Positions 1-64,000 of a stretch of DNA of 64,000 nucleotides are shown one piece after another. The DNA is taken from positions 4,956 to 68,955 of the IMG/VR virus record IMGVR_UViG_3300002503_000002. The stretch is one strand, 5' to 3'. Made by a program: the position numbers and the translations under genes. The stretch comes from a virus. The first letter of the stretch is position 1, and each line of letters begins with the position of its first letter. The notes below the pieces were generated by a model. That model saw only the letters and a program-made list of their open reading frames with translations. It was not told where the DNA came from and did no database searches.

Positions 1-2322
1 TCTACGGTTAATTTGAATGCTGGGGGAGGATATATACGACTTGGTAATACTGCGTCTAATTATAAACAAGTGACATTTAAAATATGGGATGATTCTGATA
101 TTAATTTTGGAGTATCTAATTCAAATGGAATTATAATGGAGAGAATTACAACAGGGGCAGATAGTGCTGGTCATATTTTCATCATAGAACATTCGACCGT
201 GGAGGGCACTGTCTTATCATTGACAGACTATCCACTTGGAATAAAACTAGATAGTGGTGGCAGTGGGTACAGAAATTCTACGGTACAGTTTTATTATTCA
301 ATATTCCGAAATATGGGTGATTATTGGAATTCACAGAGATTCATGATTGATACTTTGATAACAAGTGGAGCTTATAGTGTTTATACAACAGATTCTTATG
401 TTAAACAATGTCAATTTTATGCTCCTGCTGCGCAAGGCAGCCCACCAGCAAGTACACATGGTCCGATGTTTCGTGGTGGCCCAGATTTATTATGTGAAAG
501 AAATTTATTTTCTGGCGGATTCATGAACATTGGTTTCACTCGAAAAGCAAGATATAATTACATAGCTGGTGGTTGCAGAAAGAATTATGACCCATATTCA
601 ACTCTTAGTCAGCCAGCCTTACATGAATATAACGTTATTAAATTTACATCGAGTCTAGAACTTGGTGGTTGTAAGGATATTGATTTCTTCAGTTCTTACA
701 CTGAATTTGCCAATAATATTTGTCTTACAACAGGTATAAATGCTCAGGAAGGCAATGCTATTAATACATATGTTCATCATAATTCATTCGTTGGTCAAGC
801 GCCGGGTATAACTAACAGTACAGGTTCTAGAATAGTAGACAATATATCGTGGAATTATACTGAATTGACTGGCGCTTTTAATGATAGAGGACAAGGTAGC
901 AATACAGTATCAAGGAATATTGTAAGGGGATGTGGTGCAAATGCTTTCAGACTTGAGCGACTCATAACAGATACGACTACTTATAACACTAATTCTGTTT
1001 ATGAAGATAATATTGTTTATTCTTTCAATCAAAGTGCATATCAATCTGTTTACAATATGGCTATGAGATTAAGACGTTTAAATACTGCTAATATAAATAG
1101 GAATGTATTAAGTCATGGTGGTGCTTCTTCATCTGGTAATGAATATGGTATTTATGGTTATGATATAAGAAACACTTTATTTAAACAGAATAAAATATAC
1201 GACACTGGTGTTGGAATACATCTAACATCCGAAATAAATGTAAGTTCGAATAATACTCTTGAAGATAATATATTCAGAAATATAAAAGGTACAACACATA
1301 TCAGTTTGACAAATTCGACTGGTACAATAATCAAGAATCAAGAATTGGTAAATGGTTTGAAAGTCAATGCAACGGCCTCTAATGCTCTTACGTTTTCTTG
1401 GACCAATTTAAAGCCATCTTCATCTTATACATTTTATCAGGATACAGTATCATCTATTGTTAACACAGATGTAACTGGTGCAGCAACAAAAATTATAACA
1501 CAACCAGCAACAATTGTAACATATAGATTAATGGGTCCTGATACACGTTATTTATATCTCATTGGTACTATACTAAGAAAAAGCAATGCTGTCAAAACAT
1601 ATACTATCAATACCCAAATACAAAATGCAGTAAACATACAAAAATTATACACGATTAATGTCATTTTACAAATACCTCCTGCTTTATCAAAAGCATATTT
1701 TGTTGACTCTTTACTCAAAAAACATAATTTTACCAAATCATATATTCTTGATATTTTTACTGGTGTCTTCGAACAAACTCGTAGAAGTTCTCGTATAGGA
1801 GAATTTAGATTAAATGTTACTCGTCTTGGTGAGTATGTTCCATCTGGAAGTCTCATATCCAAAATCAAAACATATTTATCTGATGTATGGGTTCTAAAAA
1901 CATTAATAGAAACATATATTCTGGATTCATTTATTAAAAAATTGAATACTCAGAAAACATATGTCATAAATATGCGCTTATTAAAAATACAACTTAAAAC
2001 ATATATTACTGATATCATAATACGCAATAGAAATACAGTTAAAACATATAATCTAAGCGTGCGATTATTGAATCCCGGACAGGTACTAAAGAGTTATCAA
2101 GTTAATACTCATATTGGGCGAATACCATTTACAAAAGCATATACTATAGATACCATGTTATTATGCAGGTCTTTACCGAGTGCTACATTCGATAACCCCC
2201 CCGGTTTTGATGTTTCTTCTTTCGATAATTCTTTAATTAAATGCTTTAAATCTTATACAATAGATTTATTTTTAATTAAAAAACATTTGAGAGGTAAAAG
2301 AACAAAAATAATAAGACCGTAG
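1..2322 (+). CDS. Beta-helix (pectin-lyase-like) virion fibre/decoration protein with C-terminal ~15-aa repeats; 5' end probably outside the window
   Basis: The frame is open from base 1. N/I-rich PbH1-like stacks (NNICL, HHNSF, DNIS, RNIV, DNIV, RNVL, QNKI, DNIF) are followed by about 12 K[TSA]YxxD/N repeats. Confidence 0.65.
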   Translation, partial: STVNLNAGGGYIRLGNTASNYKQVTFKIWDDSDINFGVSNSNGIIMERITTGADSAGHIFIIEHSTVEGTVLSLTDYPLGIKLDSGGSGYRNSTVQFYYSIFRNMGDYWNSQRFMIDTLITSGAYSVYTTDSYVKQCQFYAPAAQGSPPASTHGPMFRGGPDLLCERNLFSGGFMNIGFTRKARYNYIAGGCRKNYDPYSTLSQPALHEYNVIKFTSSLELGGCKDIDFFSSYTEFANNICLTTGINAQEGNAINTYVHHNSFVGQAPGITNSTGSRIVDNISWNYTELTGAFNDRGQGSNTVSRNIVRGCGANAFRLERLITDTTTYNTNSVYEDNIVYSFNQSAYQSVYNMAMRLRRLNTANINRNVLSHGGASSSGNEYGIYGYDIRNTLFKQNKIYDTGVGIHLTSEINVSSNNTLEDNIFRNIKGTTHISLTNSTGTIIKNQELVNGLKVNATASNALTFSWTNLKPSSSYTFYQDTVSSIVNTDVTGAATKIITQPATIVTYRLMGPDTRYLYLIGTILRKSNAVKTYTINTQIQNAVNIQKLYTINVILQIPPALSKAYFVDSLLKKHNFTKSYILDIFTGVFEQTRRSSRIGEFRLNVTRLGEYVPSGSLISKIKTYLSDVWVLKTLIETYILDSFIKKLNTQKTYVINMRLLKIQLKTYITDIIIRNRNTVKTYNLSVRLLNPGQVLKSYQVNTHIGRIPFTKAYTIDTMLLCRSLPSATFDNPPGFDVSSFDNSLIKCFKSYTIDLFLIKKHLRGKRTKIIRP

Positions 2323-2336
2323 AATAAAAAGACCAA

Positions 2337-2360
2337 ATAGTTATATGTATAGTTATATGT
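2337..2360 (+). repeat. Perfect 12-bp tandem duplication (ATAGTTATATGT x2) in an AT-rich intergenic region, likely a promoter
   Basis: Read directly from the sequence. Confidence 0.85.
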
Positions 2361-2400
2361 ATTATCGTATATAATCATATATGTGTCATGTGGTATATAA

Positions 2401-4284
2401 ATGACAATTTTAAATAACCAAACTAGAGATGCTCCTGTTCCATCGACTGACTGGAATCAGATATTAAAAAATATTCAAGGTGCTATTAGTGGAACTAACT
2501 CGAATATAAATGGAGCTTTGCTGGATGATGGTAAAAAAATAGTTGGTATCCGCATTGCTACGGAATTCGACACGACGAAACATGCGGGGACAGATGCTGA
2601 TCCATGGAGCCGGAACGCCATTACCAATTCTATTATGGATTTGGGCGGCGCGGAGGGAACGATTCTTATCTCCGGTGGAGTTCATAGTATTGATTTGAGT
2701 TTGGTTGTGCCATCGAATGTCCAACTTATCATTTCTAAAGATTCGAGACTACGAATCGCCACTGGTGTTACTTTTACAATCAACGGTACTTTGGATGCTT
2801 CATTAAACAAGATATTCGATTTGGTGGGGACAGGGGTAGTAACGTTCGGGACAGTCATCAAGGAATTCTATCCAGAGTGGTGGGGTGCGAAGGGCGATGA
2901 CGTAACTGATGATGCTTCTGCAATTAACCAAATGGCATTGGCCGCTGCCGGAAAAGTATGGCATTTCACATGGGTCTATAGGATTGGTTCGACTATCGTG
3001 ATATCGGGAACCAATACAAGGCTTGTTGGTTCCTCATGGGCAAGTGAGATTAAAGCCATGGATAGTTGGACAACACCAAACCAACCTATGTTTTCTGTCA
3101 CTGCCACAGGGGTATCTTTCTTTAATCTAAAGCTGAACGGAAATCGTACTGGGCGCGGACCTGTAACATCGGCCCATATAGTAAGATGCAACACTGATAA
3201 TCTTTCAATTACCAGTTGTTGGATAACGAATGATGCATGGGAAGCCATTCGGTCCATAACAGGAGGAACGCACAACCATTGGCTAATTGCTGATAACTTC
3301 ATGGATCAAGGATATGGAGGTTATGTAATCATTGCTGGTGGAACTAGATGTATTGTCTCACGTAATATCATGCTAACGAGTACATCAGACCCTCAAATCA
3401 ACTTTGGTAAGCTAAATGCCCCAGTGGAGAATATCGTTGAAGGCAATGTTGTAGTAGGATCGCAGGACGTTGGAATTTCCTTCAACGTGGCGGGTTCAGC
3501 TAGGAATCTCATTCGAGGGAATGTTATCATAGATTGTGTCAACGGACCCATTAATGCTTCCTCTAGCACCAATGATATCATCGAAGGAAACCTAACCAAA
3601 GGCGCGAACGCATCCATAGTTTCAGGAACAAAAACAATTGTGCGGGGCAATAAAATTATTTTCATAAATCCAACTGGAACCGGGGATGGTATCTATACAT
3701 CGACAGATAATCTTATCGAAGGAAATACCATAGAGAATTCTCCGGGGAATGGTATTTCAGCCAATGCTGTACAGAGAGTTTCTATCCTTAACAACCATGT
3801 TCGTGGATCGGGGCAAAATGCCATCCGTAGAGAGATAAACATAAGAAATGGCTCTACTGATATCCTAGTTTTAGGGAATGTCTTGGGTGGCGGTGGGCCA
3901 AGTCTCGATTGGGGTATTCTTATTGAACATACTGGAACAGATAGAATTCGTGTTATCGGAAATGTCGTACAGGGGTACACCAATGCCATTCTCAAGACCT
4001 CAGCAACTGGGAATGATATACTTATCGCAGATAATCCGGGTTATAATCCAATTGGTGTCACATCTATAACAGTCACTGCTTCTCCATTCACCTATATAAA
4101 TACTGATGGTCTTAGGGAACTTGTAAGTATTGATGGGGGTACAGTCACTACAGTTACAAAGAATGGAATAACGCTCTACAATTTTGGAGCCACTGCTGCC
4201 CGATGTGCTGTGTGGCTAGAACCGGGAGAAGCATTGATAGTGACTTACACGGTCGCACCGACGATGAACAAAGATAAGAAATGA
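2401..4284 (+). CDS. Tailspike-like right-handed beta-helix protein (Pectate_lyase_3 / glycan-binding or depolymerase)
   Basis: PEWWGAKGDDVTDDASAIN motif followed by many xIxGNxI beta-helix rungs. Confidence 0.8.
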   Translation: MTILNNQTRDAPVPSTDWNQILKNIQGAISGTNSNINGALLDDGKKIVGIRIATEFDTTKHAGTDADPWSRNAITNSIMDLGGAEGTILISGGVHSIDLSLVVPSNVQLIISKDSRLRIATGVTFTINGTLDASLNKIFDLVGTGVVTFGTVIKEFYPEWWGAKGDDVTDDASAINQMALAAAGKVWHFTWVYRIGSTIVISGTNTRLVGSSWASEIKAMDSWTTPNQPMFSVTATGVSFFNLKLNGNRTGRGPVTSAHIVRCNTDNLSITSCWITNDAWEAIRSITGGTHNHWLIADNFMDQGYGGYVIIAGGTRCIVSRNIMLTSTSDPQINFGKLNAPVENIVEGNVVVGSQDVGISFNVAGSARNLIRGNVIIDCVNGPINASSSTNDIIEGNLTKGANASIVSGTKTIVRGNKIIFINPTGTGDGIYTSTDNLIEGNTIENSPGNGISANAVQRVSILNNHVRGSGQNAIRREINIRNGSTDILVLGNVLGGGGPSLDWGILIEHTGTDRIRVIGNVVQGYTNAILKTSATGNDILIADNPGYNPIGVTSITVTASPFTYINTDGLRELVSIDGGTVTTVTKNGITLYNFGATAARCAVWLEPGEALIVTYTVAPTMNKDKK

Positions 4285-4386
4285 TGATTAAAATTAGAAT
4301 TATTTTATAAAAATATTGTTTAAGAAGAGAATACGTGGGAAAAGAATTAAAATAACAAGGTTTTAATATATATAAGGATTGATAGT

Positions 4387-4710
4387 ATGGGAGATTTAAT
4401 AGTCATTTATAAAGGCGATGAGGAATTCGAGCGTGAGTTTGAATTGAAAAACGCAGATGGCAGTCCCTATGACCTTACTTCTCATATTGCTAGATTTAAG
4501 ATGGTTTCAGATTATGGTTCTACATCAACTATCGACCAACCTGCAGAAATTGTAACGCCAGAAACAGATGGAAAAGTAAGATATAAATTTTCATCGACTG
4601 ATACTAGTACCGTAGGACGTTATTATGCTGAAGTTGAAACAGAAGAAATTACAACTGGAAAAATATTAACATGGAAAATCGCAGCAGTAGAAATCAGACC
4701 AACTGTGTGA
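4387..4710 (+). CDS. BppU N-terminal-like domain protein (fibre anchor)
   Basis: KGD..F.LKNADGSPYDLT...GKVRYKF...DT...GRYYAEVE pattern. Confidence 0.7.
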   Translation: MGDLIVIYKGDEEFEREFELKNADGSPYDLTSHIARFKMVSDYGSTSTIDQPAEIVTPETDGKVRYKFSSTDTSTVGRYYAEVETEEITTGKILTWKIAAVEIRPTV

Positions 4711-4719
4711 GGTATATAA

Positions 4720-5136
4720 ATGACAGTATTCTATGGAAATTTATCTGGTATAAAAGACCGATTGGGAACGATGGCAATAAATACTGATACATTAGATATA
4801 GACCTTAACAAGAAATTAGAAGATGCTTCTGACCTTGTTGTATTAAAATTAGAAGAATATCCAACTGTATTTCCTTCACCCACTACATTAACAGGTGGTG
4901 ATAAAGTACGTTTAGATCGTATTACCGCAGATTTGTCATGTGCCCTTTATATTGAAGACCGTTCCCAGAGAGTAAGACAGAATGTATCACCAGATATGGA
5001 ACGTTGGTCCACCGTATTCAGGCGCAGGGCAACGATGGAATTAGAACAATTCATAAGAGTCAAAATAAAAGCTGCCGATTTAGGAGATTTTCCAGATATA
5101 GTAAGGATGCAGGGCCTGAAGTTGGGAGAAAGATAG
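4720..5136 (+). CDS. Head-tail adaptor (gp6/gp15/gp36-like)
   Basis: Helical 138-aa protein starting Y-G-x-L..IK.RL; located before the neck and tail genes. Confidence 0.55.
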   Translation: MTVFYGNLSGIKDRLGTMAINTDTLDIDLNKKLEDASDLVVLKLEEYPTVFPSPTTLTGGDKVRLDRITADLSCALYIEDRSQRVRQNVSPDMERWSTVFRRRATMELEQFIRVKIKAADLGDFPDIVRMQGLKLGER

Positions 5137-5772
5137 ATGGTCATTGTTATAGAGATGCATATACAGGATGAAATAACTCCAAAATTACAGCGTATTATTC
5201 GTAGGCTTCCTATGCATGTGATGGTCATCAAACAACACGCTACCAACATCATCACAGACGAATTGAAGAATACATTGAATCAAATGAGGGGAAAAAAGGG
5301 GTCTCAGGGGTTTAAATCAGTGAATCGTCTATTACGTGGAATAACTGTAGAATCTAAATCTGCAAATGAGAGTAATATCTATATCCAAGCCTCTGGTGCG
5401 ATTGGCACAATAGGGTCAGAGAAAGTAGTCGGTGTCCTGAATCGTGGTACAATACGACCTCATCCTATATTCCCAAGACGAGTTTCAGGATATAAAACAA
5501 CCACTGCGTTCATGCCAAGGGGTGCAAGAGCAGGCCCTAAAGGTAGACCACCTTATGTTTTGACATTAAAAAAGGATCGTTCAGAATCCGGTGCTGTGCC
5601 CAATATTGACCCGAGAGATTCAGCAGGTTGGCCTTATGTCGTCTTTGCTCGTTTCGTATTACGACATAAAGTTGCTGGACGATTTTTCTTCCAAAAGGCA
5701 ATCAAAAAAGCTTCACCGAAAGTAAAAAGACAAACTGGTCATTTATTAAGAACCTTAATTAAACTAACTTAG
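5137..5772 (+). CDS. Neck/tail-completion protein (HK97 gp10-like)
   Basis: Basic protein with LNRGT.RPHPIFP...VFARFV.RH...GRFFFQKA; synteny. Confidence 0.65.
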   Translation: MVIVIEMHIQDEITPKLQRIIRRLPMHVMVIKQHATNIITDELKNTLNQMRGKKGSQGFKSVNRLLRGITVESKSANESNIYIQASGAIGTIGSEKVVGVLNRGTIRPHPIFPRRVSGYKTTTAFMPRGARAGPKGRPPYVLTLKKDRSESGAVPNIDPRDSAGWPYVVFARFVLRHKVAGRFFFQKAIKKASPKVKRQTGHLLRTLIKLT

Positions 5773-5782
5773 GAGAAATAAA

Positions 5783-6286
5783 ATGCCAATACCAACACTA
5801 CCATTACGAGAACATTATGGTGAATGGTGGAATTATATTGGTTATGTATTGGTAGAACGTTTAAGGGATTCCAAATTAAAATATTTAAATTCTGTTCAAG
5901 ATTCCCAAATAATATATGGTTTTACCGAAGAACCATTGAATTATCCAAATATCTATGTAATACCTATAAGTGAAGGTGGTTCTACACCAACAACTTCCGG
6001 CGATACAATAATGGCTTCTTTTGTATATTGGGTGTTAATTGAGGATCGTTCAGAGAACTTAATAAAAACAGATGATAATATTAGATTGATAGTAGGAGAT
6101 ATATTAGCGGAAATATTACAAGACAGGAATTTAATGTATAATGACATAAGAACAGCATTGGATACATTTATAACTACTATAGACGCTGATTATTTACCCT
6201 CCGAGGAGGATGTTAGTATTATGCGTTATCATCGAATTATATTAACAGTTACAAGGAAATTGGACTTATCTACTGTGACGGAGTAA
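5783..6286 (+). CDS. Tail terminator protein
   Basis: Acidic 167-aa protein with YPNIYV motif, just upstream of the tail tube gene. Confidence 0.55.
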   Translation: MPIPTLPLREHYGEWWNYIGYVLVERLRDSKLKYLNSVQDSQIIYGFTEEPLNYPNIYVIPISEGGSTPTTSGDTIMASFVYWVLIEDRSENLIKTDDNIRLIVGDILAEILQDRNLMYNDIRTALDTFITTIDADYLPSEEDVSIMRYHRIILTVTRKLDLSTVTE

Positions 6287-6346
6287 ATATAGAGAATAGA
6301 AACACATAATATATAAATAAGAATAGACATATTTAAAGGAGATAGC

Positions 6347-6523
6347 ATGAAAGTACGATATCTAGGTACTAGCCAAGGATATAATGAAATTCTTGGACTA
6401 GTAGAACCGGGTCAGATATACGAAGTCCCAAAGGATAGTGAAGCAAGATTTAGATATTTGGGTGATTATGATGTTATTAGTGATAAAAAGGAGAAGAAAT
6501 TAAAGATTGATGAAGGTGAATAA
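6347..6523 (+). CDS. Small 58-aa protein (MKVRYLG...) missing from the ORF track
   Basis: AAGGAG SD precedes the ATG; the ORF fills the gap and its stop lies 2 nt before the tail tube ATG. Confidence 0.75.
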   Translation: MKVRYLGTSQGYNEILGLVEPGQIYEVPKDSEARFRYLGDYDVISDKKEKKLKIDEGE

Positions 6524-6525
6524 AA

Positions 6526-7551
6526 ATGAGTAATGATTATGTCTCCTATGTAAAAGAAGCAACATTCGGTCTGAAGCCAACACTGTCTAATGTGGAATCT
6601 GCTAGTGTATTATCAGAAGCTCTTAGACCTAGCCGTGCATTCGAAACGGATATGGGTACGTTCTATCCAAATGTTCGTGACCCTGTTTCCGGTCGTTTTA
6701 GCACAAGTGGGTCTATTCGATGGCAATTAGGTCCTGAAAATGGTATTGGGAAAGCCCTACAATCTATGTTAGGCCCAGATGTTTCTGTTGATGTAGGAGC
6801 CGGAGGGGGTGGAATAAGTCATACATGGTCAGATAATCCTACTGGTGGAATCCCTTCCTCTCTTTCTACCATGTCAATACTCACAACACGAGCTTATCAG
6901 TTAGCACAGTGGGATTATCTTGGACAAGCTTGTTCACGTATAAGATTGGAAGCAGTGCCAAATCAAACGGTACGCGCAGAAGCTGAATGGATGGGAGATT
7001 TTGAGACTATCAATGCTTCGCCAGATGCTCCTACAATTCCCACACAGCAACCATTCGCAGCACATGAAACAGATTGGAAGATTGGTGCATCTCCGACATC
7101 TGAGCCGCGCGTGGAAGGATGGTCAGTAGAAGTTTCTAGAGAAGTAGAAATTCCTCCATCTATCAGTGCAATTCGTAGTGGTGGGACTGGTTCTGTTCGA
7201 CGGGTCTATGGTGGGGGGGTCACAGTCACGGGTCGTGCTGATATTGATTTCGATACCCTATTATATTATAAGAGATTTTATGGTGGGGACTCGGATGTAA
7301 CACCCGCAGACCGAGTAACAGCAAGAAATGTGCAGATTGATATTGTTTCACCAGACCTTACAGAAGCTGGCCAAAACTATCAATTGCTTGTGAAACTCCC
7401 CAAGATTGTGTTCGAAAATGTAGAAGCGAATCAGTCTGGACGAGATAGAATTGTTGGTGGTTTCCCATTCAAGGCATATTTCGATACAACGGCAGGATAT
7501 AGTGTTCAATTCGTGTTGATAAATACTCGTTCACTGACATTCTATCAATAG
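6526..7551 (+). CDS. Major tail tube protein
   Basis: KEATFG start, HTWS, YLGQACSRIRL and ANQSGRDRI pattern of Phage_tube_2-like proteins; synteny. Confidence 0.8.
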   Translation: MSNDYVSYVKEATFGLKPTLSNVESASVLSEALRPSRAFETDMGTFYPNVRDPVSGRFSTSGSIRWQLGPENGIGKALQSMLGPDVSVDVGAGGGGISHTWSDNPTGGIPSSLSTMSILTTRAYQLAQWDYLGQACSRIRLEAVPNQTVRAEAEWMGDFETINASPDAPTIPTQQPFAAHETDWKIGASPTSEPRVEGWSVEVSREVEIPPSISAIRSGGTGSVRRVYGGGVTVTGRADIDFDTLLYYKRFYGGDSDVTPADRVTARNVQIDIVSPDLTEAGQNYQLLVKLPKIVFENVEANQSGRDRIVGGFPFKAYFDTTAGYSVQFVLINTRSLTFYQ

Positions 7552-7628
7552 ATTATATATTTGAAACAAAGACAAAACTTCTTATATTTTATTTAATATA
7601 ATCAATGTAATCTATAGAGGTATTTTGT

Positions 7629-8024
7629 ATGACAGAGACACAGATAACAACCGTGCAAAAATATAAGGAAAACTTGTATGAGACAGTGGAACTACCATCC
7701 GGCGCAGTTTTCAAGATGAAACGGAGACTAGGTTATGGAGATTATCTGGAACTTTTGAATGTATTAGGTGCTGTCTTGAATAAAGAACCATCAACTGAAT
7801 TATTTGAAGAAGCATCAAAGAATTCCAAAGCGTTGGCAGAAATGATAGCATATATCGTTCCCAAGGTATGCATAGAACCCAAGATATCCTTGATGGAACA
7901 AAAGGATACAATATTGTTATCTGATTTATCCTTGGATGATATGTTATTCATACAGAACAGAGCCCTACGCTTAGATGAGAGGGGGGAGGTAAACAAAGTG
8001 ATGGAATCCTTTCGAAAAGAATAA
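7629..8024 (+). CDS. Tail assembly chaperone (gpG-like)
   Basis: Lies between tube and tape measure genes; VELPSG motif; ends ESFRKE. Confidence 0.75.
   Translation: MTETQITTVQKYKENLYETVELPSGAVFKMKRRLGYGDYLELLNVLGAVLNKEPSTELFEEASKNSKALAEMIAYIVPKVCIEPKISLMEQKDTILLSDLSLDDMLFIQNRALRLDERGEVNKVMESFRKE
8007..8015 (+). other. Putative +1 programmed ribosomal frameshift site TCC-TTT-CGA
   Basis: A +1 shift gives TTC GAA AAG AAT AAT CAG TTG, in frame with ORF 8029-8316. Confidence 0.75.
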
Positions 8025-8028
8025 TCAG

Positions 8029-8316
8029 TTGATACGTGGTGTAGTATATGTCGCTCATGTCTATGGTGAGCGACCTTCTAAGATATTGGGTGAATTAATG
8101 GAAACAGAATTTACTCCCGAAGAATCTATATTAATAGACTATGAATCACTTAAATATATAAGTGAATTGAATTCTGGTTCTTCTTTGGATGAAGATAGCA
8201 TGGGGCAGAGACAGTATCTGGAACAAAAATGGAAATATGAGGATATGAAAACAAAGAGAGAAATGGAACGACGTAAGAAAGAATATGAAAATATATTGAA
8301 TAAGAGAGGAAAATAG
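8029..8316 (+). CDS. Tail assembly chaperone C-terminal extension (gpT-like), probably made as a G-T fusion
   Basis: +1 frame relative to the upstream gene, TTG start without SD, ends 1 nt before the tape measure ATG. Confidence 0.7.
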   Translation: MIRGVVYVAHVYGERPSKILGELMETEFTPEESILIDYESLKYISELNSGSSLDEDSMGQRQYLEQKWKYEDMKTKREMERRKKEYENILNKRGK

Positions 8317-8317
8317 A

Positions 8318-10324
8318 ATGGCAACATCTGGTCCTCTTGGCGACCAAATTCAAATGATATTGAATTTGTGGGTCAAAACTACGGATGAACACAAACTCAA
8401 GGAACTATCACGTAGTTTAAATCAACTATCAAAAGCAGAGGACAATATAACTAAAACAACTTCCAGAATGTCCATTGCGACAAACATTGCACGTATCAAT
8501 CAGCGTGACTTTGGTTCTACACTGTTGATTCAGGGTATTCAAGCCCGGAGAGCAAGGGAAGAATTGGAACAGGGGTTCTTTACTTTTGAAAAGTTGACAC
8601 AGCAAGTTACCGTTTTAGACGAAGAAATGAGAGGTTTGAGAGGTACAGTTGCAAGGACGGCCAACCAGATAGCACAGGATTTTGGTCTAGTACGTGAAGA
8701 AGCTGCCCAAGCACTCGTTAATGTCACAGCCTTGGGTATTGAATTTGAGGATGCCACGAGGATTGTCCGTATTGCAGCCCAAGGTGCCGCTGCGGGTATG
8801 GGTTCGATAGACAATGCAGCTACATTATTGATTACCACGAATAGACAATTCGGGCTATCTATAGAGGATTCCGCCTCCACGATGGCCAAATTAGTTGCCG
8901 TATCCAACGAAACATCATTCAATATTGACGACATGAAACAAGCTCTATCCACGGCTGGACCCGCTGCGGCGACATTAGGATTTAGTCTGGAAGAAACAGC
9001 TTCCGCCATGGCTATCATGCGAGATGCTGGTCTAGATGCATCAGAAGCAGGTACGGCAATGCGTAATTTCCTTATTCGTATCCAAGACCCGACATCTGAA
9101 GCAGGGAAATTGTTAGAAGAATTAGGAATAGAGACAACGGATTCAGGAGGCAATTTCCTAGATTTGCTTACAATATTGGATAATGTTGGAAAGGGGATGG
9201 AAGATTTAACAGAGGCAGAACGATTACAAACCCAAGCAACCATCTTTGAAATCCGTGGCCAGCAATTATTGAACATTGAGCGTATGCGTGGGCGTGGTCA
9301 ATTAACTGATTTGATTAATGAAGTACAAAAATATAATGATGAACAAGTGGCCGAACATTTCCTATCTGATAAATCGTCTCAAATGACATCGACATTGGGC
9401 GCTCAATTTAATAGGATGAAAGCGAGATTGGCAGAAGTCAATGATGCATATGCCCAAGCATTAATTCCTACAGAAATCTTTTTTATTGATGTACAAGCCA
9501 GACTAAAAAATACATTCGTTGCATTGCCGGGGCCGATGAGGGATATTGTCGGTGGGTTGATTGTATTAGGTAGTGAATTTGGTGTTGCAGCAGGACAGAC
9601 AGCATTGTTATTGGTTAACTTATCTGTATTATGGGAGAAAATGGGTCCAAGGATAATCAAGACATTATCATCGTTGGGAATAAATGTAACTGGTTTAGGA
9701 GCTAAAATTGATGCATTAAAACTCAAATGGAATACAGCGATGTCTGGTATGGAATTCAATACCCAGAAATTCAGACGTTCATTGGCTGCTGTGGGATTGG
9801 CAGCAGCCGCCGCAGTAACAGGAATGCTAGCAATGCAAGAACAAGAACCGGGAATGCGGGCCTTTTTATCAGCATTGACTGGTTTGGAAGCTGCGTTGGC
9901 CGTAACGATGATGATAAGTGCAGTTGCTAAATCTATTTCTGCCCATGCGTTGATTCCTATTGTTGGAGTTGGTATTGGTGTAGCATTGGGGACTTATGCA
10001 TTAGCGCAATTTGCTGCTGCCAAGAGAACAGCAGAAGGAGTAGTAAATTCACAATATGGTGGTCTTTTCCCTGCAAGGCCAGGGAGTGGTACATTAGCCC
10101 GTGTTGGTGAAGGTGCAGGACCTGAGATTGTATCTCCTATACCAACCATGCGAGAGACTTTCAGAGAGGTAATAAGAGAAACAGGTGGTTCTGTGACCAT
10201 AAATCCAACTATCCATGTGGCCCCATTCACATCAATAAACAGAAATGCTTTGGATGTTCTGATAAAATCTATGACAAAGGAAACAATAAATGAATTACGA
10301 CGAAGGGGAGTGACCATGAGATGA
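8318..10324 (+). CDS. Tape measure protein (TP901-type core)
   Basis: GLDASEAGTAMRNFLIRI...LEELGI core, Ala-rich helices, C-terminal VGEGAGPEIV motif. Confidence 0.92.
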   Translation: MATSGPLGDQIQMILNLWVKTTDEHKLKELSRSLNQLSKAEDNITKTTSRMSIATNIARINQRDFGSTLLIQGIQARRAREELEQGFFTFEKLTQQVTVLDEEMRGLRGTVARTANQIAQDFGLVREEAAQALVNVTALGIEFEDATRIVRIAAQGAAAGMGSIDNAATLLITTNRQFGLSIEDSASTMAKLVAVSNETSFNIDDMKQALSTAGPAAATLGFSLEETASAMAIMRDAGLDASEAGTAMRNFLIRIQDPTSEAGKLLEELGIETTDSGGNFLDLLTILDNVGKGMEDLTEAERLQTQATIFEIRGQQLLNIERMRGRGQLTDLINEVQKYNDEQVAEHFLSDKSSQMTSTLGAQFNRMKARLAEVNDAYAQALIPTEIFFIDVQARLKNTFVALPGPMRDIVGGLIVLGSEFGVAAGQTALLLVNLSVLWEKMGPRIIKTLSSLGINVTGLGAKIDALKLKWNTAMSGMEFNTQKFRRSLAAVGLAAAAAVTGMLAMQEQEPGMRAFLSALTGLEAALAVTMMISAVAKSISAHALIPIVGVGIGVALGTYALAQFAAAKRTAEGVVNSQYGGLFPARPGSGTLARVGEGAGPEIVSPIPTMRETFREVIRETGGSVTINPTIHVAPFTSINRNALDVLIKSMTKETINELRRRGVTMR

Positions 10325-12492
10325 CGGATTATGATATCAAATTAAACTCAGGAACAGAATTGAGCGCACTTTTGTCTCTTGGCGAATTCTCTGAAATAAC
10401 CAAAAATAAAACACTTTTTATCAGTGATTCTACAACATTGACATTGAATACTAACATACATGCAAATTCTATATTTGTTGGGACCGATGGCACTACACTA
10501 TCGAACGAAACAGGTACATTAAAATTACAATCACCATATCAGATTACATTTCCAGATGTACATCCTTTGACGGTTGACCCTCGTATCATATGGGCCACGG
10601 ATGGGAGCAGAGAAGTAGATAGAGGCTCTGGTGTAAAAATAGATGATTTATCTGGGAATGGAAATTATGGTACACGAGGTTCAGGAACATATCAAACAGG
10701 CCCATGGCATATTGCAGGTTTACAACTTTTATATGATATGCAGACTTTAGTAGAATCAGGCGCAAGTGTAGGTAAGATGAAAGATTTATCTGGTAATGCA
10801 AGACATGGAAGTTTCACTTCTGGTTGCATAACAGTAAAAGGTAAATTTGGGCAAGCGCAAGAATATAGAATAAATGATGATTATGGTGGACTTGTAAATG
10901 CATTCATTGAGAGTACGGATTTAGACCTATCACTTCCATTTTCATTAAGTGCATGGGTATATCGAAAACCTCAGACTGACACAATAGGCAGGATAATTGA
11001 TAAGGGAACAAATTATATATTAGCAATAAAGAATGACGGTGCTCTACATTTCCAGTTTACAGATGCTGGTCCTACAACTAGGATAGCTACTACAGCAGCA
11101 TCTACAGTTCCTCTAAATACATGGACGCATGTTATCGTAAAAGTTGTAGCAAATACGACAAACACAGATGTAACTTTTTATGTCAATGGGGCACAAGTAG
11201 GATCAACTCAAACATTGACGAATCAACCTACATTAAATAATACATTAGTACGTATAGGATCACATAATGGTGGTGAATTGTTTCAAGGAATTTTAGATGA
11301 TGTTTCTATTTTTAATACTGCATTAACAGCAAAGCAGATTAGAATATTATCTGAAACTGGTTATATTGACTATGGATGGTATTTTGACTTTGATGCAAAT
11401 GGCAGAATAGATGTGACCAATACACAAATATTAAATCCTAAAAAGTTAACAATCTTATTTTGGTTAAAGAGATTTACTGATGGTTCAGGAGAATTTAGTA
11501 TTGTCAGAAAAACACCATCAGCCGCTCCTCCAATTAGTGGATTTGAATTATTACTGACAAACTCGAACAAAGTTAAATTTACTATAGCTAATGATGCAAC
11601 ATCAAAAGATTTGCTTCGTTCTACTTCTTCTAGTGGGTCTGTTACATCTGGTTCATGGAAACATGTTGCTGTTACGTATAATGGAACTAGTTTAAGAATA
11701 TATATCGATGGTGTGTTGGATGTAGAGAGGACATATGACACATTTTTAGGTATACAAGAAAATACATCTAATTTATTATTCGGCAATTCTGGAAATGATT
11801 ACATATTAGATGAGTTTTATATGTTTAATGAAGCCTTAACCCCATCAGAGATATGGGCCTATAAGACTCTTTCAGAGAGTTCCGTGGGTAAGATGATTGG
11901 TCTTACTGTCTCAGAATCTGGCAATGTCATAACGGATACGACAACGAATCCTATATCCTTTGGTGCAGAATCCAACTTATATCCTACATTTACCGCAGAG
12001 AATGAAAATCCACGTTATCGATATGATATGTTTGTACAGGGGACAGGATGGACAGCATCACATTATCTATTACGTGGTCATTCAGTTGGATTCGTATTGC
12101 AATCGACTACATCGGGACTCAACGAGGATTTTATGTTTAATTATATACCGGAAGATATCCTGTCTATCAATGACAGTGGTGTTGACCCGCCAATAACTAA
12201 TATTATCAATAGATTGGGCAATGTTAGTAGAATCAAGAAGATAGGTTATTCACCCAGAGAAGTTTCATTTGCTCTACGTTTGAGTTTAGAGGATTCTAGT
12301 GGTCTTTCATTATATCGTAGATTCGAACAATTGGGTTCCACAACATATAAGGAATCTGATATATTCAATATTATCACAGACAAGAATGTGTTAATAGGAT
12401 ATCAACTGACTAATATAGATATATCACCAATTCAAAGTTCCAGATATAAATTAGTAGATATCAGCATATCATTTACTAAAAGAGTATTATAA
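10321..12492 (+). CDS. Distal-tail-like protein carrying two LamG (concanavalin A-like) domains
   Basis: DLSGN, WxHV, YVNG/YIDG and LDD/LDE..FN.ALT motifs; C-terminal GYSPREVSF Dit-like segment; follows the tape measure gene. Confidence 0.7.
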   Translation: MTDYDIKLNSGTELSALLSLGEFSEITKNKTLFISDSTTLTLNTNIHANSIFVGTDGTTLSNETGTLKLQSPYQITFPDVHPLTVDPRIIWATDGSREVDRGSGVKIDDLSGNGNYGTRGSGTYQTGPWHIAGLQLLYDMQTLVESGASVGKMKDLSGNARHGSFTSGCITVKGKFGQAQEYRINDDYGGLVNAFIESTDLDLSLPFSLSAWVYRKPQTDTIGRIIDKGTNYILAIKNDGALHFQFTDAGPTTRIATTAASTVPLNTWTHVIVKVVANTTNTDVTFYVNGAQVGSTQTLTNQPTLNNTLVRIGSHNGGELFQGILDDVSIFNTALTAKQIRILSETGYIDYGWYFDFDANGRIDVTNTQILNPKKLTILFWLKRFTDGSGEFSIVRKTPSAAPPISGFELLLTNSNKVKFTIANDATSKDLLRSTSSSGSVTSGSWKHVAVTYNGTSLRIYIDGVLDVERTYDTFLGIQENTSNLLFGNSGNDYILDEFYMFNEALTPSEIWAYKTLSESSVGKMIGLTVSESGNVITDTTTNPISFGAESNLYPTFTAENENPRYRYDMFVQGTGWTASHYLLRGHSVGFVLQSTTSGLNEDFMFNYIPEDILSINDSGVDPPITNIINRLGNVSRIKKIGYSPREVSFALRLSLEDSSGLSLYRRFEQLGSTTYKESDIFNIITDKNVLIGYQLTNIDISPIQSSRYKLVDISISFTKRVL

Positions 12493-12504
12493 TGAGGAAA
12501 TAAG

Positions 12505-15500
12505 ATGCCGTACCCGCAAGCATGGAGATTTCTTATAAGGCCACAGGGATATAAGGAATTGTTTGGCCAGCCTGCACCAACAAGTTTGGAACACTCTAGT
12601 TGGACTGTAATTCATAAAAAGAAAAGCGGAGAGAATTATAATCCTGCATGGGTATTGATAGAAGATACAAAAATAACAGGTTCTGCTTCAAATGGTACGA
12701 TATATGATGACCGTCTAGTATCCAGAGAATTCAAATTAGGTTCTAGGAATTTCACGTTTACTTTTGATTTGGCAATACCGCTAGTAACGAGTGGCAATTT
12801 GTCTGTTGGTCTTATTCATACGTCAGCACCGAGCACAGGTACAACAAATGAGTTTAAGAATTGCATATGGCTTAATTTCTCTAGTGATGTTAGTAATGGT
12901 TATGTTACATTACGTGCAGCAGATACTACCACAACAGTATCATCCTCAGCAATCACTATTACATCCTTAGCCACAGAGAAATACTATACGCTTCAAAGAA
13001 ATGGCAATACAATCACATTGACGATATATACAGACAGTGGGCGAACTACGCAATTTGCCACACAATCAATCAACATATCATCGTTATCTATACATAATCT
13101 GAATTATATACAGTTTGCGAATTATCCAGATGATGCTTCCTTTCCTTATACTGGTTTCAATGGTGAATTTAAAAACATCAAACTTGTAATAGACAAGTAT
13201 ATCGATATCAATGAAAATTCTATATCGGGCCTAATGGACTTTAATCTAAATATCAGTAAAGATAAAGTAAAGACATTAGACCTGCAATTTGATGATTCGA
13301 ATGATTTGTTAAGAGACATAGAATCCAGTGATGAAGTTCTTGCATGGCTCGATAATACATCTGATGGTCTTGTTCTTTCATATGATATGGAAAGCAAAGA
13401 TGTAGATGGAAAGATGATAGATTTTTCTGGTAATGATTTCAATGGGACCATTACTGGCACTTCGTTAGTTGTTGGCAAAGTAGAACAGGGAACAGATTTT
13501 ACTGTTAATACACATAATATATCCATATCTAATAATTCTACATTAAATTTGGGAACTAATTTTACATTAGCAACTTGGGTTAAAGTGGATACTCTAACGA
13601 ACAATGCTACAATCTTTAGGAAGATAATATCTACGCCTACTAGGGGATATCTATTACGTATACAGACAAATGGCTCTATCAATGCAGAGATATGGAATAA
13701 TGGAAATGAAACAGATTTTGTGACAGCAACGGGGGTTATAACAACAGGGATATTTTATCATATCATATTTACTCATGATAATGGTACTGGAAAAATATAT
13801 GTAAATGGTAAGGAAATTGCTGTAACAAAGACTGGGACACAGACACAGCCAGAAGCGCATACAAATTCATTACTGATAGGGAAATCAGAAGGAGGGACTA
13901 CTGAAACAATAGATGGTATTATTGATGAAGCTGTCATATATAGTCGTACATTATCTTCGACTGAAATAAGGGATTATTATGACAGAGCAGGAAGATGCCC
14001 TAAATTATATTTTGATGGTATTGTAGAGAATCTAAACAGAAAGAATGAAAATGTTTCAATAGAAGCTTCAGATAATTTGAATGAATTGACTGGCACAGAA
14101 TTATATGATTTAATTGTCGAAGGACAGACATTAATTGCTACAAAGGGCGGTACATCTGACATCATAGCACATAGTTTTGGGACGTTTGAATCTCGAAGAA
14201 TAGATACGATACAAAATGGCGTATATAGAAAAGCCACAGTTACTCCTATTTTGGATTCTAATGGCGGATTATTATTAGATTCAACTTATAATGTAGAAAA
14301 TATATATGTCGGTATCAATAAGGGATGTTCTAGTGTACCTGTGGGCAGTGAAATATTTGAATCGAATCTAAGTAATACGAATAGAGTGGATTTTGCTTTT
14401 ACGGCGCAAAGTACAAGGATAAATTCAATCACTATTTTTCTTAATGTAAATTTAACAAATCTATCAACACAACATCTTTTAGTCAAATTATATGGAAATA
14501 AAGAAAACACAAGTACAGATGCTAAAGACATACCCGATACAGCCCGTACTATTATTTCAAAGACACACACATTTACAACAAGTGATAATATTGGCGATTT
14601 CATGCCAATAACCATAGATTTGACAGGTGCTACATGGAATGAGGAATTAACTAAAAATGCAAAATATTGGTTTTCATTCATGACAGATTTTGTTGCTGGA
14701 ACCCCTCCACTAATAAGAATCATGTTTTCTAACGCAGAATTTGAAATAAACACTGAGGTCCATGATAATCTTGGAGGGATAGATTCTTGGTATCGATATT
14801 TTTCTGCTCTTAAGAGTATTGTATATGACGATTTAGATGAAAGTTCTGAAGAACAATTGAATACTGAGTATACGATTAAATATTCAGATAATTATGTGGG
14901 TCTTCCAGTTAGTGATATATCAACGGGTACATGGACAACAACTCCCCTGTACCAAAAAATAGATGATGTGGTTATTAGTGATGCAGATTTTATAACTTGC
15001 AGTGGAATCAAAACAGCAGATACTGCCAACGTATTGTTATCTAATCTTGCGAATCCAAATACAAATATAAATCATACATTTACATTTAGGGCAAGAAAGA
15101 GCGCAATTGGAACAATAACACTCCTTGTTAGACTGGTTGAAGGGGCGTCTATTAGAGCCTCTTATACGCCCACATTGACAACATCCTTTGCTACTTATTC
15201 GTATACATTATCTACCGCCGAAGCAGATTCGATAGAAAACTATGGTGATTTAAAATTATTATTTTTATATACAGGTGATAATGCTTCCTCGTCTGTAGAT
15301 GTATCATATGCTCAATTCTCACTCCCATTAGGTTGGCATTTAGAATGGAGATTAAGTCCAGATAAGTTTAATTGGTCTGAGATTTTACTTCCCGGCGGTA
15401 GTCAAAATGAGGTTATTTTCAACTTGCCGAATCATATTGTGATGGGTTATTATTATACAAAGAAATCAATGGTATTGAAAAATATCATAGAACGCATATT

Positions 15501-17016
15501 ACGGAAAACAAAAAGACTAAGAGGACAATATTCTGGGAGATCGACAACACAAAATATTGGTCTATATTACGCACAGGGTAATACATTGTTAGAGAATATA
15601 CGTAAACTATGTAATATAAGTAATTCACAGTATATCAATAAATATAGTAATATAATAACAATCGAGGATGCAAAGACCCGTTCTACATTATATAATGGTA
15701 CGATGGAACAAAATACGGGTTGGACATATAGACAATCCGTGGGCAGTAATGGCATCAATGATGGATATATTGGAATTGCAAGGACAGGCAGCAGAGCTTA
15801 TCGTTTACGCATTGGGACGATAGCAGCATCAGAAACGGTGGAAATATATCAGGACATAGATAATTGGAGTGGAGATGTTTCAGCATGGTGCAAGATAAAT
15901 ACAGTCGATGTAAGTTGGACAGTAAAAATAGAAAAGGAAGATTATGGTGGTGGTGGAACGAGAAGCACAGTTGCCTCCATATCACCAACGACAACAGATT
16001 ATACTAAATTATCTGGTTCTGTTTCGAATATAAAATTCAGATTGATTCTGTCTTTAACGAAAGGGACAGACCCCTTGGAATTCCCAGAAACTAATTATGT
16101 GGATATCGATGATGTATATCAAGGCCCTGTTTATTATGGTTTCAAGGATGGTTTTGCCACTAATGTCGGTCAGGACCCATTACAAGAAATATTCATTGGG
16201 TATGACAATCTATCTCGGGAGGGGGAATTGGATAAAATAGTGAATCTTGGTGTTGTAACTGAAGAAACACAAAAATCATCATCTTTTAATAATAAGATTC
16301 CTATTTCTGCGTCTAAGAATATTAAATTATATGATAAATTTGGTCCTCGTGTTTCATTCAGAAAAGTAGGAAATATGAAACAAAGCGAAGATAGATATCT
16401 TGCAGCGAAGGCATTATTAAATACAGAATTCGAGGAAACCATATCTTTCCAAGTTTCAAATCAAATGGCGTTCTTGCTTGGTCAATCTATTTACGTTCTA
16501 GACCCTAATACAAACATCAATGAATGGTCTTATTATAATATAGATAATGTTGTAATCGGGCCACATACAACAAAAATCAATAGTATTGAAATTAAGGCAT
16601 TAGATATAAATTATATACAGGCAATCAAAGAAAAAACAGAAGACGATACAACGATGGATGAAACGGAAACATTGTCCAAAACACTGAAATATATGGTTAT
16701 AATGGACACACAATTAGGAACAGGTAGTTCTATTGGTACTATATCATATGCAAAAATCTATTATGGTGCAACTGAATTCAAATCAAGATTGTATAATGTC
16801 CCAGATATTGGCGTCCATGTGTTTGAGTTCAAAAAGAAGGATACTCCGACGACATTCACTACAAATACGTATATGACCAAAATAGACATATTCAATACAT
16901 TAGACGAGAAAGTGGGTTCGGCCACATTCTCATTGGGGGATCGTTTCGTGAAAACCAAGAATATGAACCTGATTATCATTCTATTTGACCGTAGGGTGTT
17001 GTTAGGTCTGACGTAA
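12505..17016 (+). CDS. Baseplate hub / tail-tip protein with inserted LamG and carbohydrate-binding-like modules
   Basis: Hub motifs LYFDGIVE...IEASD.L..L and KNIIERIL...TLLENIRKL; one LamG (DFSGN...IDEAVIYSRTLS). Confidence 0.7.
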   Translation: MPYPQAWRFLIRPQGYKELFGQPAPTSLEHSSWTVIHKKKSGENYNPAWVLIEDTKITGSASNGTIYDDRLVSREFKLGSRNFTFTFDLAIPLVTSGNLSVGLIHTSAPSTGTTNEFKNCIWLNFSSDVSNGYVTLRAADTTTTVSSSAITITSLATEKYYTLQRNGNTITLTIYTDSGRTTQFATQSINISSLSIHNLNYIQFANYPDDASFPYTGFNGEFKNIKLVIDKYIDINENSISGLMDFNLNISKDKVKTLDLQFDDSNDLLRDIESSDEVLAWLDNTSDGLVLSYDMESKDVDGKMIDFSGNDFNGTITGTSLVVGKVEQGTDFTVNTHNISISNNSTLNLGTNFTLATWVKVDTLTNNATIFRKIISTPTRGYLLRIQTNGSINAEIWNNGNETDFVTATGVITTGIFYHIIFTHDNGTGKIYVNGKEIAVTKTGTQTQPEAHTNSLLIGKSEGGTTETIDGIIDEAVIYSRTLSSTEIRDYYDRAGRCPKLYFDGIVENLNRKNENVSIEASDNLNELTGTELYDLIVEGQTLIATKGGTSDIIAHSFGTFESRRIDTIQNGVYRKATVTPILDSNGGLLLDSTYNVENIYVGINKGCSSVPVGSEIFESNLSNTNRVDFAFTAQSTRINSITIFLNVNLTNLSTQHLLVKLYGNKENTSTDAKDIPDTARTIISKTHTFTTSDNIGDFMPITIDLTGATWNEELTKNAKYWFSFMTDFVAGTPPLIRIMFSNAEFEINTEVHDNLGGIDSWYRYFSALKSIVYDDLDESSEEQLNTEYTIKYSDNYVGLPVSDISTGTWTTTPLYQKIDDVVISDADFITCSGIKTADTANVLLSNLANPNTNINHTFTFRARKSAIGTITLLVRLVEGASIRASYTPTLTTSFATYSYTLSTAEADSIENYGDLKLLFLYTGDNASSSVDVSYAQFSLPLGWHLEWRLSPDKFNWSEILLPGGSQNEVIFNLPNHIVMGYYYTKKSMVLKNIIERILRKTKRLRGQYSGRSTTQNIGLYYAQGNTLLENIRKLCNISNSQYINKYSNIITIEDAKTRSTLYNGTMEQNTGWTYRQSVGSNGINDGYIGIARTGSRAYRLRIGTIAASETVEIYQDIDNWSGDVSAWCKINTVDVSWTVKIEKEDYGGGGTRSTVASISPTTTDYTKLSGSVSNIKFRLILSLTKGTDPLEFPETNYVDIDDVYQGPVYYGFKDGFATNVGQDPLQEIFIGYDNLSREGELDKIVNLGVVTEETQKSSSFNNKIPISASKNIKLYDKFGPRVSFRKVGNMKQSEDRYLAAKALLNTEFEETISFQVSNQMAFLLGQSIYVLDPNTNINEWSYYNIDNVVIGPHTTKINSIEIKALDINYIQAIKEKTEDDTTMDETETLSKTLKYMVIMDTQLGTGSSIGTISYAKIYYGATEFKSRLYNVPDIGVHVFEFKKKDTPTTFTTNTYMTKIDIFNTLDEKVGSATFSLGDRFVKTKNMNLIIILFDRRVLLGLT

Positions 17017-17110
17017 TATATACTTCTATTCTAGACAACAATGTACATTTTAGTACACTGTAAGTATGTATAACAGGTCTATTTTAGGGCGTTTTAAGAC
17101 CTCATTTAAT

Positions 17111-17320
17111 TCAGGCTGTATCTTTCATCATCTGATTAAATTTAGCCATGTATTCCTCACCTAATACGTTCTTAAGAGGGTATAGGCGATGACCACAGAA
17201 GGCACAGAACGTATAATTACCTGTCTGCCCCAAGACCCATACTCCATTGTGCTTATAACAGGATGGGCATATCTTCTTATTCTCCAATCCTCCACTTCCT
17301 TTGGGTCGCCCCCTTGTCAT
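17111..17320 (-). CDS. Small Zn-ribbon protein with AT-hook-like RGRPK N-terminus
   Basis: MTRGRPK, CPSC...CAFC; start refined to the ATG after GGGGGA. Confidence 0.6.
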   Translation of the reverse strand: MTRGRPKGSGGLENKKICPSCYKHNGVWVLGQTGNYTFCAFCGHRLYPLKNVLGEEYMAKFNQMMKDTA

Positions 17321-17321
17321 A

Positions 17322-17567
17322 TCAAGTCCCCCCACATTCTCTGTTATCCCCACATTCTTCGCACCTATCATACTGACAATGCCATCCTTCCCCACGCTCA
17401 TATTTCAAAAAATGTAAAAATGGTTTGAACCATCCCTTATTATCTTCGCCATCCTGTATATTATATTCCTCTTGGTCCAAATAATTCAATAGACCGTCTA
17501 TCTGCTCGTCCGTAAAATGATAATGGTCACTTGGGCCTCTACAACCACATGCTCTCGGTTTATTCAT
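17322..17567 (-). CDS. Small Cys/His-rich hypothetical protein
   Basis: CGC..H.H and C...CEEC; packed against the polymerase gene. Confidence 0.55.
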   Translation of the reverse strand: MNKPRACGCRGPSDHYHFTDEQIDGLLNYLDQEEYNIQDGEDNKGWFKPFLHFLKYERGEGWHCQYDRCEECGDNRECGGT

Positions 17568-17571
17568 ATTC

Positions 17572-19863
17572 TCACATCCACGTAGACAAATCCATCTGTT
17601 TCGTCTTCTCTTTTGGTTCATCACTCTTCTTCTCTATCAAAATTCCCAGTCTTTTGAACATTGGTACAAACTGACTGTTCCATATATATCTATATTGTTC
17701 CACTGTTAATTGTATGATTGTATCATCTGCAATGGGTAATATATTCTCTGGTTTCTTCCCTGTCTTTATGAATCCTATCTTCTCTCCCCTATGCATTATC
17801 AATTTACCCTGTTCTTCCAATATCCGTGCTGCTCTTAAATGTGCTGGTAATACCTCATAATCATCTGCATGTTTCCCCAATGCTTTATACATGACTAATT
17901 GTTGGTCTAACGCACCAGATGCTAATTTATTCCAGTATTCCTCTGTATATTGATATAACTGTTCTATAGTATATCCATCTAATATCTTCTCCAATACTTC
18001 TTGTTGTGCTTGTCTCTTCGCTTCACTTGTATCATGTCTGACTATTTCAAACCCCTTTATCAATAATTTGTTTGTAGGACCATCACGCCATGTCATTCTA
18101 GCCACATACTTCTTTTTTGTTCCCTTCCCCTGTATATTGGCTGGAACATACATAACAGAACATAGTTTATCGATATCCAATTTAAAATGAGATGGATATA
18201 TATCAGAAATTGCATGTAGATAATTCTTAGTCTCTGCTGTTAATTTATTCGCTAAATCCTTGGCTTTGTCTATATCCAAGTCTGGTAATTGCAAGAATAC
18301 ACTATCTGTATCACCGCCAATGACTCTTATATTCATAGATTGTAGTGTTTCATCTAGGAATTTAATCACCATCTGGCCAGTCAGCGTGATATTCTCGGCT
18401 ATGTCCTTATTGAAATATCTGCTATAGAACGACCCGATTACACCATAGATACTATTCGCTAGAACCTTATAGGCATTGTAGGTTGCATCGGCTACTATAT
18501 ATTCATCAGATGTTGGCGATAATTCCATCTTTTTCTCCCGCCATTCATTCCGCGTTTTCAATACATAGGAAAGACCCTCAGAAAATACACTCTTTGGCGT
18601 GGATACGAAACTTCCCCTGCCTATGGGAGATTTGATATCACCGATATTATCATCTCTATATGTCTCTGGCCCTATGTTAAATGACATTACAATGGTCGGG
18701 TACAGAGCATTGACATCAAGAACGGCTATGTTATTATGAACTCCGGGAATGGGATTTAAGACCATGGCCCCTTCATACTTTTCCTCACGTTCATCCTTAT
18801 CATCCTCATATTGTTGTTTAGTGGGCCATATGACTCTTTCCTTTCTATTTACAGACAGACGTAATATCAAGCCATCTACTGCCACAGAGTTATTGAATTC
18901 TTTCTTATTCTGTTTATGTACCTTCATTAAATCCCTGACATTGGTGTGGGTGATATTAGCAATATTGAATACGATATGGACCATATTCCATTTCTTGTCC
19001 AAGTCATATATGATTCTAACATCATCTAGGTTATATTCTTTTAATGTATTGATATCATGTTCGAAATAATACAATAAATCCTTGATATTTATTTTTCTCT
19101 TCCTAGTTGGTAATTCTTCTTTATCTGCTATATGCTCCAGTGAGAACATGTCCCTTTGTATCAATAATATAAATTTGTACACGGCCCTCAAATCGATATG
19201 AATATGATTATACCACTCATATTCTATATCCAATATCCTACAACGATTAATCAAATATGGCCAATCGAAGTTATTACCATTGAATGTACATATGACTGGG
19301 TATTTATCGATGAAAGCAAGACAGTCTCTAATTAATTGCGTCTCATTCCTATCGGAATAAAAGTATTCCTGCCCATCGTTTGTCTTGACAGCAATGGATA
19401 ATATACGTTTCAGGGCCTGTTGTTCGTCGGGTATCCCATCTGTAGGGTCTGTCTCGATATCTATGAACAGCCATTTCTTAGGCAATTGCACACGCCAATC
19501 AAGGTCAATCATCACCCTTCTATTATATGGGACATCCGCTTCAAAGGTATTTGTGATGCCTATCAATTGTCTTATCCTTGGAACTACACTAGGCGATGGC
19601 GTATTTATTTTAAGTAATTTCTTTCCTTGGTATGTAAATGGGACATCTTCGATTTCTATGATAGATGGAAGATTCATATTCTGGGCAATATCAGAATATG
19701 CTAAGAAATATGGTTTGACTGGTAATGGTATTTCCTGCACAGGTAATCTATAACCATCATCATCTGTCGTATATAATCTGACTACAGGGTCCTCATATTC
19801 ATTAAAATGCCAATCAATGTGGTAAAGATTGTTGGGTGGTTTCTGGTTTATCATAATATGCAT
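17572..19863 (-). CDS. polB: Family B DNA polymerase, archaeal type, with 3'-5' exonuclease
   Basis: ExoI DIET, ExoII FNGNNFD, ExoIII YNLDD; DVNALYPT, KVLANSIYG, GDTDS, KKKY; N-terminal FEADVPYNRR. Confidence 0.97.
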   Translation of the reverse strand: MHIMINQKPPNNLYHIDWHFNEYEDPVVRLYTTDDDGYRLPVQEIPLPVKPYFLAYSDIAQNMNLPSIIEIEDVPFTYQGKKLLKINTPSPSVVPRIRQLIGITNTFEADVPYNRRVMIDLDWRVQLPKKWLFIDIETDPTDGIPDEQQALKRILSIAVKTNDGQEYFYSDRNETQLIRDCLAFIDKYPVICTFNGNNFDWPYLINRCRILDIEYEWYNHIHIDLRAVYKFILLIQRDMFSLEHIADKEELPTRKRKINIKDLLYYFEHDINTLKEYNLDDVRIIYDLDKKWNMVHIVFNIANITHTNVRDLMKVHKQNKKEFNNSVAVDGLILRLSVNRKERVIWPTKQQYEDDKDEREEKYEGAMVLNPIPGVHNNIAVLDVNALYPTIVMSFNIGPETYRDDNIGDIKSPIGRGSFVSTPKSVFSEGLSYVLKTRNEWREKKMELSPTSDEYIVADATYNAYKVLANSIYGVIGSFYSRYFNKDIAENITLTGQMVIKFLDETLQSMNIRVIGGDTDSVFLQLPDLDIDKAKDLANKLTAETKNYLHAISDIYPSHFKLDIDKLCSVMYVPANIQGKGTKKKYVARMTWRDGPTNKLLIKGFEIVRHDTSEAKRQAQQEVLEKILDGYTIEQLYQYTEEYWNKLASGALDQQLVMYKALGKHADDYEVLPAHLRAARILEEQGKLIMHRGEKIGFIKTGKKPENILPIADDTIIQLTVEQYRYIWNSQFVPMFKRLGILIEKKSDEPKEKTKQMDLSTWM

Positions 19864-20086
19864 CCTGTAATTCTTTGCTCAGAAAATCCAACTGTCTGGC
19901 CTTTTCATTTCGTTTCTGGTATGTGGTACATTGAAAACGCCCATCTGTGAACATCTTTAATTTTATGGAATCGGCTTCACAACGCATTGTCTTATTGAAA
20001 CGACAAGAGCGGGCAGGACACCATATGCGTCTCTTAAATTTGAATTTCTCTTTCTTTTGTTTTTTCTTCGTTTCCTTGCTGTCCAT
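19814..20086 (-). CDS. DUF1540-like Cys-rich protein
   Basis: IWCPARSCRFN...CEADSI...CTTY. Confidence 0.6.
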   Translation of the reverse strand: MDSKETKKKQKKEKFKFKRRIWCPARSCRFNKTMRCEADSIKLKMFTDGRFQCTTYQKRNEKARQLDFLSKELQDAYYDKPETTQQSLPH

Positions 20087-20318
20087 CTTTAATACCATCC
20101 ATTTTCATAAGGCAGAATAATAGGATATTAATACCATCATATATATCATCATATTTCTTATCCAAGAAATCTATATCTATCCATCTGGCTCTCTTCACTT
20201 TGACCAAAGCATATGCCAACAATTCCTCTAATGTGAATTCTTGCCAGATATCACCATAAGGAGATTTCTTATGGATTTCCAAAGCCTTTTCAATATGTTT
20301 CAATATATTATCGTTCAT
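20034..20318 (-). CDS. Nucleotide-modification-associated domain 1 / DUF1599-like helical protein
   Basis: KK..YGD.W......K.KR......DDIYDGIN pattern; real start placed at MNDN, right after tRNA-Gly. Confidence 0.6.
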   Translation of the reverse strand: MNDNILKHIEKALEIHKKSPYGDIWQEFTLEELLAYALVKVKRARWIDIDFLDKKYDDIYDGINILLFCLMKMDGIKDGQQGNEEKTKEREIQI

Positions 20319-20390
20319 GCGGCACCCCCGAGTCGAACAGGGACCTTCTCCTTGGAAGGGAGATATGCTGGCCATTGACACCAGTACCGC
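20318..20390 (-). tRNA. tRNA-Gly(UCC)
   Basis: GCGGTAC/GTGCCGC acceptor, TCTCC-CTTCCAA-GGAGA anticodon arm, TTCGACT T-loop, A73, no encoded CCA. Confidence 0.92.
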
Positions 20391-20391
20391 A

Positions 20392-20463
20392 TGGACCTAG
20401 CCGGAGTTGAACCAGCATCTTCAGGTTGCAAACCTGATATGTTTCCATTGACACCATAGGCCC
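20392..20463 (-). tRNA. tRNA-Ala(UGC)
   Basis: GGGCCTA/TAGGTCC acceptor with G3:U70, TCAGG-TTTGCAA-CCTGA anticodon arm, A73. Confidence 0.9.
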
Positions 20464-20476
20464 GTATTATTTTTGA

Positions 20477-20547
20477 TGGAATCGTCCGGAATCGAACCGG
20501 GTTCATACGGTCTTCAGCCGTGCGCTTTCCCATTAAGCTACAATTCC
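20477..20547 (-). tRNA. tRNA-Phe(GAA)
   Basis: GGAATTG/CGATTCC acceptor, ACGG-CTGAAGA-CCGT anticodon arm with G37, TTCGATT T-loop; two stem-end mismatches. Confidence 0.88.
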
Positions 20548-20565
20548 TTATATTATCATCATTAG

Positions 20566-20637
20566 CGCAGGTGATTGGATTCGAACCAATACCCCCTTCG
20601 TTAACAGCGAAGTGCGCTACCATTGCGCCACACCTGC
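20566..20637 (-). tRNA. tRNA-Asn(GUU)
   Basis: GCAGGTG/CACCTGC acceptor, CTTCG-CTGTTAA-CGAAG anticodon arm, TTCGAAT T-loop, G73. Confidence 0.95.
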
Positions 20638-20648
20638 TTAATCTATAT

Positions 20649-20864
20649 TCAACGACAGTATAAATGACTTTCTAAAACTTCTCGGGCGTGCAGATTTTTA
20701 ACATGTTCCAATGCTTCAAAAATACCTTTCGGGCCTTCACAGGTTGGAGCAGGGGGATATGATGGGACCATAACCACAAAAAGAAAATATAGAGTATATA
20801 ATATCACACCAACAGTCGCCAAACTGATTAACAGTATTTTTAACCATAACTTCATCGGACTCAC
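20649..20864 (-). CDS. Small membrane protein
   Basis: One N-terminal hydrophobic helix. Confidence 0.55.
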   Translation of the reverse strand: MSPMKLWLKILLISLATVGVILYTLYFLFVVMVPSYPPAPTCEGPKGIFEALEHVKNLHAREVLESHLYCR

Positions 20865-20876
20865 CTTATTTATTTA

Positions 20877-21179
20877 TTAGACCTGCTTATATGGCTTATA
20901 TATTACATATATATTCCAGAGCGCTGGAACCCAAGAAATCAATACAGCACCAAGCCAAAACCATTCATTCTGATTGAAGAAACCACCAGCCGCCAAAAGA
21001 CCTGCCATACCAGATTTAAACATTTGCAGACCTTTGATTCCCACTTTACTCAATAGCCAAGCCATTAGGGGGTTTCCTTCAACGGCATCATAATCTTCCA
21101 AGGCTCGTCTTGTAGTATACATATCTGCCATTTGGCCCGAGAATAATAACACGGCCCATAATTCTGGAGGTACGAACAT
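20877..21179 (-). CDS. DUF5658-like membrane protein
   Basis: D..TT..AL....EGNPLMA.L motif and hydrophobic helices. Confidence 0.7.
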   Translation of the reverse strand: MFVPPELWAVLLFSGQMADMYTTRRALEDYDAVEGNPLMAWLLSKVGIKGLQMFKSGMAGLLAAGGFFNQNEWFWLGAVLISWVPALWNIYVIYKPYKQV

Positions 21180-21356
21180 AAATCTAATCCATATATTTCA
21201 TGTTATTAATAATCTTCTTCCTCATACTCAAAAATATCATCATTATTTTGACATGGACGATATTTACAAACGGGACATATTGCATTACATTCTCCTAGTT
21301 CACAAGTACATATATAATCCTCAATATCTTCATCATCTTTATCAATAGTAGTCATA

Positions 21357-21728
21357 TCAATTTCCCTTCTTCATAATGAAATTATAGTGTTTCGATACTT
21401 TATCTTCTAGTTCTATTATCTTATCGAATGATACCTTTGGTGGCGATTCATCGGTATTATTCTCTTCAAAAACACCATGATTAGCCCAACTTCGTAATTC
21501 TGCGACAAATGACTGTAGATGATATGGGTCTATAGGTATTAATGTTTCTCTTGTATCATCTTCGAATGGTGATGGGCATGAACAACCAGAATCTGTTTTA
21601 TAATATAATGTATCAGTGTCATTATTCCTCCATATGACGAACATATCAAAAGAATATGATAAATCCTGCTCAACCATTCCAAATATGGTTAAACCAAAAT
21701 CCTCTGGATTATAATAGATATTACTCAT
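21357..21728 (-). CDS. Conserved viral hypothetical protein
   Basis: YYNPEDFGL...YSFD...DSGCSCPSPFED motif. Confidence 0.65.
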   Translation of the reverse strand: MSNIYYNPEDFGLTIFGMVEQDLSYSFDMFVIWRNNDTDTLYYKTDSGCSCPSPFEDDTRETLIPIDPYHLQSFVAELRSWANHGVFEENNTDESPPKVSFDKIIELEDKVSKHYNFIMKKGN

Positions 21729-22107
21729 TCTCCACATCACCTGTTAATTCGCTTATGATTTCATTTATTCGTACATCCACATGATTGAGAAAATGTTTGG
21801 TCATTCCATATTCCTTATTATAATATCTACCTAATGCTTTTCCCAGATTGGAAAAAGCGGATTGAAATTCAGATAAGATTTTGCTATGTTCTTCGGTTAA
21901 CGTATATTCGGTAGTGGGTTTCATAGGGACATAAATATCTCGTTCTATCGAATCCAATAACAATCTGGCATTCTTTCCTTGTTGGGTGTCAGGATGTTCC
22001 TCCGCTTGATGTTCCAAAAGACCATTAGTATCTATTGTATCATATACTATTTCATTACATACTATACACTTGATATTTCCAACTTCGAGCATACAATCAT
22101 ACTCCAT
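21721..22107 (-). CDS. C2H2 Zn-finger-containing hypothetical protein
   Basis: CIVC...LLEHQAEEH. Confidence 0.55.
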   Translation of the reverse strand: MEYDCMLEVGNIKCIVCNEIVYDTIDTNGLLEHQAEEHPDTQQGKNARLLLDSIERDIYVPMKPTTEYTLTEEHSKILSEFQSAFSNLGKALGRYYNKEYGMTKHFLNHVDVRINEIISELTGDVENE

Positions 22108-22636
22108 TTCTGACTTTAATCACAACTGGGTCTAATTCCCATATCTTCTCTTTCATATTCCTTATGATTTTAAAGGAAGCGACTTTCTCTAACGTACCCC
22201 ATTTGATACTGTTCTTATTCTCCATCACTTCCATGGCTTGTGTCAGTTCCAACGGTGTCAGAGCATAAGCCGACATATGAAACGGCACACGCCTGCAAAT
22301 AATAAAATAATAATGACTCCCTGCATCCATTATCTCAAAGCCCTTCTCCAACTGATGGGGCTTGATATAAGTGATGTTGTAACTCGTTGTATTTCTCGAT
22401 GACTTTTCTTCAATGTAACAAGTCTTTCCTGCTACAATGAATATGTGGTCTGCTGGTACTTTGGGCATGATTACATTGGGGAATAGTGGAGAGAAACACT
22501 TCTGGCATTTCATGCCATAGGATTTGGTGTCACTGATTCTTTCCCAATACAACAACTTGCCATATTTAGTCTGTTTTAGATGTTCTAAGGAGTCCTGTAT
22601 CTCCTTTTGGAATGCATAACCATGCTCATTACTCAT
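22097..22636 (-). CDS. RecU-like Holliday junction resolvase (PD-(D/E)xK)
   Basis: G..FQ.EI, PADH, YIEEKS and IKPHQ motifs; extra CxxC insert. Confidence 0.8.
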   Translation of the reverse strand: MSNEHGYAFQKEIQDSLEHLKQTKYGKLLYWERISDTKSYGMKCQKCFSPLFPNVIMPKVPADHIFIVAGKTCYIEEKSSRNTTSYNITYIKPHQLEKGFEIMDAGSHYYFIICRRVPFHMSAYALTPLELTQAMEVMENKNSIKWGTLEKVASFKIIRNMKEKIWELDPVVIKVRNGV

Positions 22637-23888
22637 TATAAACACCCATATATTTAAATAATTTTTTTGGTCTCATACGCCATAATATTCTTCCGGCTGT
22701 TCTTTCATCTCCTAATATTTTATTTTTTATTTCTGTGTCAGATAGTCTTTTACCGCCGGGAGCAATTAAATAATGTGCCTCCTTTGTGAACTCAGATAAT
22801 ATTTCTCTTGCTATATTATTCATACAAAATGATGTACAATAAGATTTTGAAAACCATTTGTGGGGTTCAAATCCTAATACTGTTAATTTATTCAAAAGAG
22901 ATTTATTGGCTTTTGTTTCTATCTCGCCATCAAATCTCATACCAGCACGTTCAAATATAGGATTATACTTTGCCATTGCAGCAACAACATCAGCATTTGG
23001 ATATTTCTTTAGATAATACTGAACGAGTAACTTACCAAAACCTATACCTCGATATGATGGATGTACGACAAGACGAGATATTCTTCTTCCACCGTCATGC
23101 ATTCTATATGTTCCAATAAGAAATCCCACTGTTTTATCTTTGAATTGTAATCTAATATAATCTTTAATACCTCCTGTGTATTTACCTTTATAATGTAAAA
23201 CACCAATTGGTTCTTTTTTATACCAATCTTTTGTTTCTTCTATTATTTTTAAATCATTATTGTTAATAAATAAGTTCTTATTATGTTCTTTATATTGTGG
23301 ATATGCGACATCCCATCTAGACGGAAATGCTTTACCAGCAATAATCAAATCTGGTTGTAAATAAGGTATTATATCAACATGGGCGCTCGCAATAATAGCC
23401 GTTAAATTTAATTTTCTGACAATCTTTTGAAAGTTATAAGCAATGACAAAAGCTGTGTCTCTATCTAGAGAGGATAGAAATTCATCTATTATGATAGGAC
23501 AATCATTCTTTGATTCCAAAATCATTTTAGATAAACGTGCCCTCATTTTCTGACTATCACTTAAATATTTATAAGGTGTTAAAAACATTGTAGCATCGCC
23601 AAGACCTACAAGAGATAAGATTTGTAATGTTTTTTCTAAAGTATCACCATATGTATAAAGTGGCTTATTTTCATCTATAAAAATCTTGGTTTCGTTTCCT
23701 AATGAGTTTAATAATGTTGTTTTCCCGCATCCAGATTCGCCAGTTATATATACTAAACGGGGAAGTATATCAGGCAATTCTATATCTATGACATTATTTA
23801 TAAATCCTTCATCTATACCAAAAGATTCGCCAATTTCTATAGCTTCATCTGAATCGATTTTATAATTAAAGGTCTTTTTTATTTTCAT
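22629..23888 (-). CDS. ABC-type ATPase fused to a GNAT acetyltransferase
   Basis: Walker A GESGCGKT, signature LSDSQKMR, Walker B IIIDEF, H-loop SAH; GNAT ISRLVVHPSYRGIGFG and NPIFERAGM. Confidence 0.88.
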   Translation of the reverse strand: MKIKKTFNYKIDSDEAIEIGESFGIDEGFINNVIDIELPDILPRLVYITGESGCGKTTLLNSLGNETKIFIDENKPLYTYGDTLEKTLQILSLVGLGDATMFLTPYKYLSDSQKMRARLSKMILESKNDCPIIIDEFLSSLDRDTAFVIAYNFQKIVRKLNLTAIIASAHVDIIPYLQPDLIIAGKAFPSRWDVAYPQYKEHNKNLFINNNDLKIIEETKDWYKKEPIGVLHYKGKYTGGIKDYIRLQFKDKTVGFLIGTYRMHDGGRRISRLVVHPSYRGIGFGKLLVQYYLKKYPNADVVAAMAKYNPIFERAGMRFDGEIETKANKSLLNKLTVLGFEPHKWFSKSYCTSFCMNNIAREILSEFTKEAHYLIAPGGKRLSDTEIKNKILGDERTAGRILWRMRPKKLFKYMGVYNE

Positions 23889-24093
23889 GGTTGCACACAC
23901 ATATCTTATTGGCGAACCATCCGTAACAATCCTTATGCATATTCACCTGACAACATACGCATTGTTTTTGTTCCTCATTGTCCCTTATGTACTCTTGTTT
24001 CATGTATCTTCTTTCCCCTCTCGGTCGGCAATTCTTTCCTGCACACACTACATATCCATGGTAGATGACTACCATTTTCATTGTTGTTCTCAT
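23866..24093 (-). CDS. Small Cys-rich hypothetical protein
   Basis: CVCC..H..C...CVCNH; start uncertain. Confidence 0.4.
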   Translation of the reverse strand: MRTTMKMVVIYHGYVVCAGKNCRPRGERRYMKQEYIRDNEEQKQCVCCQVNMHKDCYGWFANKICVCNHENKKDL

Positions 24094-24257
24094 TCGTCTC
24101 TTTCATCTCTTCATTCATGTTAACACCTTTCCACTACCATTGCATTCATAACAGAAATTTAGATGCGTTATTTCCACAGGATTGTTTTTATTATGTACAT
24201 ATCCCCTGCCATTACAATAAGGACATGGTTTTGCAGTCTTACCACGGAATGAATCTC

Positions 24258-25316
24258 TCATAATGTCGTCCACTTCTTCTTTTCTCTTAACTTTGAAATA
24301 TTCTCAGAACCCATATATGCTAGACCGTGCTTGATTCCACCCACAAGTCTATTGATAATTGTTTCTGTCGTTTCCCCGGTATCTGGAATGTATACCGTTC
24401 TGCCTTCCGGGGCTTCAATGTGAGCAATAGTGGATGCATCTTCTCCTGTTCGTTTGATTCGTTCTCTTTCTGCATGTTCGCTTGCCATCCCGCTATAAAT
24501 TACATATGTCTTAGTCCAAGGTAAATATGTATTATTAAATGTTACGCCGTCATCTGCCAATTGCCCTACGGTACGAGATGCGGGAGATTTATCTGTCGGA
24601 GCCAGTAATTTTCCTATGAATACCGTATCAGCACCAGCGGCCAGACATTTGACTATATCCCCACTATTTCGTATTCCGCCGTCTGATACTATCGGTGTTT
24701 CTGGATATCTTTCTCGTATCTTCTCAATAGCCACCAACTGGTTATAAGCAACACCAGTTGTAATCCTAGTAATACAAGACTGACCAGAACCAATTCCCAC
24801 ACGGAATCCGTCAATACCTGCGTCATAGTATCTCTCTGCGGCCTCTGTAGTGACTATATTTGCAGATATAATATCAATGCTATATATCTTTTTTATGTAT
24901 TTCACCAAGTCATAGCATTGTTTCATATCACCGTGGGCCACATCCATTGTCAATACATTACATCCAGCATTATACAACATATCAATGCGTTTCTCTTGGT
25001 TATTGACACTGATAGATGCTCCGACATGTAATCCTGCGTCTCTGACTTTTTTGATTTGCTCTGCTTGTTCCCATTCAGGCATATAACGATGGATGATTCC
25101 TAGTCCACCAGAAGCTGCCATGAATGCGGCCATTTTGGTTTCTGTCACGCTATTCATTGGAGAGGAGATGATGGGATGTTTTAATTTAACATGACCGAAC
25201 ACAGTATCTAATGATATCTGGTCCCTATTGGTCATTTCACTGTATTGAGGGACCAGCCAATATTTATCATAATCACTTTCTATTTCTGCGTTCAGTGATA
25301 TCCACCCCCATTGCAT
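24258..25316 (-). CDS. IMP dehydrogenase / GMP reductase family protein without CBS domains
   Basis: PIISSPMNSVTE, GGLGIIHR, DVAHG, GIGSGQSCITR (catalytic Cys), SDGGIRNSGDIVKCLAAGAD, YSGMAS, PEG. Confidence 0.93.
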   Translation of the reverse strand: MQWGWISLNAEIESDYDKYWLVPQYSEMTNRDQISLDTVFGHVKLKHPIISSPMNSVTETKMAAFMAASGGLGIIHRYMPEWEQAEQIKKVRDAGLHVGASISVNNQEKRIDMLYNAGCNVLTMDVAHGDMKQCYDLVKYIKKIYSIDIISANIVTTEAAERYYDAGIDGFRVGIGSGQSCITRITTGVAYNQLVAIEKIRERYPETPIVSDGGIRNSGDIVKCLAAGADTVFIGKLLAPTDKSPASRTVGQLADDGVTFNNTYLPWTKTYVIYSGMASEHAERERIKRTGEDASTIAHIEAPEGRTVYIPDTGETTETIINRLVGGIKHGLAYMGSENISKLREKKKWTTL

Positions 25317-25620
25317 TGAAACATATGGTACACCCGCTCTTTGGCCAGTGATTAACCCTATGTTTATTTAATGGATGTCGGCATGTATAACATATTATAA
25401 TATTATTTTCTGTTATGAATGTCTTACCACATTGAAATAATGGGGCATTTATTAAAGGAGAGGAAGGAACAGGCCATGGAAAAGTAATATAAATTGGTGG
25501 ATATGTTCCAGTTCCAGAACTATAGTCTGCGGTATTTGATGTTGGATAAATATAGGTATTATCACCGGACCCAGTGGCAGTAGTGGTACTCCAATATTTA
25601 TAAGATATATTTACATTCAT
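25273..25620 (-). CDS. Hypothetical protein with low-complexity N-terminus and C-terminal Zn finger
   Basis: CYTCRH...H...CTIC. Confidence 0.5.
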   Translation of the reverse strand: MNVNISYKYWSTTTATGSGDNTYIYPTSNTADYSSGTGTYPPIYITFPWPVPSSPLINAPLFQCGKTFITENNIIICYTCRHPLNKHRVNHWPKSGCTICFNAMGVDITERRNRK

Positions 25621-25889
25621 AGTTTAATCTCCCTCATATCTATCAATTTGTTCTTTTTGCTTACAACATTAATTTTATCCACATTGAAGAACATATGACT
25701 ATTTTTCTCATCATCATATTTTATTTCCAGACTCCTATTATCAAAATCTATGAGTATTCCAATGATTCGTTCCCCACTTCTACGGCTCTTTGTTGTCTTA
25801 TTTTTTGTTGTATCTCTTCCAGATATTTTATTAGTTCTTGGAACCCGTATTCGTTTAGTGTTGTCTGTCTTAGATTTCTTAACATTCAT
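25617..25889 (-). CDS. Basic hypothetical protein
   Basis: SD-like GGAGTGG; tight operon packing. Confidence 0.5.
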   Translation of the reverse strand: MNVKKSKTDNTKRIRVPRTNKISGRDTTKNKTTKSRRSGERIIGILIDFDNRSLEIKYDDEKNSHMFFNVDKINVVSKKNKLIDMREIKL

Positions 25890-26127
25890 ATAGCCACTCC
25901 TGTATTATCATGGAGCATGGTAATTTCATGCCTGATGGTATTGTACATCTCTTATAATTACTATGTTGTATTATCCATCCTCTATGGGTCCTTTTTTCCG
26001 TTTGGATATTAATACGACATTTTTCATATATCCACCCTTCTAATTGACAAAGGGGACATATTACTTTTCCAGCCAATTGGAGGAATAGTACATTATCGCC
26101 CTTTCTCTTGATTTTCCACTCTTTCAT
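25879..26127 (-). CDS. Small Zn-binding hypothetical protein
   Basis: CPLC...G...H...C. Confidence 0.5.
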   Translation of the reverse strand: MKEWKIKRKGDNVLFLQLAGKVICPLCQLEGWIYEKCRINIQTEKRTHRGWIIQHSNYKRCTIPSGMKLPCSMIIQEWLYEC

Positions 26128-26389
26128 ATCGACTCCTCACCCTGTAATATAACACTGTTATGAGCACTGCGAATATTGAAGTGACATTTAGGATACCGCC
26201 AATGAACCATATCCATACATCTTCCTGCCATGCGTAGAGGAAGATGATAAAGACCCCTGTAAACAACATGACCTGCCATAACAGAGATACATCATTGGAA
26301 CTCTTATTCTTATACATTCTGTATATTGCAGGAATGCTAGACAGATTGAGCAATATGTATGCCAATATTGGGGTATACGAGGGAATCAT
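26093..26389 (-). CDS. PQ-loop / SemiSWEET-like three-helix membrane protein
   Basis: IPAIYRMYKNKSSNDVSL plus three hydrophobic helices. Confidence 0.7.
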   Translation of the reverse strand: MIPSYTPILAYILLNLSSIPAIYRMYKNKSSNDVSLLWQVMLFTGVFIIFLYAWQEDVWIWFIGGILNVTSIFAVLITVLYYRVRSRYERVENQEKGR

Positions 26390-26528
26390 TCAGAAAACCC
26401 ATTTCAATACTAATAGACCAAGAAGAAGAACGGTAGTCCATATTGCATACACTAACAATCTGTCCGTATGAGCATTATACACTTTCACCGTGAAATCATT
26501 GACATACTTCTTGGATTTTCTCATATAA

Positions 26529-27398
26529 TCACACACTTACATTGACATCTACACGCACACGCCCATCAAAGCGAAGGGCTGGACGCATCTGAATCAATGT
26601 TCCCCCTAATGAGACAGGGGTGAGCATCTTCTTTTCTATATATCCCCCTGCCGGATATCCTGCCTCATCAACACTACCCAAGTCATAGCCTTTGAGGAAT
26701 CCACCAGTAAGTACAAGGTATCTGTTAATTGATTCATCAACAAAACTTCCGTTCTTAATGGAATATTCTACCCATGGAACGGCTGTTGCTGCTTTTCTAT
26801 GAAAATGACCCATCAAATAAATATTAGAGAAAAACGTTTTTGATATATGACCAAGTTTAGTCAAGCCAGCACCTTCTGAGATACCAGAACCCTGTCCATG
26901 ATGCATAAATATTTGACCATATACCGTCTGTTTCGTCTTGGGCTCTTGCATCTCTACAGCGATGATACCATTATCACCAAGAAATTGACAATCCAATGCC
27001 TTCGCCAATCTCAGGTCTGAAGTAGTACCGTCTGCAAAAGGCCAGTAGTGATGTCCCCTGACCAACCCTAGCCATCGTCCCTTGGTCTTTTTGAATATTT
27101 CCTCCATATCTTCTCCCATTTTACCAAAAGCCTTGGATATCGTGACATTGGCACTATCATACAAATTCGACTTGACACTCAATAACAATGCTCTGTTAGA
27201 TGGTGATACGGTGTCGATATAATCTCCCATACCAACAAAATATGCATTTTGTTTCAGACCCCAATCCAGATAACGTTCTAGACGGTCTAAATCTGTTGCG
27301 CCACCGTATTGAATATCTCCTACTGGCAATATCCTAACTTCCTTCATTGGCAGGGTATCAGAATCCACTAACTTAGGTTTCACAACTGCTATTTCCAT
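26529..27398 (-). CDS. Calcineurin-like metallophosphoesterase
   Basis: GDIQYG, GDYID, GHH, HHG and GHFH motifs. Confidence 0.85.
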   Translation of the reverse strand: MEIAVVKPKLVDSDTLPMKEVRILPVGDIQYGGATDLDRLERYLDWGLKQNAYFVGMGDYIDTVSPSNRALLLSVKSNLYDSANVTISKAFGKMGEDMEEIFKKTKGRWLGLVRGHHYWPFADGTTSDLRLAKALDCQFLGDNGIIAVEMQEPKTKQTVYGQIFMHHGQGSGISEGAGLTKLGHISKTFFSNIYLMGHFHRKAATAVPWVEYSIKNGSFVDESINRYLVLTGGFLKGYDLGSVDEAGYPAGGYIEKKMLTPVSLGGTLIQMRPALRFDGRVRVDVNVSV

Positions 27399-27448
27399 GG
27401 CACTCTAGAACTCCTGTTCTACGTTGGGTCTATATGTCATGGTCATTC

Positions 27449-27874
27449 TTATATCTTTGGTCTTTGTCTTACCCTTGGCGGACAGATGTTATGACTATAG
27501 AAACGTTTACAATCTATACAATGCACTGAACTTTTATATTCGTGAACATTGGAATATTTAACATAACCTGCATATCGTTTAAATCCTCCTCTCTTTCCAG
27601 TTTTTAGATATCTTCTTCTGGATTCTAAGTTACAATTTCGCTTATGTATAGAATAGTTAAATCCGATATGATTTGTTTTTGGGGTATATTTTATATTAAT
27701 ATAATATGCAACTCCATTACTTAAATATATATTATTTAAATATTTTACATAACGAATAAAATTAGGATGATGTTTATCTTTAATGAGCCCTATTCGGACC
27801 ACCCCTTTTATATCTTGTCTCATATTTCCTCTTGCGTTTATCCATCTCCTTGTAATATTCCTCCTCCCATGCAT
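27449..27874 (-). CDS. Basic hypothetical protein; start uncertain
   Basis: H..C and CIDC; fills the operon gap. Confidence 0.45.
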   Translation of the reverse strand: MHGRRNITRRWINARGNMRQDIKGVVRIGLIKDKHHPNFIRYVKYLNNIYLSNGVAYYINIKYTPKTNHIGFNYSIHKRNCNLESRRRYLKTGKRGGFKRYAGYVKYSNVHEYKSSVHCIDCKRFYSHNICPPRVRQRPKI

Positions 27875-28061
27875 CCAAGGAATCCTCTATATCATAATCG
27901 TCCATGTTATCAGTATCATTATCATTAGATTGTTTATCCTTATTGCTGTCCTTCATTTACAATCTTCGTCCATTTACGACAGAATGGGCATTTGTCACTA
28001 AGTCTGTAACGTTCTATATGTTTGTCTAGCATATGTTCCTGCTGTTCTCTGAGATTCATAA

Positions 28062-28607
28062 CTATCCCCATTGTTCTGCCATTGCTGATGCTATCCCGGT
28101 ATAAAATCTGCTTCTATTTTTCCATCTATCTGGTGCTGGTGATTCATACCAAACTCTTGGTGTTCTTCCATTTACAATATCCGTTGGTCTAAGTTTAGGA
28201 AGATTTTTCAACCATAGACATATAGACTTGGTTTCTCCATGTCCAAATTGCCATGGTTGTATGATTTGGTCAGGTTTTCGATATTTAGTTGACATGATAC
28301 CTATGGGATTTTCAACGGCTATTTTGTCTATCGGTGCATTAATGAGGGACATAAAAAATAGGATTGCCTCTTTCTGTTCCTTTTCTTTATTCTTGAACCA
28401 ACGTGCTCCACTAGACGATAAATGCGTACATGGAGGAAATGCAATCATCATGTCCCATTTGTTATTTATTATATTTAATATATTATCTTGTATATGAGGA
28501 CCATTTCGTTCACTTTCTAACAAATCACAAGATATTGCATCATGTCCTTTCTGAATAAATATGTCACGGACTATACCACTAAATTCACAAGCTATTAGGA
28601 TTTTCAT
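28062..28607 (-). CDS. Short DNA cytosine-5 methyltransferase-like protein
   Basis: ILIACEFSG SAM-binding motif, FPPC catalytic motif, ENP motif. Confidence 0.75.
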   Translation of the reverse strand: MKILIACEFSGIVRDIFIQKGHDAISCDLLESERNGPHIQDNILNIINNKWDMMIAFPPCTHLSSSGARWFKNKEKEQKEAILFFMSLINAPIDKIAVENPIGIMSTKYRKPDQIIQPWQFGHGETKSICLWLKNLPKLRPTDIVNGRTPRVWYESPAPDRWKNRSRFYTGIASAMAEQWG

Positions 28608-28653
28608 CTCCTACACTCCCAAATCCATTAATATCTGTCATATAACCACTTAA

Positions 28654-29466
28654 TCACTTCTTCAAATCAGTATGGTCAGGATGACATTTTTCCGTAAAAG
28701 GACAATAGATTGGCCTACATTTCCAACCTTCATCTTGGTCCTTCCAATCGATTTCTGGCTTTCCATTCGGCAAATAAATCTTTTTATCATTCACTGCTTC
28801 ATATAATCCAATCGCCCGTTCCTTCAATTTATTGATTATTTTGGTCTGGTCTATGATATTATCCTTGACATTGAATTCCTTGACTATTAAATCACCCAAA
28901 TCCAGATAATATATCCTGACTTTGGGGGCTCCGAAGATATATGCATACGTCATCAATTGAATGAAATGGTCCTTCTTGGCCCCCTGCTTCTTCACATACC
29001 ATAGATTTTTCACGGTCTTTAGGTCATTCACACAGGTTATTTTCCCATCTTCCACATCAAGCCAGTCTGCACGCCCGACGATGGAGATATTATACCCCCT
29101 GTCATTCTCTACTGGTATATTGAAATCGACCTGACTATGAGGCATTGCCATCGAAAAAATAAGGTCGAATATGTTACCACGGAAGAAATAATATTGAGTC
29201 TGTAATGAGGGTTCTAATTGCTCTACGGTGTATCCTTCGGGTGGGTTACGGAGATAGGATGCCTTGGTGCAACATCCAATGAGTTCCGTGACATGGAATA
29301 TATCATTAGACCCCCATGTAGATTTAGATTCCTCAATGTTCTGTTTTATACGTTGTAGTTTAACATTGTCTGTTAATATACGAAAGAGAGCATCATCATC
29401 ATATAATAAATCCTTCATAGGGTCTGGTAAGTGTTCAATACCTTTTAATGTACGAGCTTCTTTCAT
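28654..29466 (-). CDS. Cas4-like PD-(D/E)xK exonuclease, stand-alone
   Basis: HVTELIGC, GRAD, DLKT, QLMTY and C-terminal C...YCPF...C (Fe-S ligands). Confidence 0.85.
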   Translation of the reverse strand: MKEARTLKGIEHLPDPMKDLLYDDDALFRILTDNVKLQRIKQNIEESKSTWGSNDIFHVTELIGCCTKASYLRNPPEGYTVEQLEPSLQTQYYFFRGNIFDLIFSMAMPHSQVDFNIPVENDRGYNISIVGRADWLDVEDGKITCVNDLKTVKNLWYVKKQGAKKDHFIQLMTYAYIFGAPKVRIYYLDLGDLIVKEFNVKDNIIDQTKIINKLKERAIGLYEAVNDKKIYLPNGKPEIDWKDQDEGWKCRPIYCPFTEKCHPDHTDLKK

Positions 29467-29492
29467 AAGAAAACAACAACCGTATTATGATA

Positions 29493-29753
29493 TTAACGAT
29501 ATGCCTGTTGAGTGTTGGAATTGATATTATCAGCATCTGATTTATATATTGTATTTTGTTCATTAGTATCCTTTAAAATCGATTGATGGTCCTTTGCTAT
29601 CTCTATCAGTGTTTGAACAAAACCTGACAATACCAATAATCTCTTTTCTAATACTTCTTTATCCTGTTCCAAAGTCTCTATACGTTTAGATAGTTCCTCA
29701 AGTTTGTTTCTTGCTTCTTCATCCTTAGCATTTAGGCTCCAAGGCATAACCAT
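29493..29753 (-). CDS. Coiled-coil hypothetical protein
   Basis: Heptad pattern. Confidence 0.5.
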   Translation of the reverse strand: MVMPWSLNAKDEEARNKLEELSKRIETLEQDKEVLEKRLLVLSGFVQTLIEIAKDHQSILKDTNEQNTIYKSDADNINSNTQQAYR

Positions 29754-29766
29754 CTACATAATCCCC

Positions 29767-30108
29767 CTATTTCTTAATCTTTTTCTTTCTATGTTCTACC
29801 CAATAGAATTTAAGAGGATAGAAATCGTTGAAATGCCAATGATCTGCTTTATATTTATAGATACTATTGATTGGTTTGCGTAAAAACCTAGAACCCTTAT
29901 ATATAATCTGTCCACATCCAGCACAATATTGCTCTATTTGCCCCTTTATCTCTTTATCCTCATATACAGGCGATAAGTTTCCTTTCTCATCTTTAGCATA
30001 GTTTGTGATTACCTTTAATTTTAATGGCCTTGTCAATATTTTCGGATGTTCCACGCCATCGCAAAATAGTTTCTGTTCTGTCTTATTTTCTTTATTTTCT
30101 AGGTTCAT
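29767..30108 (-). CDS. Hypothetical protein with treble-clef-like motif
   Basis: CAGCGQ.I.KG....HWH. Confidence 0.5.
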   Translation of the reverse strand: MNLENKENKTEQKLFCDGVEHPKILTRPLKLKVITNYAKDEKGNLSPVYEDKEIKGQIEQYCAGCGQIIYKGSRFLRKPINSIYKYKADHWHFNDFYPLKFYWVEHRKKKIKK

Positions 30109-30242
30109 CTTCCATCTCCCAAGGCAATACTAAACTTGATTTCTTGCATACTTTGCAATATTTCACCGTGTTTTGTTTTGTGATGTTATAAAACACGACA
30201 ACATAATTAGAACCACAACGAGAACATTTATACTGCATAATA

Positions 30243-31526
30243 TCATGTCTTACTCATATTGTTGTTATCCTTCTTATCCTCTAATTTGTTATCACTATCC
30301 TCTTTCATATATTTCCATATATCAAACCATTCACTGCCCTTGGTAATCCATGTGACAGGTCTGCCCGGATTTGTTTGTTCTTTATGATGTTTTCTAAGCA
30401 CTTGTCGAGCGATAAGACTATTTATCCTTTCCGAAGATTGTGCAAATGTTATACCTAATGACTGTAATCGACGTTTTAATTCTGATAATGGCCAATCCCT
30501 CTCTCGTATCAATTTTAATATCTGGACATTCATTGATTCGCCCATCATGATATTACGCCATGTCCATCCATATTCAAACATTTCCTTAAGTTGTTTATCT
30601 GCCTTTATAATCAAATCTGTATCGTCATACTTGTAATTGGTCATCACATTATATCCGATTGCAAGTTTCTCGAATAATATAATTTCCGTATGTGTCATTC
30701 TGAGACTATATGCAAGATTGTCATAAGAGGAATCAAATATCAACTGACCCGGTACGTTGAAATTATCGTATAAATATCCAAATTGGTCCCTTAAGGAACT
30801 GATTTTATTGAAATCTGGAAATACTCCTCTGCTCTTTCTATAGGCTTCAACATATGCTTGTACATCTCTTTCATCAGGCGTAGCATCTATAACGAATAAA
30901 CGACGAGCCATACCTGATGCTAAGTCCAATCGTTCATTTTGCGTACCTGCGTGCATCGTCATATAAGATTGGAATTCTATCTTCCCATTCTTCAGGCGTT
31001 TCTCTACTTTACCATCATCCAGCAGTTTAAGGAAAGCGACATCCAGATTGGCAGAATGCTCTTGTTTCATCGTCTGTGTCTGCGCTGCAAATTCTTCCGA
31101 CCAGATGATAGCATTGTCATATTCTTCTGCCAAACCTAATATCTTTTTACCTTCCCCATCGAAAGAACCAACCAATCCTGCCTCTGTAATCATACCTACT
31201 TCTGTATTTGGATATGTTGTAGCCACGCCATTATAAGTATTGAACAATAGATTCTGATTAAAACTTTTACTGAAGCCAGGGGGGGCTATTGTGATTAAAT
31301 GCAATCGAAGGTCAGGAGTTCCACCAGCGACACCATAGAACAAATTACCCTTGCCCTTGTATTTCTTGTTCCGCAGATTGGCAATATGTGACCCAATAGA
31401 GGACAAAATGAATGGGAAGTATCTTTCCACATAGAGCACGCCAACCTGTTTGAGATAGGATTGTGTCTCATCCCATAGTTGTTTAGGACTGGAATATGTT
31501 GGATTCTGTGTTATATCAATCTTCAT
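30243..31526 (-). CDS. MCM-like AAA+ ATPase (putative replicative helicase) with C-terminal winged helix
   Basis: LHL...APPGFSKS Walker A, TEAGLVG, IIWSEEF Walker B, LLDDGKV and ARR arginine finger. Confidence 0.7.
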   Translation of the reverse strand: MKIDITQNPTYSSPKQLWDETQSYLKQVGVLYVERYFPFILSSIGSHIANLRNKKYKGKGNLFYGVAGGTPDLRLHLITIAPPGFSKSFNQNLLFNTYNGVATTYPNTEVGMITEAGLVGSFDGEGKKILGLAEEYDNAIIWSEEFAAQTQTMKQEHSANLDVAFLKLLDDGKVEKRLKNGKIEFQSYMTMHAGTQNERLDLASGMARRLFVIDATPDERDVQAYVEAYRKSRGVFPDFNKISSLRDQFGYLYDNFNVPGQLIFDSSYDNLAYSLRMTHTEIILFEKLAIGYNVMTNYKYDDTDLIIKADKQLKEMFEYGWTWRNIMMGESMNVQILKLIRERDWPLSELKRRLQSLGITFAQSSERINSLIARQVLRKHHKEQTNPGRPVTWITKGSEWFDIWKYMKEDSDNKLEDKKDNNNMSKT

Positions 31527-31647
31527 TCCTTATCGACCGCCATACCATCATCTGTCATCAGATATAAGTTTGGTGGTATCGGCGTGTTATCAGCGTGTTA
31601 TCAGGAGGAAATAATATGTTAATATCATTATACCATACCCATTTCAT
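31523..31647 (-). pseudogene. Small ORF frameshifted by an 11-bp tandem duplication
   Basis: GCGTGTTATCA x2 at 31582-31603; removing one copy restores a 37-aa ORF overlapping the next ATG. Confidence 0.5.
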
Positions 31648-31761
31648 CCTTTCCATTCTTTCTTCTTACAATGGGTCAGGCCCATCGCCCCATGCTAATA
31701 AACCAAATATAATAATACCTATGAATAATAAGAATAATATAATAAATTCTATCTCAGACAT

Positions 31762-32010
31762 CTATCTCACCATTATCTCATATGCGAAGTGTTCCAATGC
31801 TGATGGTTTGATACTGTTCAATTCGTATGCAATGATAGCAAATATGGGCCATTCATGGTCTGTCTGCATTAAATGGATAGGTTTGCCCAACATCAAATCG
31901 TAGACATCATATATGGCATCCTTCGGAAAATCCAAATTGTTTGTCAGAGAGTCCCACAAATCTTCCAAGAATGTGTCTTTCTTTATGTGTGCGTTCATAT
32001 CATACACCAT
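31762..32010 (-). CDS. Hypothetical protein
   Basis: Co-oriented ORF with tight packing. Confidence 0.5.
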   Translation of the reverse strand: MVYDMNAHIKKDTFLEDLWDSLTNNLDFPKDAIYDVYDLMLGKPIHLMQTDHEWPIFAIIAYELNSIKPSALEHFAYEIMVR

Positions 32011-32122
32011 ATTATTATTTAATTCGCAATATAAATCTCTTAGCGAACCAACGACCTAGGAAAACACCAGCAACAAATCCAATCATTACTTGTATTAAGA
32101 AGATATAATCAGGTGTCATCTA

Positions 32123-32521
32123 TCATCTTATCTCCGGCCCTATGATATTATTCTCTGATTCTTCCATCGCCCGTCTGAAATCTTCCAATTGTTCTTTCCC
32201 ACTCTCTGCCGTCACGATGATTATCACTAGTTCTCCATAAAACGCTTCAAACTTATTTAACATTGCTATTACATCAGGGAAATTATCAGGATGTTGTATG
32301 GCCCAGTTGATTATATTATCCATCCTCTCCATCCAATTTTTACGCCATTGCTCCAGATATTCGGACTTCTTCTCTTGCTTGACACCCTTCAAAAACGAGT
32401 CTAATTTCGCATATACATTTCCATTGATAGTATGACCATGTTCCTCGTCTTGTTCATGCTCATGAGGGAAAATACTTCCCTTCAATGCCTTGCCTCCGAA
32501 TATCATAGACAATTTACTCAT
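32123..32521 (-). CDS. Hypothetical helical protein
   Basis: ATGA overlap with the upstream gene. Confidence 0.6.
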   Translation of the reverse strand: MSKLSMIFGGKALKGSIFPHEHEQDEEHGHTINGNVYAKLDSFLKGVKQEKKSEYLEQWRKNWMERMDNIINWAIQHPDNFPDVIAMLNKFEAFYGELVIIIVTAESGKEQLEDFRRAMEESENNIIGPEIR

Positions 32522-32757
32522 TTTGTATTCTTAATCTCCTGTAGTTCTTGTAGTTCTTTCTTCGGAGCGAAGAATAACTGTGCTTGACGCAACATCAATA
32601 AACATCCACATTGTTTACATTCATATCCGTTATCGGCATTCAATAATAATAAGCGATGTGGCGGACATAGTTGCACTGGTTCTAGCGTAGGTGCTGGCTT
32701 TAAATTCACTAGTTCGGGAGGCGCTTGTCTGGATTTTACTGACTTTTTCTTTGACAT
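32518..32757 (-). CDS. Small Zn-ribbon protein
   Basis: CPPH...CKQCG; AGGAG SD. Confidence 0.55.
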   Translation of the reverse strand: MSKKKSVKSRQAPPELVNLKPAPTLEPVQLCPPHRLLLLNADNGYECKQCGCLLMLRQAQLFFAPKKELQELQEIKNTK

Positions 32758-32898
32758 AATTAATTTCTCCTTTTCTTCTCTCCTTTACATATTTTTGAAT
32801 GTTCTGTTATCAATATAGATAAGAGTCTTATCTTTTTATGTAATTGTTCATGTGGCCCAGTATAATATTCATTACAATCGTTACAGTATTCGCTCATA

Positions 32899-33162
32899 TC
32901 AAAACCAAATTCCTATTACAACTAACAACGTGCCAAATAATACCCCGCCAAAGAAATTAATATTCCACCAGAATGCCGCATCTACATAAATCATCTTATG
33001 GAAAGGCAATCCTACACCCGGTCTTGGTGGTACTGGACCATTAACACGCCCTGCCTCATAAACCTGTGGTATCCAATCCTCCCAAGCCCTGTGTGCAAAA
33101 TCTATACCCCAACCTCCGAAGGCAATGAGAAAACCTCCTATAACTAATAACAACGGTATCAT
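32899..33162 (-). CDS. Two-helix membrane protein
   Basis: Two hydrophobic segments. Confidence 0.55.
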   Translation of the reverse strand: MIPLLLVIGGFLIAFGGWGIDFAHRAWEDWIPQVYEAGRVNGPVPPRPGVGLPFHKMIYVDAAFWWNINFFGGVLFGTLLVVIGIWF

Positions 33163-33171
33163 ATTTTAATC

Positions 33172-33555
33172 TTAATCTCCTTCTTCTATAATTTTATTCA
33201 GATGTTTACGCATTCTCCGATATGCTTTCAAATGCCATAGTTTGTTTTCGTCTGTATCCCATATTGACCCTTGAGCATCTTCTATCTCCTTATCCAATTG
33301 AGTTATGGTATCCAAAACTAAATCATCTAATTCAGAATGTACTATCTCGGATTCAATAGGTAGGATATATTGCTCTAGAAACAATGCTACATTGATAGGA
33401 CCAGATGTATTAAAGTCATTGGCCTTGGTTTTTAAGTTCTTTCTTAAAATTTTTACCATTGCCTGAAAGGCATCATATGTCATATCTGAAGCATTGTCAC
33501 TATCGCCTGTTTTCGACAAACCCAAGTAGCCCATCGTATCACTTCCTGTCACCAA
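33172..33555 (-). CDS. Hypothetical protein
   Basis: Co-oriented ORF; acidic. Confidence 0.55.
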   Translation of the reverse strand: MVTGSDTMGYLGLSKTGDSDNASDMTYDAFQAMVKILRKNLKTKANDFNTSGPINVALFLEQYILPIESEIVHSELDDLVLDTITQLDKEIEDAQGSIWDTDENKLWHLKAYRRMRKHLNKIIEEGD

Positions 33556-34007
33556 GACCTATGTTTTTCCACTATTCTTTCGTTGCCATCATATTCATCT
33601 ATTTCCCATATTATCTCATCAGGAATTTCCACTACTTCCAATCGAGCATGAGAACCCCATGATTTTTCTTTAAGAGTCTCAACGGCCTCTACAAGCAGAG
33701 GGTCGTCTCTTTGATAACCATAATATCCTTCTTCATGACCATAACCATAGAATTTTGGAAATTCATCTTTTTCTTCTGGATATTCTAATTTTAATTCTAC
33801 ATCTATTTCAAGCCATTTTGTTCTTTCTGGGTCACTATTGTCTGGCCATTTACTATTTTTTATTTTAAAGTCCACCAATCGTTTTCTTTCCATGTAGTCT
33901 GCTATCTCTCTTTTCGCTAATTCATGCCCACGTTCTGCCATGTATTTCGCGGCTTTTAGACTAATGGCGAAACCGCCGAAACATCTATTTACTACAATCT
34001 TGGTCAT
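33549..34007 (-). CDS. Conserved viral hypothetical protein
   Basis: KIVVNRCFGGF...RDDPLLVEAVE...EIPD..W.IDEYDG pattern common in phages. Confidence 0.7.
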   Translation of the reverse strand: MTKIVVNRCFGGFAISLKAAKYMAERGHELAKREIADYMERKRLVDFKIKNSKWPDNSDPERTKWLEIDVELKLEYPEEKDEFPKFYGYGHEEGYYGYQRDDPLLVEAVETLKEKSWGSHARLEVVEIPDEIIWEIDEYDGNERIVEKHRSW

Positions 34008-34366
34008 TTCTTTACCACCTGATAATGTTGTTCAGACCCATCCTCATAACATATCCAGCATTTATCGAAACCAAGTTCCCAGAATTGAGTTAACATATCC
34101 TCGGTAGGTTTCCAATCTAATTTAGTTTTTTTGAATTCAAAACTACAATCATAGTAATCAAAAGTTATATTCTCGCATGGTATGGATTCTAACATGATAC
34201 CATTTTCATCAAAATCCTTAACACCTGCTATATGTAATAAAGCATCTTCCAACTCTCCTTGGAGAGCCAGTGCTGTTGCTTCTGCATCAAAAAACTTTTC
34301 GGCCATTGATTTGCCAAGGATGAAAGGTGTATCAAGCCGTTCCATTGTTTTCCTAGTAACTCTCAT
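34004..34366 (-). CDS. Hypothetical protein
   Basis: ATGA overlap; LGFDKCWI motif. Confidence 0.55.
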   Translation of the reverse strand: MRVTRKTMERLDTPFILGKSMAEKFFDAEATALALQGELEDALLHIAGVKDFDENGIMLESIPCENITFDYYDCSFEFKKTKLDWKPTEDMLTQFWELGFDKCWICYEDGSEQHYQVVKK

Positions 34367-34574
34367 CTATCCGACACTCCCAACATTGACCGTTTTCAAA
34401 CACATCATCATATGGATTCACAAGACAGAATGGACATAATTTATTCTTTCTTTTTCTCTGCTCTAATTTATCTACAATATTATCCAAATCTACAATATGT
34501 TGATATAAGTGTAATACCAATGTTTCCTTCCTGTCATCATATCCAAGACAATTTTCAACAGGACAGATTTCCAT
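34353..34574 (-). CDS. Small double Zn-finger protein
   Basis: CP..NC...H...H and CPFC...CWEC. Confidence 0.55.
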   Translation of the reverse strand: MEICPVENCLGYDDRKETLVLHLYQHIVDLDNIVDKLEQRKRKNKLCPFCLVNPYDDVFENGQCWECRIDESY

Positions 34575-34583
34575 GTTATCACC

Positions 34584-34799
34584 CTATTCACATTTGTAGC
34601 ATTCATCCATTTTGGTCGGATGAATGTTAGAATGCCATACTTCCCATGATTCTATTGTCTTTTCTAAATCTTTTATCATATCTACTAAGTCATCATAATC
34701 TTTTGTGTTATTTGCATATTCTTCATATTCATTTATTTGCTCTTCTAATTCTTCTACATTCTTCAATATTTGTTTTATATTATAATCCATCTGGGGCAT
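34584..34799 (-). CDS. Coiled-coil protein with C-terminal H/H/C/C
   Basis: WHSNIH...CYKC. Confidence 0.5.
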   Translation of the reverse strand: MPQMDYNIKQILKNVEELEEQINEYEEYANNTKDYDDLVDMIKDLEKTIESWEVWHSNIHPTKMDECYKCE

Positions 34800-35114
34800 C
34801 TATATCACCTTATTTTTCTTCTGTAGATTTTCCAGTGCCTCATTCGGTGTATTTCCTACAGCAATCCAAGGTACGAATTTTATCATATATCCAAACTCTC
34901 CGGCGGTAATATCATCAGAATGAGTACCCTCAAAGGCAAGTTCATAATGAGTCTTATGATAATGTTCTGTCTCAACTATTGTATTATCATACATATCACT
35001 ATTGGCCACGGCTATCCATTTACCACCAGAGTATACACCAGTATATCTATCTTCGAATATAGATATGGGATACAATGTAGTATCTATATAATAATCATGT
35101 GGGACTGGTGGCAT
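34800..35114 (-). CDS. Conserved viral hypothetical protein
   Basis: YPISIFEDRYTGVYSGGKWIA...GNTPNEAL; GGAG SD. Confidence 0.6.
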   Translation of the reverse strand: MPPVPHDYYIDTTLYPISIFEDRYTGVYSGGKWIAVANSDMYDNTIVETEHYHKTHYELAFEGTHSDDITAGEFGYMIKFVPWIAVGNTPNEALENLQKKNKVI

Positions 35115-35125
35115 TAGAAATCTCC

Positions 35126-35494
35126 TTACTTCAATTTCCCATGTTTATATGGACGAGTCTCATTATAACGATGTTTCACTTCTAACACTTCTTCCAAATC
35201 CCATTCCATCTGCCCAAAATAATCAAATATTCTGATTAATGTATCCACCAATTCAACAGACGGGCCTTCTGGTTTGTCTTCCTTTAAATATAGATTACCA
35301 CTATATATTCCATTCTCATTTAAATTAGACATCATATCGGCGTCTCTGAAACATTCAACTGCTTCGCTCACTTCAGAATGTAACAAAGCCATAATATGCA
35401 AGTCATCCCTCGGGTCATCCCACCATCCCTTAGATTTGGCCAAATTGTGAATATTCTCAACCCATTCATTCAGGGTCTTTCTCTTCTTACCCAT
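35126..35494 (-). CDS. MazG-like NTP pyrophosphohydrolase
   Basis: KGWW, LLHSEVSEAVE, ELVD..IR.FD and K..YN..RPYKHG motifs. Confidence 0.88.
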   Translation of the reverse strand: MGKKRKTLNEWVENIHNLAKSKGWWDDPRDDLHIMALLHSEVSEAVECFRDADMMSNLNENGIYSGNLYLKEDKPEGPSVELVDTLIRIFDYFGQMEWDLEEVLEVKHRYNETRPYKHGKLK

Positions 35495-35547
35495 TCTATA
35501 CTACACCACCAATAAGACTAGGAATATTAGTATTATAATTATAATTT

Positions 35548-35853
35548 TCAACGACCAGAAATCTTCTTCTGTTCGATTATCCATTGTTCATACTCCCTTT
35601 CTGCTTGTTCATGTGCCATATCCCATTTTTTCTGAGCCCAATGCCCTTGTTTGTATCTACGACTTCCACTGCCACGACCGCGCACAGATTGACCACATCC
35701 ACACAAACATATATTCGGGGTGTCTAGTTTCTTGAGAATCTGTAACTCTGGTTTAGGGGGATATAACGCAGTGCCCTTTAAAGACCCAAAGGACATGAAT
35801 ATTTCATTGGCTCTAGAACGAACCCAAGAAGGATATTTAGATTTACTACTCAT
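35548..35853 (-). CDS. Hypothetical protein with CxCGCG Zn motif
   Basis: CLCGCGQ...YKQGH. Confidence 0.55.
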   Translation of the reverse strand: MSSKSKYPSWVRSRANEIFMSFGSLKGTALYPPKPELQILKKLDTPNICLCGCGQSVRGRGSGSRRYKQGHWAQKKWDMAHEQAEREYEQWIIEQKKISGR

Positions 35854-36141
35854 AATATCATCACCAAATTATCTTCTACTATTTACAAATCCTTGACCCA
35901 TTGGCCATCGAATGTATCTAAAAACATATGACAATCATCGCATTGTGCCATAAATGCCACATCATTCAACCATGTTATATTCTTATGGACGCATCGGGAA
36001 GAATATAATAGACCATTTGACTTCCTTATATCTGTTGTTGGTATTGCCATCATATCGTACTCCAATCATAGGGGACATCACCATATCCTGTAGCGTATTA
36101 AGTCTTTGTGCCATTGTTATTATTCGTACATTGTTATAATA

Positions 36142-36543
36142 TTATGACCAGTACCCATTGGTATTCAAAAGCAACGAAGAACCCCAAAATGAATCCTTTA
36201 TCCACCATTTTCCATCCTCTGCGAAACATGACAACCTGAAAATATTCTTATGTAGGGTGTCTATATTCACATTTCCCTGTCTAAGCAAGCAATGGTCATG
36301 CCATCCCATATCATATATTATTTTTTGATTATCATCCACGCCCAAGGCACAAATAAAAGGATATCCAGAATCATGTCTATATCTTGGATTATGGACAATC
36401 AATAGTACATAATCTATATGTATTATCATGGAAGTAAAATGCTTCTTAAATCCAGAAGGAATATGTTTTTTAGGATGGACAATATTATAAATGATATTCC
36501 ATTCTTTCTTTGTTATTCCGCGTGGTTTTTGAAGTCTGCTCAT
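36142..36543 (-). CDS. Conserved viral hypothetical protein
   Basis: HDSGY motif; GGGGGAAGTG upstream. Confidence 0.55.
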   Translation of the reverse strand: MSRLQKPRGITKKEWNIIYNIVHPKKHIPSGFKKHFTSMIIHIDYVLLIVHNPRYRHDSGYPFICALGVDDNQKIIYDMGWHDHCLLRQGNVNIDTLHKNIFRLSCFAEDGKWWIKDSFWGSSLLLNTNGYWS

Positions 36544-36686
36544 TCACTTCCCCCCTCAGTATGGTAATCTCATTCCTCAATTGTGCTATCTCATCACAAC
36601 GCCAATCGTGACTAATTGTAATTTTGGCGTGCTTACATATTGGACAAGTATCCCATACAGGGTCTTCAAATATATCATATATATCA

Positions 36687-36872
36687 TTACTCATCTTCAT
36701 CCTCCAACGTTTCTAAGAAAAGTTCATAATCGTTGGTATAGACAATAGGTTCTTTGTTAATGATGGCTATTGTCTGTCCCACCATGAATTTATTGAATTT
36801 CTTCTTGTTCGCTGGCGTCAACCCTTTCTCTATATCTGTCCACCGATATCCAATATCATTTACCTTTTCCAT
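36687..36872 (-). CDS. Hypothetical protein
   Basis: F.KFM.GQT......Y..DYE.F motif. Confidence 0.55.
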   Translation of the reverse strand: MEKVNDIGYRWTDIEKGLTPANKKKFNKFMVGQTIAIINKEPIVYTNDYELFLETLEDEDE

Positions 36873-37086
36873 CTTCTTTCAACCTCCTTGCTATTTCACT
36901 AATCTCTTCTAAAAGTTCCAATATCCTCTTATCCTTCTCATCGATAAGTTTGCGAAGATTTTCCAATTTCTGTTCTTGGTTTTGTTTTGATTTCATTGGA
37001 ATATATTGTAGTTCTGGTTCCTGTGAAACTAATGTCTTTGATGACTTTCCTGTTCTTCGATGTTTAAACCATTTCATATTAACCAT
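36856..37086 (-). CDS. Coiled-coil hypothetical protein
   Basis: Operon packing. Confidence 0.5.
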   Translation of the reverse strand: MVNMKWFKHRRTGKSSKTLVSQEPELQYIPMKSKQNQEQKLENLRKLIDEKDKRILELLEEISEIARRLKEDGKGK

Positions 37087-39073
37087 CCTTTATATTCATA
37101 TCCTTCGTTCTTTGCAATAACTCAGACAATGGTTCACCTATGACCAAATCCAATCTCTTCTTTTCTTCATCCCATTCTCTGATAAAGATATGCTCCCTAG
37201 TATCTGCATTAGCCAATCTGATATCTTCGACACGAAATACACGCATCTTAGAACCTAGTTCAAGTCCAAGATCGTTAGCGGCCCATTTATTAAGTGTCTC
37301 TGTGCGGATAACGAAAGAACCATCCATATCATGGACAATCCCAAGACCACCTAATACGGATTCATCGTCCCTTTTGTCATAAGTTGAGGCTTTCTGGTTG
37401 ACACACAAGACGACAGGATACTTCTCCGTATTGTAGAATATCTCCTTAATCCCGAACATCATACGTTGGGCAAACACGAATGCCTGTGCTGGATAGGCTC
37501 TGATGAATTTGGTCAAAGAATCAATGACAATCAATTTGGGTTTGTCATGTTTATCGAGCCATGCTTGTATCGGATTTAATATACTCCTATCTACAAAACT
37601 CTCAATGACATTATATCCTGCTGACCCCGGTTGCAATCTATGACGGTCTATGAATGTCAAATGTGGGGTGTGCAACATCTTCCTATCCACGTTTAAATCC
37701 TGTCTGTGTTTATCGACAATTCTCATGAATTCTTTCTGTATAGATTCGTTGTACATATAAAGTACGTCGTCTTCACGAAGGGCCATGTTAATTGCTTCAT
37801 AGATGGCCATTGTGGTATTATGCGTGGCAATCATATCATCAGTCAAATATAATCCATCAGGAGAATCGATAGCAATACATTGTGATTGTTCCCTTCCATC
37901 TTCAATTATAGATGAAATAAATCTCTTGGGTTGTTTTTTGAAACCATTTCCAAATATTTTACTTCTTTTTCCTCTAAAGATTTGAAGTCCTTTTGGCATT
38001 TTAATAGATAAAACATAACATGGTCTACCATATTTCATTTTTCCTTTATATATGAATTTAGGTATTTTTTTAATATTAACCCGGACTATTCCTCCAAAAG
38101 AATGAACTAAAAACATAACATCATCTTTCAATTTGGGTGATGTCGTATAAAATACTAATCCTTTTTTAGATACATAACCATCAGTATCCATTAAACCTTG
38201 GAATAACTGTAATCTCTCTTGTGGTGATGCAAGCAAATACTTATCTGGAATATATTTTTCATGTGACTTTAGACCAAATAATCTTAAATTAGATAATTGT
38301 TCTTTTAATTCATTTTTCAATCTACCGCCATTCATTGGTCCAGAAATTCGCCAATCATAACGACTAACTTGTTTAAGTTTCAAATTATCATAATCTTTAA
38401 TATAAGATGATATTTCTAACAATACTTTATTATCATTTGATGATATCATAATTTGGTTTGTTATTCCTCCATCTCCAATCAAAACACCTAATAAATAAGG
38501 AGAAACTTCCAGATTTTCTGATTTCCCAAAATTTATTGGAGATGTTAATGGAATGCTCCATCTTGATTTTAAATTATATTTCAATAATTCAGATAAGGAC
38601 ACAGTTCGTGGTTTCCCTCTCTTTGAAAGGATAGTCCATAAATGTTCTTCTGTACATCTTGTACTACTACCATCTGAAAATTTAATTTTAAAAATAATTT
38701 TTTCTCCTTGTGGAAATATTCCAATAATTTTATGGAGATTGCCATCTATTCCAATGACTAGAGTATCCATATTTATATCTTTCATTAATTTCCAACCATT
38801 AGAAGTCAAAATTTTGGCATTCATCGGTTGTGCTTTTCCAGCCTTGGGAACGGAAACAACACTAATAACCGACCCCGGTGGATATCCCTTATTTCCCAAT
38901 AATTCATTCATTCCCTTTATCGTAGATTTGATATATTTCTGTTCGAATAATGTGGCATCCTCTTTTGGCGGAATGAACGAATGGAATCCTTGGTCGTCAC
39001 GGGGGGTCTGATATTTCGTAAATGTTTGCTTCTTCACTAATGTCTGCTCTTCTTCTTCATTACCCAATTTCAT
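37079..39073 (-). CDS. KaiC-like / RecA-superfamily ATPase resembling the archaeal AF_0795-type family; contains an intein
   Basis: STIKGMNELLG..GYP.GS, Walker A PKAGK|TT, Walker B LIVIDS, NQK, GG.GI.H.MDG, RVFRVE...DT..H. Confidence 0.85.
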   Translation of the reverse strand: MKLGNEEEEQTLVKKQTFTKYQTPRDDQGFHSFIPPKEDATLFEQKYIKSTIKGMNELLGNKGYPPGSVISVVSVPKAGKAQPMNAKILTSNGWKLMKDINMDTLVIGIDGNLHKIIGIFPQGEKIIFKIKFSDGSSTRCTEEHLWTILSKRGKPRTVSLSELLKYNLKSRWSIPLTSPINFGKSENLEVSPYLLGVLIGDGGITNQIMISSNDNKVLLEISSYIKDYDNLKLKQVSRYDWRISGPMNGGRLKNELKEQLSNLRLFGLKSHEKYIPDKYLLASPQERLQLFQGLMDTDGYVSKKGLVFYTTSPKLKDDVMFLVHSFGGIVRVNIKKIPKFIYKGKMKYGRPCYVLSIKMPKGLQIFRGKRSKIFGNGFKKQPKRFISSIIEDGREQSQCIAIDSPDGLYLTDDMIATHNTTMAIYEAINMALREDDVLYMYNESIQKEFMRIVDKHRQDLNVDRKMLHTPHLTFIDRHRLQPGSAGYNVIESFVDRSILNPIQAWLDKHDKPKLIVIDSLTKFIRAYPAQAFVFAQRMMFGIKEIFYNTEKYPVVLCVNQKASTYDKRDDESVLGGLGIVHDMDGSFVIRTETLNKWAANDLGLELGSKMRVFRVEDIRLANADTREHIFIREWDEEKKRLDLVIGEPLSELLQRTKDMNIKDG
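37817..38833 (-). mobile_element. Class 3 intein (339 aa) with LAGLIDADG homing endonuclease
   Basis: Starts Ala (AQP), block B CTEEHLW, YLLGVLIGDG and LFQGLMDTDG, block F QCI, ends THN followed by T. Confidence 0.93.
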
Positions 39074-39286
39074 TTACAATCCTCCCCCTCTATAGTACCA
39101 TCTTTCATATGCTTCTACATATTCAGGAAATCCTTTTCTTATTTTCTCTTTATTATAATTATCAGCCTTGGCAATAAGCCTTAATAACATGGCTCCAAAC
39201 CAATCAGCCCGTGGGTTTCTAAGCACTTCCTCAACATTCTCTAAATCATATTCACTCATGTTTATCCACCATCCCATATATTTCAT
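39074..39286 (-). CDS. Conserved small viral protein
   Basis: F...L....KAD..N..KI...FPE motif. Confidence 0.6.
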   Translation of the reverse strand: MKYMGWWINMSEYDLENVEEVLRNPRADWFGAMLLRLIAKADNYNKEKIRKGFPEYVEAYERWYYRGGGL

Positions 39287-39295
39287 TGATTGATT

Positions 39296-39469
39296 TTATT
39301 TTCCTATGACTGCACGTTCAATAAATAAAATACGTCGTTCTAATTCTTCTAAAGCCTCGTATAATTTAGTTTCTGCTCCAACTATCCCTAATTCTACATC
39401 ACCAGATAATTTTTTTACTTTTTCCATTAAATCTGATAATATTAAATCTGATAATAATACTCTTGTCAT
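39296..39469 (-). CDS. Small hypothetical protein with an in-frame 15-bp tandem duplication (39426-39455)
   Basis: ATGA overlap with the NADAR stop; LSDLI-LSDLM repeat. Confidence 0.5.
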   Translation of the reverse strand: MTRVLLSDLILSDLMEKVKKLSGDVELGIVGAETKLYEALEELERRILFIERAVIGK

Positions 39470-39939
39470 CTTAACTCCTCTCTCACCTGCATTAACATCT
39501 TCCCTAGTTTGTCCTGACCTTTCATGCCCCAATACCTATCCGATGGACTGGCCTCATGTATTATTGAGTCTCCTGTGTCTATAAGCAAGTCTCGTATATC
39601 AGGGTTCTGTGTGAACTTGGCTCTCAATCCTGTAAGCATCACATTATCTTTAATCATTTCCCAATCTGCACGAAATTCTCCTTGCTCTGAACGAAGGGAA
39701 TGACCTGCTTTCATGGCCAAGAAAGGAGAGGGTGCTGAGGCAATCCACCATTTGATAAAGTCTGTTGTTGCTTTCTGCGATTGATAATAATGTTCATTGG
39801 TGGCAAATAGGAATTTTACATCGCTATCCTCATTATAATACATCTTCATTTGTTGCGCCGCCCTATAGAAATTACTCAGGAATCCATATGGTCCTTTCGT
39901 TGTATAGAATAATATCTCTTGTGGCATATTATCACTCAT
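39466..39939 (-). CDS. NADAR (YbiA/DUF1768) family protein
   Basis: YGFLSNFY, EHYYQSQK, RADWE..K..VM...RAKF.Q, EASP.DRYWG and G...LGK.LM.VR motifs. Confidence 0.93.
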   Translation of the reverse strand: MSDNMPQEILFYTTKGPYGFLSNFYRAAQQMKMYYNEDSDVKFLFATNEHYYQSQKATTDFIKWWIASAPSPFLAMKAGHSLRSEQGEFRADWEMIKDNVMLTGLRAKFTQNPDIRDLLIDTGDSIIHEASPSDRYWGMKGQDKLGKMLMQVREELR

Positions 39940-40259
39940 GGGACTGCGACTGTCTTATGTTCTGTGCAAACAAATTTATCTAAATTCCAATCATACGATT
40001 CTGCCTTTTTCATACAATACTCAAACTGACAGGTATAGTAATGGTCCTTGTGTTGAGGATATGGGCATCTTGTTTCTAATTCGACTGTTTTGACCTTGGT
40101 GATAATATGTACATTTTCATCATAAGCCATTTCAGATAGATGTTCATTAAGAAACTCACACAACGTTGGGCCTCTACCATCACCCCATTTTGGTAAATTT
40201 TTCAATAAATCAGTTTCAGCCAATAACTCAGATGGCACAATGATTATAATATCACTCAT
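39936..40259 (-). CDS. Hypothetical protein with C-terminal Zn finger
   Basis: C...C..KA......VC.EH. Confidence 0.5.
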   Translation of the reverse strand: MSDIIIIVPSELLAETDLLKNLPKWGDGRGPTLCEFLNEHLSEMAYDENVHIITKVKTVELETRCPYPQHKDHYYTCQFEYCMKKAESYDWNLDKFVCTEHKTVAVP

Positions 40260-40591
40260 CAATAATCCCTTCTCTCTATATTCAATATTTTGAATACTCC
40301 ATTTGGTCTGTATTCTGCTACCCCGGAAATCCATTCATCACCAGCAGGACTATCATAAGTCTGAATATGGAATTGATATGTGTAATCGTTATTTGACATT
40401 TCCTCCATCTTGATTTTTTCTATATGTTCCTTATATTGATAAGAAGTCTTTTTATATTCTTCCCTATCCATCAACAGATAACGCAATATCGCTCTCCTAA
40501 TGATTATATCGTCAGTTTTAGATTGATTATACTGTACTGATAGATTTATCTTAGTATGACAAGTAGGACAGGTGATTTGTGATTCAATCAT
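40259..40591 (-). CDS. Hypothetical protein with N-terminal CPTC
   Basis: ITCPTC. Confidence 0.5.
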   Translation of the reverse strand: MIESQITCPTCHTKINLSVQYNQSKTDDIIIRRAILRYLLMDREEYKKTSYQYKEHIEKIKMEEMSNNDYTYQFHIQTYDSPAGDEWISGVAEYRPNGVFKILNIERRDY

Positions 40592-40741
40592 AATTTCAAT
40601 CCCTTACGTGCTTCCTTTCTTTTACGTAAAAATTCAGCCGCCAACGGAAAATTACGTTGAAGGGCTTCAATCATGTTATCTTGTTCTTTTATCAAGGCAT
40701 CACAGACAGGGCAATGTATATTTTCTATAGTAGTCATTGTA

Positions 40742-41158
40742 TCACTTCTTAGATAAATATCTGCTCATCGTTGTCAGGTTCATTAAATCCTGATGCATTT
40801 CTACAATCTCATTTAATCTGTTGAGACAATGTTTGCATATACGTTTACAGTCCTGTGAAGATAATCTATGGTAATCCACACCTATAATATCTATCCTCTT
40901 TTTATGACGATAACATAGGGATACCCACTTATAGTCCTCACCAACTCTTAATTGTCCTTTAATTTGTTGTTGTTTCCAATGTTTACCTTTCTCAGAACTT
41001 ATATTAATTATACTATAGACAGTATGAGTCCTATTTCTAAATGGTTTGATAAATAAATGGAAACTATATCTATTACGTCCATAACGCCAATAAGGTTCAT
41101 CATAAATTATCTTACTCATTTTAATTATCATTTGAATTCTCTCCCGCAGTTCCAACAC
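40742..41158 (-). CDS. Zn-binding hypothetical protein, probable paralog of 47627-47932
   Basis: H.V...SLC...ICKHCL. Confidence 0.5.
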   Translation of the reverse strand: MLELRERIQMIIKMSKIIYDEPYWRYGRNRYSFHLFIKPFRNRTHTVYSIINISSEKGKHWKQQQIKGQLRVGEDYKWVSLCYRHKKRIDIIGVDYHRLSSQDCKRICKHCLNRLNEIVEMHQDLMNLTTMSRYLSKK

Positions 41159-41574
41159 GTAATTTTAAATGCCATCGGGTGTTTCTTGTCATTCAAATGA
41201 CCAGCCTTTACCGCATACAAACGACCAAGAGGAACATATGTATAACAATCTGCCTTGTTTAATTGCACATCTGTTTTGGATTGGGCATCTTTGAAACATT
41301 TATCCGTACATTCGAAAGTTGATATACCATAGTTGGCCTCCAGATAATGATAAACACATAGCCATTCCCATGTAGAATGGATACGATGATAATTTCCTTT
41401 ATTTTGAGGACATTTCTTTTTCTTGTCTGATGTCCCATAACACCATAATCTGCTTTTCATCATTGTGAAACGACTATTCGATTCTTTGATACATGGAAAA
41501 TATTTGCTACCATATCCATGCATATGGCATTTTATCTTCTTTGGGTGTTCCCATCTTGTTGACATATTATTCAC
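41128..41574 (-). CDS. Cys/His-rich multi-Zn-finger protein
   Basis: More than 10 Cys/His in pairs; GGTGA SD. Confidence 0.55.
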   Translation of the reverse strand: MNNMSTRWEHPKKIKCHMHGYGSKYFPCIKESNSRFTMMKSRLWCYGTSDKKKKCPQNKGNYHRIHSTWEWLCVYHYLEANYGISTFECTDKCFKDAQSKTDVQLNKADCYTYVPLGRLYAVKAGHLNDKKHPMAFKITCWNCGREFK

Positions 41575-41576
41575 CT

Positions 41577-42239
41577 TTAATTATGCAAATCTACATTCAC
41601 CAGATAATACTCTATATCAGATGCATAAATAGGTGTTTTAATGATATCATTTATTCTTGTTGGCCATTGACTCAAATGATGAGTATTTTGTTCTATATCA
41701 TAAAAATAAGAATAACTGTTATATCTATCCTTTAATAAATTATTAGAAATTTTACGATAATATCTTATCATTCCCTTTGCATGTTTGGATTCTTCATGTT
41801 CTTCAAAAATCTTTTTCTTATACGCCTGAATTTCTATAAGACATCTACCTATTTCCATTTGCATTGAATTATTCGAGATTTTTATTAAATCCCATATCTT
41901 ATGTTTATTCGCCTCAACCACTGGAAGGACTTCAGTATCATATGGTTCCTTATTCACTTTATCAAGAAATTCGTAATTAAGGCGTATAGGGTCTAATCCA
42001 CCTACAGTTTTCTGACGATAGAAACCCTTCTCATCCACAATTTTTTCTTGTAATTGTTTACCTTCGTCCGTATTCCAAGCCCATGCAAAACGACCACCAA
42101 ATTGGTACCAATCCCAAACGCGCTCATGTTTTGGGTCATTACCTCGGTCGCTGTAATAGGGTTCCAAGAACTTCTGTATTTTTTCTATGGAGTCTTTCTT
42201 ATCCTTGGCCCTGATTAACAATATATGATTGAAATGCAT
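41577..42239 (-). CDS. Conserved viral hypothetical protein
   Basis: MHF...WDWYQFGGRF...VD.H pattern. Confidence 0.7.
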   Translation of the reverse strand: MHFNHILLIRAKDKKDSIEKIQKFLEPYYSDRGNDPKHERVWDWYQFGGRFAWAWNTDEGKQLQEKIVDEKGFYRQKTVGGLDPIRLNYEFLDKVNKEPYDTEVLPVVEANKHKIWDLIKISNNSMQMEIGRCLIEIQAYKKKIFEEHEESKHAKGMIRYYRKISNNLLKDRYNSYSYFYDIEQNTHHLSQWPTRINDIIKTPIYASDIEYYLVNVDLHN

Positions 42240-42244
42240 ATTAA

Positions 42245-42601
42245 CTATCCCCCCTCTATTAATTTAACCATAGTTGCTACTGAATTACTAATATCCTGAT
42301 ATTCTCCTCCATTACTAACTTTATCATATAATCCACAAAAACGTGGGTCATCCTTTTTTTCATCGTCGTAATAATCTCCAACGATGACTATTCTATCACC
42401 AGCCCAAGAACCTATTAATGGATTGTTAGATGGATAATCACCGCCACCACGACCATTACCTTTGGCCAATAGTAACGTCAATGCTGTCAATGTGCCTTGC
42501 GATGAACAACCAAACTCCAATAGTTTAAGACCATCACCAAATTTATGCGGGTGGAGATATTCTTTTTTATCTAGATTGACAATCTTGTAATATTGACCCA
42601 T
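42245..42601 (-). CDS. Conserved viral hypothetical protein
   Basis: MGQYY..VNLDKKEY...GSWAGDRIVIVGDY. Confidence 0.7.
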   Translation of the reverse strand: MGQYYKIVNLDKKEYLHPHKFGDGLKLLEFGCSSQGTLTALTLLLAKGNGRGGGDYPSNNPLIGSWAGDRIVIVGDYYDDEKKDDPRFCGLYDKVSNGGEYQDISNSVATMVKLIEGG

Positions 42602-42961
42602 TTAATCACTTTCCTCTTCGAAAACCAACAGGATGCAGAAATGTCCATTGTCGCTATTATCACCATCATTTGCCGTGGCTCCAAAATAGTAGGATGATTC
42701 ACAACGCCCAGTTTCATTATATTCATTTGCTTTCCATATCCCCTGTTTTGTAAGCCACCGAACAAAATCAACCATTACCGTATTTGGTTCCAATCTACCT
42801 AATGGATAAAGTTCCTTTACTTTTCCTGCATTTATGTCTTTCTTTAATTCCCTGACATATTTCTCTGCCAATTTAGGGAATTCCTTACCTCCCCAATGGT
42901 TGAACAGAGCCACACTTTCCTCAGTGCCATTCACAAATGATATACTTACACGGTCGCCCAT
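42602..42961 (-). CDS. Conserved viral hypothetical protein
   Basis: MGDR...LFNHWGG...DNG; AGGTGA SD. Confidence 0.65.
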   Translation of the reverse strand: MGDRVSISFVNGTEESVALFNHWGGKEFPKLAEKYVRELKKDINAGKVKELYPLGRLEPNTVMVDFVRWLTKQGIWKANEYNETGRCESSYYFGATANDGDNSDNGHFCILLVFEEESD

Positions 42962-42968
42962 TGTTATA

Positions 42969-43154
42969 TCACCTTCTTTCTTTCTCTTTCCTTATCTTAT
43001 CACCAGATGCTTCCCATCTTGGTAATGCACTCGATGGTACATCATTACATTCAGTAGTTTGTTTACATATTTCACATAGCCCATATGATTTCAAGATAGA
43101 ATCAGGCCAGTTTCTTTTATTGGCGCATTTATCACAATAAAACATAATAATCAA
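42969..43154 (-). CDS. Small Zn-binding protein
   Basis: YC..C...WP....SYG.CEIC....CND. Confidence 0.55.
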   Translation of the reverse strand: MIIMFYCDKCANKRNWPDSILKSYGLCEICKQTTECNDVPSSALPRWEASGDKIRKEKERR

Positions 43155-43158
43155 TCAC

Positions 43159-43404
43159 TCATTTTCTTCTATTAAAAGAAAAGAGGAGGACAAACGACAC
43201 AATTATACCAAGGACAAACGGAGCGATTTCCTCCACTGTGGTCCCTTTAGAATATTTCAACACATATAACATTGCATATAATATAAATAACATTAACAAT
43301 ATATTGCATAGTATGCTTGCACTAGTCCACATTATATCCCTAATCTGTCTGAATATTTCTTTCACCGTCATCTCTTTATCTCCTTTATAACTTTTCTTCA
43401 TCAA
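43159..43404 (-). CDS. Two-helix membrane protein
   Basis: Hydrophobic segments. Confidence 0.5.
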   Translation of the reverse strand: MMKKSYKGDKEMTVKEIFRQIRDIMWTSASILCNILLMLFILYAMLYVLKYSKGTTVEEIAPFVLGIIVSFVLLFSFNRRK

Positions 43405-43630
43405 GACCCCATTGATTTTTTATTATCTCATTTATCTCGTTAACAATATCACCGAGTCCACTTTCGAAACTCACTATAATATCATGTATATATATCCGAG
43501 TATTATTATCAATAAATTTATTTCTTTGTAAAATGGTAGATAGTTGTTCTATATGTACTCGCATACTATTCATCAATCCTAGACATGTATTCAGTTGATT
43601 GAATTCTCGTTCATTCTCCAATAAAATCAC
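43385..43630 (-). CDS. Helical hypothetical protein
   Basis: AGGTGA SD followed by TTG. Confidence 0.5.
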   Translation of the reverse strand: MILLENEREFNQLNTCLGLMNSMRVHIEQLSTILQRNKFIDNNTRIYIHDIIVSFESGLGDIVNEINEIIKNQWGLDEEKL

Positions 43631-43768
43631 CTATAAAATCCATCAGTTCGTCTCTACTTGATGTTATCTTGCCATCGTTCATCTTTATTTTCTTATCACA
43701 TTTCCACAGATGATTCAATATTGAAAATATATCATCTGATATTGTTAGATTGCAGGCATTACATTTCA

Positions 43769-44203
43769 TCATTTCACCTTCTTCAAGAAAGAAAGTAGCC
43801 TATTATTTCCCCATTCTGCCAATTCTGTCATCGTGGATAATGTTAATAATTTTGTTCTTTTTTCATTAGTCACTTTTATTGCTCTTGTAATATTTATGGT
43901 ATTGACAGGATATACAAGATTTTGGTCATTATCGAAAATAGGGTTATAATTGGAATCGGCGTTTAGAGATTTCCATGTCTCTATTGTCTTGCCTTTCTTA
44001 TCCATACGAACCCAAGTTATTATTGACGTTTCCAATGGTATGTTCAATTCAAATTTTTCAATAAAAGAATTTAATTTGCTATAAGTATCCAATTGACTAT
44101 TTACATACTTAATGTATTTCGTGGCTTTTTCTTTGGTAGAAAATAGTGCTACAATCGCATAATCACTATATTCGCCCCGTGAAACTACATACACCATTGT
44201 CAA
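43769..44203 (-). CDS. Conserved viral hypothetical protein
   Basis: VYVV..GEYSDY.I..LFST.EKA; SD GAGGGTG. Confidence 0.65.
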   Translation of the reverse strand: MTMVYVVSRGEYSDYAIVALFSTKEKATKYIKYVNSQLDTYSKLNSFIEKFELNIPLETSIITWVRMDKKGKTIETWKSLNADSNYNPIFDNDQNLVYPVNTINITRAIKVTNEKRTKLLTLSTMTELAEWGNNRLLSFLKKVK

Positions 44204-44234
44204 TGGTTCACACCCTCTAATATTATAAGGTCAG

Positions 44235-44314
44235 AAAAAAATATCCACACCGGGACGGAAGGAGGAGGGTGGCAAGAAAATGCGTGGGCAATTCTTGTTA
44301 TTCCGCCCGGTGTG
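44235..44314 (-). promoter_or_regulatory. GC-rich long stem-loop followed by a U-tract (terminator, attenuator or structured RNA)
   Basis: CACACCGGGCGGAA pairs with TTCCG(T)CCCGGTGTG; inner CAAGAA/TTCTTG stem; CCCTCCTCC bulge; T7 run follows. Confidence 0.7.
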
Positions 44315-44343
44315 AATGACCAATTTGGTCAATGTAAGGTTGT

Positions 44344-45228
44344 TCAGGTGAATGCTGCTTTTTGCAACTTCTCCTGTAATTTCTGTGGAGTCTTCGTTAC
44401 ATCAACAATCCATCCACCATTTTTGATTGTCAATGTTATTCCTTGGCTACCATCACGCTTCTCGAACGTAAAGATACGACCATTCGCCAAGACTAACATA
44501 TGATACAGGTTTTGGGCCACTTCCTGATATTCGTCCAGCCAATCCTGTACACCGAACAAATCTGGAAGATTCTTGTCCAATGCGATGCGGAACCGCGTAC
44601 CTTCCAAATCTTCTATCTCGGCACTAATCCAGCGTCGGTCATTCTCCTTATCTTCTCCGACATTCACATCGACAATCTCACCGAGCACCGTAAAATATCT
44701 GTTTTTATTGCCCGTTTTGGAGATTTCCACGGCTTGGTTGAATGTCGATAATTCCATAAGACCAACATCAATCGTTTCATCCGTTTTGAATGACGTATCA
44801 TTCGTGGTCCTATACGATGACGTATCGTTGGAAATAATCATAGTCTTTTGTAGATTTGTCCATCGAACGCCACTTAGATGCGGAGGTTCTTCCGGGAGAT
44901 TATCTGCAAAATCGAGGTCATGTAGATATATCCTACGATTCTTTCCATTCGCGTCCAAGACACGGAACCATACCGACGTTATTGTATTTGTCTTACGGTC
45001 TGTCTTTACGGCCTTCCCTAAATATGCTCCCTCCAATGTTACTCCCTTTTCCGTGAGTTTGTTCAGAGAGTTCAGGGCTCCAAGTCTTGTCTTAGAAACT
45101 GATACGGCATTCTTCAATTTGCTATCAAAATCAGTTCCATAGTAGTCTTTCAGTTTGCCTTCCAAGTCAGATACGGTATTCCTATAGGGTGTCATCTTGT
45201 CTTGCACCGTTCTTAGAGAAGCAACCAT
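44344..45228 (-). CDS. Putative RPA-like single-stranded DNA-binding protein (two OB folds)
   Basis: TVLGEIVDV...ISAEIED.EG..RIAL...VLANGRI OB pattern; own TATA box; higher GC than neighbours. Confidence 0.55.
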   Translation of the reverse strand: MVASLRTVQDKMTPYRNTVSDLEGKLKDYYGTDFDSKLKNAVSVSKTRLGALNSLNKLTEKGVTLEGAYLGKAVKTDRKTNTITSVWFRVLDANGKNRRIYLHDLDFADNLPEEPPHLSGVRWTNLQKTMIISNDTSSYRTTNDTSFKTDETIDVGLMELSTFNQAVEISKTGNKNRYFTVLGEIVDVNVGEDKENDRRWISAEIEDLEGTRFRIALDKNLPDLFGVQDWLDEYQEVAQNLYHMLVLANGRIFTFEKRDGSQGITLTIKNGGWIVDVTKTPQKLQEKLQKAAFT

Positions 45229-45229
45229 C

Positions 45230-45245
45230 TTATATAAACGTTGAG
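45230..45245 (-). promoter_or_regulatory. Archaeal-type TATA box (TTTATATAA) for the SSB gene
   Basis: Intergenic TTTATATAA; its position suggests the real start is the downstream MTPY. Confidence 0.5.
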
Positions 45246-45277
45246 TTTTCTATCTGGACAACAGGGAACACAAACAA

Positions 45278-45481
45278 TCATTCATGGTCGATTTCGTCCC
45301 ATTGAGGAGTCTCAGTGTTTTCTATAAGATGCTCTAGACGCTCCACAACATCGTCTAAGGAGGTTGTAACAGAAGGGATAGTAATCAAGAGCAACCAATC
45401 TTTAATCCACTTCCCGCTACGTCTTATTGCAACATGAGGCCGCAGGGGGTCTGGATATGATAGATGATAGAATTCGATTAT
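45278..45481 (-). CDS. Unannotated 67-aa ORF with probable ATA start
   Basis: GGGGGAGG lies 7 nt before ATA; open frame IIEFYH...EIDHE; overlaps the upstream stop. Confidence 0.5.
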   Translation of the reverse strand: MIEFYHLSYPDPLRPHVAIRRSGKWIKDWLLLITIPSVTTSLDDVVERLEHLIENTETPQWDEIDHE

Positions 45482-46146
45482 ACAGTTTCCTCCCCCTCTC
45501 TCTTTTTATCCACAACTCGTACTTCATTGATGATTCCCCCATTATGTATGTTGAAAGAGAATGTATAATCTAATTCTACTACACGGTCGAATAACATTCG
45601 TAACTTATCTGGTCGCTCAAATACAAAAGAAAATCCTTCCCATACTCTTTGGGAACCATCTACATTTTTGGCATATACAGACAATTGCTTAGATACCGTG
45701 CGTTTCAAAATTTCAAATGCTATTGTCTTAGGGCCATTGAACGAAAATCTCTTATTATCGATGTTTGTAAGAATGACAAAACTGACACGCTCACCCATCA
45801 TATCTATCTTTTCTATTTTGCCAATGTATATACCTGGTATAAGGTCACGTATTCTATATCGTTGTACTACGAATGGATTATCAATAAGAGCAGGACATAT
45901 GGGAACCGAGATATCATGTACAGTATCACTCATCGCAATAGGCATAGAACATGAACATATCTTCTTTTCTGCTGGATATACATATGGACATAATTCCGGT
46001 TCTTCAAAATTCTCCCATAAAATATCATCTCTGTCCTTTTCCTTTTTATGCGCCTGTTGTATATGTTTTCGCATGGCCTCTTCAGACCATTTTATTGAAT
46101 GACAACGAGAACATCTCCATTTTAAGATAGGAATTTTCTTGGTCAT
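45478..46146 (-). CDS. C2H2 Zn finger plus possible OB-like domain protein
   Basis: CSRC...MRKHIQQAH and a second Cys cluster. Confidence 0.6.
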   Translation of the reverse strand: MTKKIPILKWRCSRCHSIKWSEEAMRKHIQQAHKKEKDRDDILWENFEEPELCPYVYPAEKKICSCSMPIAMSDTVHDISVPICPALIDNPFVVQRYRIRDLIPGIYIGKIEKIDMMGERVSFVILTNIDNKRFSFNGPKTIAFEILKRTVSKQLSVYAKNVDGSQRVWEGFSFVFERPDKLRMLFDRVVELDYTFSFNIHNGGIINEVRVVDKKREGEETV

Positions 46147-46173
46147 TATAGTCCATTACTATACATTGGACCA

Positions 46174-46189
46174 TATTTATATACCTTTG
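46174..46189 (-). promoter_or_regulatory. Archaeal BRE-TATA promoter (CAAAGG-TATATAAA)
   Basis: TATA lies about 30 nt upstream of the ATG at 46146. Confidence 0.6.
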
Positions 46190-46197
46190 TATTTATT

Positions 46198-46395
46198 CTA
46201 ATAAACAACAAACCCTAAGAAACGTGCGAATTGGAGACAAGTATCACAATATTTGGCTATTTCTTTCGCTTCCTCGAAGGGACAAGAGCCATAATGATAA
46301 TGCGTTATTTGGTTTATTTTGTAATGTGTCAAGAAATTATAAGGGGATTCATCCTCGCTTGCCCCGCATATAAAACATATTCCATGAGGATTCAT
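46198..46395 (-). CDS. Zn-finger family A protein
   Basis: CFIC...H..H...C...YCDTC. Confidence 0.55.
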   Translation of the reverse strand: MNPHGICFICGASEDESPYNFLTHYKINQITHYHYGSCPFEEAKEIAKYCDTCLQFARFLGFVVY

Positions 46396-46694
46396 TTAAA
46401 CAACCACTTATAAAAATTATGACATTCTTCACATATGGCCATAACATTATATTTATATCCTATATTTTTTAAAAGCCAGCAACTAATTTCTATGTAATAC
46501 TTATTCTTATCGTAAGAAATTATACTATCGCGCTCTCTGTATACTGAAGATATTTTTTCTAATGGGTGGATATGATAATTATAATTAAGATAATGTCCTA
46601 CGATAAGATATTCGGCGGGATTTTCCTTACAATGATGACATACTTCATATTTCTCTCTTTTCAATCTCACCATACTCATCCTCACAAACAACAC
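46392..46694 (-). CDS. Zn-finger family A protein
   Basis: CHHCKENPA...C...ICEEC. Confidence 0.55.
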   Translation of the reverse strand: MLFVRMSMVRLKREKYEVCHHCKENPAEYLIVGHYLNYNYHIHPLEKISSVYRERDSIISYDKNKYYIEISCWLLKNIGYKYNVMAICEECHNFYKWLFK

Positions 46695-46992
46695 GACGAA
46701 TGCCAGCCATCCTTAATGCATAAAAACAGAACATACAAGGACGGGATAAACCACCCTTCATCCTAAATATATAAGCAGTAGAACCCTTTGCATTCCCATT
46801 GGCCCTATTCAGAGCGTCTATCTCACTATGGACCGTTCGTTCTTTGACAGCCAAACGGTTCTTTTCCTTATTCCAACCGACACTAATAGCCCGCCCCTTC
46901 TTTACAATGATACACCCTGTCCTCCTGCCCTTCTTGGGGTAGTCAGATAAAGAAGCAATGGACTGAGCCAATGATATCCAATCACGGGTCAT
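46645..46992 (-). CDS. Cytidine/dCMP deaminase-like protein
   Basis: GCIIV...GWN, HSE, PCMFC and AGIRRVV. Confidence 0.88.
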   Translation of the reverse strand: MTRDWISLAQSIASLSDYPKKGRRTGCIIVKKGRAISVGWNKEKNRLAVKERTVHSEIDALNRANGNAKGSTAYIFRMKGGLSRPCMFCFYALRMAGIRRVVCEDEYGEIEKREI

Positions 46993-47203
46993 TCATATAA
47001 CCATCCATATATCCGTATATTCATCCCTGATAAGATGATTTTTTCATGATTATTCCATACCATAATATTCAATACTATCCTCAACTTCTTCCCTTACTTG
47101 GTCAATATTCTTAAACATGGTTGTATTGAAACTTAATGTCATCAAGATATCTCTTTTCTCCATCGTCTCAGGGTCGATGACTTCCACGATAATATGATAG
47201 TCC

Positions 47204-47497
47204 TTATACTTTGTACTCATTTATTATACACCGTCCTGTAAACAACAATTCAAAAAATATTATCCTTATACACTCTTCACATAAGAAAGTCAATTGATGG
47301 TCAGGAGTAGCCATACAAGCACGGTTATACATATTCACTGATTTCAAAAATTCCCCAAACACAGATGCAATCAAATAATTACTAAATTGATATTTAATGT
47401 CATTCATATGAATTATCACATTTGTTATAGAATTACACTGAAAACATAATCCATTTCCTTCGGGATAAGCAGATATAAACGTTTTCATTTTAATCAC
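47204..47497 (-). CDS. Zn-finger family A protein
   Basis: CFQC....H...C...LCEEC. Confidence 0.55.
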   Translation of the reverse strand: MIKMKTFISAYPEGNGLCFQCNSITNVIIHMNDIKYQFSNYLIASVFGEFLKSVNMYNRACMATPDHQLTFLCEECIRIIFFELLFTGRCIINEYKV

Positions 47498-47626
47498 AAT
47501 GATATGATGTACAGAAACTTGATACTGGTTTCTTATGTTGATGCCAGTGTGTCCATTTAATTACCTTGCCGCCAGTACGTTCTATATTCTTTATTGCCGT
47601 GGCACATTCAATACAAACAATATCCA

Positions 47627-47932
47627 TCAAATCATCTCAATGAATATATAATTGTATAAATCAGCCATTCGTACAACTGTCCGTAAACATTTCTTGCACC
47701 AATGCGCCTTCGTTTCATCAAACATTTTACGATTGAATTCGTTTAAACTCCTGTTACGAGAATAAGCAGATATACGCGAGATATAATTATGAGAACCACA
47801 TAATGTTCCACTTTTACTATTGTTTACAAATTTATTATCTATTAATTCGTCATATGTTCTTTCTCGCAGAGAAAAAGAGATATGATACACTGGGGTTATA
47901 GTAGACGTTGCGATATAAATCATAAATTTCAT
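47627..47932 (-). CDS. Zn-binding protein, probable paralog of 40742-41158
   Basis: YH...TLCG...WCKKCL. Confidence 0.5.
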   Translation of the reverse strand: MKFMIYIATSTITPVYHISFSLRERTYDELIDNKFVNNSKSGTLCGSHNYISRISAYSRNRSLNEFNRKMFDETKAHWCKKCLRTVVRMADLYNYIFIEMI

Positions 47933-47938
47933 TTCATG

Positions 47939-48199
47939 TCACCCGTCACCTGTTATCAATTTAACACCATCTGCACCCAAAAAATGAATATAAAAACATA
48001 CTATCTGAAAACATTCATCACATAAACTAATTAAATGACTCTTTTGATGGGTACAAAATCTTTTTTCTACTACACAACGTCTTTGTAATTCATCGATACT
48101 TATTCTTACAATGTTTTGAGGAATCCAATTCTTTATGTCAGAAATATGGTACAAATTACTTTCCTTATTATTGCAATGTTTGCAAATAGGAGGAGACAT
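47939..48199 (-). CDS. Zn-finger family A protein
   Basis: CKHC....YH...C.H..LCDEC. Confidence 0.55.
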   Translation of the reverse strand: MSPPICKHCNNKESNLYHISDIKNWIPQNIVRISIDELQRRCVVEKRFCTHQKSHLISLCDECFQIVCFYIHFLGADGVKLITGDG

Positions 48200-49095
48200 T
48201 ATTTAAAACTCCTCTTCAATAACCATTCCTTGTAAAATTCAGGAGCCCCACCGATAACAGCACGTTCCATCTTAGGCCAGAAATAATCAAATAATTCTTG
48301 CATGATGGCTTCTTTCTCTTCCTTCAATATATCTTCTTTGATTTCTTTCAGGAGATTTCCAATATCCTTGGGGTCGTATTCTAATTCTCCACGTTCTTCT
48401 AAATGCTGTATGGCTTTTTTCCATCGTGCTTCTGTCCTATATGATAAGATAAGTTTTTGTAGGATATCCCCTTGTGTTGGATTCTTCTCGCGCCAATCCT
48501 TCTGTTGGACTTCTTTGAATCGTTCACTTACGAATTTCCCTATCGCTACCTTCTTCTCACTGGTAATCATAGTATAATTCTTGACCACCACGCCTTCTAA
48601 TTTGGTCCCCTCTAATACAGATTCCTGCTCCAAGAATGAAAGCAATTCATTGGGAGTATCTATCTTACCAATAAAGAGGATAGGGACACATTCCAAACCA
48701 ATACGGTCTGCCTCATTATATTTCTGGTCCGGTGTCATGTATTGTTCTAAACCCGTGGATATATCAAATATGATTAAATGGTCCCTTGGAACCCTACTAT
48801 ATTTCAATGTCCCATGTTCAGGAGTTTTCAGATATTCAGCACGATAGATATAACCCGGTTTGAACAAACCCTGTGCATATTTCTGTTTAATGACATTCAC
48901 GGCTTCTTGAAACATTTTGTCCGGGGCATCTAATATTATTTGTTTCCCCTTGGACCGTGCTTGTAATTCGTTATCTGTGACAGACCAACTGAATTGCGAT
49001 CCATCAATTTTTTCTTCTATTACAACATCACTCTTGAAAATATCCAATACCTGCTTATGACCCAATGCGAACACAGATGGGTAACTATATATCAT
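48199..49095 (-). CDS. ATP-dependent RNA ligase (Rnl2/Rnl5-like)
   Basis: Motif I EEKIDGSQ, AEY, FDI, VP.L, EGVVVKN and KFVSERFKE. Confidence 0.88.
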   Translation of the reverse strand: MIYSYPSVFALGHKQVLDIFKSDVVIEEKIDGSQFSWSVTDNELQARSKGKQIILDAPDKMFQEAVNVIKQKYAQGLFKPGYIYRAEYLKTPEHGTLKYSRVPRDHLIIFDISTGLEQYMTPDQKYNEADRIGLECVPILFIGKIDTPNELLSFLEQESVLEGTKLEGVVVKNYTMITSEKKVAIGKFVSERFKEVQQKDWREKNPTQGDILQKLILSYRTEARWKKAIQHLEERGELEYDPKDIGNLLKEIKEDILKEEKEAIMQELFDYFWPKMERAVIGGAPEFYKEWLLKRSFK

Positions 49096-49304
49096 GGCAA
49101 TCCCCCTTCTTCAAATTCCCGAATACGCCAAGCATCAATCTGTCCATAATCTTTTTTCATTTGTTTTTTATACAATCCACATTTTATACATTTAACATAG
49201 ATAATATCTCTAATACCTGTCTTAAACCCATATTGAGTAGATTTCAACTTTATTTCTATATTTTGCTCAGTTTTATATTGAGTCCATTTATGAAATAGAC
49301 ACAT
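49092..49304 (-). CDS. Small Zn-ribbon protein
   Basis: CLFHKW...CIKCG. Confidence 0.55.
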   Translation of the reverse strand: MCLFHKWTQYKTEQNIEIKLKSTQYGFKTGIRDIIYVKCIKCGLYKKQMKKDYGQIDAWRIREFEEGGLP

Positions 49305-49625
49305 TTAGACACCTTCATTAATTAGATATGTTCTTCCGATATGTTTTTTTATTTCTTCAATACTTTGAGCAGGATTAGTTCCGCTTTCTCTGGAATAAAA
49401 TAAAAGCACATAAAATAATATTTTTTGTAAATCTTCCTCATTTTCTATCTTTACTGTGTTATCATTTTTATCGTCTCTGAGTTGTGAATGTAGTTTATAT
49501 CCTTGATTATGTTTGTCTCCATTACAATAATAACAATAATATGGTCCAGAATCATAATCTTTTGAATCTTCTATATCCTCGGCCCTTAGATGAAACCAAA
49601 TAGGAAATTTAATTTTGGTATTCAC
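49305..49625 (-). CDS. Zn-finger family B protein
   Basis: WFH...YYCYYC...H...EDLQKILF. Confidence 0.55.
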   Translation of the reverse strand: MNTKIKFPIWFHLRAEDIEDSKDYDSGPYYCYYCNGDKHNQGYKLHSQLRDDKNDNTVKIENEEDLQKILFYVLLFYSRESGTNPAQSIEEIKKHIGRTYLINEGV

Positions 49626-49957
49626 TTAAAAACCTCTGATAATATATATTCAGTACTCTGACAATGTGCCACTCGTTCATGCATTGATTTATAATCATTG
49701 ATAATGAACATCTGAAATAGAATATTCATAAGGTCTTCATATATAGTAATTTTATATGTTTTAATTATATCAGATGGGTGTGAAAGATGTTCTTTATAAA
49801 ATTTCATTGGCTGTCCCTTATCATTGGTAAATATATCTCCATAATTACATATATAACAATAAAATATCCTAGGACTACCACCATTATATGTTATACCATC
49901 CTTCATGACCTCATGAAAGACAACTACCCTGTTTAGTTCATTGACCATGATAACCAT
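49622..49957 (-). CDS. Zn-finger family B protein
   Basis: VFH...FYCYIC...H...EDLMNILF. Confidence 0.55.
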   Translation of the reverse strand: MVIMVNELNRVVVFHEVMKDGITYNGGSPRIFYCYICNYGDIFTNDKGQPMKFYKEHLSHPSDIIKTYKITIYEDLMNILFQMFIINDYKSMHERVAHCQSTEYILSEVFK

Positions 49958-50396
49958 TTATCCTTTTTCTGTACGATGAATTCACAAAAGACTCTAATTT
50001 CTTCCCTGCTTTGTTATCTTTCCGGCCAACCCATGATAATGTATAATCAATATGTGCTAAAAGAGCAAGTGCTGTTTTCCTGCGTTCTCTCAATGCAGGA
50101 CTATTTGTTTTATAAGTGCCCTTTATCTGATTAACAATGGTCTGTGAATCCCCGATAATTTCATATTCCTTATCATTGAAATAAAGTTGGTGTTGTACAT
50201 ATTCCAGTGCCTTAATCAAGGCATCATATTCTGCCTGATTGGAAGAATGAGCCTCAGAGAGAAATATATGCTCTTGTTCTAAGTTATTTTCTTCAATGAT
50301 ATAACATCCATATGTCTTGCGTTTTTCTATATCCTTTATATGATTGTTTATACAAGCACCATCGAACCATATCTTCACTTTCTTTTCCTTATCCAT
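49938..50396 (-). CDS. rnhA: Ribonuclease HI (archaeal/actinobacterial type)
   Basis: FDGAC, SNQAEY.AL, GDSQ..VNQIKG.YK and WV.R..N..A. Confidence 0.9.
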   Translation of the reverse strand: MDKEKKVKIWFDGACINNHIKDIEKRKTYGCYIIEENNLEQEHIFLSEAHSSNQAEYDALIKALEYVQHQLYFNDKEYEIIGDSQTIVNQIKGTYKTNSPALRERRKTALALLAHIDYTLSWVGRKDNKAGKKLESFVNSSYRKRINGYHGQ

Positions 50397-50614
50397 ATTA
50401 CATTACCATCCAACCATATTTTCTGAATTTTATATAATGGTATTCTACCTCTATCTGTCGTAAAGTAACGACGTTCAACATCTCTGATAGTATTACCTTC
50501 TATATTCTTAAAGCCGATGATTAATGTTCTATCAGAACAATCTATTTTCACTCTGGCAAAATCTATGTTCAATCCCCATTTCAGGAAATTGAGGACTTCC
50601 CGAGCAGTTTTCAT
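50375..50614 (-). CDS. DUF504 / MJ1316 RNA-end recognition domain protein
   Basis: AREVLN.LKW...RIPLYKIQKI..DG.VIW.R. Confidence 0.75.
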   Translation of the reverse strand: MKTAREVLNFLKWGLNIDFARVKIDCSDRTLIIGFKNIEGNTIRDVERRYFTTDRGRIPLYKIQKIWLDGNVIWIRKRK

Positions 50615-50985
50615 AAAACCACCTTTAAATCTTGAATAATATCTTCTATTGCTTCCATTTTAGTATCTGATAATTGCAGACAGATATTATAAGGATATGG
50701 ATAGTGCATAAATCTATGTTTTAAACATGTATTACATAATTTACATTGGTGATATAATTTAGTAAAATTATCTGCTCGATAATACGCATCCTCGTCATTA
50801 CTAAATTGATAGTCATTATTTGTATGTAAAACACCTACTTTTATATAAGAATATGCTGTATGTTTCTTGCAATCATCACAAACGAATTTATTATTAATAG
50901 AGCCGAGCCATATTTCTTTATATTTATTGTCATCTCCATAATCAATAGAAGTCTTATTATACAATACACCCTTATATTTAAACAT
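50611..50985 (-). CDS. Zn-finger family A protein (KY..LYN subtype)
   Basis: WL.S...VCDDC...LCNTCL; tandem paralog of the next gene. Confidence 0.6.
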   Translation of the reverse strand: MFKYKGVLYNKTSIDYGDDNKYKEIWLGSINNKFVCDDCKKHTAYSYIKVGVLHTNNDYQFSNDEDAYYRADNFTKLYHQCKLCNTCLKHRFMHYPYPYNICLQLSDTKMEAIEDIIQDLKVVL

Positions 50986-50994
50986 CGAAACACC

Positions 50995-51372
50995 TTAGAA
51001 TGTCAATTTTATCATATTCATTAAATCTATTATATTGGTGATGCCATCTATTGATAATGGTATTTCATACGTAATATTATATAATTTAAAGTCTTCATCA
51101 TCAAAAGCAAAACATAGACAATCTTTACATATGGAATATGTTTTAGGCGCTCTATTGTTTACCATCCAAAGTAAATTATTATCCTTTCTTACTTTTTTTA
51201 CTAAGAAGTGATAGGTATGTGAATTTTTGGATTTACATTCTCCACATACATAGTTTTTATTCTTTGAACGTAACCAGAATTGTGTACTTTCTTCATATTC
51301 ATCTATATAATTATCATCGGTCTTTTTATCCATAATCAATGTATTGTATAATATGTTATTATATTTCAACAT
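50995..51372 (-). CDS. Zn-finger family A protein (KY..LYN subtype)
   Basis: WL.S...VCGEC...ICKDCL. Confidence 0.6.
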   Translation of the reverse strand: MLKYNNILYNTLIMDKKTDDNYIDEYEESTQFWLRSKNKNYVCGECKSKNSHTYHFLVKKVRKDNNLLWMVNNRAPKTYSICKDCLCFAFDDEDFKLYNITYEIPLSIDGITNIIDLMNMIKLTF

Positions 51373-51374
51373 GA

Positions 51375-51563
51375 TTAAAACTCCTCTCGAAATTCTGTAT
51401 CATCCACTGTGAATTCCGCTCCTACGATACAAGATTCAGAACATAGATGTGCCCATTTACCTTTTATCATTTTAGCAAATTGCACGGTGTTTTCATGACA
51501 GACAGGACATAATTCACCTTTATCTACGAAACAACCACATTCTAATAACAACTCTTCTGTCAT
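51375..51563 (-). CDS. TRASH-like Zn-binding protein
   Basis: CPVC.........LCSESC. Confidence 0.5.
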   Translation of the reverse strand: MTEELLLECGCFVDKGELCPVCHENTVQFAKMIKGKWAHLCSESCIVGAEFTVDDTEFREEF

Positions 51564-51877
51564 GATTTGTCTCCTCTAAAGATAGTATCACGCAGAACAA
51601 TTAAATCATCCAATTCGCCTTTGCTTTCTATAACCATTAACGCAGAGAGACAAGAATAATCATCACATAAAAACAAACTATTGTTCATCATCTTATCAAT
51701 TTCTTCTCTTGTTAATATGTCTTGGTTTTTAGGATAAATCTGGCAATTAGAAACATGATATAGATGCCAATGCGTCTTATAATTTATTTTATCAATCCTC
51801 GGCTCCCGTTTAATCTTATGATACTGTGCACCGTTCTTCTGACAGAAGGAACATAGGATATTATCTATGTAGACCAT
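51560..51877 (-). CDS. Zn-finger family A protein (CxxxxC subtype)
   Basis: CSFC...YH...H...C...FLCDDYSCLS. Confidence 0.6.
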   Translation of the reverse strand: MVYIDNILCSFCQKNGAQYHKIKREPRIDKINYKTHWHLYHVSNCQIYPKNQDILTREEIDKMMNNSLFLCDDYSCLSALMVIESKGELDDLIVLRDTIFRGDKS

Positions 51878-52177
51878 TTATAACATCTCCTTCAATCTCA
51901 AACTATATTGTGGTTCATCTAATATCAACACAGAGGAAAGACATACTTCATTATTGCATACAAAAATAGATATATCTTCTATTTTATTTTTTTTTAATAA
52001 TAACTCTACTGTTTCTTCGTTATTATCATTATTCTTCCATGTACGATTATTAAAAATACAAAATTTAAAATCATGCCACAATAAAGTATAATGTATAGAG
52101 TCGTTCCAGCGCCTAGTAAATCTATGATAGGATGGTTTATTTATACCACATACCATACACTTTATATCTATCATCAA
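51878..52177 (-). CDS. Zn-finger family A protein (CxxxxC subtype)
   Basis: CMVC...YH...H...C...FVCNNEVCLS. Confidence 0.6.
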   Translation of the reverse strand: MMIDIKCMVCGINKPSYHRFTRRWNDSIHYTLLWHDFKFCIFNNRTWKNNDNNEETVELLLKKNKIEDISIFVCNNEVCLSSVLILDEPQYSLRLKEML

Positions 52178-52180
52178 ACA

Positions 52181-52984
52181 TCAAACACCGTCTGTTATTC
52201 TCTCTACAAACGAGATATCGAAGACATTCTCATGTAATACGTCAAACTGATGTATTTTCGTTGTAAGGTCTGTCTTGGCATTAGACCATATTCGGTTACA
52301 TAATAAAGCATATGTATGATAAAGAGACAAAGAATCTGTAGAAATATTATCAAATAGTTTATCAGGTAGATTCTTCTTCAATATCTCCTCATGTTTCTTA
52401 TTATATATCACTTTGGTTAATACGCTCAAACTTGGAATCAGATTATAATCAGCGCCAAGTAGAGTTTGGGCCACTATTACCAATTTATCTACAGAAGTCT
52501 CCAAGGATTTCATATGCTTAGATACATAGAGGGACAAATCCTTGTAATAACGTTGGGGTAGAACGACATAAATCCCTCCAATGGTCATAAATGTCCTCAT
52601 TCCGAACTTAAGGGAACCATCTATGGAATTATACATTGTAAGACCATGACTGACTTTATCACCACCGACTTCTCCAACATCATCATTCATTTTAACCATG
52701 ACATACATTTGAGTATCATTGTCCTTGGAATAAAAGGTGTCTAATATCGTGCCACCTATCTTATCACTTAGACGTTCAATGACCTCATGGGCTTTTTCAT
52801 TGGGAAATAATTTGTACCGGGTGCTTTGGACAGTAACTAATTTTCCATGCTTAAAAATGCCCATGTAGCGCGTGTCAGAGCCATTGTAGTTGAGAGTCCC
52901 TTCTTCATAACCCAAAGATTCCCACGGGGAGAATCGTCGTATGAATGTTGCTGTTCCAATATCATCGGTCATTCTATCTTCCAC
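52181..52984 (-). CDS. DUF932-like protein
   Basis: S.RYKL.PN, GD.V..GL...NSIDGS. Confidence 0.7.
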   Translation of the reverse strand: MEDRMTDDIGTATFIRRFSPWESLGYEEGTLNYNGSDTRYMGIFKHGKLVTVQSTRYKLFPNEKAHEVIERLSDKIGGTILDTFYSKDNDTQMYVMVKMNDDVGEVGGDKVSHGLTMYNSIDGSLKFGMRTFMTIGGIYVVLPQRYYKDLSLYVSKHMKSLETSVDKLVIVAQTLLGADYNLIPSLSVLTKVIYNKKHEEILKKNLPDKLFDNISTDSLSLYHTYALLCNRIWSNAKTDLTTKIHQFDVLHENVFDISFVERITDGV

Positions 52985-53205
52985 TCCTTTATTCCTTGTT
53001 TACTAAAAACCCTAGTTATAGTATCAATATAGGATTGGATTTCTTCATCGGCTCTTTTCGTTACTAGTGCATCTTGCATTTTATTGAGGGCTTCAACCTG
53101 CCAATCCTCGGGACTATCTTCTGGATCGAGATATTCTAAACCTAATCTTATTACTTCGGCTACAAAATCTGCTTGCTCATCCGTCAATTCTAACTTGATT
53201 TCCAT
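52969..53205 (-). CDS. Small acidic hypothetical protein
   Basis: GGAG SD before MEIKLEL. Confidence 0.55.
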   Translation of the reverse strand: MEIKLELTDEQADFVAEVIRLGLEYLDPEDSPEDWQVEALNKMQDALVTKRADEEIQSYIDTITRVFSKQGIKEWKIE

Positions 53206-53247
53206 ATTATATCTCCAATGTACATAATGATACATCAATTAGTATTG

Positions 53248-53285
53248 ATTAATATAATAATCTATAAAAAAATAAAAAGAGGAAG
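53248..53285 (-). terminator. T-rich archaeal-type terminator followed by a TATA-like element
   Basis: CTCTTTTTATTTTTTT right after the stop, then TTATATATT. Confidence 0.5.
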
Positions 53286-53289
53286 TCCA

Positions 53290-53739
53290 TTACTGGATTT
53301 CCTCAATCTCGGACAATTCCAGCATATTTGGCCAGAATGACCTTACAGCGATTGTCTGCATACCGACCTTGACGAGATATGTTGTCTCGGTATTCAAATA
53401 CTCAAGGTTCAGGGAAACAGCCAACGACTTCTGTTTTTCCGTTTCTTGATACTCCGCCCGAAACGAGGATAGCAGGTCCATTGCCGGAATTGGCGTATTC
53501 TGGACAATCGCCTGATTCGAGATATTCCTCGTTTCAGGTGTCGTCTTAGATGTCAAGTCGGAAAAGACCTGTTCCGTTGTTTTCGGTGCTTTCACACGAA
53601 CCCCAGTGTGATTGTGCCGATGGCCACCCAAAGCGAAACGAGCATTCTTCGTTGTTTTATATTTCGCTTCCGATGTCCAGCCGCATTCACACTTCGCCGC
53701 ATATTTCTTTACTTCTGGTGCGTATATCACGTTTCTCAT
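53290..53739 (-). CDS. C2H2-type Zn-finger protein, higher GC than neighbours
   Basis: CECGW.......ALGGHRHNH; AGGAAGG SD. Confidence 0.65.
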   Translation of the reverse strand: MRNVIYAPEVKKYAAKCECGWTSEAKYKTTKNARFALGGHRHNHTGVRVKAPKTTEQVFSDLTSKTTPETRNISNQAIVQNTPIPAMDLLSSFRAEYQETEKQKSLAVSLNLEYLNTETTYLVKVGMQTIAVRSFWPNMLELSEIEEIQ

Positions 53740-53754
53740 GTCGTTCCTTCCTTT

Positions 53755-54036
53755 TTACAGATTAAATTCCTTCACTAATCTATTGTATACATCGATATTT
53801 ACTGTGAAAAATATTTCACCATAAACATTATCTTGATAATAATTTATACTATTAATATGTAATAATATTAAGATATTAGTCAACACTGGAGTTGAAATAT
53901 TCTTAATACAATATCCATGTTTTTGAGTGATATCTTTATCTCTCTCATCTTCTTTTTTACATGGACACCATAGACAATGATTTATAAAAGAATTGGTAAA
54001 CCAAAGATGATGAATCAAGTCATTTTCCATTTCCAT
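53755..54036 (-). CDS. Zn-finger family B protein (HH..W..HCxxCP)
   Basis: HHLW...HCLWCPC...HGYC; start refined using the GGAG SD. Confidence 0.55.
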   Translation of the reverse strand: MEMENDLIHHLWFTNSFINHCLWCPCKKEDERDKDITQKHGYCIKNISTPVLTNILILLHINSINYYQDNVYGEIFFTVNIDVYNRLVKEFNL

Positions 54037-55363
54037 TTCCATTCTCCTTATATTCGATACGGATGATATCTCCAAATGGCGGATCATCTTTGGCCTGAAA
54101 GTTGCCAGCATAAATCCATAATGTCTTGAAATCCCCGATATCCTCTTCGTTTGGAAATGTACCCTGTCCATCCGTGAAATATAGAAAAGCCTTACAATTT
54201 GGTGCGTTTTCCAAGGCCCATTCAAACGCAGGACAGAAATCAGTCCCACCATATCCCTTTCTTTTTGACAGGGTTTCTAATATATCTGCGGTACTCGTCG
54301 TTGTGATTGTATGCTTAACATCAGCATCGCTTGAGATAATCGTAAAACGTACCCGATTGAAGGCCCGAGCAATGGCAAATAACTCATTGAGGAAATCAAT
54401 GTAAAGAGTATCATCCACCGAACCTGAGACATCTATCGACACGATTATCTCTAATTCCTCACGTAGGATAGAAGGTAAATAAGCCCCAACTCCAGCCGAT
54501 TTCTTGGAAGGCTTAGACCATGTGAAATCCTGTGGAACGGATTGCTGTATGAAACGATACAGATATCTGCGCCAATCCACTTTCTCAGGAGCTAACTTAA
54601 TATCCACTAATTTTTCCAAAGAACCAGATAATTTACCTTGCCTATGTGCTAATTCTGCCGCATTCAATACGGCCTCATTCCATTCCTCTTTCAATTGTTT
54701 CAATTCATTTTCAAATTCCTTGACTTCCTTACCAATCTCTGAATCCTTCGAACCGCTAAATCTATCCTTATCGCTCTTAAAATCCCCTTCGCCCATAGCC
54801 TCGTTCTTTTCTTGTTCTGTTTCACCATCGGCATTTGTGAATCCACCACACCCACCGTATATTTCCAATAACTTTTGATGACTTAACAAATCCCTATAAA
54901 TCTCTTCACTTGACATTCCCTTATATTTCACAAGTTCTTTTATTCTTGATGTTATCGATTTATCACTGACATTGAATCCATTCTCCAACAGAATATCATT
55001 AATCACCATATCCGTGGCAATATTCCAGCATTTTCTCTTTACTGTCTCAGGCTTTGCTTTGAATCTCTTATCGTGAGAAAAGGCCAGATGCATAGTTTCA
55101 TGCGCTACAACACATTCCAATTCATCATCTTTCAATGAGGCAACGAAATCATCATCATAGAACAAATGACCTTGATAATCTACACACATTGTCGGCTGAA
55201 TGCCTAATTTATTTGCTTCAGCCGTTATAGATTTTGGCATTTTTGTTAGAGACAGGCGTAAAGATAGGTATCCAAAGAACGGTTGTTTTTCCAGTAATTT
55301 CGCTCTCGCCTTCCTAACTCTTTCTTCCGGTGTGAACTTTGTAGATAATATAGACATATCCAT
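54020..55363 (-). CDS. DUF2201 metallopeptidase plus vWA domain protein
   Basis: HETMH, WNIATD..IN, MIDAS DVSGS, GGTDF and YFTDG. Confidence 0.9.
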   Translation of the reverse strand: MDMSILSTKFTPEERVRKARAKLLEKQPFFGYLSLRLSLTKMPKSITAEANKLGIQPTMCVDYQGHLFYDDDFVASLKDDELECVVAHETMHLAFSHDKRFKAKPETVKRKCWNIATDMVINDILLENGFNVSDKSITSRIKELVKYKGMSSEEIYRDLLSHQKLLEIYGGCGGFTNADGETEQEKNEAMGEGDFKSDKDRFSGSKDSEIGKEVKEFENELKQLKEEWNEAVLNAAELAHRQGKLSGSLEKLVDIKLAPEKVDWRRYLYRFIQQSVPQDFTWSKPSKKSAGVGAYLPSILREELEIIVSIDVSGSVDDTLYIDFLNELFAIARAFNRVRFTIISSDADVKHTITTTSTADILETLSKRKGYGGTDFCPAFEWALENAPNCKAFLYFTDGQGTFPNEEDIGDFKTLWIYAGNFQAKDDPPFGDIIRIEYKENGNGNGK

Positions 55364-55375
55364 TCTCTCCTTTAT

Positions 55376-55418
55376 TATAAAAAATATAGATTGGATGAAT
55401 AGGTTAACTACTCATCCA
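55376..55418 (-). terminator. Hairpin plus T-run between the MoxR and vWA genes
   Basis: TGGATGAGTAG-TTAAC-CTATTCATCCA followed by ATCTATATTTTTT. Confidence 0.55.
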
Positions 55419-55420
55419 TT

Positions 55421-56512
55421 CTAGATATATTTCGCATATTTCAGACCTATTTCTCTATCTACCTTGACGATATCCCACATCTGTTCCCTAAATTCTGCTC
55501 CACCAAATACCTTCAAGAGATTCAACAATAGCATACCGTATTCAGGTTCAATATCCTTGCTGAATTTCATGACTTTCTTCAACTTATCCACTTTTTTATT
55601 ATACCATTCAGACATTGCTGTAATCACAGCATACTTCTCATCGGGCTTTAGTTTGTTGAAGTCTTGGTCGCCGTTGACAATATCATCAATCTTATATTTG
55701 TTCAACGACTTGCAAAACTGCTCAAACATATGTCCAACGGCTTTCCCTACAACAGCCTTTGCAAACCATACGTCTTTCTGCCCCAAAATCAAATGAGACA
55801 GTTTTTCCCAAGAACGTGGTGTCGCAAACGCCATATCAGATTTGTTCTTCGGGTCGAATTGATTCAGTTTAGTAGGTTGCCACCCCAAAAACCCAACAAT
55901 CCTGAAATCAATACTATTCGGGATTGCAAAGTTCTGTATCCATTCTTCCGTATGCTCTGGTGTCTCGGGAGCCGTCAATAGATAATGAGCATATCTATTC
56001 CCTAATGTGGCTTCCATATCAAAGACATTAACCCTATCCTCTACCCTATTCCCTGCGGCTATGACCAGCCAGCCATCCGGTAGAATGGCATTTGCTATAT
56101 GCCTTCCATGCAAAAGCGGATAGAAAGACGAACGGACTAAATCAGGGGCTCTGTTAAATTCATCCAAGAAATAGATTCCCTGACCAACTCTTGGGAAATC
56201 ATCAGGGACGAGCCATTTCGTATAACCCTCTACCGGGAATGGAATCCCCTTGATATCCGAAGGGTCGAATTGTGCCGCATTGACAGTTCTGACCACAAAT
56301 TTCTTCGTATGTCCAGCGAAATCCCTTGGGTCTGTCGAATATTCCCAGTTATTTTCTTTCGCAATCGTCCTTCCAGCCGCCTTTACTGCATCCGTTTTCC
56401 CAATACCCGGAGCCCCCCAAATAAACATGGGGACGCTCTTTGCACGAATCTCGTAATGGCGTCTTATTGCTTCCAATAGTTTTTCATGGTTTACTTCTAA
56501 CACTTTACTCAC
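55421..56512 (-). CDS. MoxR-like AAA+ ATPase
   Basis: WGAPGIGKT, DIKGIP, FLDEFNRA, AAGNR, LGNR and TPRSWE. Confidence 0.92.
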   Translation of the reverse strand: MSKVLEVNHEKLLEAIRRHYEIRAKSVPMFIWGAPGIGKTDAVKAAGRTIAKENNWEYSTDPRDFAGHTKKFVVRTVNAAQFDPSDIKGIPFPVEGYTKWLVPDDFPRVGQGIYFLDEFNRAPDLVRSSFYPLLHGRHIANAILPDGWLVIAAGNRVEDRVNVFDMEATLGNRYAHYLLTAPETPEHTEEWIQNFAIPNSIDFRIVGFLGWQPTKLNQFDPKNKSDMAFATPRSWEKLSHLILGQKDVWFAKAVVGKAVGHMFEQFCKSLNKYKIDDIVNGDQDFNKLKPDEKYAVITAMSEWYNKKVDKLKKVMKFSKDIEPEYGMLLLNLLKVFGGAEFREQMWDIVKVDREIGLKYAKYI

Positions 56513-57317
56513 CTTTGTTCGTTTGTTCCTGTTTCGCTTTTGCCAGTATTTCCAATTGTTCTATCTGTTTCTTTGTTTCTTCCTTGAATTTATCAAAGGC
56601 ATACGGGATGAACTCCCTGATAATCTGCTCGTTCAATGATAATATCTTTTCTTTGGCATCATGATATAGAGTATAATAATCTCTTGGTTTATTTATATTC
56701 CTATGTTCATCCAAGAGATGCAAAAATTCACTAATATTGTTTTTATTATAATAAAACATAAAACTAATAATATCCTGTTCTATTATCTTAGATAGTTTAT
56801 CCATTTCACTATGAATACTCTTAGATAAGAGTTTTGCCTTGTAAAATTGCTCATCATTTTCCTTTAATAATGGATTGTAGTCATCAGACATAGAATATAA
56901 ATTTCTATCTAAATGAGATACCAAATATGTATTTAACTTATAGAGACTCTCTTCAACAGATTTTTCAAAATCAATCAAATCTTTTGTTTTAAATATTATT
57001 CGAATAGATTTTCTTCTTCGATAGCTATCGTTTTCATATGGTAAGTTATTGTCTTTACATGTTTTAACAATCGCTTCACGCAATACATCAATTTGTCGTT
57101 TTTCACCGCCGCTATCTTCATCATTTATGAATGTATCCTTGAATACGAATAAACGTAATACATTCTCAGCCGTTTCCATTAAATAAATATTTTTATGACC
57201 ATCATTACAAGTACCAAATGCTGCATAATATTTCTCTACTAACATGGCCTCTACATCTGCCTTACATGACTGGCATTTACTCATTATTCGCTTATATGGC
57301 TTTCTTCCCTTTGGCAT
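56505..57317 (-). CDS. Hypothetical protein with N-terminal Zn ribbon
   Basis: PKGRK, CQSC...CNDGH. Confidence 0.55.
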   Translation of the reverse strand: MPKGRKPYKRIMSKCQSCKADVEAMLVEKYYAAFGTCNDGHKNIYLMETAENVLRLFVFKDTFINDEDSGGEKRQIDVLREAIVKTCKDNNLPYENDSYRRRKSIRIIFKTKDLIDFEKSVEESLYKLNTYLVSHLDRNLYSMSDDYNPLLKENDEQFYKAKLLSKSIHSEMDKLSKIIEQDIISFMFYYNKNNISEFLHLLDEHRNINKPRDYYTLYHDAKEKILSLNEQIIREFIPYAFDKFKEETKKQIEQLEILAKAKQEQTNKGE

Positions 57318-57716
57318 TTATTGAACACCCCACTTTCTCTCAAATCTGGGATTCTTTACCCTCTTGGAATGTGGTTCCCATAATCCTAATGACATTGTTA
57401 TCTCCTTTTTTCTATTGGAATGAAGAGGACCAAAATGTCTTTCTATTTTAGAGAATGCCTCTCGCTCTTGGCCCCATAAATAATAAATAATAATAGGTTG
57501 ACAATCTTTATAACGTCCATTCCATCTTGAAGCCCGTCCAGCAAAACGTACACGCCGTATCATACCATTGATAGACTTGTTCTTCCTTATATCCGCGAAT
57601 TGCATAGAGAAGTTAGTATTTTGCAACTCATCCCTGATTTCATGTACGAACAATGGACCCTTTTCAGATAAAAGGGTTAACATGAATTTACTTTTTGGGG
57701 TCATTCGTCCTACCAT
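57318..57716 (-). CDS. Putative winged-helix DNA-binding protein
   Basis: LLSEKGPL...EI..EL...IYYL; basic. Confidence 0.55.
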   Translation of the reverse strand: MVGRMTPKSKFMLTLLSEKGPLFVHEIRDELQNTNFSMQFADIRKNKSINGMIRRVRFAGRASRWNGRYKDCQPIIIYYLWGQEREAFSKIERHFGPLHSNRKKEITMSLGLWEPHSKRVKNPRFERKWGVQ

Positions 57717-57720
57717 ATAA

Positions 57721-57912
57721 TCACATCGCCATATGTTTTTCCATATTGTTACAGAATAGACCGCAAGAACGACATAAGAACATAGATTCAGATTCTACAA
57801 TATCTATGAAATCCTCATAGTCAATATCCCTGATATCAGTCTGAGATAAAGAAACAGGCGTTACATCCTCGCTGACACAATGACATTTAATATATAGTGG
57901 GATATCAGTCAT
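57721..57912 (-). CDS. Small Zn-binding protein
   Basis: CHC...LCRSC. Confidence 0.45.
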   Translation of the reverse strand: MTDIPLYIKCHCVSEDVTPVSLSQTDIRDIDYEDFIDIVESESMFLCRSCGLFCNNMEKHMAM

Positions 57913-58240
57913 CTTGATTCTCCTTCTTCGTTTCTTCTTCTTCTAACATAGTCTTGAATTTCTCGACCGCATCATCAATACCCTCAGCCTTAATCCTCTG
58001 CGGCTCAGGTTCTACTTTGACATAGAAACCTTTGTTATCCTCCAATTCCTTATAATCTAAGATTTCAAAATATTCAATAGCCTCCGTAGAGAATATTGTA
58101 TCGGGCTCATCACATTCGGGATTCAGACATAGATATATGTCGCCATAATATTCGTGCTTCAATGTCATATCTTCCTTACATTGCAGGCATTTCATTTTAA
58201 TTTCATACCTCCAGACGTATAATTGGCAATGAACCAACAT
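57905..58240 (-). CDS. Zn-ribbon acidic protein; real start probably MKCLQC
   Basis: CLQC...CLNPEC; GGAGG SD. Confidence 0.55.
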   Translation of the reverse strand: MLVHCQLYVWRYEIKMKCLQCKEDMTLKHEYYGDIYLCLNPECDEPDTIFSTEAIEYFEILDYKELEDNKGFYVKVEPEPQRIKAEGIDDAVEKFKTMLEEEETKKENQDD

Positions 58241-58464
58241 TCATCACAGAATACATTTTCTTCTTCATTCACATCTAATTCTTCCACTATTTTTTTTGTA
58301 TGTTTATATTTATAGAAAGTACAACGAGCATTAGTTAAAATATCGCAAGGTTGGTAGTCATTTAGATTTATTAGCGCAGTTTCATCTATCTTAATCAAAG
58401 CATTAAACGACAATAAAAAGTGTTTCGTTGCCAATGTATTATTACAATGGCTACAAAAAACCAT
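58192..58464 (-). CDS. Zn-finger family A protein
   Basis: MVFCSHC...A..H...PC...C...FCDEC. Confidence 0.6.
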   Translation of the reverse strand: MVFCSHCNNTLATKHFLLSFNALIKIDETALINLNDYQPCDILTNARCTFYKYKHTKKIVEELDVNEEENVFCDECWFIANYTSGGMKLK

Positions 58465-58465
58465 C

Positions 58466-58846
58466 TTATCCCTCTAAGAATACTTTCATTATGCAGTTTG
58501 CATCTCCGCAAGTAATGACACCAAAGTCCCTCGTCAATTTAGCTAATTCCATTTCATCATCCCGATGTATTTCGTTGGTACATACATAACAATGTGCTGT
58601 GAATTGATGCCATTTATCAGGGATACCATAATCATGATAATGGACTCCTTTCATATCTTTTGGGATATCACCACAAGCAGTAAATTTAGGATGCCATGAT
58701 TTTGGAAGACCCTTACCACAACTACAACCACATTGCTTATTGTGGATATAACACATAATAGGACATTGTGTATCTGTCAGATTTTTTATCAGTCCCATCA
58801 TTACCACCAATAACGTATAAAAGCAGGAAAGACACATTCTTCGCAA
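58466..58846 (-). CDS. Cys/His-rich hypothetical protein
   Basis: Multiple C/H pairs; ends CGDANC. Confidence 0.5.
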   Translation of the reverse strand: MRRMCLSCFYTLLVVMMGLIKNLTDTQCPIMCYIHNKQCGCSCGKGLPKSWHPKFTACGDIPKDMKGVHYHDYGIPDKWHQFTAHCYVCTNEIHRDDEMELAKLTRDFGVITCGDANCIMKVFLEG

Positions 58847-59094
58847 TATACATGTCCTAATGCTGTAAGTCCTAAATCTTTCATAGTATTCATACTGTCA
58901 TAATATCTGCTTATCTCACATAAAAAATATGTCTGATTACTATTGTCCATGAATCTCTTGCCTTCTCTTATATTACATGGCCTATATTGATTTTTGCTCA
59001 ACTCCTTATCTTTAATGTCTCTTAATAGAATATCCAATGACCATGGAGTATGCCATTCTGCCAATGCCTTTCCGCAGTTATCACAGAGAACCAT
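58801..59094 (-). CDS. Zn-finger family A protein
   Basis: MVLCDNC...A..H...PC...C...YCEEC. Confidence 0.6.
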   Translation of the reverse strand: MVLCDNCGKALAEWHTPWSLDILLRDIKDKELSKNQYRPCNIREGKRFMDNSNQTYFLCEISRYYDSMNTMKDLGLTALGHVYCEECVFPAFIRYWW

Positions 59095-59437
59095 TCTTGA
59101 AAATCCTCTTTTGATTCAAACAGAACATTTGTGTCATCGCCTTGGAAAAGGCGATATGTTTGCCAATATTCTCGTCCCATTTGTCATCTGGATGAAGTTT
59201 TGATATTCCATTAGCCCTATCAAAACACCATTCATCTTTCAAATTCTTATGTCCATATTTTAGGATACACTTTACCCATTTATGAGAGTTTACAACGAAT
59301 GTAACACTCACAAGTTGTAAATCAAGACAGAAATCTGGTACAATTCCAATGGATTTCTTACCCCAATTCATTTTTCGTTCAATAACATCGCCACTCAATA
59401 CTTGTTTTTGTATCGTATTTGCGTTTGCTGTTGCCAT
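59081..59437 (-). CDS. Conserved viral protein with G.S..HP.D..D..IG..IA..KA motif
   Basis: Resembles gp49/66-like small phage proteins. Confidence 0.55.
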   Translation of the reverse strand: MATANANTIQKQVLSGDVIERKMNWGKKSIGIVPDFCLDLQLVSVTFVVNSHKWVKCILKYGHKNLKDEWCFDRANGISKLHPDDKWDENIGKHIAFSKAMTQMFCLNQKRIFKNGSL

Positions 59438-59646
59438 TAAATATCACGCCTTTTATAATTGTTGATATAACAATACATACGTCGTAATTCATGATTATCA
59501 TATATCATGTCGAAATCCTCTTGGGTTATCTCATAACAACCAATATGAAATTTATCTGTAAAACGGGGTTCAGTATTATAACATGGACAAACTATGCAAT
59601 GCCAATTTACATCGATATCCAGAAAGAACCAATGATGGTTTGTCAT
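59437..59646 (-). CDS. Zn-finger family B protein
   Basis: HHWF...HCIVCPC...HIGC. Confidence 0.55.
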   Translation of the reverse strand: MTNHHWFFLDIDVNWHCIVCPCYNTEPRFTDKFHIGCYEITQEDFDMIYDNHELRRMYCYINNYKRRDI

Positions 59647-59940
59647 ATTAAATCTTATCCAAACATGGGATACATCTATATTCCGTCCTCATACAATATT
59701 TTTCAATGTATATAGAACGGAATAATTCATCTATATGTTTGAATTGCCAGCATATCCGGCAACGTATCCGTGATTCAAATGTATACTTAGTCATCTCTAT
59801 CATTCTCGTCCACATCTTGGAATCTATGAGCCATTCTACATATATGACTATTCTCCCCGTTACATATCATTTCAGGTCCATAAGAGAAAGAGGGTTTCCG
59901 GTGATTTAATAATCCACAACCACAGACACACATTGTCATT

Positions 59941-60339
59941 TTATTTAATCTCCTTTTTGGCTGTTTTGATTTTCTCTACAAAATCCATATAATATCGAAG
60001 TCCAAATGTAATCTTAAGGCAAGTTATACCGATATCAGTATCAATATGTTCTTTATTATTACAGACATCAATATCAACGTCAATAACGGGGTATTCTTTT
60101 GTCTCTTGCATGAAGGCCCCTGTTACCAATTTCCTTAATAGAAATATATCATCAGAAGGCAACCCACAACACTTATGCATGATGATATCAAAATAATTAC
60201 CATATTGAATATATTCAAAGGAGGACTTATGTACACTAAATATAGTGGATAATATATGTTCATATGCTTTAGTCGCATCCTCGTATGGGATTTGAGACAC
60301 TAGTTTATTTATTTTCTTTGTCCTTGAGCCACTTTTCAT
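59941..60339 (-). CDS. Hypothetical protein
   Basis: GGAG SD; H.CC...C...H...C. Confidence 0.5.
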   Translation of the reverse strand: MKSGSRTKKINKLVSQIPYEDATKAYEHILSTIFSVHKSSFEYIQYGNYFDIIMHKCCGLPSDDIFLLRKLVTGAFMQETKEYPVIDVDIDVCNNKEHIDTDIGITCLKITFGLRYYMDFVEKIKTAKKEIK

Positions 60340-60649
60340 ATCCGTTTCTCTCCTTGTTTATGATTTGTCTTCCATATGCCCTAACTAAAGCATGAATCTC
60401 TGAACCCATTTTTTCTTCATCATCATCATAAAGGTATTTCCTGAAACCATCATCTAATACAAAATTAGCAATAAAAATAGCGTTCTCTATACTATCCATC
60501 TTAACTTCTTTGCATTGACTATGCCAAGTATCTCTACCTGAAAATGAAGGAATTAAAACGCCATCGCCTGCTGGACAGGATAAACAATGATGAAAATTTT
60601 GAATACCTATCCAGAAGTGGTGGTGGGTATTGAATTCACTATCTTCCAT
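60305..60649 (-). CDS. Zn-finger family B protein
   Basis: HHFW...HCLSCP...HSQC. Confidence 0.55.
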   Translation of the reverse strand: MEDSEFNTHHHFWIGIQNFHHCLSCPAGDGVLIPSFSGRDTWHSQCKEVKMDSIENAIFIANFVLDDGFRKYLYDDDEEKMGSEIHALVRAYGRQIINKERNGYEKWLKDKENK

Positions 60650-60888
60650 ATTATATTCCCCTGCTGGTGAACTCTTGCTGGCAAGAATCTATCCACTTTG
60701 ATACCTAATATATCTTTCTTTTTATTTAGGATTGTTGTAAGTCCACGGACAGAATACTGGAAATATGTATAATTCTCCCGTAGCCAATCTGTCATTTCAG
60801 CCACGGTGAATGTATCACGATGAGCCGAGATATATCTTATATATTTCTGGCAGATTTCTACGCGAGAGGGACTACCCATATTTATCAT
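60607..60888 (-). CDS. Putative winged-helix protein
   Basis: FTVAEM..WL....SVRGLTTIL...W. Confidence 0.5.
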   Translation of the reverse strand: MINMGSPSRVEICQKYIRYISAHRDTFTVAEMTDWLRENYTYFQYSVRGLTTILNKKKDILGIKVDRFLPARVHQQGNIIWKIVNSIPTTTSG

Positions 60889-61273
60889 CTGTTTTTTTAA
60901 GAAGAGAATTTAATACATCATTCCATGACATCGACTTCAACTCAATAGGTGGTTTTGTCGGTTCTTGATAATAGGGATTTTCAACATCATAGTTATCCCC
61001 GCATTTTGGGCATATCAGTAAATCTATATCAGGAACAGTATCCTTGGCTTCCCTCAGCCATTTATCTTTATTTAAACCATCCCAATAATCATCATCGAAT
61101 TCAGGATCAATCGTAACCATATATTCTCCATCATGTAGTTTATCTGGAATGACCCTAAACAACATATCCTCCAACAGAGTATCCCCAAACCAATAACCAT
61201 CAATCCACGCATATTCTAATTCCCCATGTCTAACACATTTGATTATCGTCATCAATATCCAAACTCCTTCCAT
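60872..61273 (-). CDS. Conserved acidic hypothetical protein
   Basis: IDGY.FGD.LLE..F...Y..LN..KWL; CPKCG. Confidence 0.6.
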   Translation of the reverse strand: MEGVWILMTIIKCVRHGELEYAWIDGYWFGDTLLEDMLFRVIPDKLHDGEYMVTIDPEFDDDYWDGLNKDKWLREAKDTVPDIDLLICPKCGDNYDVENPYYQEPTKPPIELKSMSWNDVLNSLLKKTDDKYG

Positions 61274-61482
61274 TGTGCTTTATCGAGCATATATTTTGGC
61301 GGGCGTTTCCTAATCCACATTTGCTTCTCGTCTATTACATCCTGAGTTTGTGAACGCTTTACTTCGATATGATAACAATGAGCGCACCATCCTTTCTGCG
61401 TATCATCCTCTACGAAGATAGGAATCTCGTAAACCTTTTTATCACAGTTTATACAAGTAAATTCAATTTTGAGATTCTTCAT
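61252..61482 (-). CDS. Small Zn-finger protein
   Basis: CINC...WCAHC. Confidence 0.5.
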   Translation of the reverse strand: MKNLKIEFTCINCDKKVYEIPIFVEDDTQKGWCAHCYHIEVKRSQTQDVIDEKQMWIRKRPPKYMLDKAQWKEFGY

Positions 61483-61487
61483 TTATT

Positions 61488-61778
61488 TTACTCTCCAAGA
61501 ACCTCTGTCTCATATTTTGAGTATAGTACACCATTTTCTATGAGTTTATTCCATTCATACAATGAATGTATCTTAGTGCCCATTATAAACATAAGAATAA
61601 GCAGATATATATTTGGATAGTTGATATTAAATATAACAGTGAATATCAATGCAACAGCCGACCATATCACAAAATACATGAATATCACTAAATTCCATTG
61701 AACAAATGAAAAACAATAAAGAATGAAATGAATGTATTTTTTATTTATTAATACCAATGAAACCACCACCACTCCCAT
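61488..61778 (-). CDS. Membrane protein
   Basis: Several hydrophobic helices. Confidence 0.5.
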   Translation of the reverse strand: MGVVVVSLVLINKKYIHFILYCFSFVQWNLVIFMYFVIWSAVALIFTVIFNINYPNIYLLILMFIMGTKIHSLYEWNKLIENGVLYSKYETEVLGE

Positions 61779-61879
61779 TCTCTAAGAATATGAAGGGCGC
61801 ACCAAAAGTAACCCCGATAGTCAACGTGGCAGAATGGACAATGCCCCCTAAATGTTCCGCATCGCTTACATTTATGCAT

Positions 61880-62302
61880 CTATTCAACCTCTATCAAATG
61901 TATCTCTTTCCCCAATTGTTTAGCATATTCCATAGTCCATGTTCCACCGGACCTTTTGCCCTTGGGTTCTATATCATAAAGAATATCAGATTCAGCGATT
62001 TTCATATTGCGTGTCTTATATCCAATCTTACCATCCTTATCAAGCCATTGTCTTACTTCTGGTGAATGAATTTGCATTATAATCCCATGATAGCCAATCA
62101 AATTGTAAATCTTGACAATATCTTCAACCCAAATATCCACACCGCCATAAGGACAATGGCCAGATACAATGATTAAATCCTCTTCGTATTTATGCCATGC
62201 ATCCATGATAATCTGCCGAATAATATCCTTAGCAACGAACTTCTGTTCGGGCTCCCATTTATTCTCTTGGGAGCCTACGATAGATATTTTCATAAGTATC
62301 AA
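61880..62302 (-). CDS. SLOG superfamily (YspA/DUF2493-like) protein
   Basis: IVGS, VSG....GVD, RN..IA and SGGT..T..YA..LGK. Confidence 0.8.
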   Translation of the reverse strand: MILMKISIVGSQENKWEPEQKFVAKDIIRQIIMDAWHKYEEDLIIVSGHCPYGGVDIWVEDIVKIYNLIGYHGIIMQIHSPEVRQWLDKDGKIGYKTRNMKIAESDILYDIEPKGKRSGGTWTMEYAKQLGKEIHLIEVE

Positions 62303-62447
62303 TAATGTCCATTGTTATACTGTCGTTCCAATGAATGACAGCGGGGGCAGAAATCCCCGCTATATTCAATTCCATTGGACGTTTTGTATGTCCTGTTTCT
62401 CGTATACACATTGTCCGTGCCACACATTTCACAAATCATGGATACAC

Positions 62448-62723
62448 CTACATTTCATCTACAATCTTCATGATAACAAATATGATGAAAAGCATAATAG
62501 GGACGCCAATTATCATAGTTAGAATATATGCCATCGTCGGGTCATGATACCATTCCCAATCCCACCAATGGCCAGCAAAAAAGGCCGTCCATCCATCCAC
62601 ATTCATCAATTCTGGGCGTACTGCAATATTGGCATAAGCTTGTATTTTACCCCATAATGTAAATAAATGAGAGACACCAACTGATATTATCAATGAACCA
62701 ACTGTTCTTATGATGGATTTCAT
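62448..62723 (-). CDS. Membrane protein
   Basis: Two hydrophobic helices. Confidence 0.5.
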   Translation of the reverse strand: MKSIIRTVGSLIISVGVSHLFTLWGKIQAYANIAVRPELMNVDGWTAFFAGHWWDWEWYHDPTMAYILTMIIGVPIMLFIIFVIMKIVDEM

Positions 62724-62996
62724 TTATTTCTTAGTCTCCTTTTCATCCTTTTTCAATTGATTCCAAAACGCCCAAGAACCAAGCCACGATATAACAATAA
62801 TATAATTAACCCACCAGATTTGAGGGAATACCCATAACAACAATGGTATGGCGAATATATTCATGACAATCAAAATATACATTGTACCGAACAACTGCCA
62901 ACTGAATCCCAATATCAGGGCCAATATGAAAGCGTCTAATAATTCAAATGCCGTATGCCACATCGTTAATTTAACGTATCTCTTTGTGTATCTCAT
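62724..62996 (-). CDS. Membrane protein
   Basis: Three hydrophobic helices. Confidence 0.5.
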   Translation of the reverse strand: MRYTKRYVKLTMWHTAFELLDAFILALILGFSWQLFGTMYILIVMNIFAIPLLLWVFPQIWWVNYIIVISWLGSWAFWNQLKKDEKETKK

Positions 62997-63280
62997 AACA
63001 AATCTCCCTTAATCAATAAATCCCAACATTCATAACATAGTCCATTAGTTTCCTCGTACATTTTCAATACGGCCCTTCCACATCGTTCACAAATCCACTT
63101 TGGACCACAGGCTTTTGTGAATGTAGCCATATCAAAATTAGGATTATCGGATTTCAAATATTCCCCAAGTTCATTGATTAAATCAACGGTGAGACCCATA
63201 TCCCCGCAGGAATAGCAACCTTCCGTGTGTTTGCTGAAAATACGTGCAATCGTCTCATAATATTTGCGTGTGATTGTCAT
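62993..63280 (-). CDS. Conserved viral protein with C-terminal Zn finger
   Basis: TRKYYE.IA...DNPNFD...F..AC; CERC..CYEC. Confidence 0.6.
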   Translation of the reverse strand: MTITRKYYETIARIFSKHTEGCYSCGDMGLTVDLINELGEYLKSDNPNFDMATFTKACGPKWICERCGRAVLKMYEETNGLCYECWDLLIKGDLL

Positions 63281-63567
63281 TCCTTATCATCTCTCCCTAT
63301 GTTAGCAATCTCCCTTTTTAACCACTCGTCCAAGTCCGTAATGAAATCTACCTCTATGTTTCTCATATGCGGACGCATGATACTCTCGGTGTATTTTTTT
63401 AATTTTTCCATAGCCTCACAGTAGAGATACCAATAGTCCTTGGCTTTGAGTCTATTCCGATCCACGAACAAAGAAAGATGATGCATATTACGATAATAAT
63501 CTATCATATCGCTAAGCCTGTCCATAGCCATATTAACAGATTGCCAATATGTATCATTCATGGTCAT
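63277..63567 (-). CDS. Hypothetical protein
   Basis: ATGA overlaps. Confidence 0.5.
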   Translation of the reverse strand: MTMNDTYWQSVNMAMDRLSDMIDYYRNMHHLSLFVDRNRLKAKDYWYLYCEAMEKLKKYTESIMRPHMRNIEVDFITDLDEWLKREIANIGRDDKE

Positions 63568-63758
63568 TCCTCATCTAACCCTGGTCTTTCGGCTTTGATA
63601 GGCCCTGTCTCATCTAATTCTGCTATTTTAAAGGCATACATTGTATAATTAGTGTCGTATAAATCTGATTCCGATGCAATGTCAAAGGCTACGTCAAAGG
63701 ATGGTACTTCGCCATAGTAAAGCCAACGATTATTTGCATCTACGATAATGACCTTCAT
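63564..63758 (-). CDS. Hypothetical protein
   Basis: ATGA overlaps. Confidence 0.5.
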   Translation of the reverse strand: MKVIIVDANNRWLYYGEVPSFDVAFDIASESDLYDTNYTMYAFKIAELDETGPIKAERPGLDEE

Positions 63759-64000
63759 TCTATCAACGTCTTGGATAGATTATATTCTTCGACCATGCGC
63801 TTAAAGGCTTCCACATTTCCTAACGCATCATGTACCGGATTATGGTCATGCGGTGTTTTCCGCCATTTCTTCCATCCTTGGGACATTGAAAAATCCTTAT
63901 TCAATCCAGCATAGAAATCTGATATACGTCGCGCTGAATGTCCAAAGGGATTTCGTCCGAGCAAGCGATGAAATTCATAGTTAATCCATTGCCAATCGAA
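63755..64000 (-). CDS. DEDDh 3'-5' exonuclease-like protein, 5' part outside the window
   Basis: FDWQWINY.F...G.NPFGHS...H.PV.DA.GN. Confidence 0.75.
   Translation of the reverse strand, partial: FDWQWINYEFHRLLGRNPFGHSARRISDFYAGLNKDFSMSQGWKKWRKTPHDHNPVHDALGNVEAFKRMVEEYNLSKTLIE

Follow-up and report, generated by a model that had tools for sequence, protein, structure and literature searches.

The DNA analysed here (the window) is a stretch of 64,000 nucleotides, positions 4,956 to 68,955 of the IMG/VR record IMGVR_UViG_3300002503_000002, from an uncultured tailed virus with matching DNA in runs labelled soil, sediment and groundwater metagenomes. Located in its early/replication-type gene block are ten small open reading frames (ORFs) that a first-pass annotation had proposed to be ten paralogous zinc-finger scaffolds with a hypervariable central insert. 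All ten are present at the coordinates originally assigned to them, on the minus strand, and encode proteins of 65 to 125 amino acids (aa) (Table 1). They are real genes, because ORFs are tightly tiled along the minus strand, Shine-Dalgarno-like motifs lie 5' of 59/100 minus-strand ORFs and of 8 of the ten (the exceptions being 46198 and 47204; the site 5' of 58192 is of the GAGG type), and the positions of Cys and His are kept between paralogues in pair alignments. For 47204, other gene callers use a 94-aa form (P0014), and the 97-aa form is absent from the protein collection, as is the TTG-start form of 51878, whose true start is probably the ATG codon right after the TTG. The ten are also more AT-rich than other genes, as had been suspected: their mean GC content is 29.9%, against 35.9% for 70 other small minus-strand genes and 37.3% for 20 large ones (Mann-Whitney, p 5.5e-4 and p 2.4e-4, respectively).

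Table 1. Genes discussed in the text, each named there by its first coordinate in the window.
Coordinates	Strand	Assignment	Length (aa)	Features
58192..58464	-	Set A, member 1	90	Knuckles Cys4/7 and Cys73/76
58801..59094	-	Set A, member 2	97	Paralogue of 58192
50611..50985	-	Set B, member 1	124	Knuckle from residue 36; closing motif CxxCxxC
50995..51372	-	Set B, member 2	125	Paralogue of 50611
47204..47497	-	Set C, member 1	97	Length from GTG start
47939..48199	-	Set C, member 2	86	Sole member with a confident structure model
51560..51877	-	Set D, member 1	105	Closing knuckle Cx4C
51878..52177	-	Set D, member 2	99	Length from TTG; closing knuckle Cx4C
46198..46395	-	Singleton	65	CxxC at residues 7 and 50
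46392..46694	-	Singleton	100	93-aa form starting at 46673 is that of the protein collection
62993..63280	-	Possible further set A relative	95	Knuckles at residues 22 and 82; central Cys
58466..58846	-		126	12 Cys; between the two set A genes; outside the first-pass list
41128..41574	-		148	10 Cys; weak similarity to the middle of 46392
55421..56512		MoxR-like ATPase		
54020..55363		vWA/metallopeptidase		

The shared frame described for these proteins, an N-terminal CxxC and a closing CxxC or Cx4C with hydrophobic residues after it, is present in 10/10. The closing knuckle is CxxC in eight and Cx4C in 51560 and 51878, and the two knuckles stand 39 to 80 residues apart. Motif counts were made on a greedy call of 126 non-overlapping ORFs of at least 40 aa and compared with 1000 within-protein shuffles. 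More than one third of the ORFs of this virus (45/126) carry a CxxC (shuffle mean 10.7, maximum 21), 16/126 carry at least two (mean 1.3, maximum 7), and the total stands at 63 (mean 12.2, maximum 23), so that the abundance of CxxC is far beyond chance. Among proteins of at most 160 aa, knuckles about 39 aa or more apart occur only in the ten and in two further proteins, 58466 and 62993; the former has no similarity to any of the ten in all-vs-all BLASTP or pair HMM comparisons.

BLASTP with composition adjustment confirmed as true paralogues the three pairs named in the first-pass annotation, 58192/58801 (E 2e-11), 50611/50995 (E 1e-7) and 51560/51878 (E 6e-8), and by the same comparison 47204/47939 (E 5e-9) is a fourth. 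Together they make up 4 of the 5 strongest pairs in the all-vs-all comparison of the 126 ORFs. The proposed expansion by duplication thus holds for four two-member sets, and not beyond them; 46198, for instance, has no paralogue at E<0.01 by BLASTP among the 126 ORFs or by pair HMMs against 645 six-frame ORFs. Within set A, His15, Cys40 and Cys48 of 58192 are kept in 58801, and within set D, Tyr19-His20 and Trp37-His38 of 51560 are kept in 51878, while 50611 of set B has additional segments at its N- and C-terminus.

Hypervariability of the central insert was not borne out. The centres of the paired proteins still align, at 15–24% identity compared with 27–47% around the knuckles (Cys included), and in sets A, C and D the pair alignments contain conserved Cys or His within the insert. 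Exact copies of the proteins lie on 8–13 contigs (8 for 58801 and 12 for 46198), their cluster mates differ at the ends only, and contigs of 4 other metagenome runs covering 45400–59500 contained no differing letters, bearing in mind that contigs can hide rare variants. A hypervariable display scaffold of the diversity-generating type finds no support, as variation concentrated in the insert was seen neither on the 8–13 contigs nor in the 4 other runs.

Searches for known families and for outside relatives returned little beyond the proteins themselves. In Pfam, no match of 20 small proteins fell below E 0.02 or came close to a cut-off; NCBIfam had nothing near any cut-off; PHROGs gave a single match among the ten (E 0.0019); and PDB sequences contained nothing below E 0.009. 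None of the four thus provided a family match. The set A (58192/58801) profile, run with hmmsearch against 1,835,955,588 representatives, retrieved only its own two proteins (2/2), 58192, 46392 and the set C profile found only self when used as queries in word-index searches, and pattern scans of IMG/VR for sets B and C found none. Judged by these sequence searches, the proteins are private to this virus.

Structure prediction was informative for one protein. The AF2 model of 47939 is confident (pLDDT 82.6, pTM 0.72) and consists of a knuckle (residues 6–9), a strand (15–18) ending in His18, helices 19–29 and 35–42, a second strand (56–59), a knuckle (60–63) capping helix 61–74, and a last helix (76–83); that of 58192 (pLDDT 50.8) is too low for use. 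The order of knuckle, strand, helical insert, strand and knuckle-capped helix in 47939 fits the treble-clef site that had been suggested. The likeness to B-box and McsA N-terminal fingers that accompanied this suggestion falls far below thresholds: B-box (PF00643) reached at best 12.1 bits (E 0.24; gathering score 24.1 bits), in 47204 only (1/10), and a profile of the ten sequences against PDB sequences matched a chain of McsA, the protein-arginine kinase activator (8wtb_B), at E 1.3 and 13 bits. In B-box and McsA N-terminal fingers the knuckles lie roughly 10–25 residues apart, unlike the much wider spacing here, and neither a UVR nor an McsB family was listed in Pfam scans of 114 window proteins. 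The model of 47939 has no significant structural neighbour among the matches listed from PDB and BFVD.

Other zinc systems resemble these proteins in part. The C-terminal zinc ('lasso') domain of TK1-type thymidine kinases scored within noise, without sequence similarity (12–17% identity); it belongs to an enzyme, and the viral proteins differ from it further in having a longer, helical insert. Prokaryotic one-domain zinc-finger micro-proteins are mostly shorter than 70 aa with closely spaced knuckles and, unlike the present proteins, are cellular. The likeness lies in being small, stand-alone and built around knuckle pairs; those of Haloferax volcanii, for example, are small, carry C(P)xCG-type knuckle pairs, are numerous per genome and are mostly of unknown function (PMC6562870). 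Closer in layout is the ZAD of arthropod C2H2 proteins, classed as a treble-clef finger, in which, according to PMC7913770, a single zinc is held by the four Cys of two distant CxxC pairs, a long helix follows from the second pair, and hardly anything is conserved apart from the Cys ligands and a few other residues, the most divergent members sharing <18%. Sequence and structure comparisons with ZAD remained weak: zf-AD (PF07776) scored 14.4 bits (E 0.046) on 50995 and 11.1 bits on 62993, below its gathering score of 28 bits, and Foldseek matched the 47939 model to the Pita ZAD (7pok_C) at E 2.1 and TM 0.31. Moreover, the viral proteins stand alone, while ZAD sits at the N-terminus of large eukaryotic transcription factors and serves in their dimerisation.

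Could all ten nevertheless be one fast-evolving family (twelve with 58466 and 62993), a single zinc-clamped module that has diverged past profile detection? We consider this possible but doubtful. In its favour are the common architecture, with a knuckle spacing found elsewhere in the genome only in the two additional proteins, the clustering within 13 kb and the common low GC. A His at +8/+9 after the first knuckle is present in 7/10 proteins against 3/44 other CxxC sites (Fisher p 7e-5), and an acidic C[DE][DET]C closing knuckle at 7/19 against 1/44 (p 6e-4). With knuckle HMMs built leaving one set out, the left-out members ranked in the top 6 for 8/10 N-knuckles and 8/10 C-knuckles, equally good ranks arising in 0/20,000 random draws. 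Weak bridges point the same way, namely from the set C profile to 50995 (pair HMM search, E 0.056), from set D to 41128/46392 (hhalign probability 17%), and from 58192 to 62993 (38% over 53 aa, pairwise E 8e-4, and all-vs-all E 0.022, below significance alone), whose closing motif resembles that of 58192. The last of these, together with a weak link between the centre of 46392 and 41128 (31% over 59 aa; pairwise E 6e-5, all-vs-all E 0.002), leaves the group of ten without a clean boundary. There is also a precedent in the Drosophila ZAD domain, a family that expanded fast in particular lineages (PMC7913770). Features common across sets could, in short, mean common ancestry. Against this, direct comparison across sets gave no significant match by BLASTP (E >=0.048 in the all-vs-all of 126 ORFs) or by pair HMMs against the 645 six-frame ORFs (E >=0.05), and hhalign gave probabilities of at most 17% over 6–29 columns, so that in cross-pair comparisons no profile similarity emerged beyond the generic Cys knuckles, and the original view of ten paralogues of one family was not borne out. 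The His, acidic-knuckle and leave-one-set-out tests are partly circular, because the ten had been picked by eye for such features, and paired members are not independent. In set D the closing knuckle is Cx4C, and poor ranks were obtained for the knuckles of this set when left out (31/45; 11 and 46 of 59), the sets differ in length and in their extra N- and C-terminal segments, and by our own reasoning convergence can yield an acidic helix N-cap and hydrophobics before a knuckle. An extended version, which we regard as unlikely, would make all twelve wide-spaced two-knuckle proteins, about one tenth of the genes, a single module diversifying as fast as ZAD within this virus lineage, with a new treble-clef-like fold in which the insert is helical and a second metal site is nested, its diverged pairs serving as a repertoire of binders for host take-over or counter-defence.

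Two further readings were weighed. The ten might be degenerate His-Me (HNH) fingers in which a long insertion separates the two strands, left over as relics or inactivated forms of free-standing genes of the homing-endonuclease type. In HNH domains (PF01844, PF13391, PF21368, PF02945), as here, the two CxxC knuckles are set around a pair of strands and a helix, a conserved His follows closely on the first knuckle, and HNH is the commonest label among the weak structural neighbours listed: 9/10 matches listed by the ESM Atlas structure search with the Atlas's own model of 47939 are HNH-type (TM 0.38–0.44), 17/50 BFVD matches listed carry HNH names, and the HNH domains of IscB, Cap5, SciA, McrA, GVE2 and Gme are among the weak PDB matches. 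In the 47939 model His18 is the last residue of strand 15–18, the place at which the HNH general base sits, and the order His ... Asn ... CxxC-His is kept in 46392, which has a His directly after its closing knuckle and an Asn at -5. Free-standing homing endonuclease genes are typically of low GC and interleaved between enzyme genes, as the ten are. Yet a great many small viral CxxC proteins are HNH proteins, and this base rate leads one to expect weak HNH matches; the pLDDT of the Atlas model is only 0.51, and for 58192 only 2/10 matches listed are HNH. The HMMs for HNH, AI2M-like_HNH and Endonuclease_7 (PF01844, PF21368 and PF02945) had 0 matches at E<=10 when run over the full record of 68,955 bases, while finding matches in 12/14, 10/14 and 8/14 control genomes, respectively, and for none of the ten did hmmscan at E<=1 list an HNH family. 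In zinc-containing HNH domains the residue after the second knuckle is a metal ligand, and a His or Asn at this place is present in 2/10 only (His in 46392, Asn in 50611). We judge the HNH origin improbable. The other reading, that the ten are substrate adaptors of the MoxR-like ATPase and the vWA/metallopeptidase, draws on proximity, the ten flanking both genes within 13 kb, and we deem it highly improbable: homologues of the vWA-peptidase occur in 711 phage records, the named hosts of which include E. coli, Pseudomonas aeruginosa, Klebsiella and Campylobacter, yet no relative of the ten was found outside this virus, and on the one distant viral contig found to carry a MoxR gene (L003; 26% identity), the 20 kb around MoxR contain 3 CxxC ORFs of <=200 aa, 0/3 of which are two-knuckle proteins.

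We therefore favour, with a probability of roughly 0.55, the interpretation that the ten are several virus-private sets of small zinc-stabilised binding modules in the early/replication region, namely four duplicated pairs and the singletons 46198 and 46392. The four two-member sets arose by local duplication. The N-terminal CxxC and the helix-starting C-terminal CxxC or Cx4C most probably share one structural zinc, as suggested by the motif and by the one confident model, that of 47939; this zinc would hold the two ends together around an insert that is mostly helical, much as in a treble clef or zinc ribbon, and a second metal site may be built from the His and Cys conserved within the inserts of sets A, C and D. 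Given that no catalytic motif is complete, small zinc-stabilised binding modules are the most likely role, and as such putative modules the proteins would most likely bind protein or nucleic acid during infection; host take-over or anti-defence, put forward in the first-pass annotation, would be putative purposes of such binding.

Much of the viral 'dark matter' consists of small cysteine-knuckle proteins, most of them unstudied. Here, a zinc-finger 'family' recognised by eye was put to the test, and only the tandem pairs hold up; one of the proteins, 47939, provides a confidently modelled fold without a clear neighbour among solved structures. As the evidence stands, these are typical lineage-specific accessory genes. 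Were the ten to form one family after all, they would represent a compact case of a virus expanding a zinc-clamped scaffold and would be candidates for new host-targeting binders.

All ten ORFs that the first-pass annotation had singled out by eye as one zinc-finger family (named here by their start positions: 46198, 46392, 47204, 47939, 50611, 50995, 51560, 51878, 58192 and 58801) are present at the positions given, on the minus strand, and they are real genes. Each carries an N-terminal CxxC pair, or knuckle, and a closing one (CxxC in 8, Cx4C in 51560 and 51878) followed by hydrophobic residues, with 39-80 residues between the two. Shine-Dalgarno-like motifs lie upstream of 59 of the 100 minus-strand ORFs, including 8 of the ten; the search pattern found none before 46198 and 47204. 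The AT-richness noted by eye is borne out, with a mean GC of 29.9% in the ten vs 35.9% in 70 other small minus-strand ORFs (p 5.5e-4) and 37.3% in 20 large ones (p 2.4e-4). Among 126 non-overlapping ORFs of at least 40 aa, delimited by a simple greedy rule, 45 contain at least one CxxC (mean 10.7, maximum 21 in 1000 within-protein shuffles), 16 contain at least two (mean 1.3, maximum 7), and the motif occurs 63 times overall (mean 12.2, maximum 23). The Cys motif is far from chance, yet it characterizes the genome as a whole and is not peculiar to the ten. What distinguishes them is the wide knuckle spacing: among two-knuckle proteins of up to 160 aa, only the ten, 58466 and 62993 reach a spacing of about 39 residues or more, the rest being classical ribbons (17-34 residues). 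Across the minus-strand block at 17000-64000, Cys content is 3.1% in small minus-strand ORFs vs 0.67% in ORFs longer than 150 aa, and many distinct knuckle architectures occur (e.g., 30092, 34353, 61252, 62299, 51375, 57721 and 57905).

In an all-vs-all BLASTP of the 126 ORFs, the significant links among the ten are those within four pairs, here called sets A to D. The three neighbour pairs already recognized by eye (50611/50995, 51560/51878 and 58192/58801) are all significant paralogues; the fourth, 47204/47939, with two other small Cys genes between its members, had not been named. Every other link among the ten has an E value of 0.048 or worse, HMMs of the sets retrieve only their own members from the record's full six-frame set of 645 ORFs (next matches at E 0.05 or worse), and hhalign between set profiles aligns 6-29 columns around a knuckle at probabilities of 0.1-17%, so that the claim of a single paralogous family is not sustained. 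Two weak similarities reach outside the ten, one between 58192 and 62993 (38% over 53 aa) and the other between the 10-Cys protein 41128 and the centre of 46392, not its knuckles (31% over 59 aa); 46198 is without a partner. Since only within-set links are significant, and given these weak outside ties, the family drawn by eye is not cleanly bounded and resolves, at the level of sequence comparison, into four duplicated pairs and two singles. A further tandem paralogue pair outside the original list, 49305/49622 (49305-49957; E 1e-4), encodes proteins with one CxxC each, then two His in a C2H2-like arrangement.

Similarity within the four pairs: composition-adjusted pairwise BLASTP E, identities in the centre and around the knuckles (Cys included), and conserved ligand-type residues in the centre
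Set	Members	E	Centre	Around knuckles	Conserved residues
A	58192/58801	2e-11	11/50	7/17 and 7/15	His15, Cys40, Cys48
B	50611/50995	1e-7	3/20	5/17 and 7/19	
C	47204/47939	5e-9	7/36	4/15 and 8/18	His18, Cys49, His55
D	51560/51878	6e-8	10/42	6/17 and 6/21	His20, His38

The central insert had also been described as hypervariable, a description that finds no counterpart at the population level. Eight of the ten exact proteins occur in a collection of 15 billion proteins, on 8-13 contigs each, the remaining 2 differ from it only by start-codon choice, and truncated or altered ends are the sole differences among cluster mates. Contigs from four further runs, which can hide rare variants, show no substitutions over 45400-59500, and one run alone covered 2,908 and 3,511 bases without a single difference. 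Because only the knuckles align between sets, a variable insert on a constant scaffold is indistinguishable from unrelated proteins. The His and Cys residues conserved in the centres of sets A, C and D may form a second metal site. In three runs (X4, X5 and X7), single contigs match the window up to 46416 and 47996, inside the knuckle genes 46392 and 47939, and beyond these points carry unlike sequence that is shared by all three runs; this could reflect an alternative arrangement of the genome or a contig from another organism. Joints or loose ends in contigs aligned to 45400-59500 have sides of just 20-21 letters or occur in single contigs.

An AlphaFold2 model of 47939, computed from a ten-sequence alignment, reached a mean pLDDT of 82.6 and a pTM of 0.72; the same procedure yielded an unusable model for 58192 (pLDDT 50.8). 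The 47939 model runs from a knuckle (6-9) through a strand ending in His18 (15-18), two helices (19-29 and 35-42) and a second strand (56-59) to a knuckle (60-63) capping a helix (61-74) and a last helix (76-83), an arrangement to be expected of a treble-clef-like zinc clamp enclosing a helical insert. For this single modelled fold, a Foldseek search of the PDB brought up no clear counterpart (best E 0.59, a thymidine kinase zinc domain), nor did BFVD supply a clear neighbour (best E 0.42). A prediction of 47939 with 47204 as a possible paralogue heterodimer scored 0.00 in a run without controls and gives no verdict.

Relatives of the ten outside this virus were not found in the collections searched. 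When the set A profile was run by exhaustive hmmsearch against 1,835,955,588 representatives, its own two members were the sole matches. Queries with 58192, 46392 and the set C profile in a word index of 5.8 billion clusters recovered nothing but themselves, and IMG/VR pattern scans with sets C and B gave no match. The single set D pattern match, in a 476-aa protein encoded on a giant-virus MAG contig, was rejected as chance, its likeness being confined to 29 residues around the one CxxC that the search pattern itself required. No match approached a threshold in searches of Pfam, PHROGs, NCBIfam and PDB sequences; a PHROG 38610 match of 58192 (E 0.0019, unknown function) and scattered NCBIfam matches (E 0.0015 or worse) were treated as noise. 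The portions of the literature on archaeal-virus zinc fingers and small phage CxxC proteins that we consulted contain no such viral family, which does not establish its absence in print.

The virus record is linear, with 68,955 bases (the window being 4956-68955) and an estimated CheckV completeness of 73%. It belongs to a tailed virus, with tail tube, tape-measure-like and fibre-like genes on the plus strand. The family B DNA polymerase is only 25% identical to its nearest counterparts in haloarchaeal tailed viruses, cyanophages and other phages being about as near (23-25%), and the proteins closest to the vWA-peptidase are those of bacterial phages; one match of the IMPDH/GMP-reductase gene to genome contigs (32% identity) was uninformative as to the host. 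Near-identical DNA occurs in 20 listed runs labelled as soil, sediment or groundwater metagenomes, 3 of which may be the source; no RNA runs are among the listed runs, and a megablast of 46000-59200 found no near-identical DNA in GenBank phages. A Laminin_G_3 region is common to two large fibre-like proteins encoded side by side (31% identity over 216 aa, E 5e-16), and bases 1-3600 of the record, outside the window, encode Ala/Gly/Thr-rich fibre-like proteins at a GC of 42% vs 36% for the remainder. A 664-aa protein that has a LAGLIDADG_3 domain and resembles KaiC/DnaB-like ATPases, at a score under the Pfam cut-off, probably represents an intein-containing replicative helicase. RNA ligase, RNase H and the MJ1316-domain protein make up a candidate RNA-repair-type cluster among the knuckle genes.

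Coordinates of genome features other than the ten ORFs
Feature	Coordinates	Strand
Tail tube protein (PF18906)	6526-7551	plus
Tape-measure-like protein	8318-10324	plus
Two Laminin_G_3 fibre-like proteins		plus
Two adjacent large fibre-like proteins	10321-17016	
Family B DNA polymerase	17572-19863	minus, in long block
Four clustered tRNA genes (Gly-TCC, Ala-TGC, Phe-GAA, Asn-GTT)	20317-20637	minus
664-aa ATPase/LAGLIDADG_3 protein	37079-39073	
NADAR domain protein	39466-39939	
dCMP deaminase	46645-46992	minus, in long block
Candidate RNA-repair-type cluster	48199-50614	
RNA ligase (PF09414)	48199-49095	minus, in long block
RNase H	49938-50396	minus, in long block
MJ1316 RNA cyclic-end recognition domain (PF04457, E 1.6e-7), 79-aa protein	50375-50614	
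DUF2201 vWA/metallopeptidase	54020-55363	minus, in long block
MoxR-like ATPase	55421-56512	minus, in long block

Several features do cross set boundaries in these ten ORFs, which were chosen for just such features and whose paired members are not independent: a His at +8 or +9 relative to the first knuckle (7/10 vs 3/44 of the remaining CxxC sites, p 7e-5), an acidic C[DE][DET]C knuckle (7/19 sites vs 1/44, p 6e-4), and leave-one-set-out knuckle HMMs, in which a top-6 rank went to 8 of 10 left-out N-knuckles among 44-45 sites and to 8 of 10 C-knuckles among 58-59 sites, a result matched by 0 of 20,000 random draws. This selection and non-independence, and the fact that convergence can place hydrophobic residues ahead of a knuckle and acidic ones where a helix begins, are why we give these tests limited weight. 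Common ancestry of all ten is possible but doubtful: the cross-set BLASTP, HMM and hhalign scores speak against it, as do the poor ranks of set D (31; 11 and 46), which together with the N-knuckle of 46198 (rank 16) makes up the exceptions. A real family can nevertheless keep little beyond four Cys, as the ZAD domain does (PMC7913770).

It is improbable that the ten are zinc-containing HNH-type domains, although their motif order (CxxC, His at a strand end, CxxC on a helix) recalls such domains and 46392 has His, Asn and CxxC-His in sequence. For 47939, HNH-type clusters account for 9 of 10 listed ESM Atlas rows (on the Atlas's own low-confidence model, pLDDT 0.51) and the name is borne by 17 of 50 listed BFVD rows; however, every structural score is within noise, only 2 of 10 listed Atlas rows for 58192 are HNH, His or Asn directly follows the second knuckle in only 2 of the ten, and HMMs for HNH, AI2M-like_HNH and Endonuclease_7 match nothing in the whole record at E<=10, whereas controls rang. 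For a role as adaptors of the neighbouring MoxR/vWA-peptidase, proximity is the sole argument. The vWA-peptidase is widespread in phages (711 records), yet the searches uncovered no relatives of the ten elsewhere; the MoxR-like ATPase has one distant relative in IMG/VR (26% identity), found again in JGI metagenomes along with a separate 2.6-kb fragment, and none of these loci carries relatives of the ten.

The first-pass annotation thus saw correctly the ORFs, their knuckles, their AT-richness, three of the pairs and expansion by duplication, which took the form of four pairs; its single family, hypervariable insert and suggested adaptor role were not borne out. At a probability of roughly 55%, we favour several virus-private sets of small proteins, lying among early/replication-type neighbours, in which two distant Cys knuckles would clamp one structural zinc around a helical insert, with local duplication giving rise to the paired sets; such proteins would most likely act as binding modules and not as enzymes. 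Collectively, the ten represent a typical set of lineage-specific viral accessory genes, though an unusually Cys-rich one.
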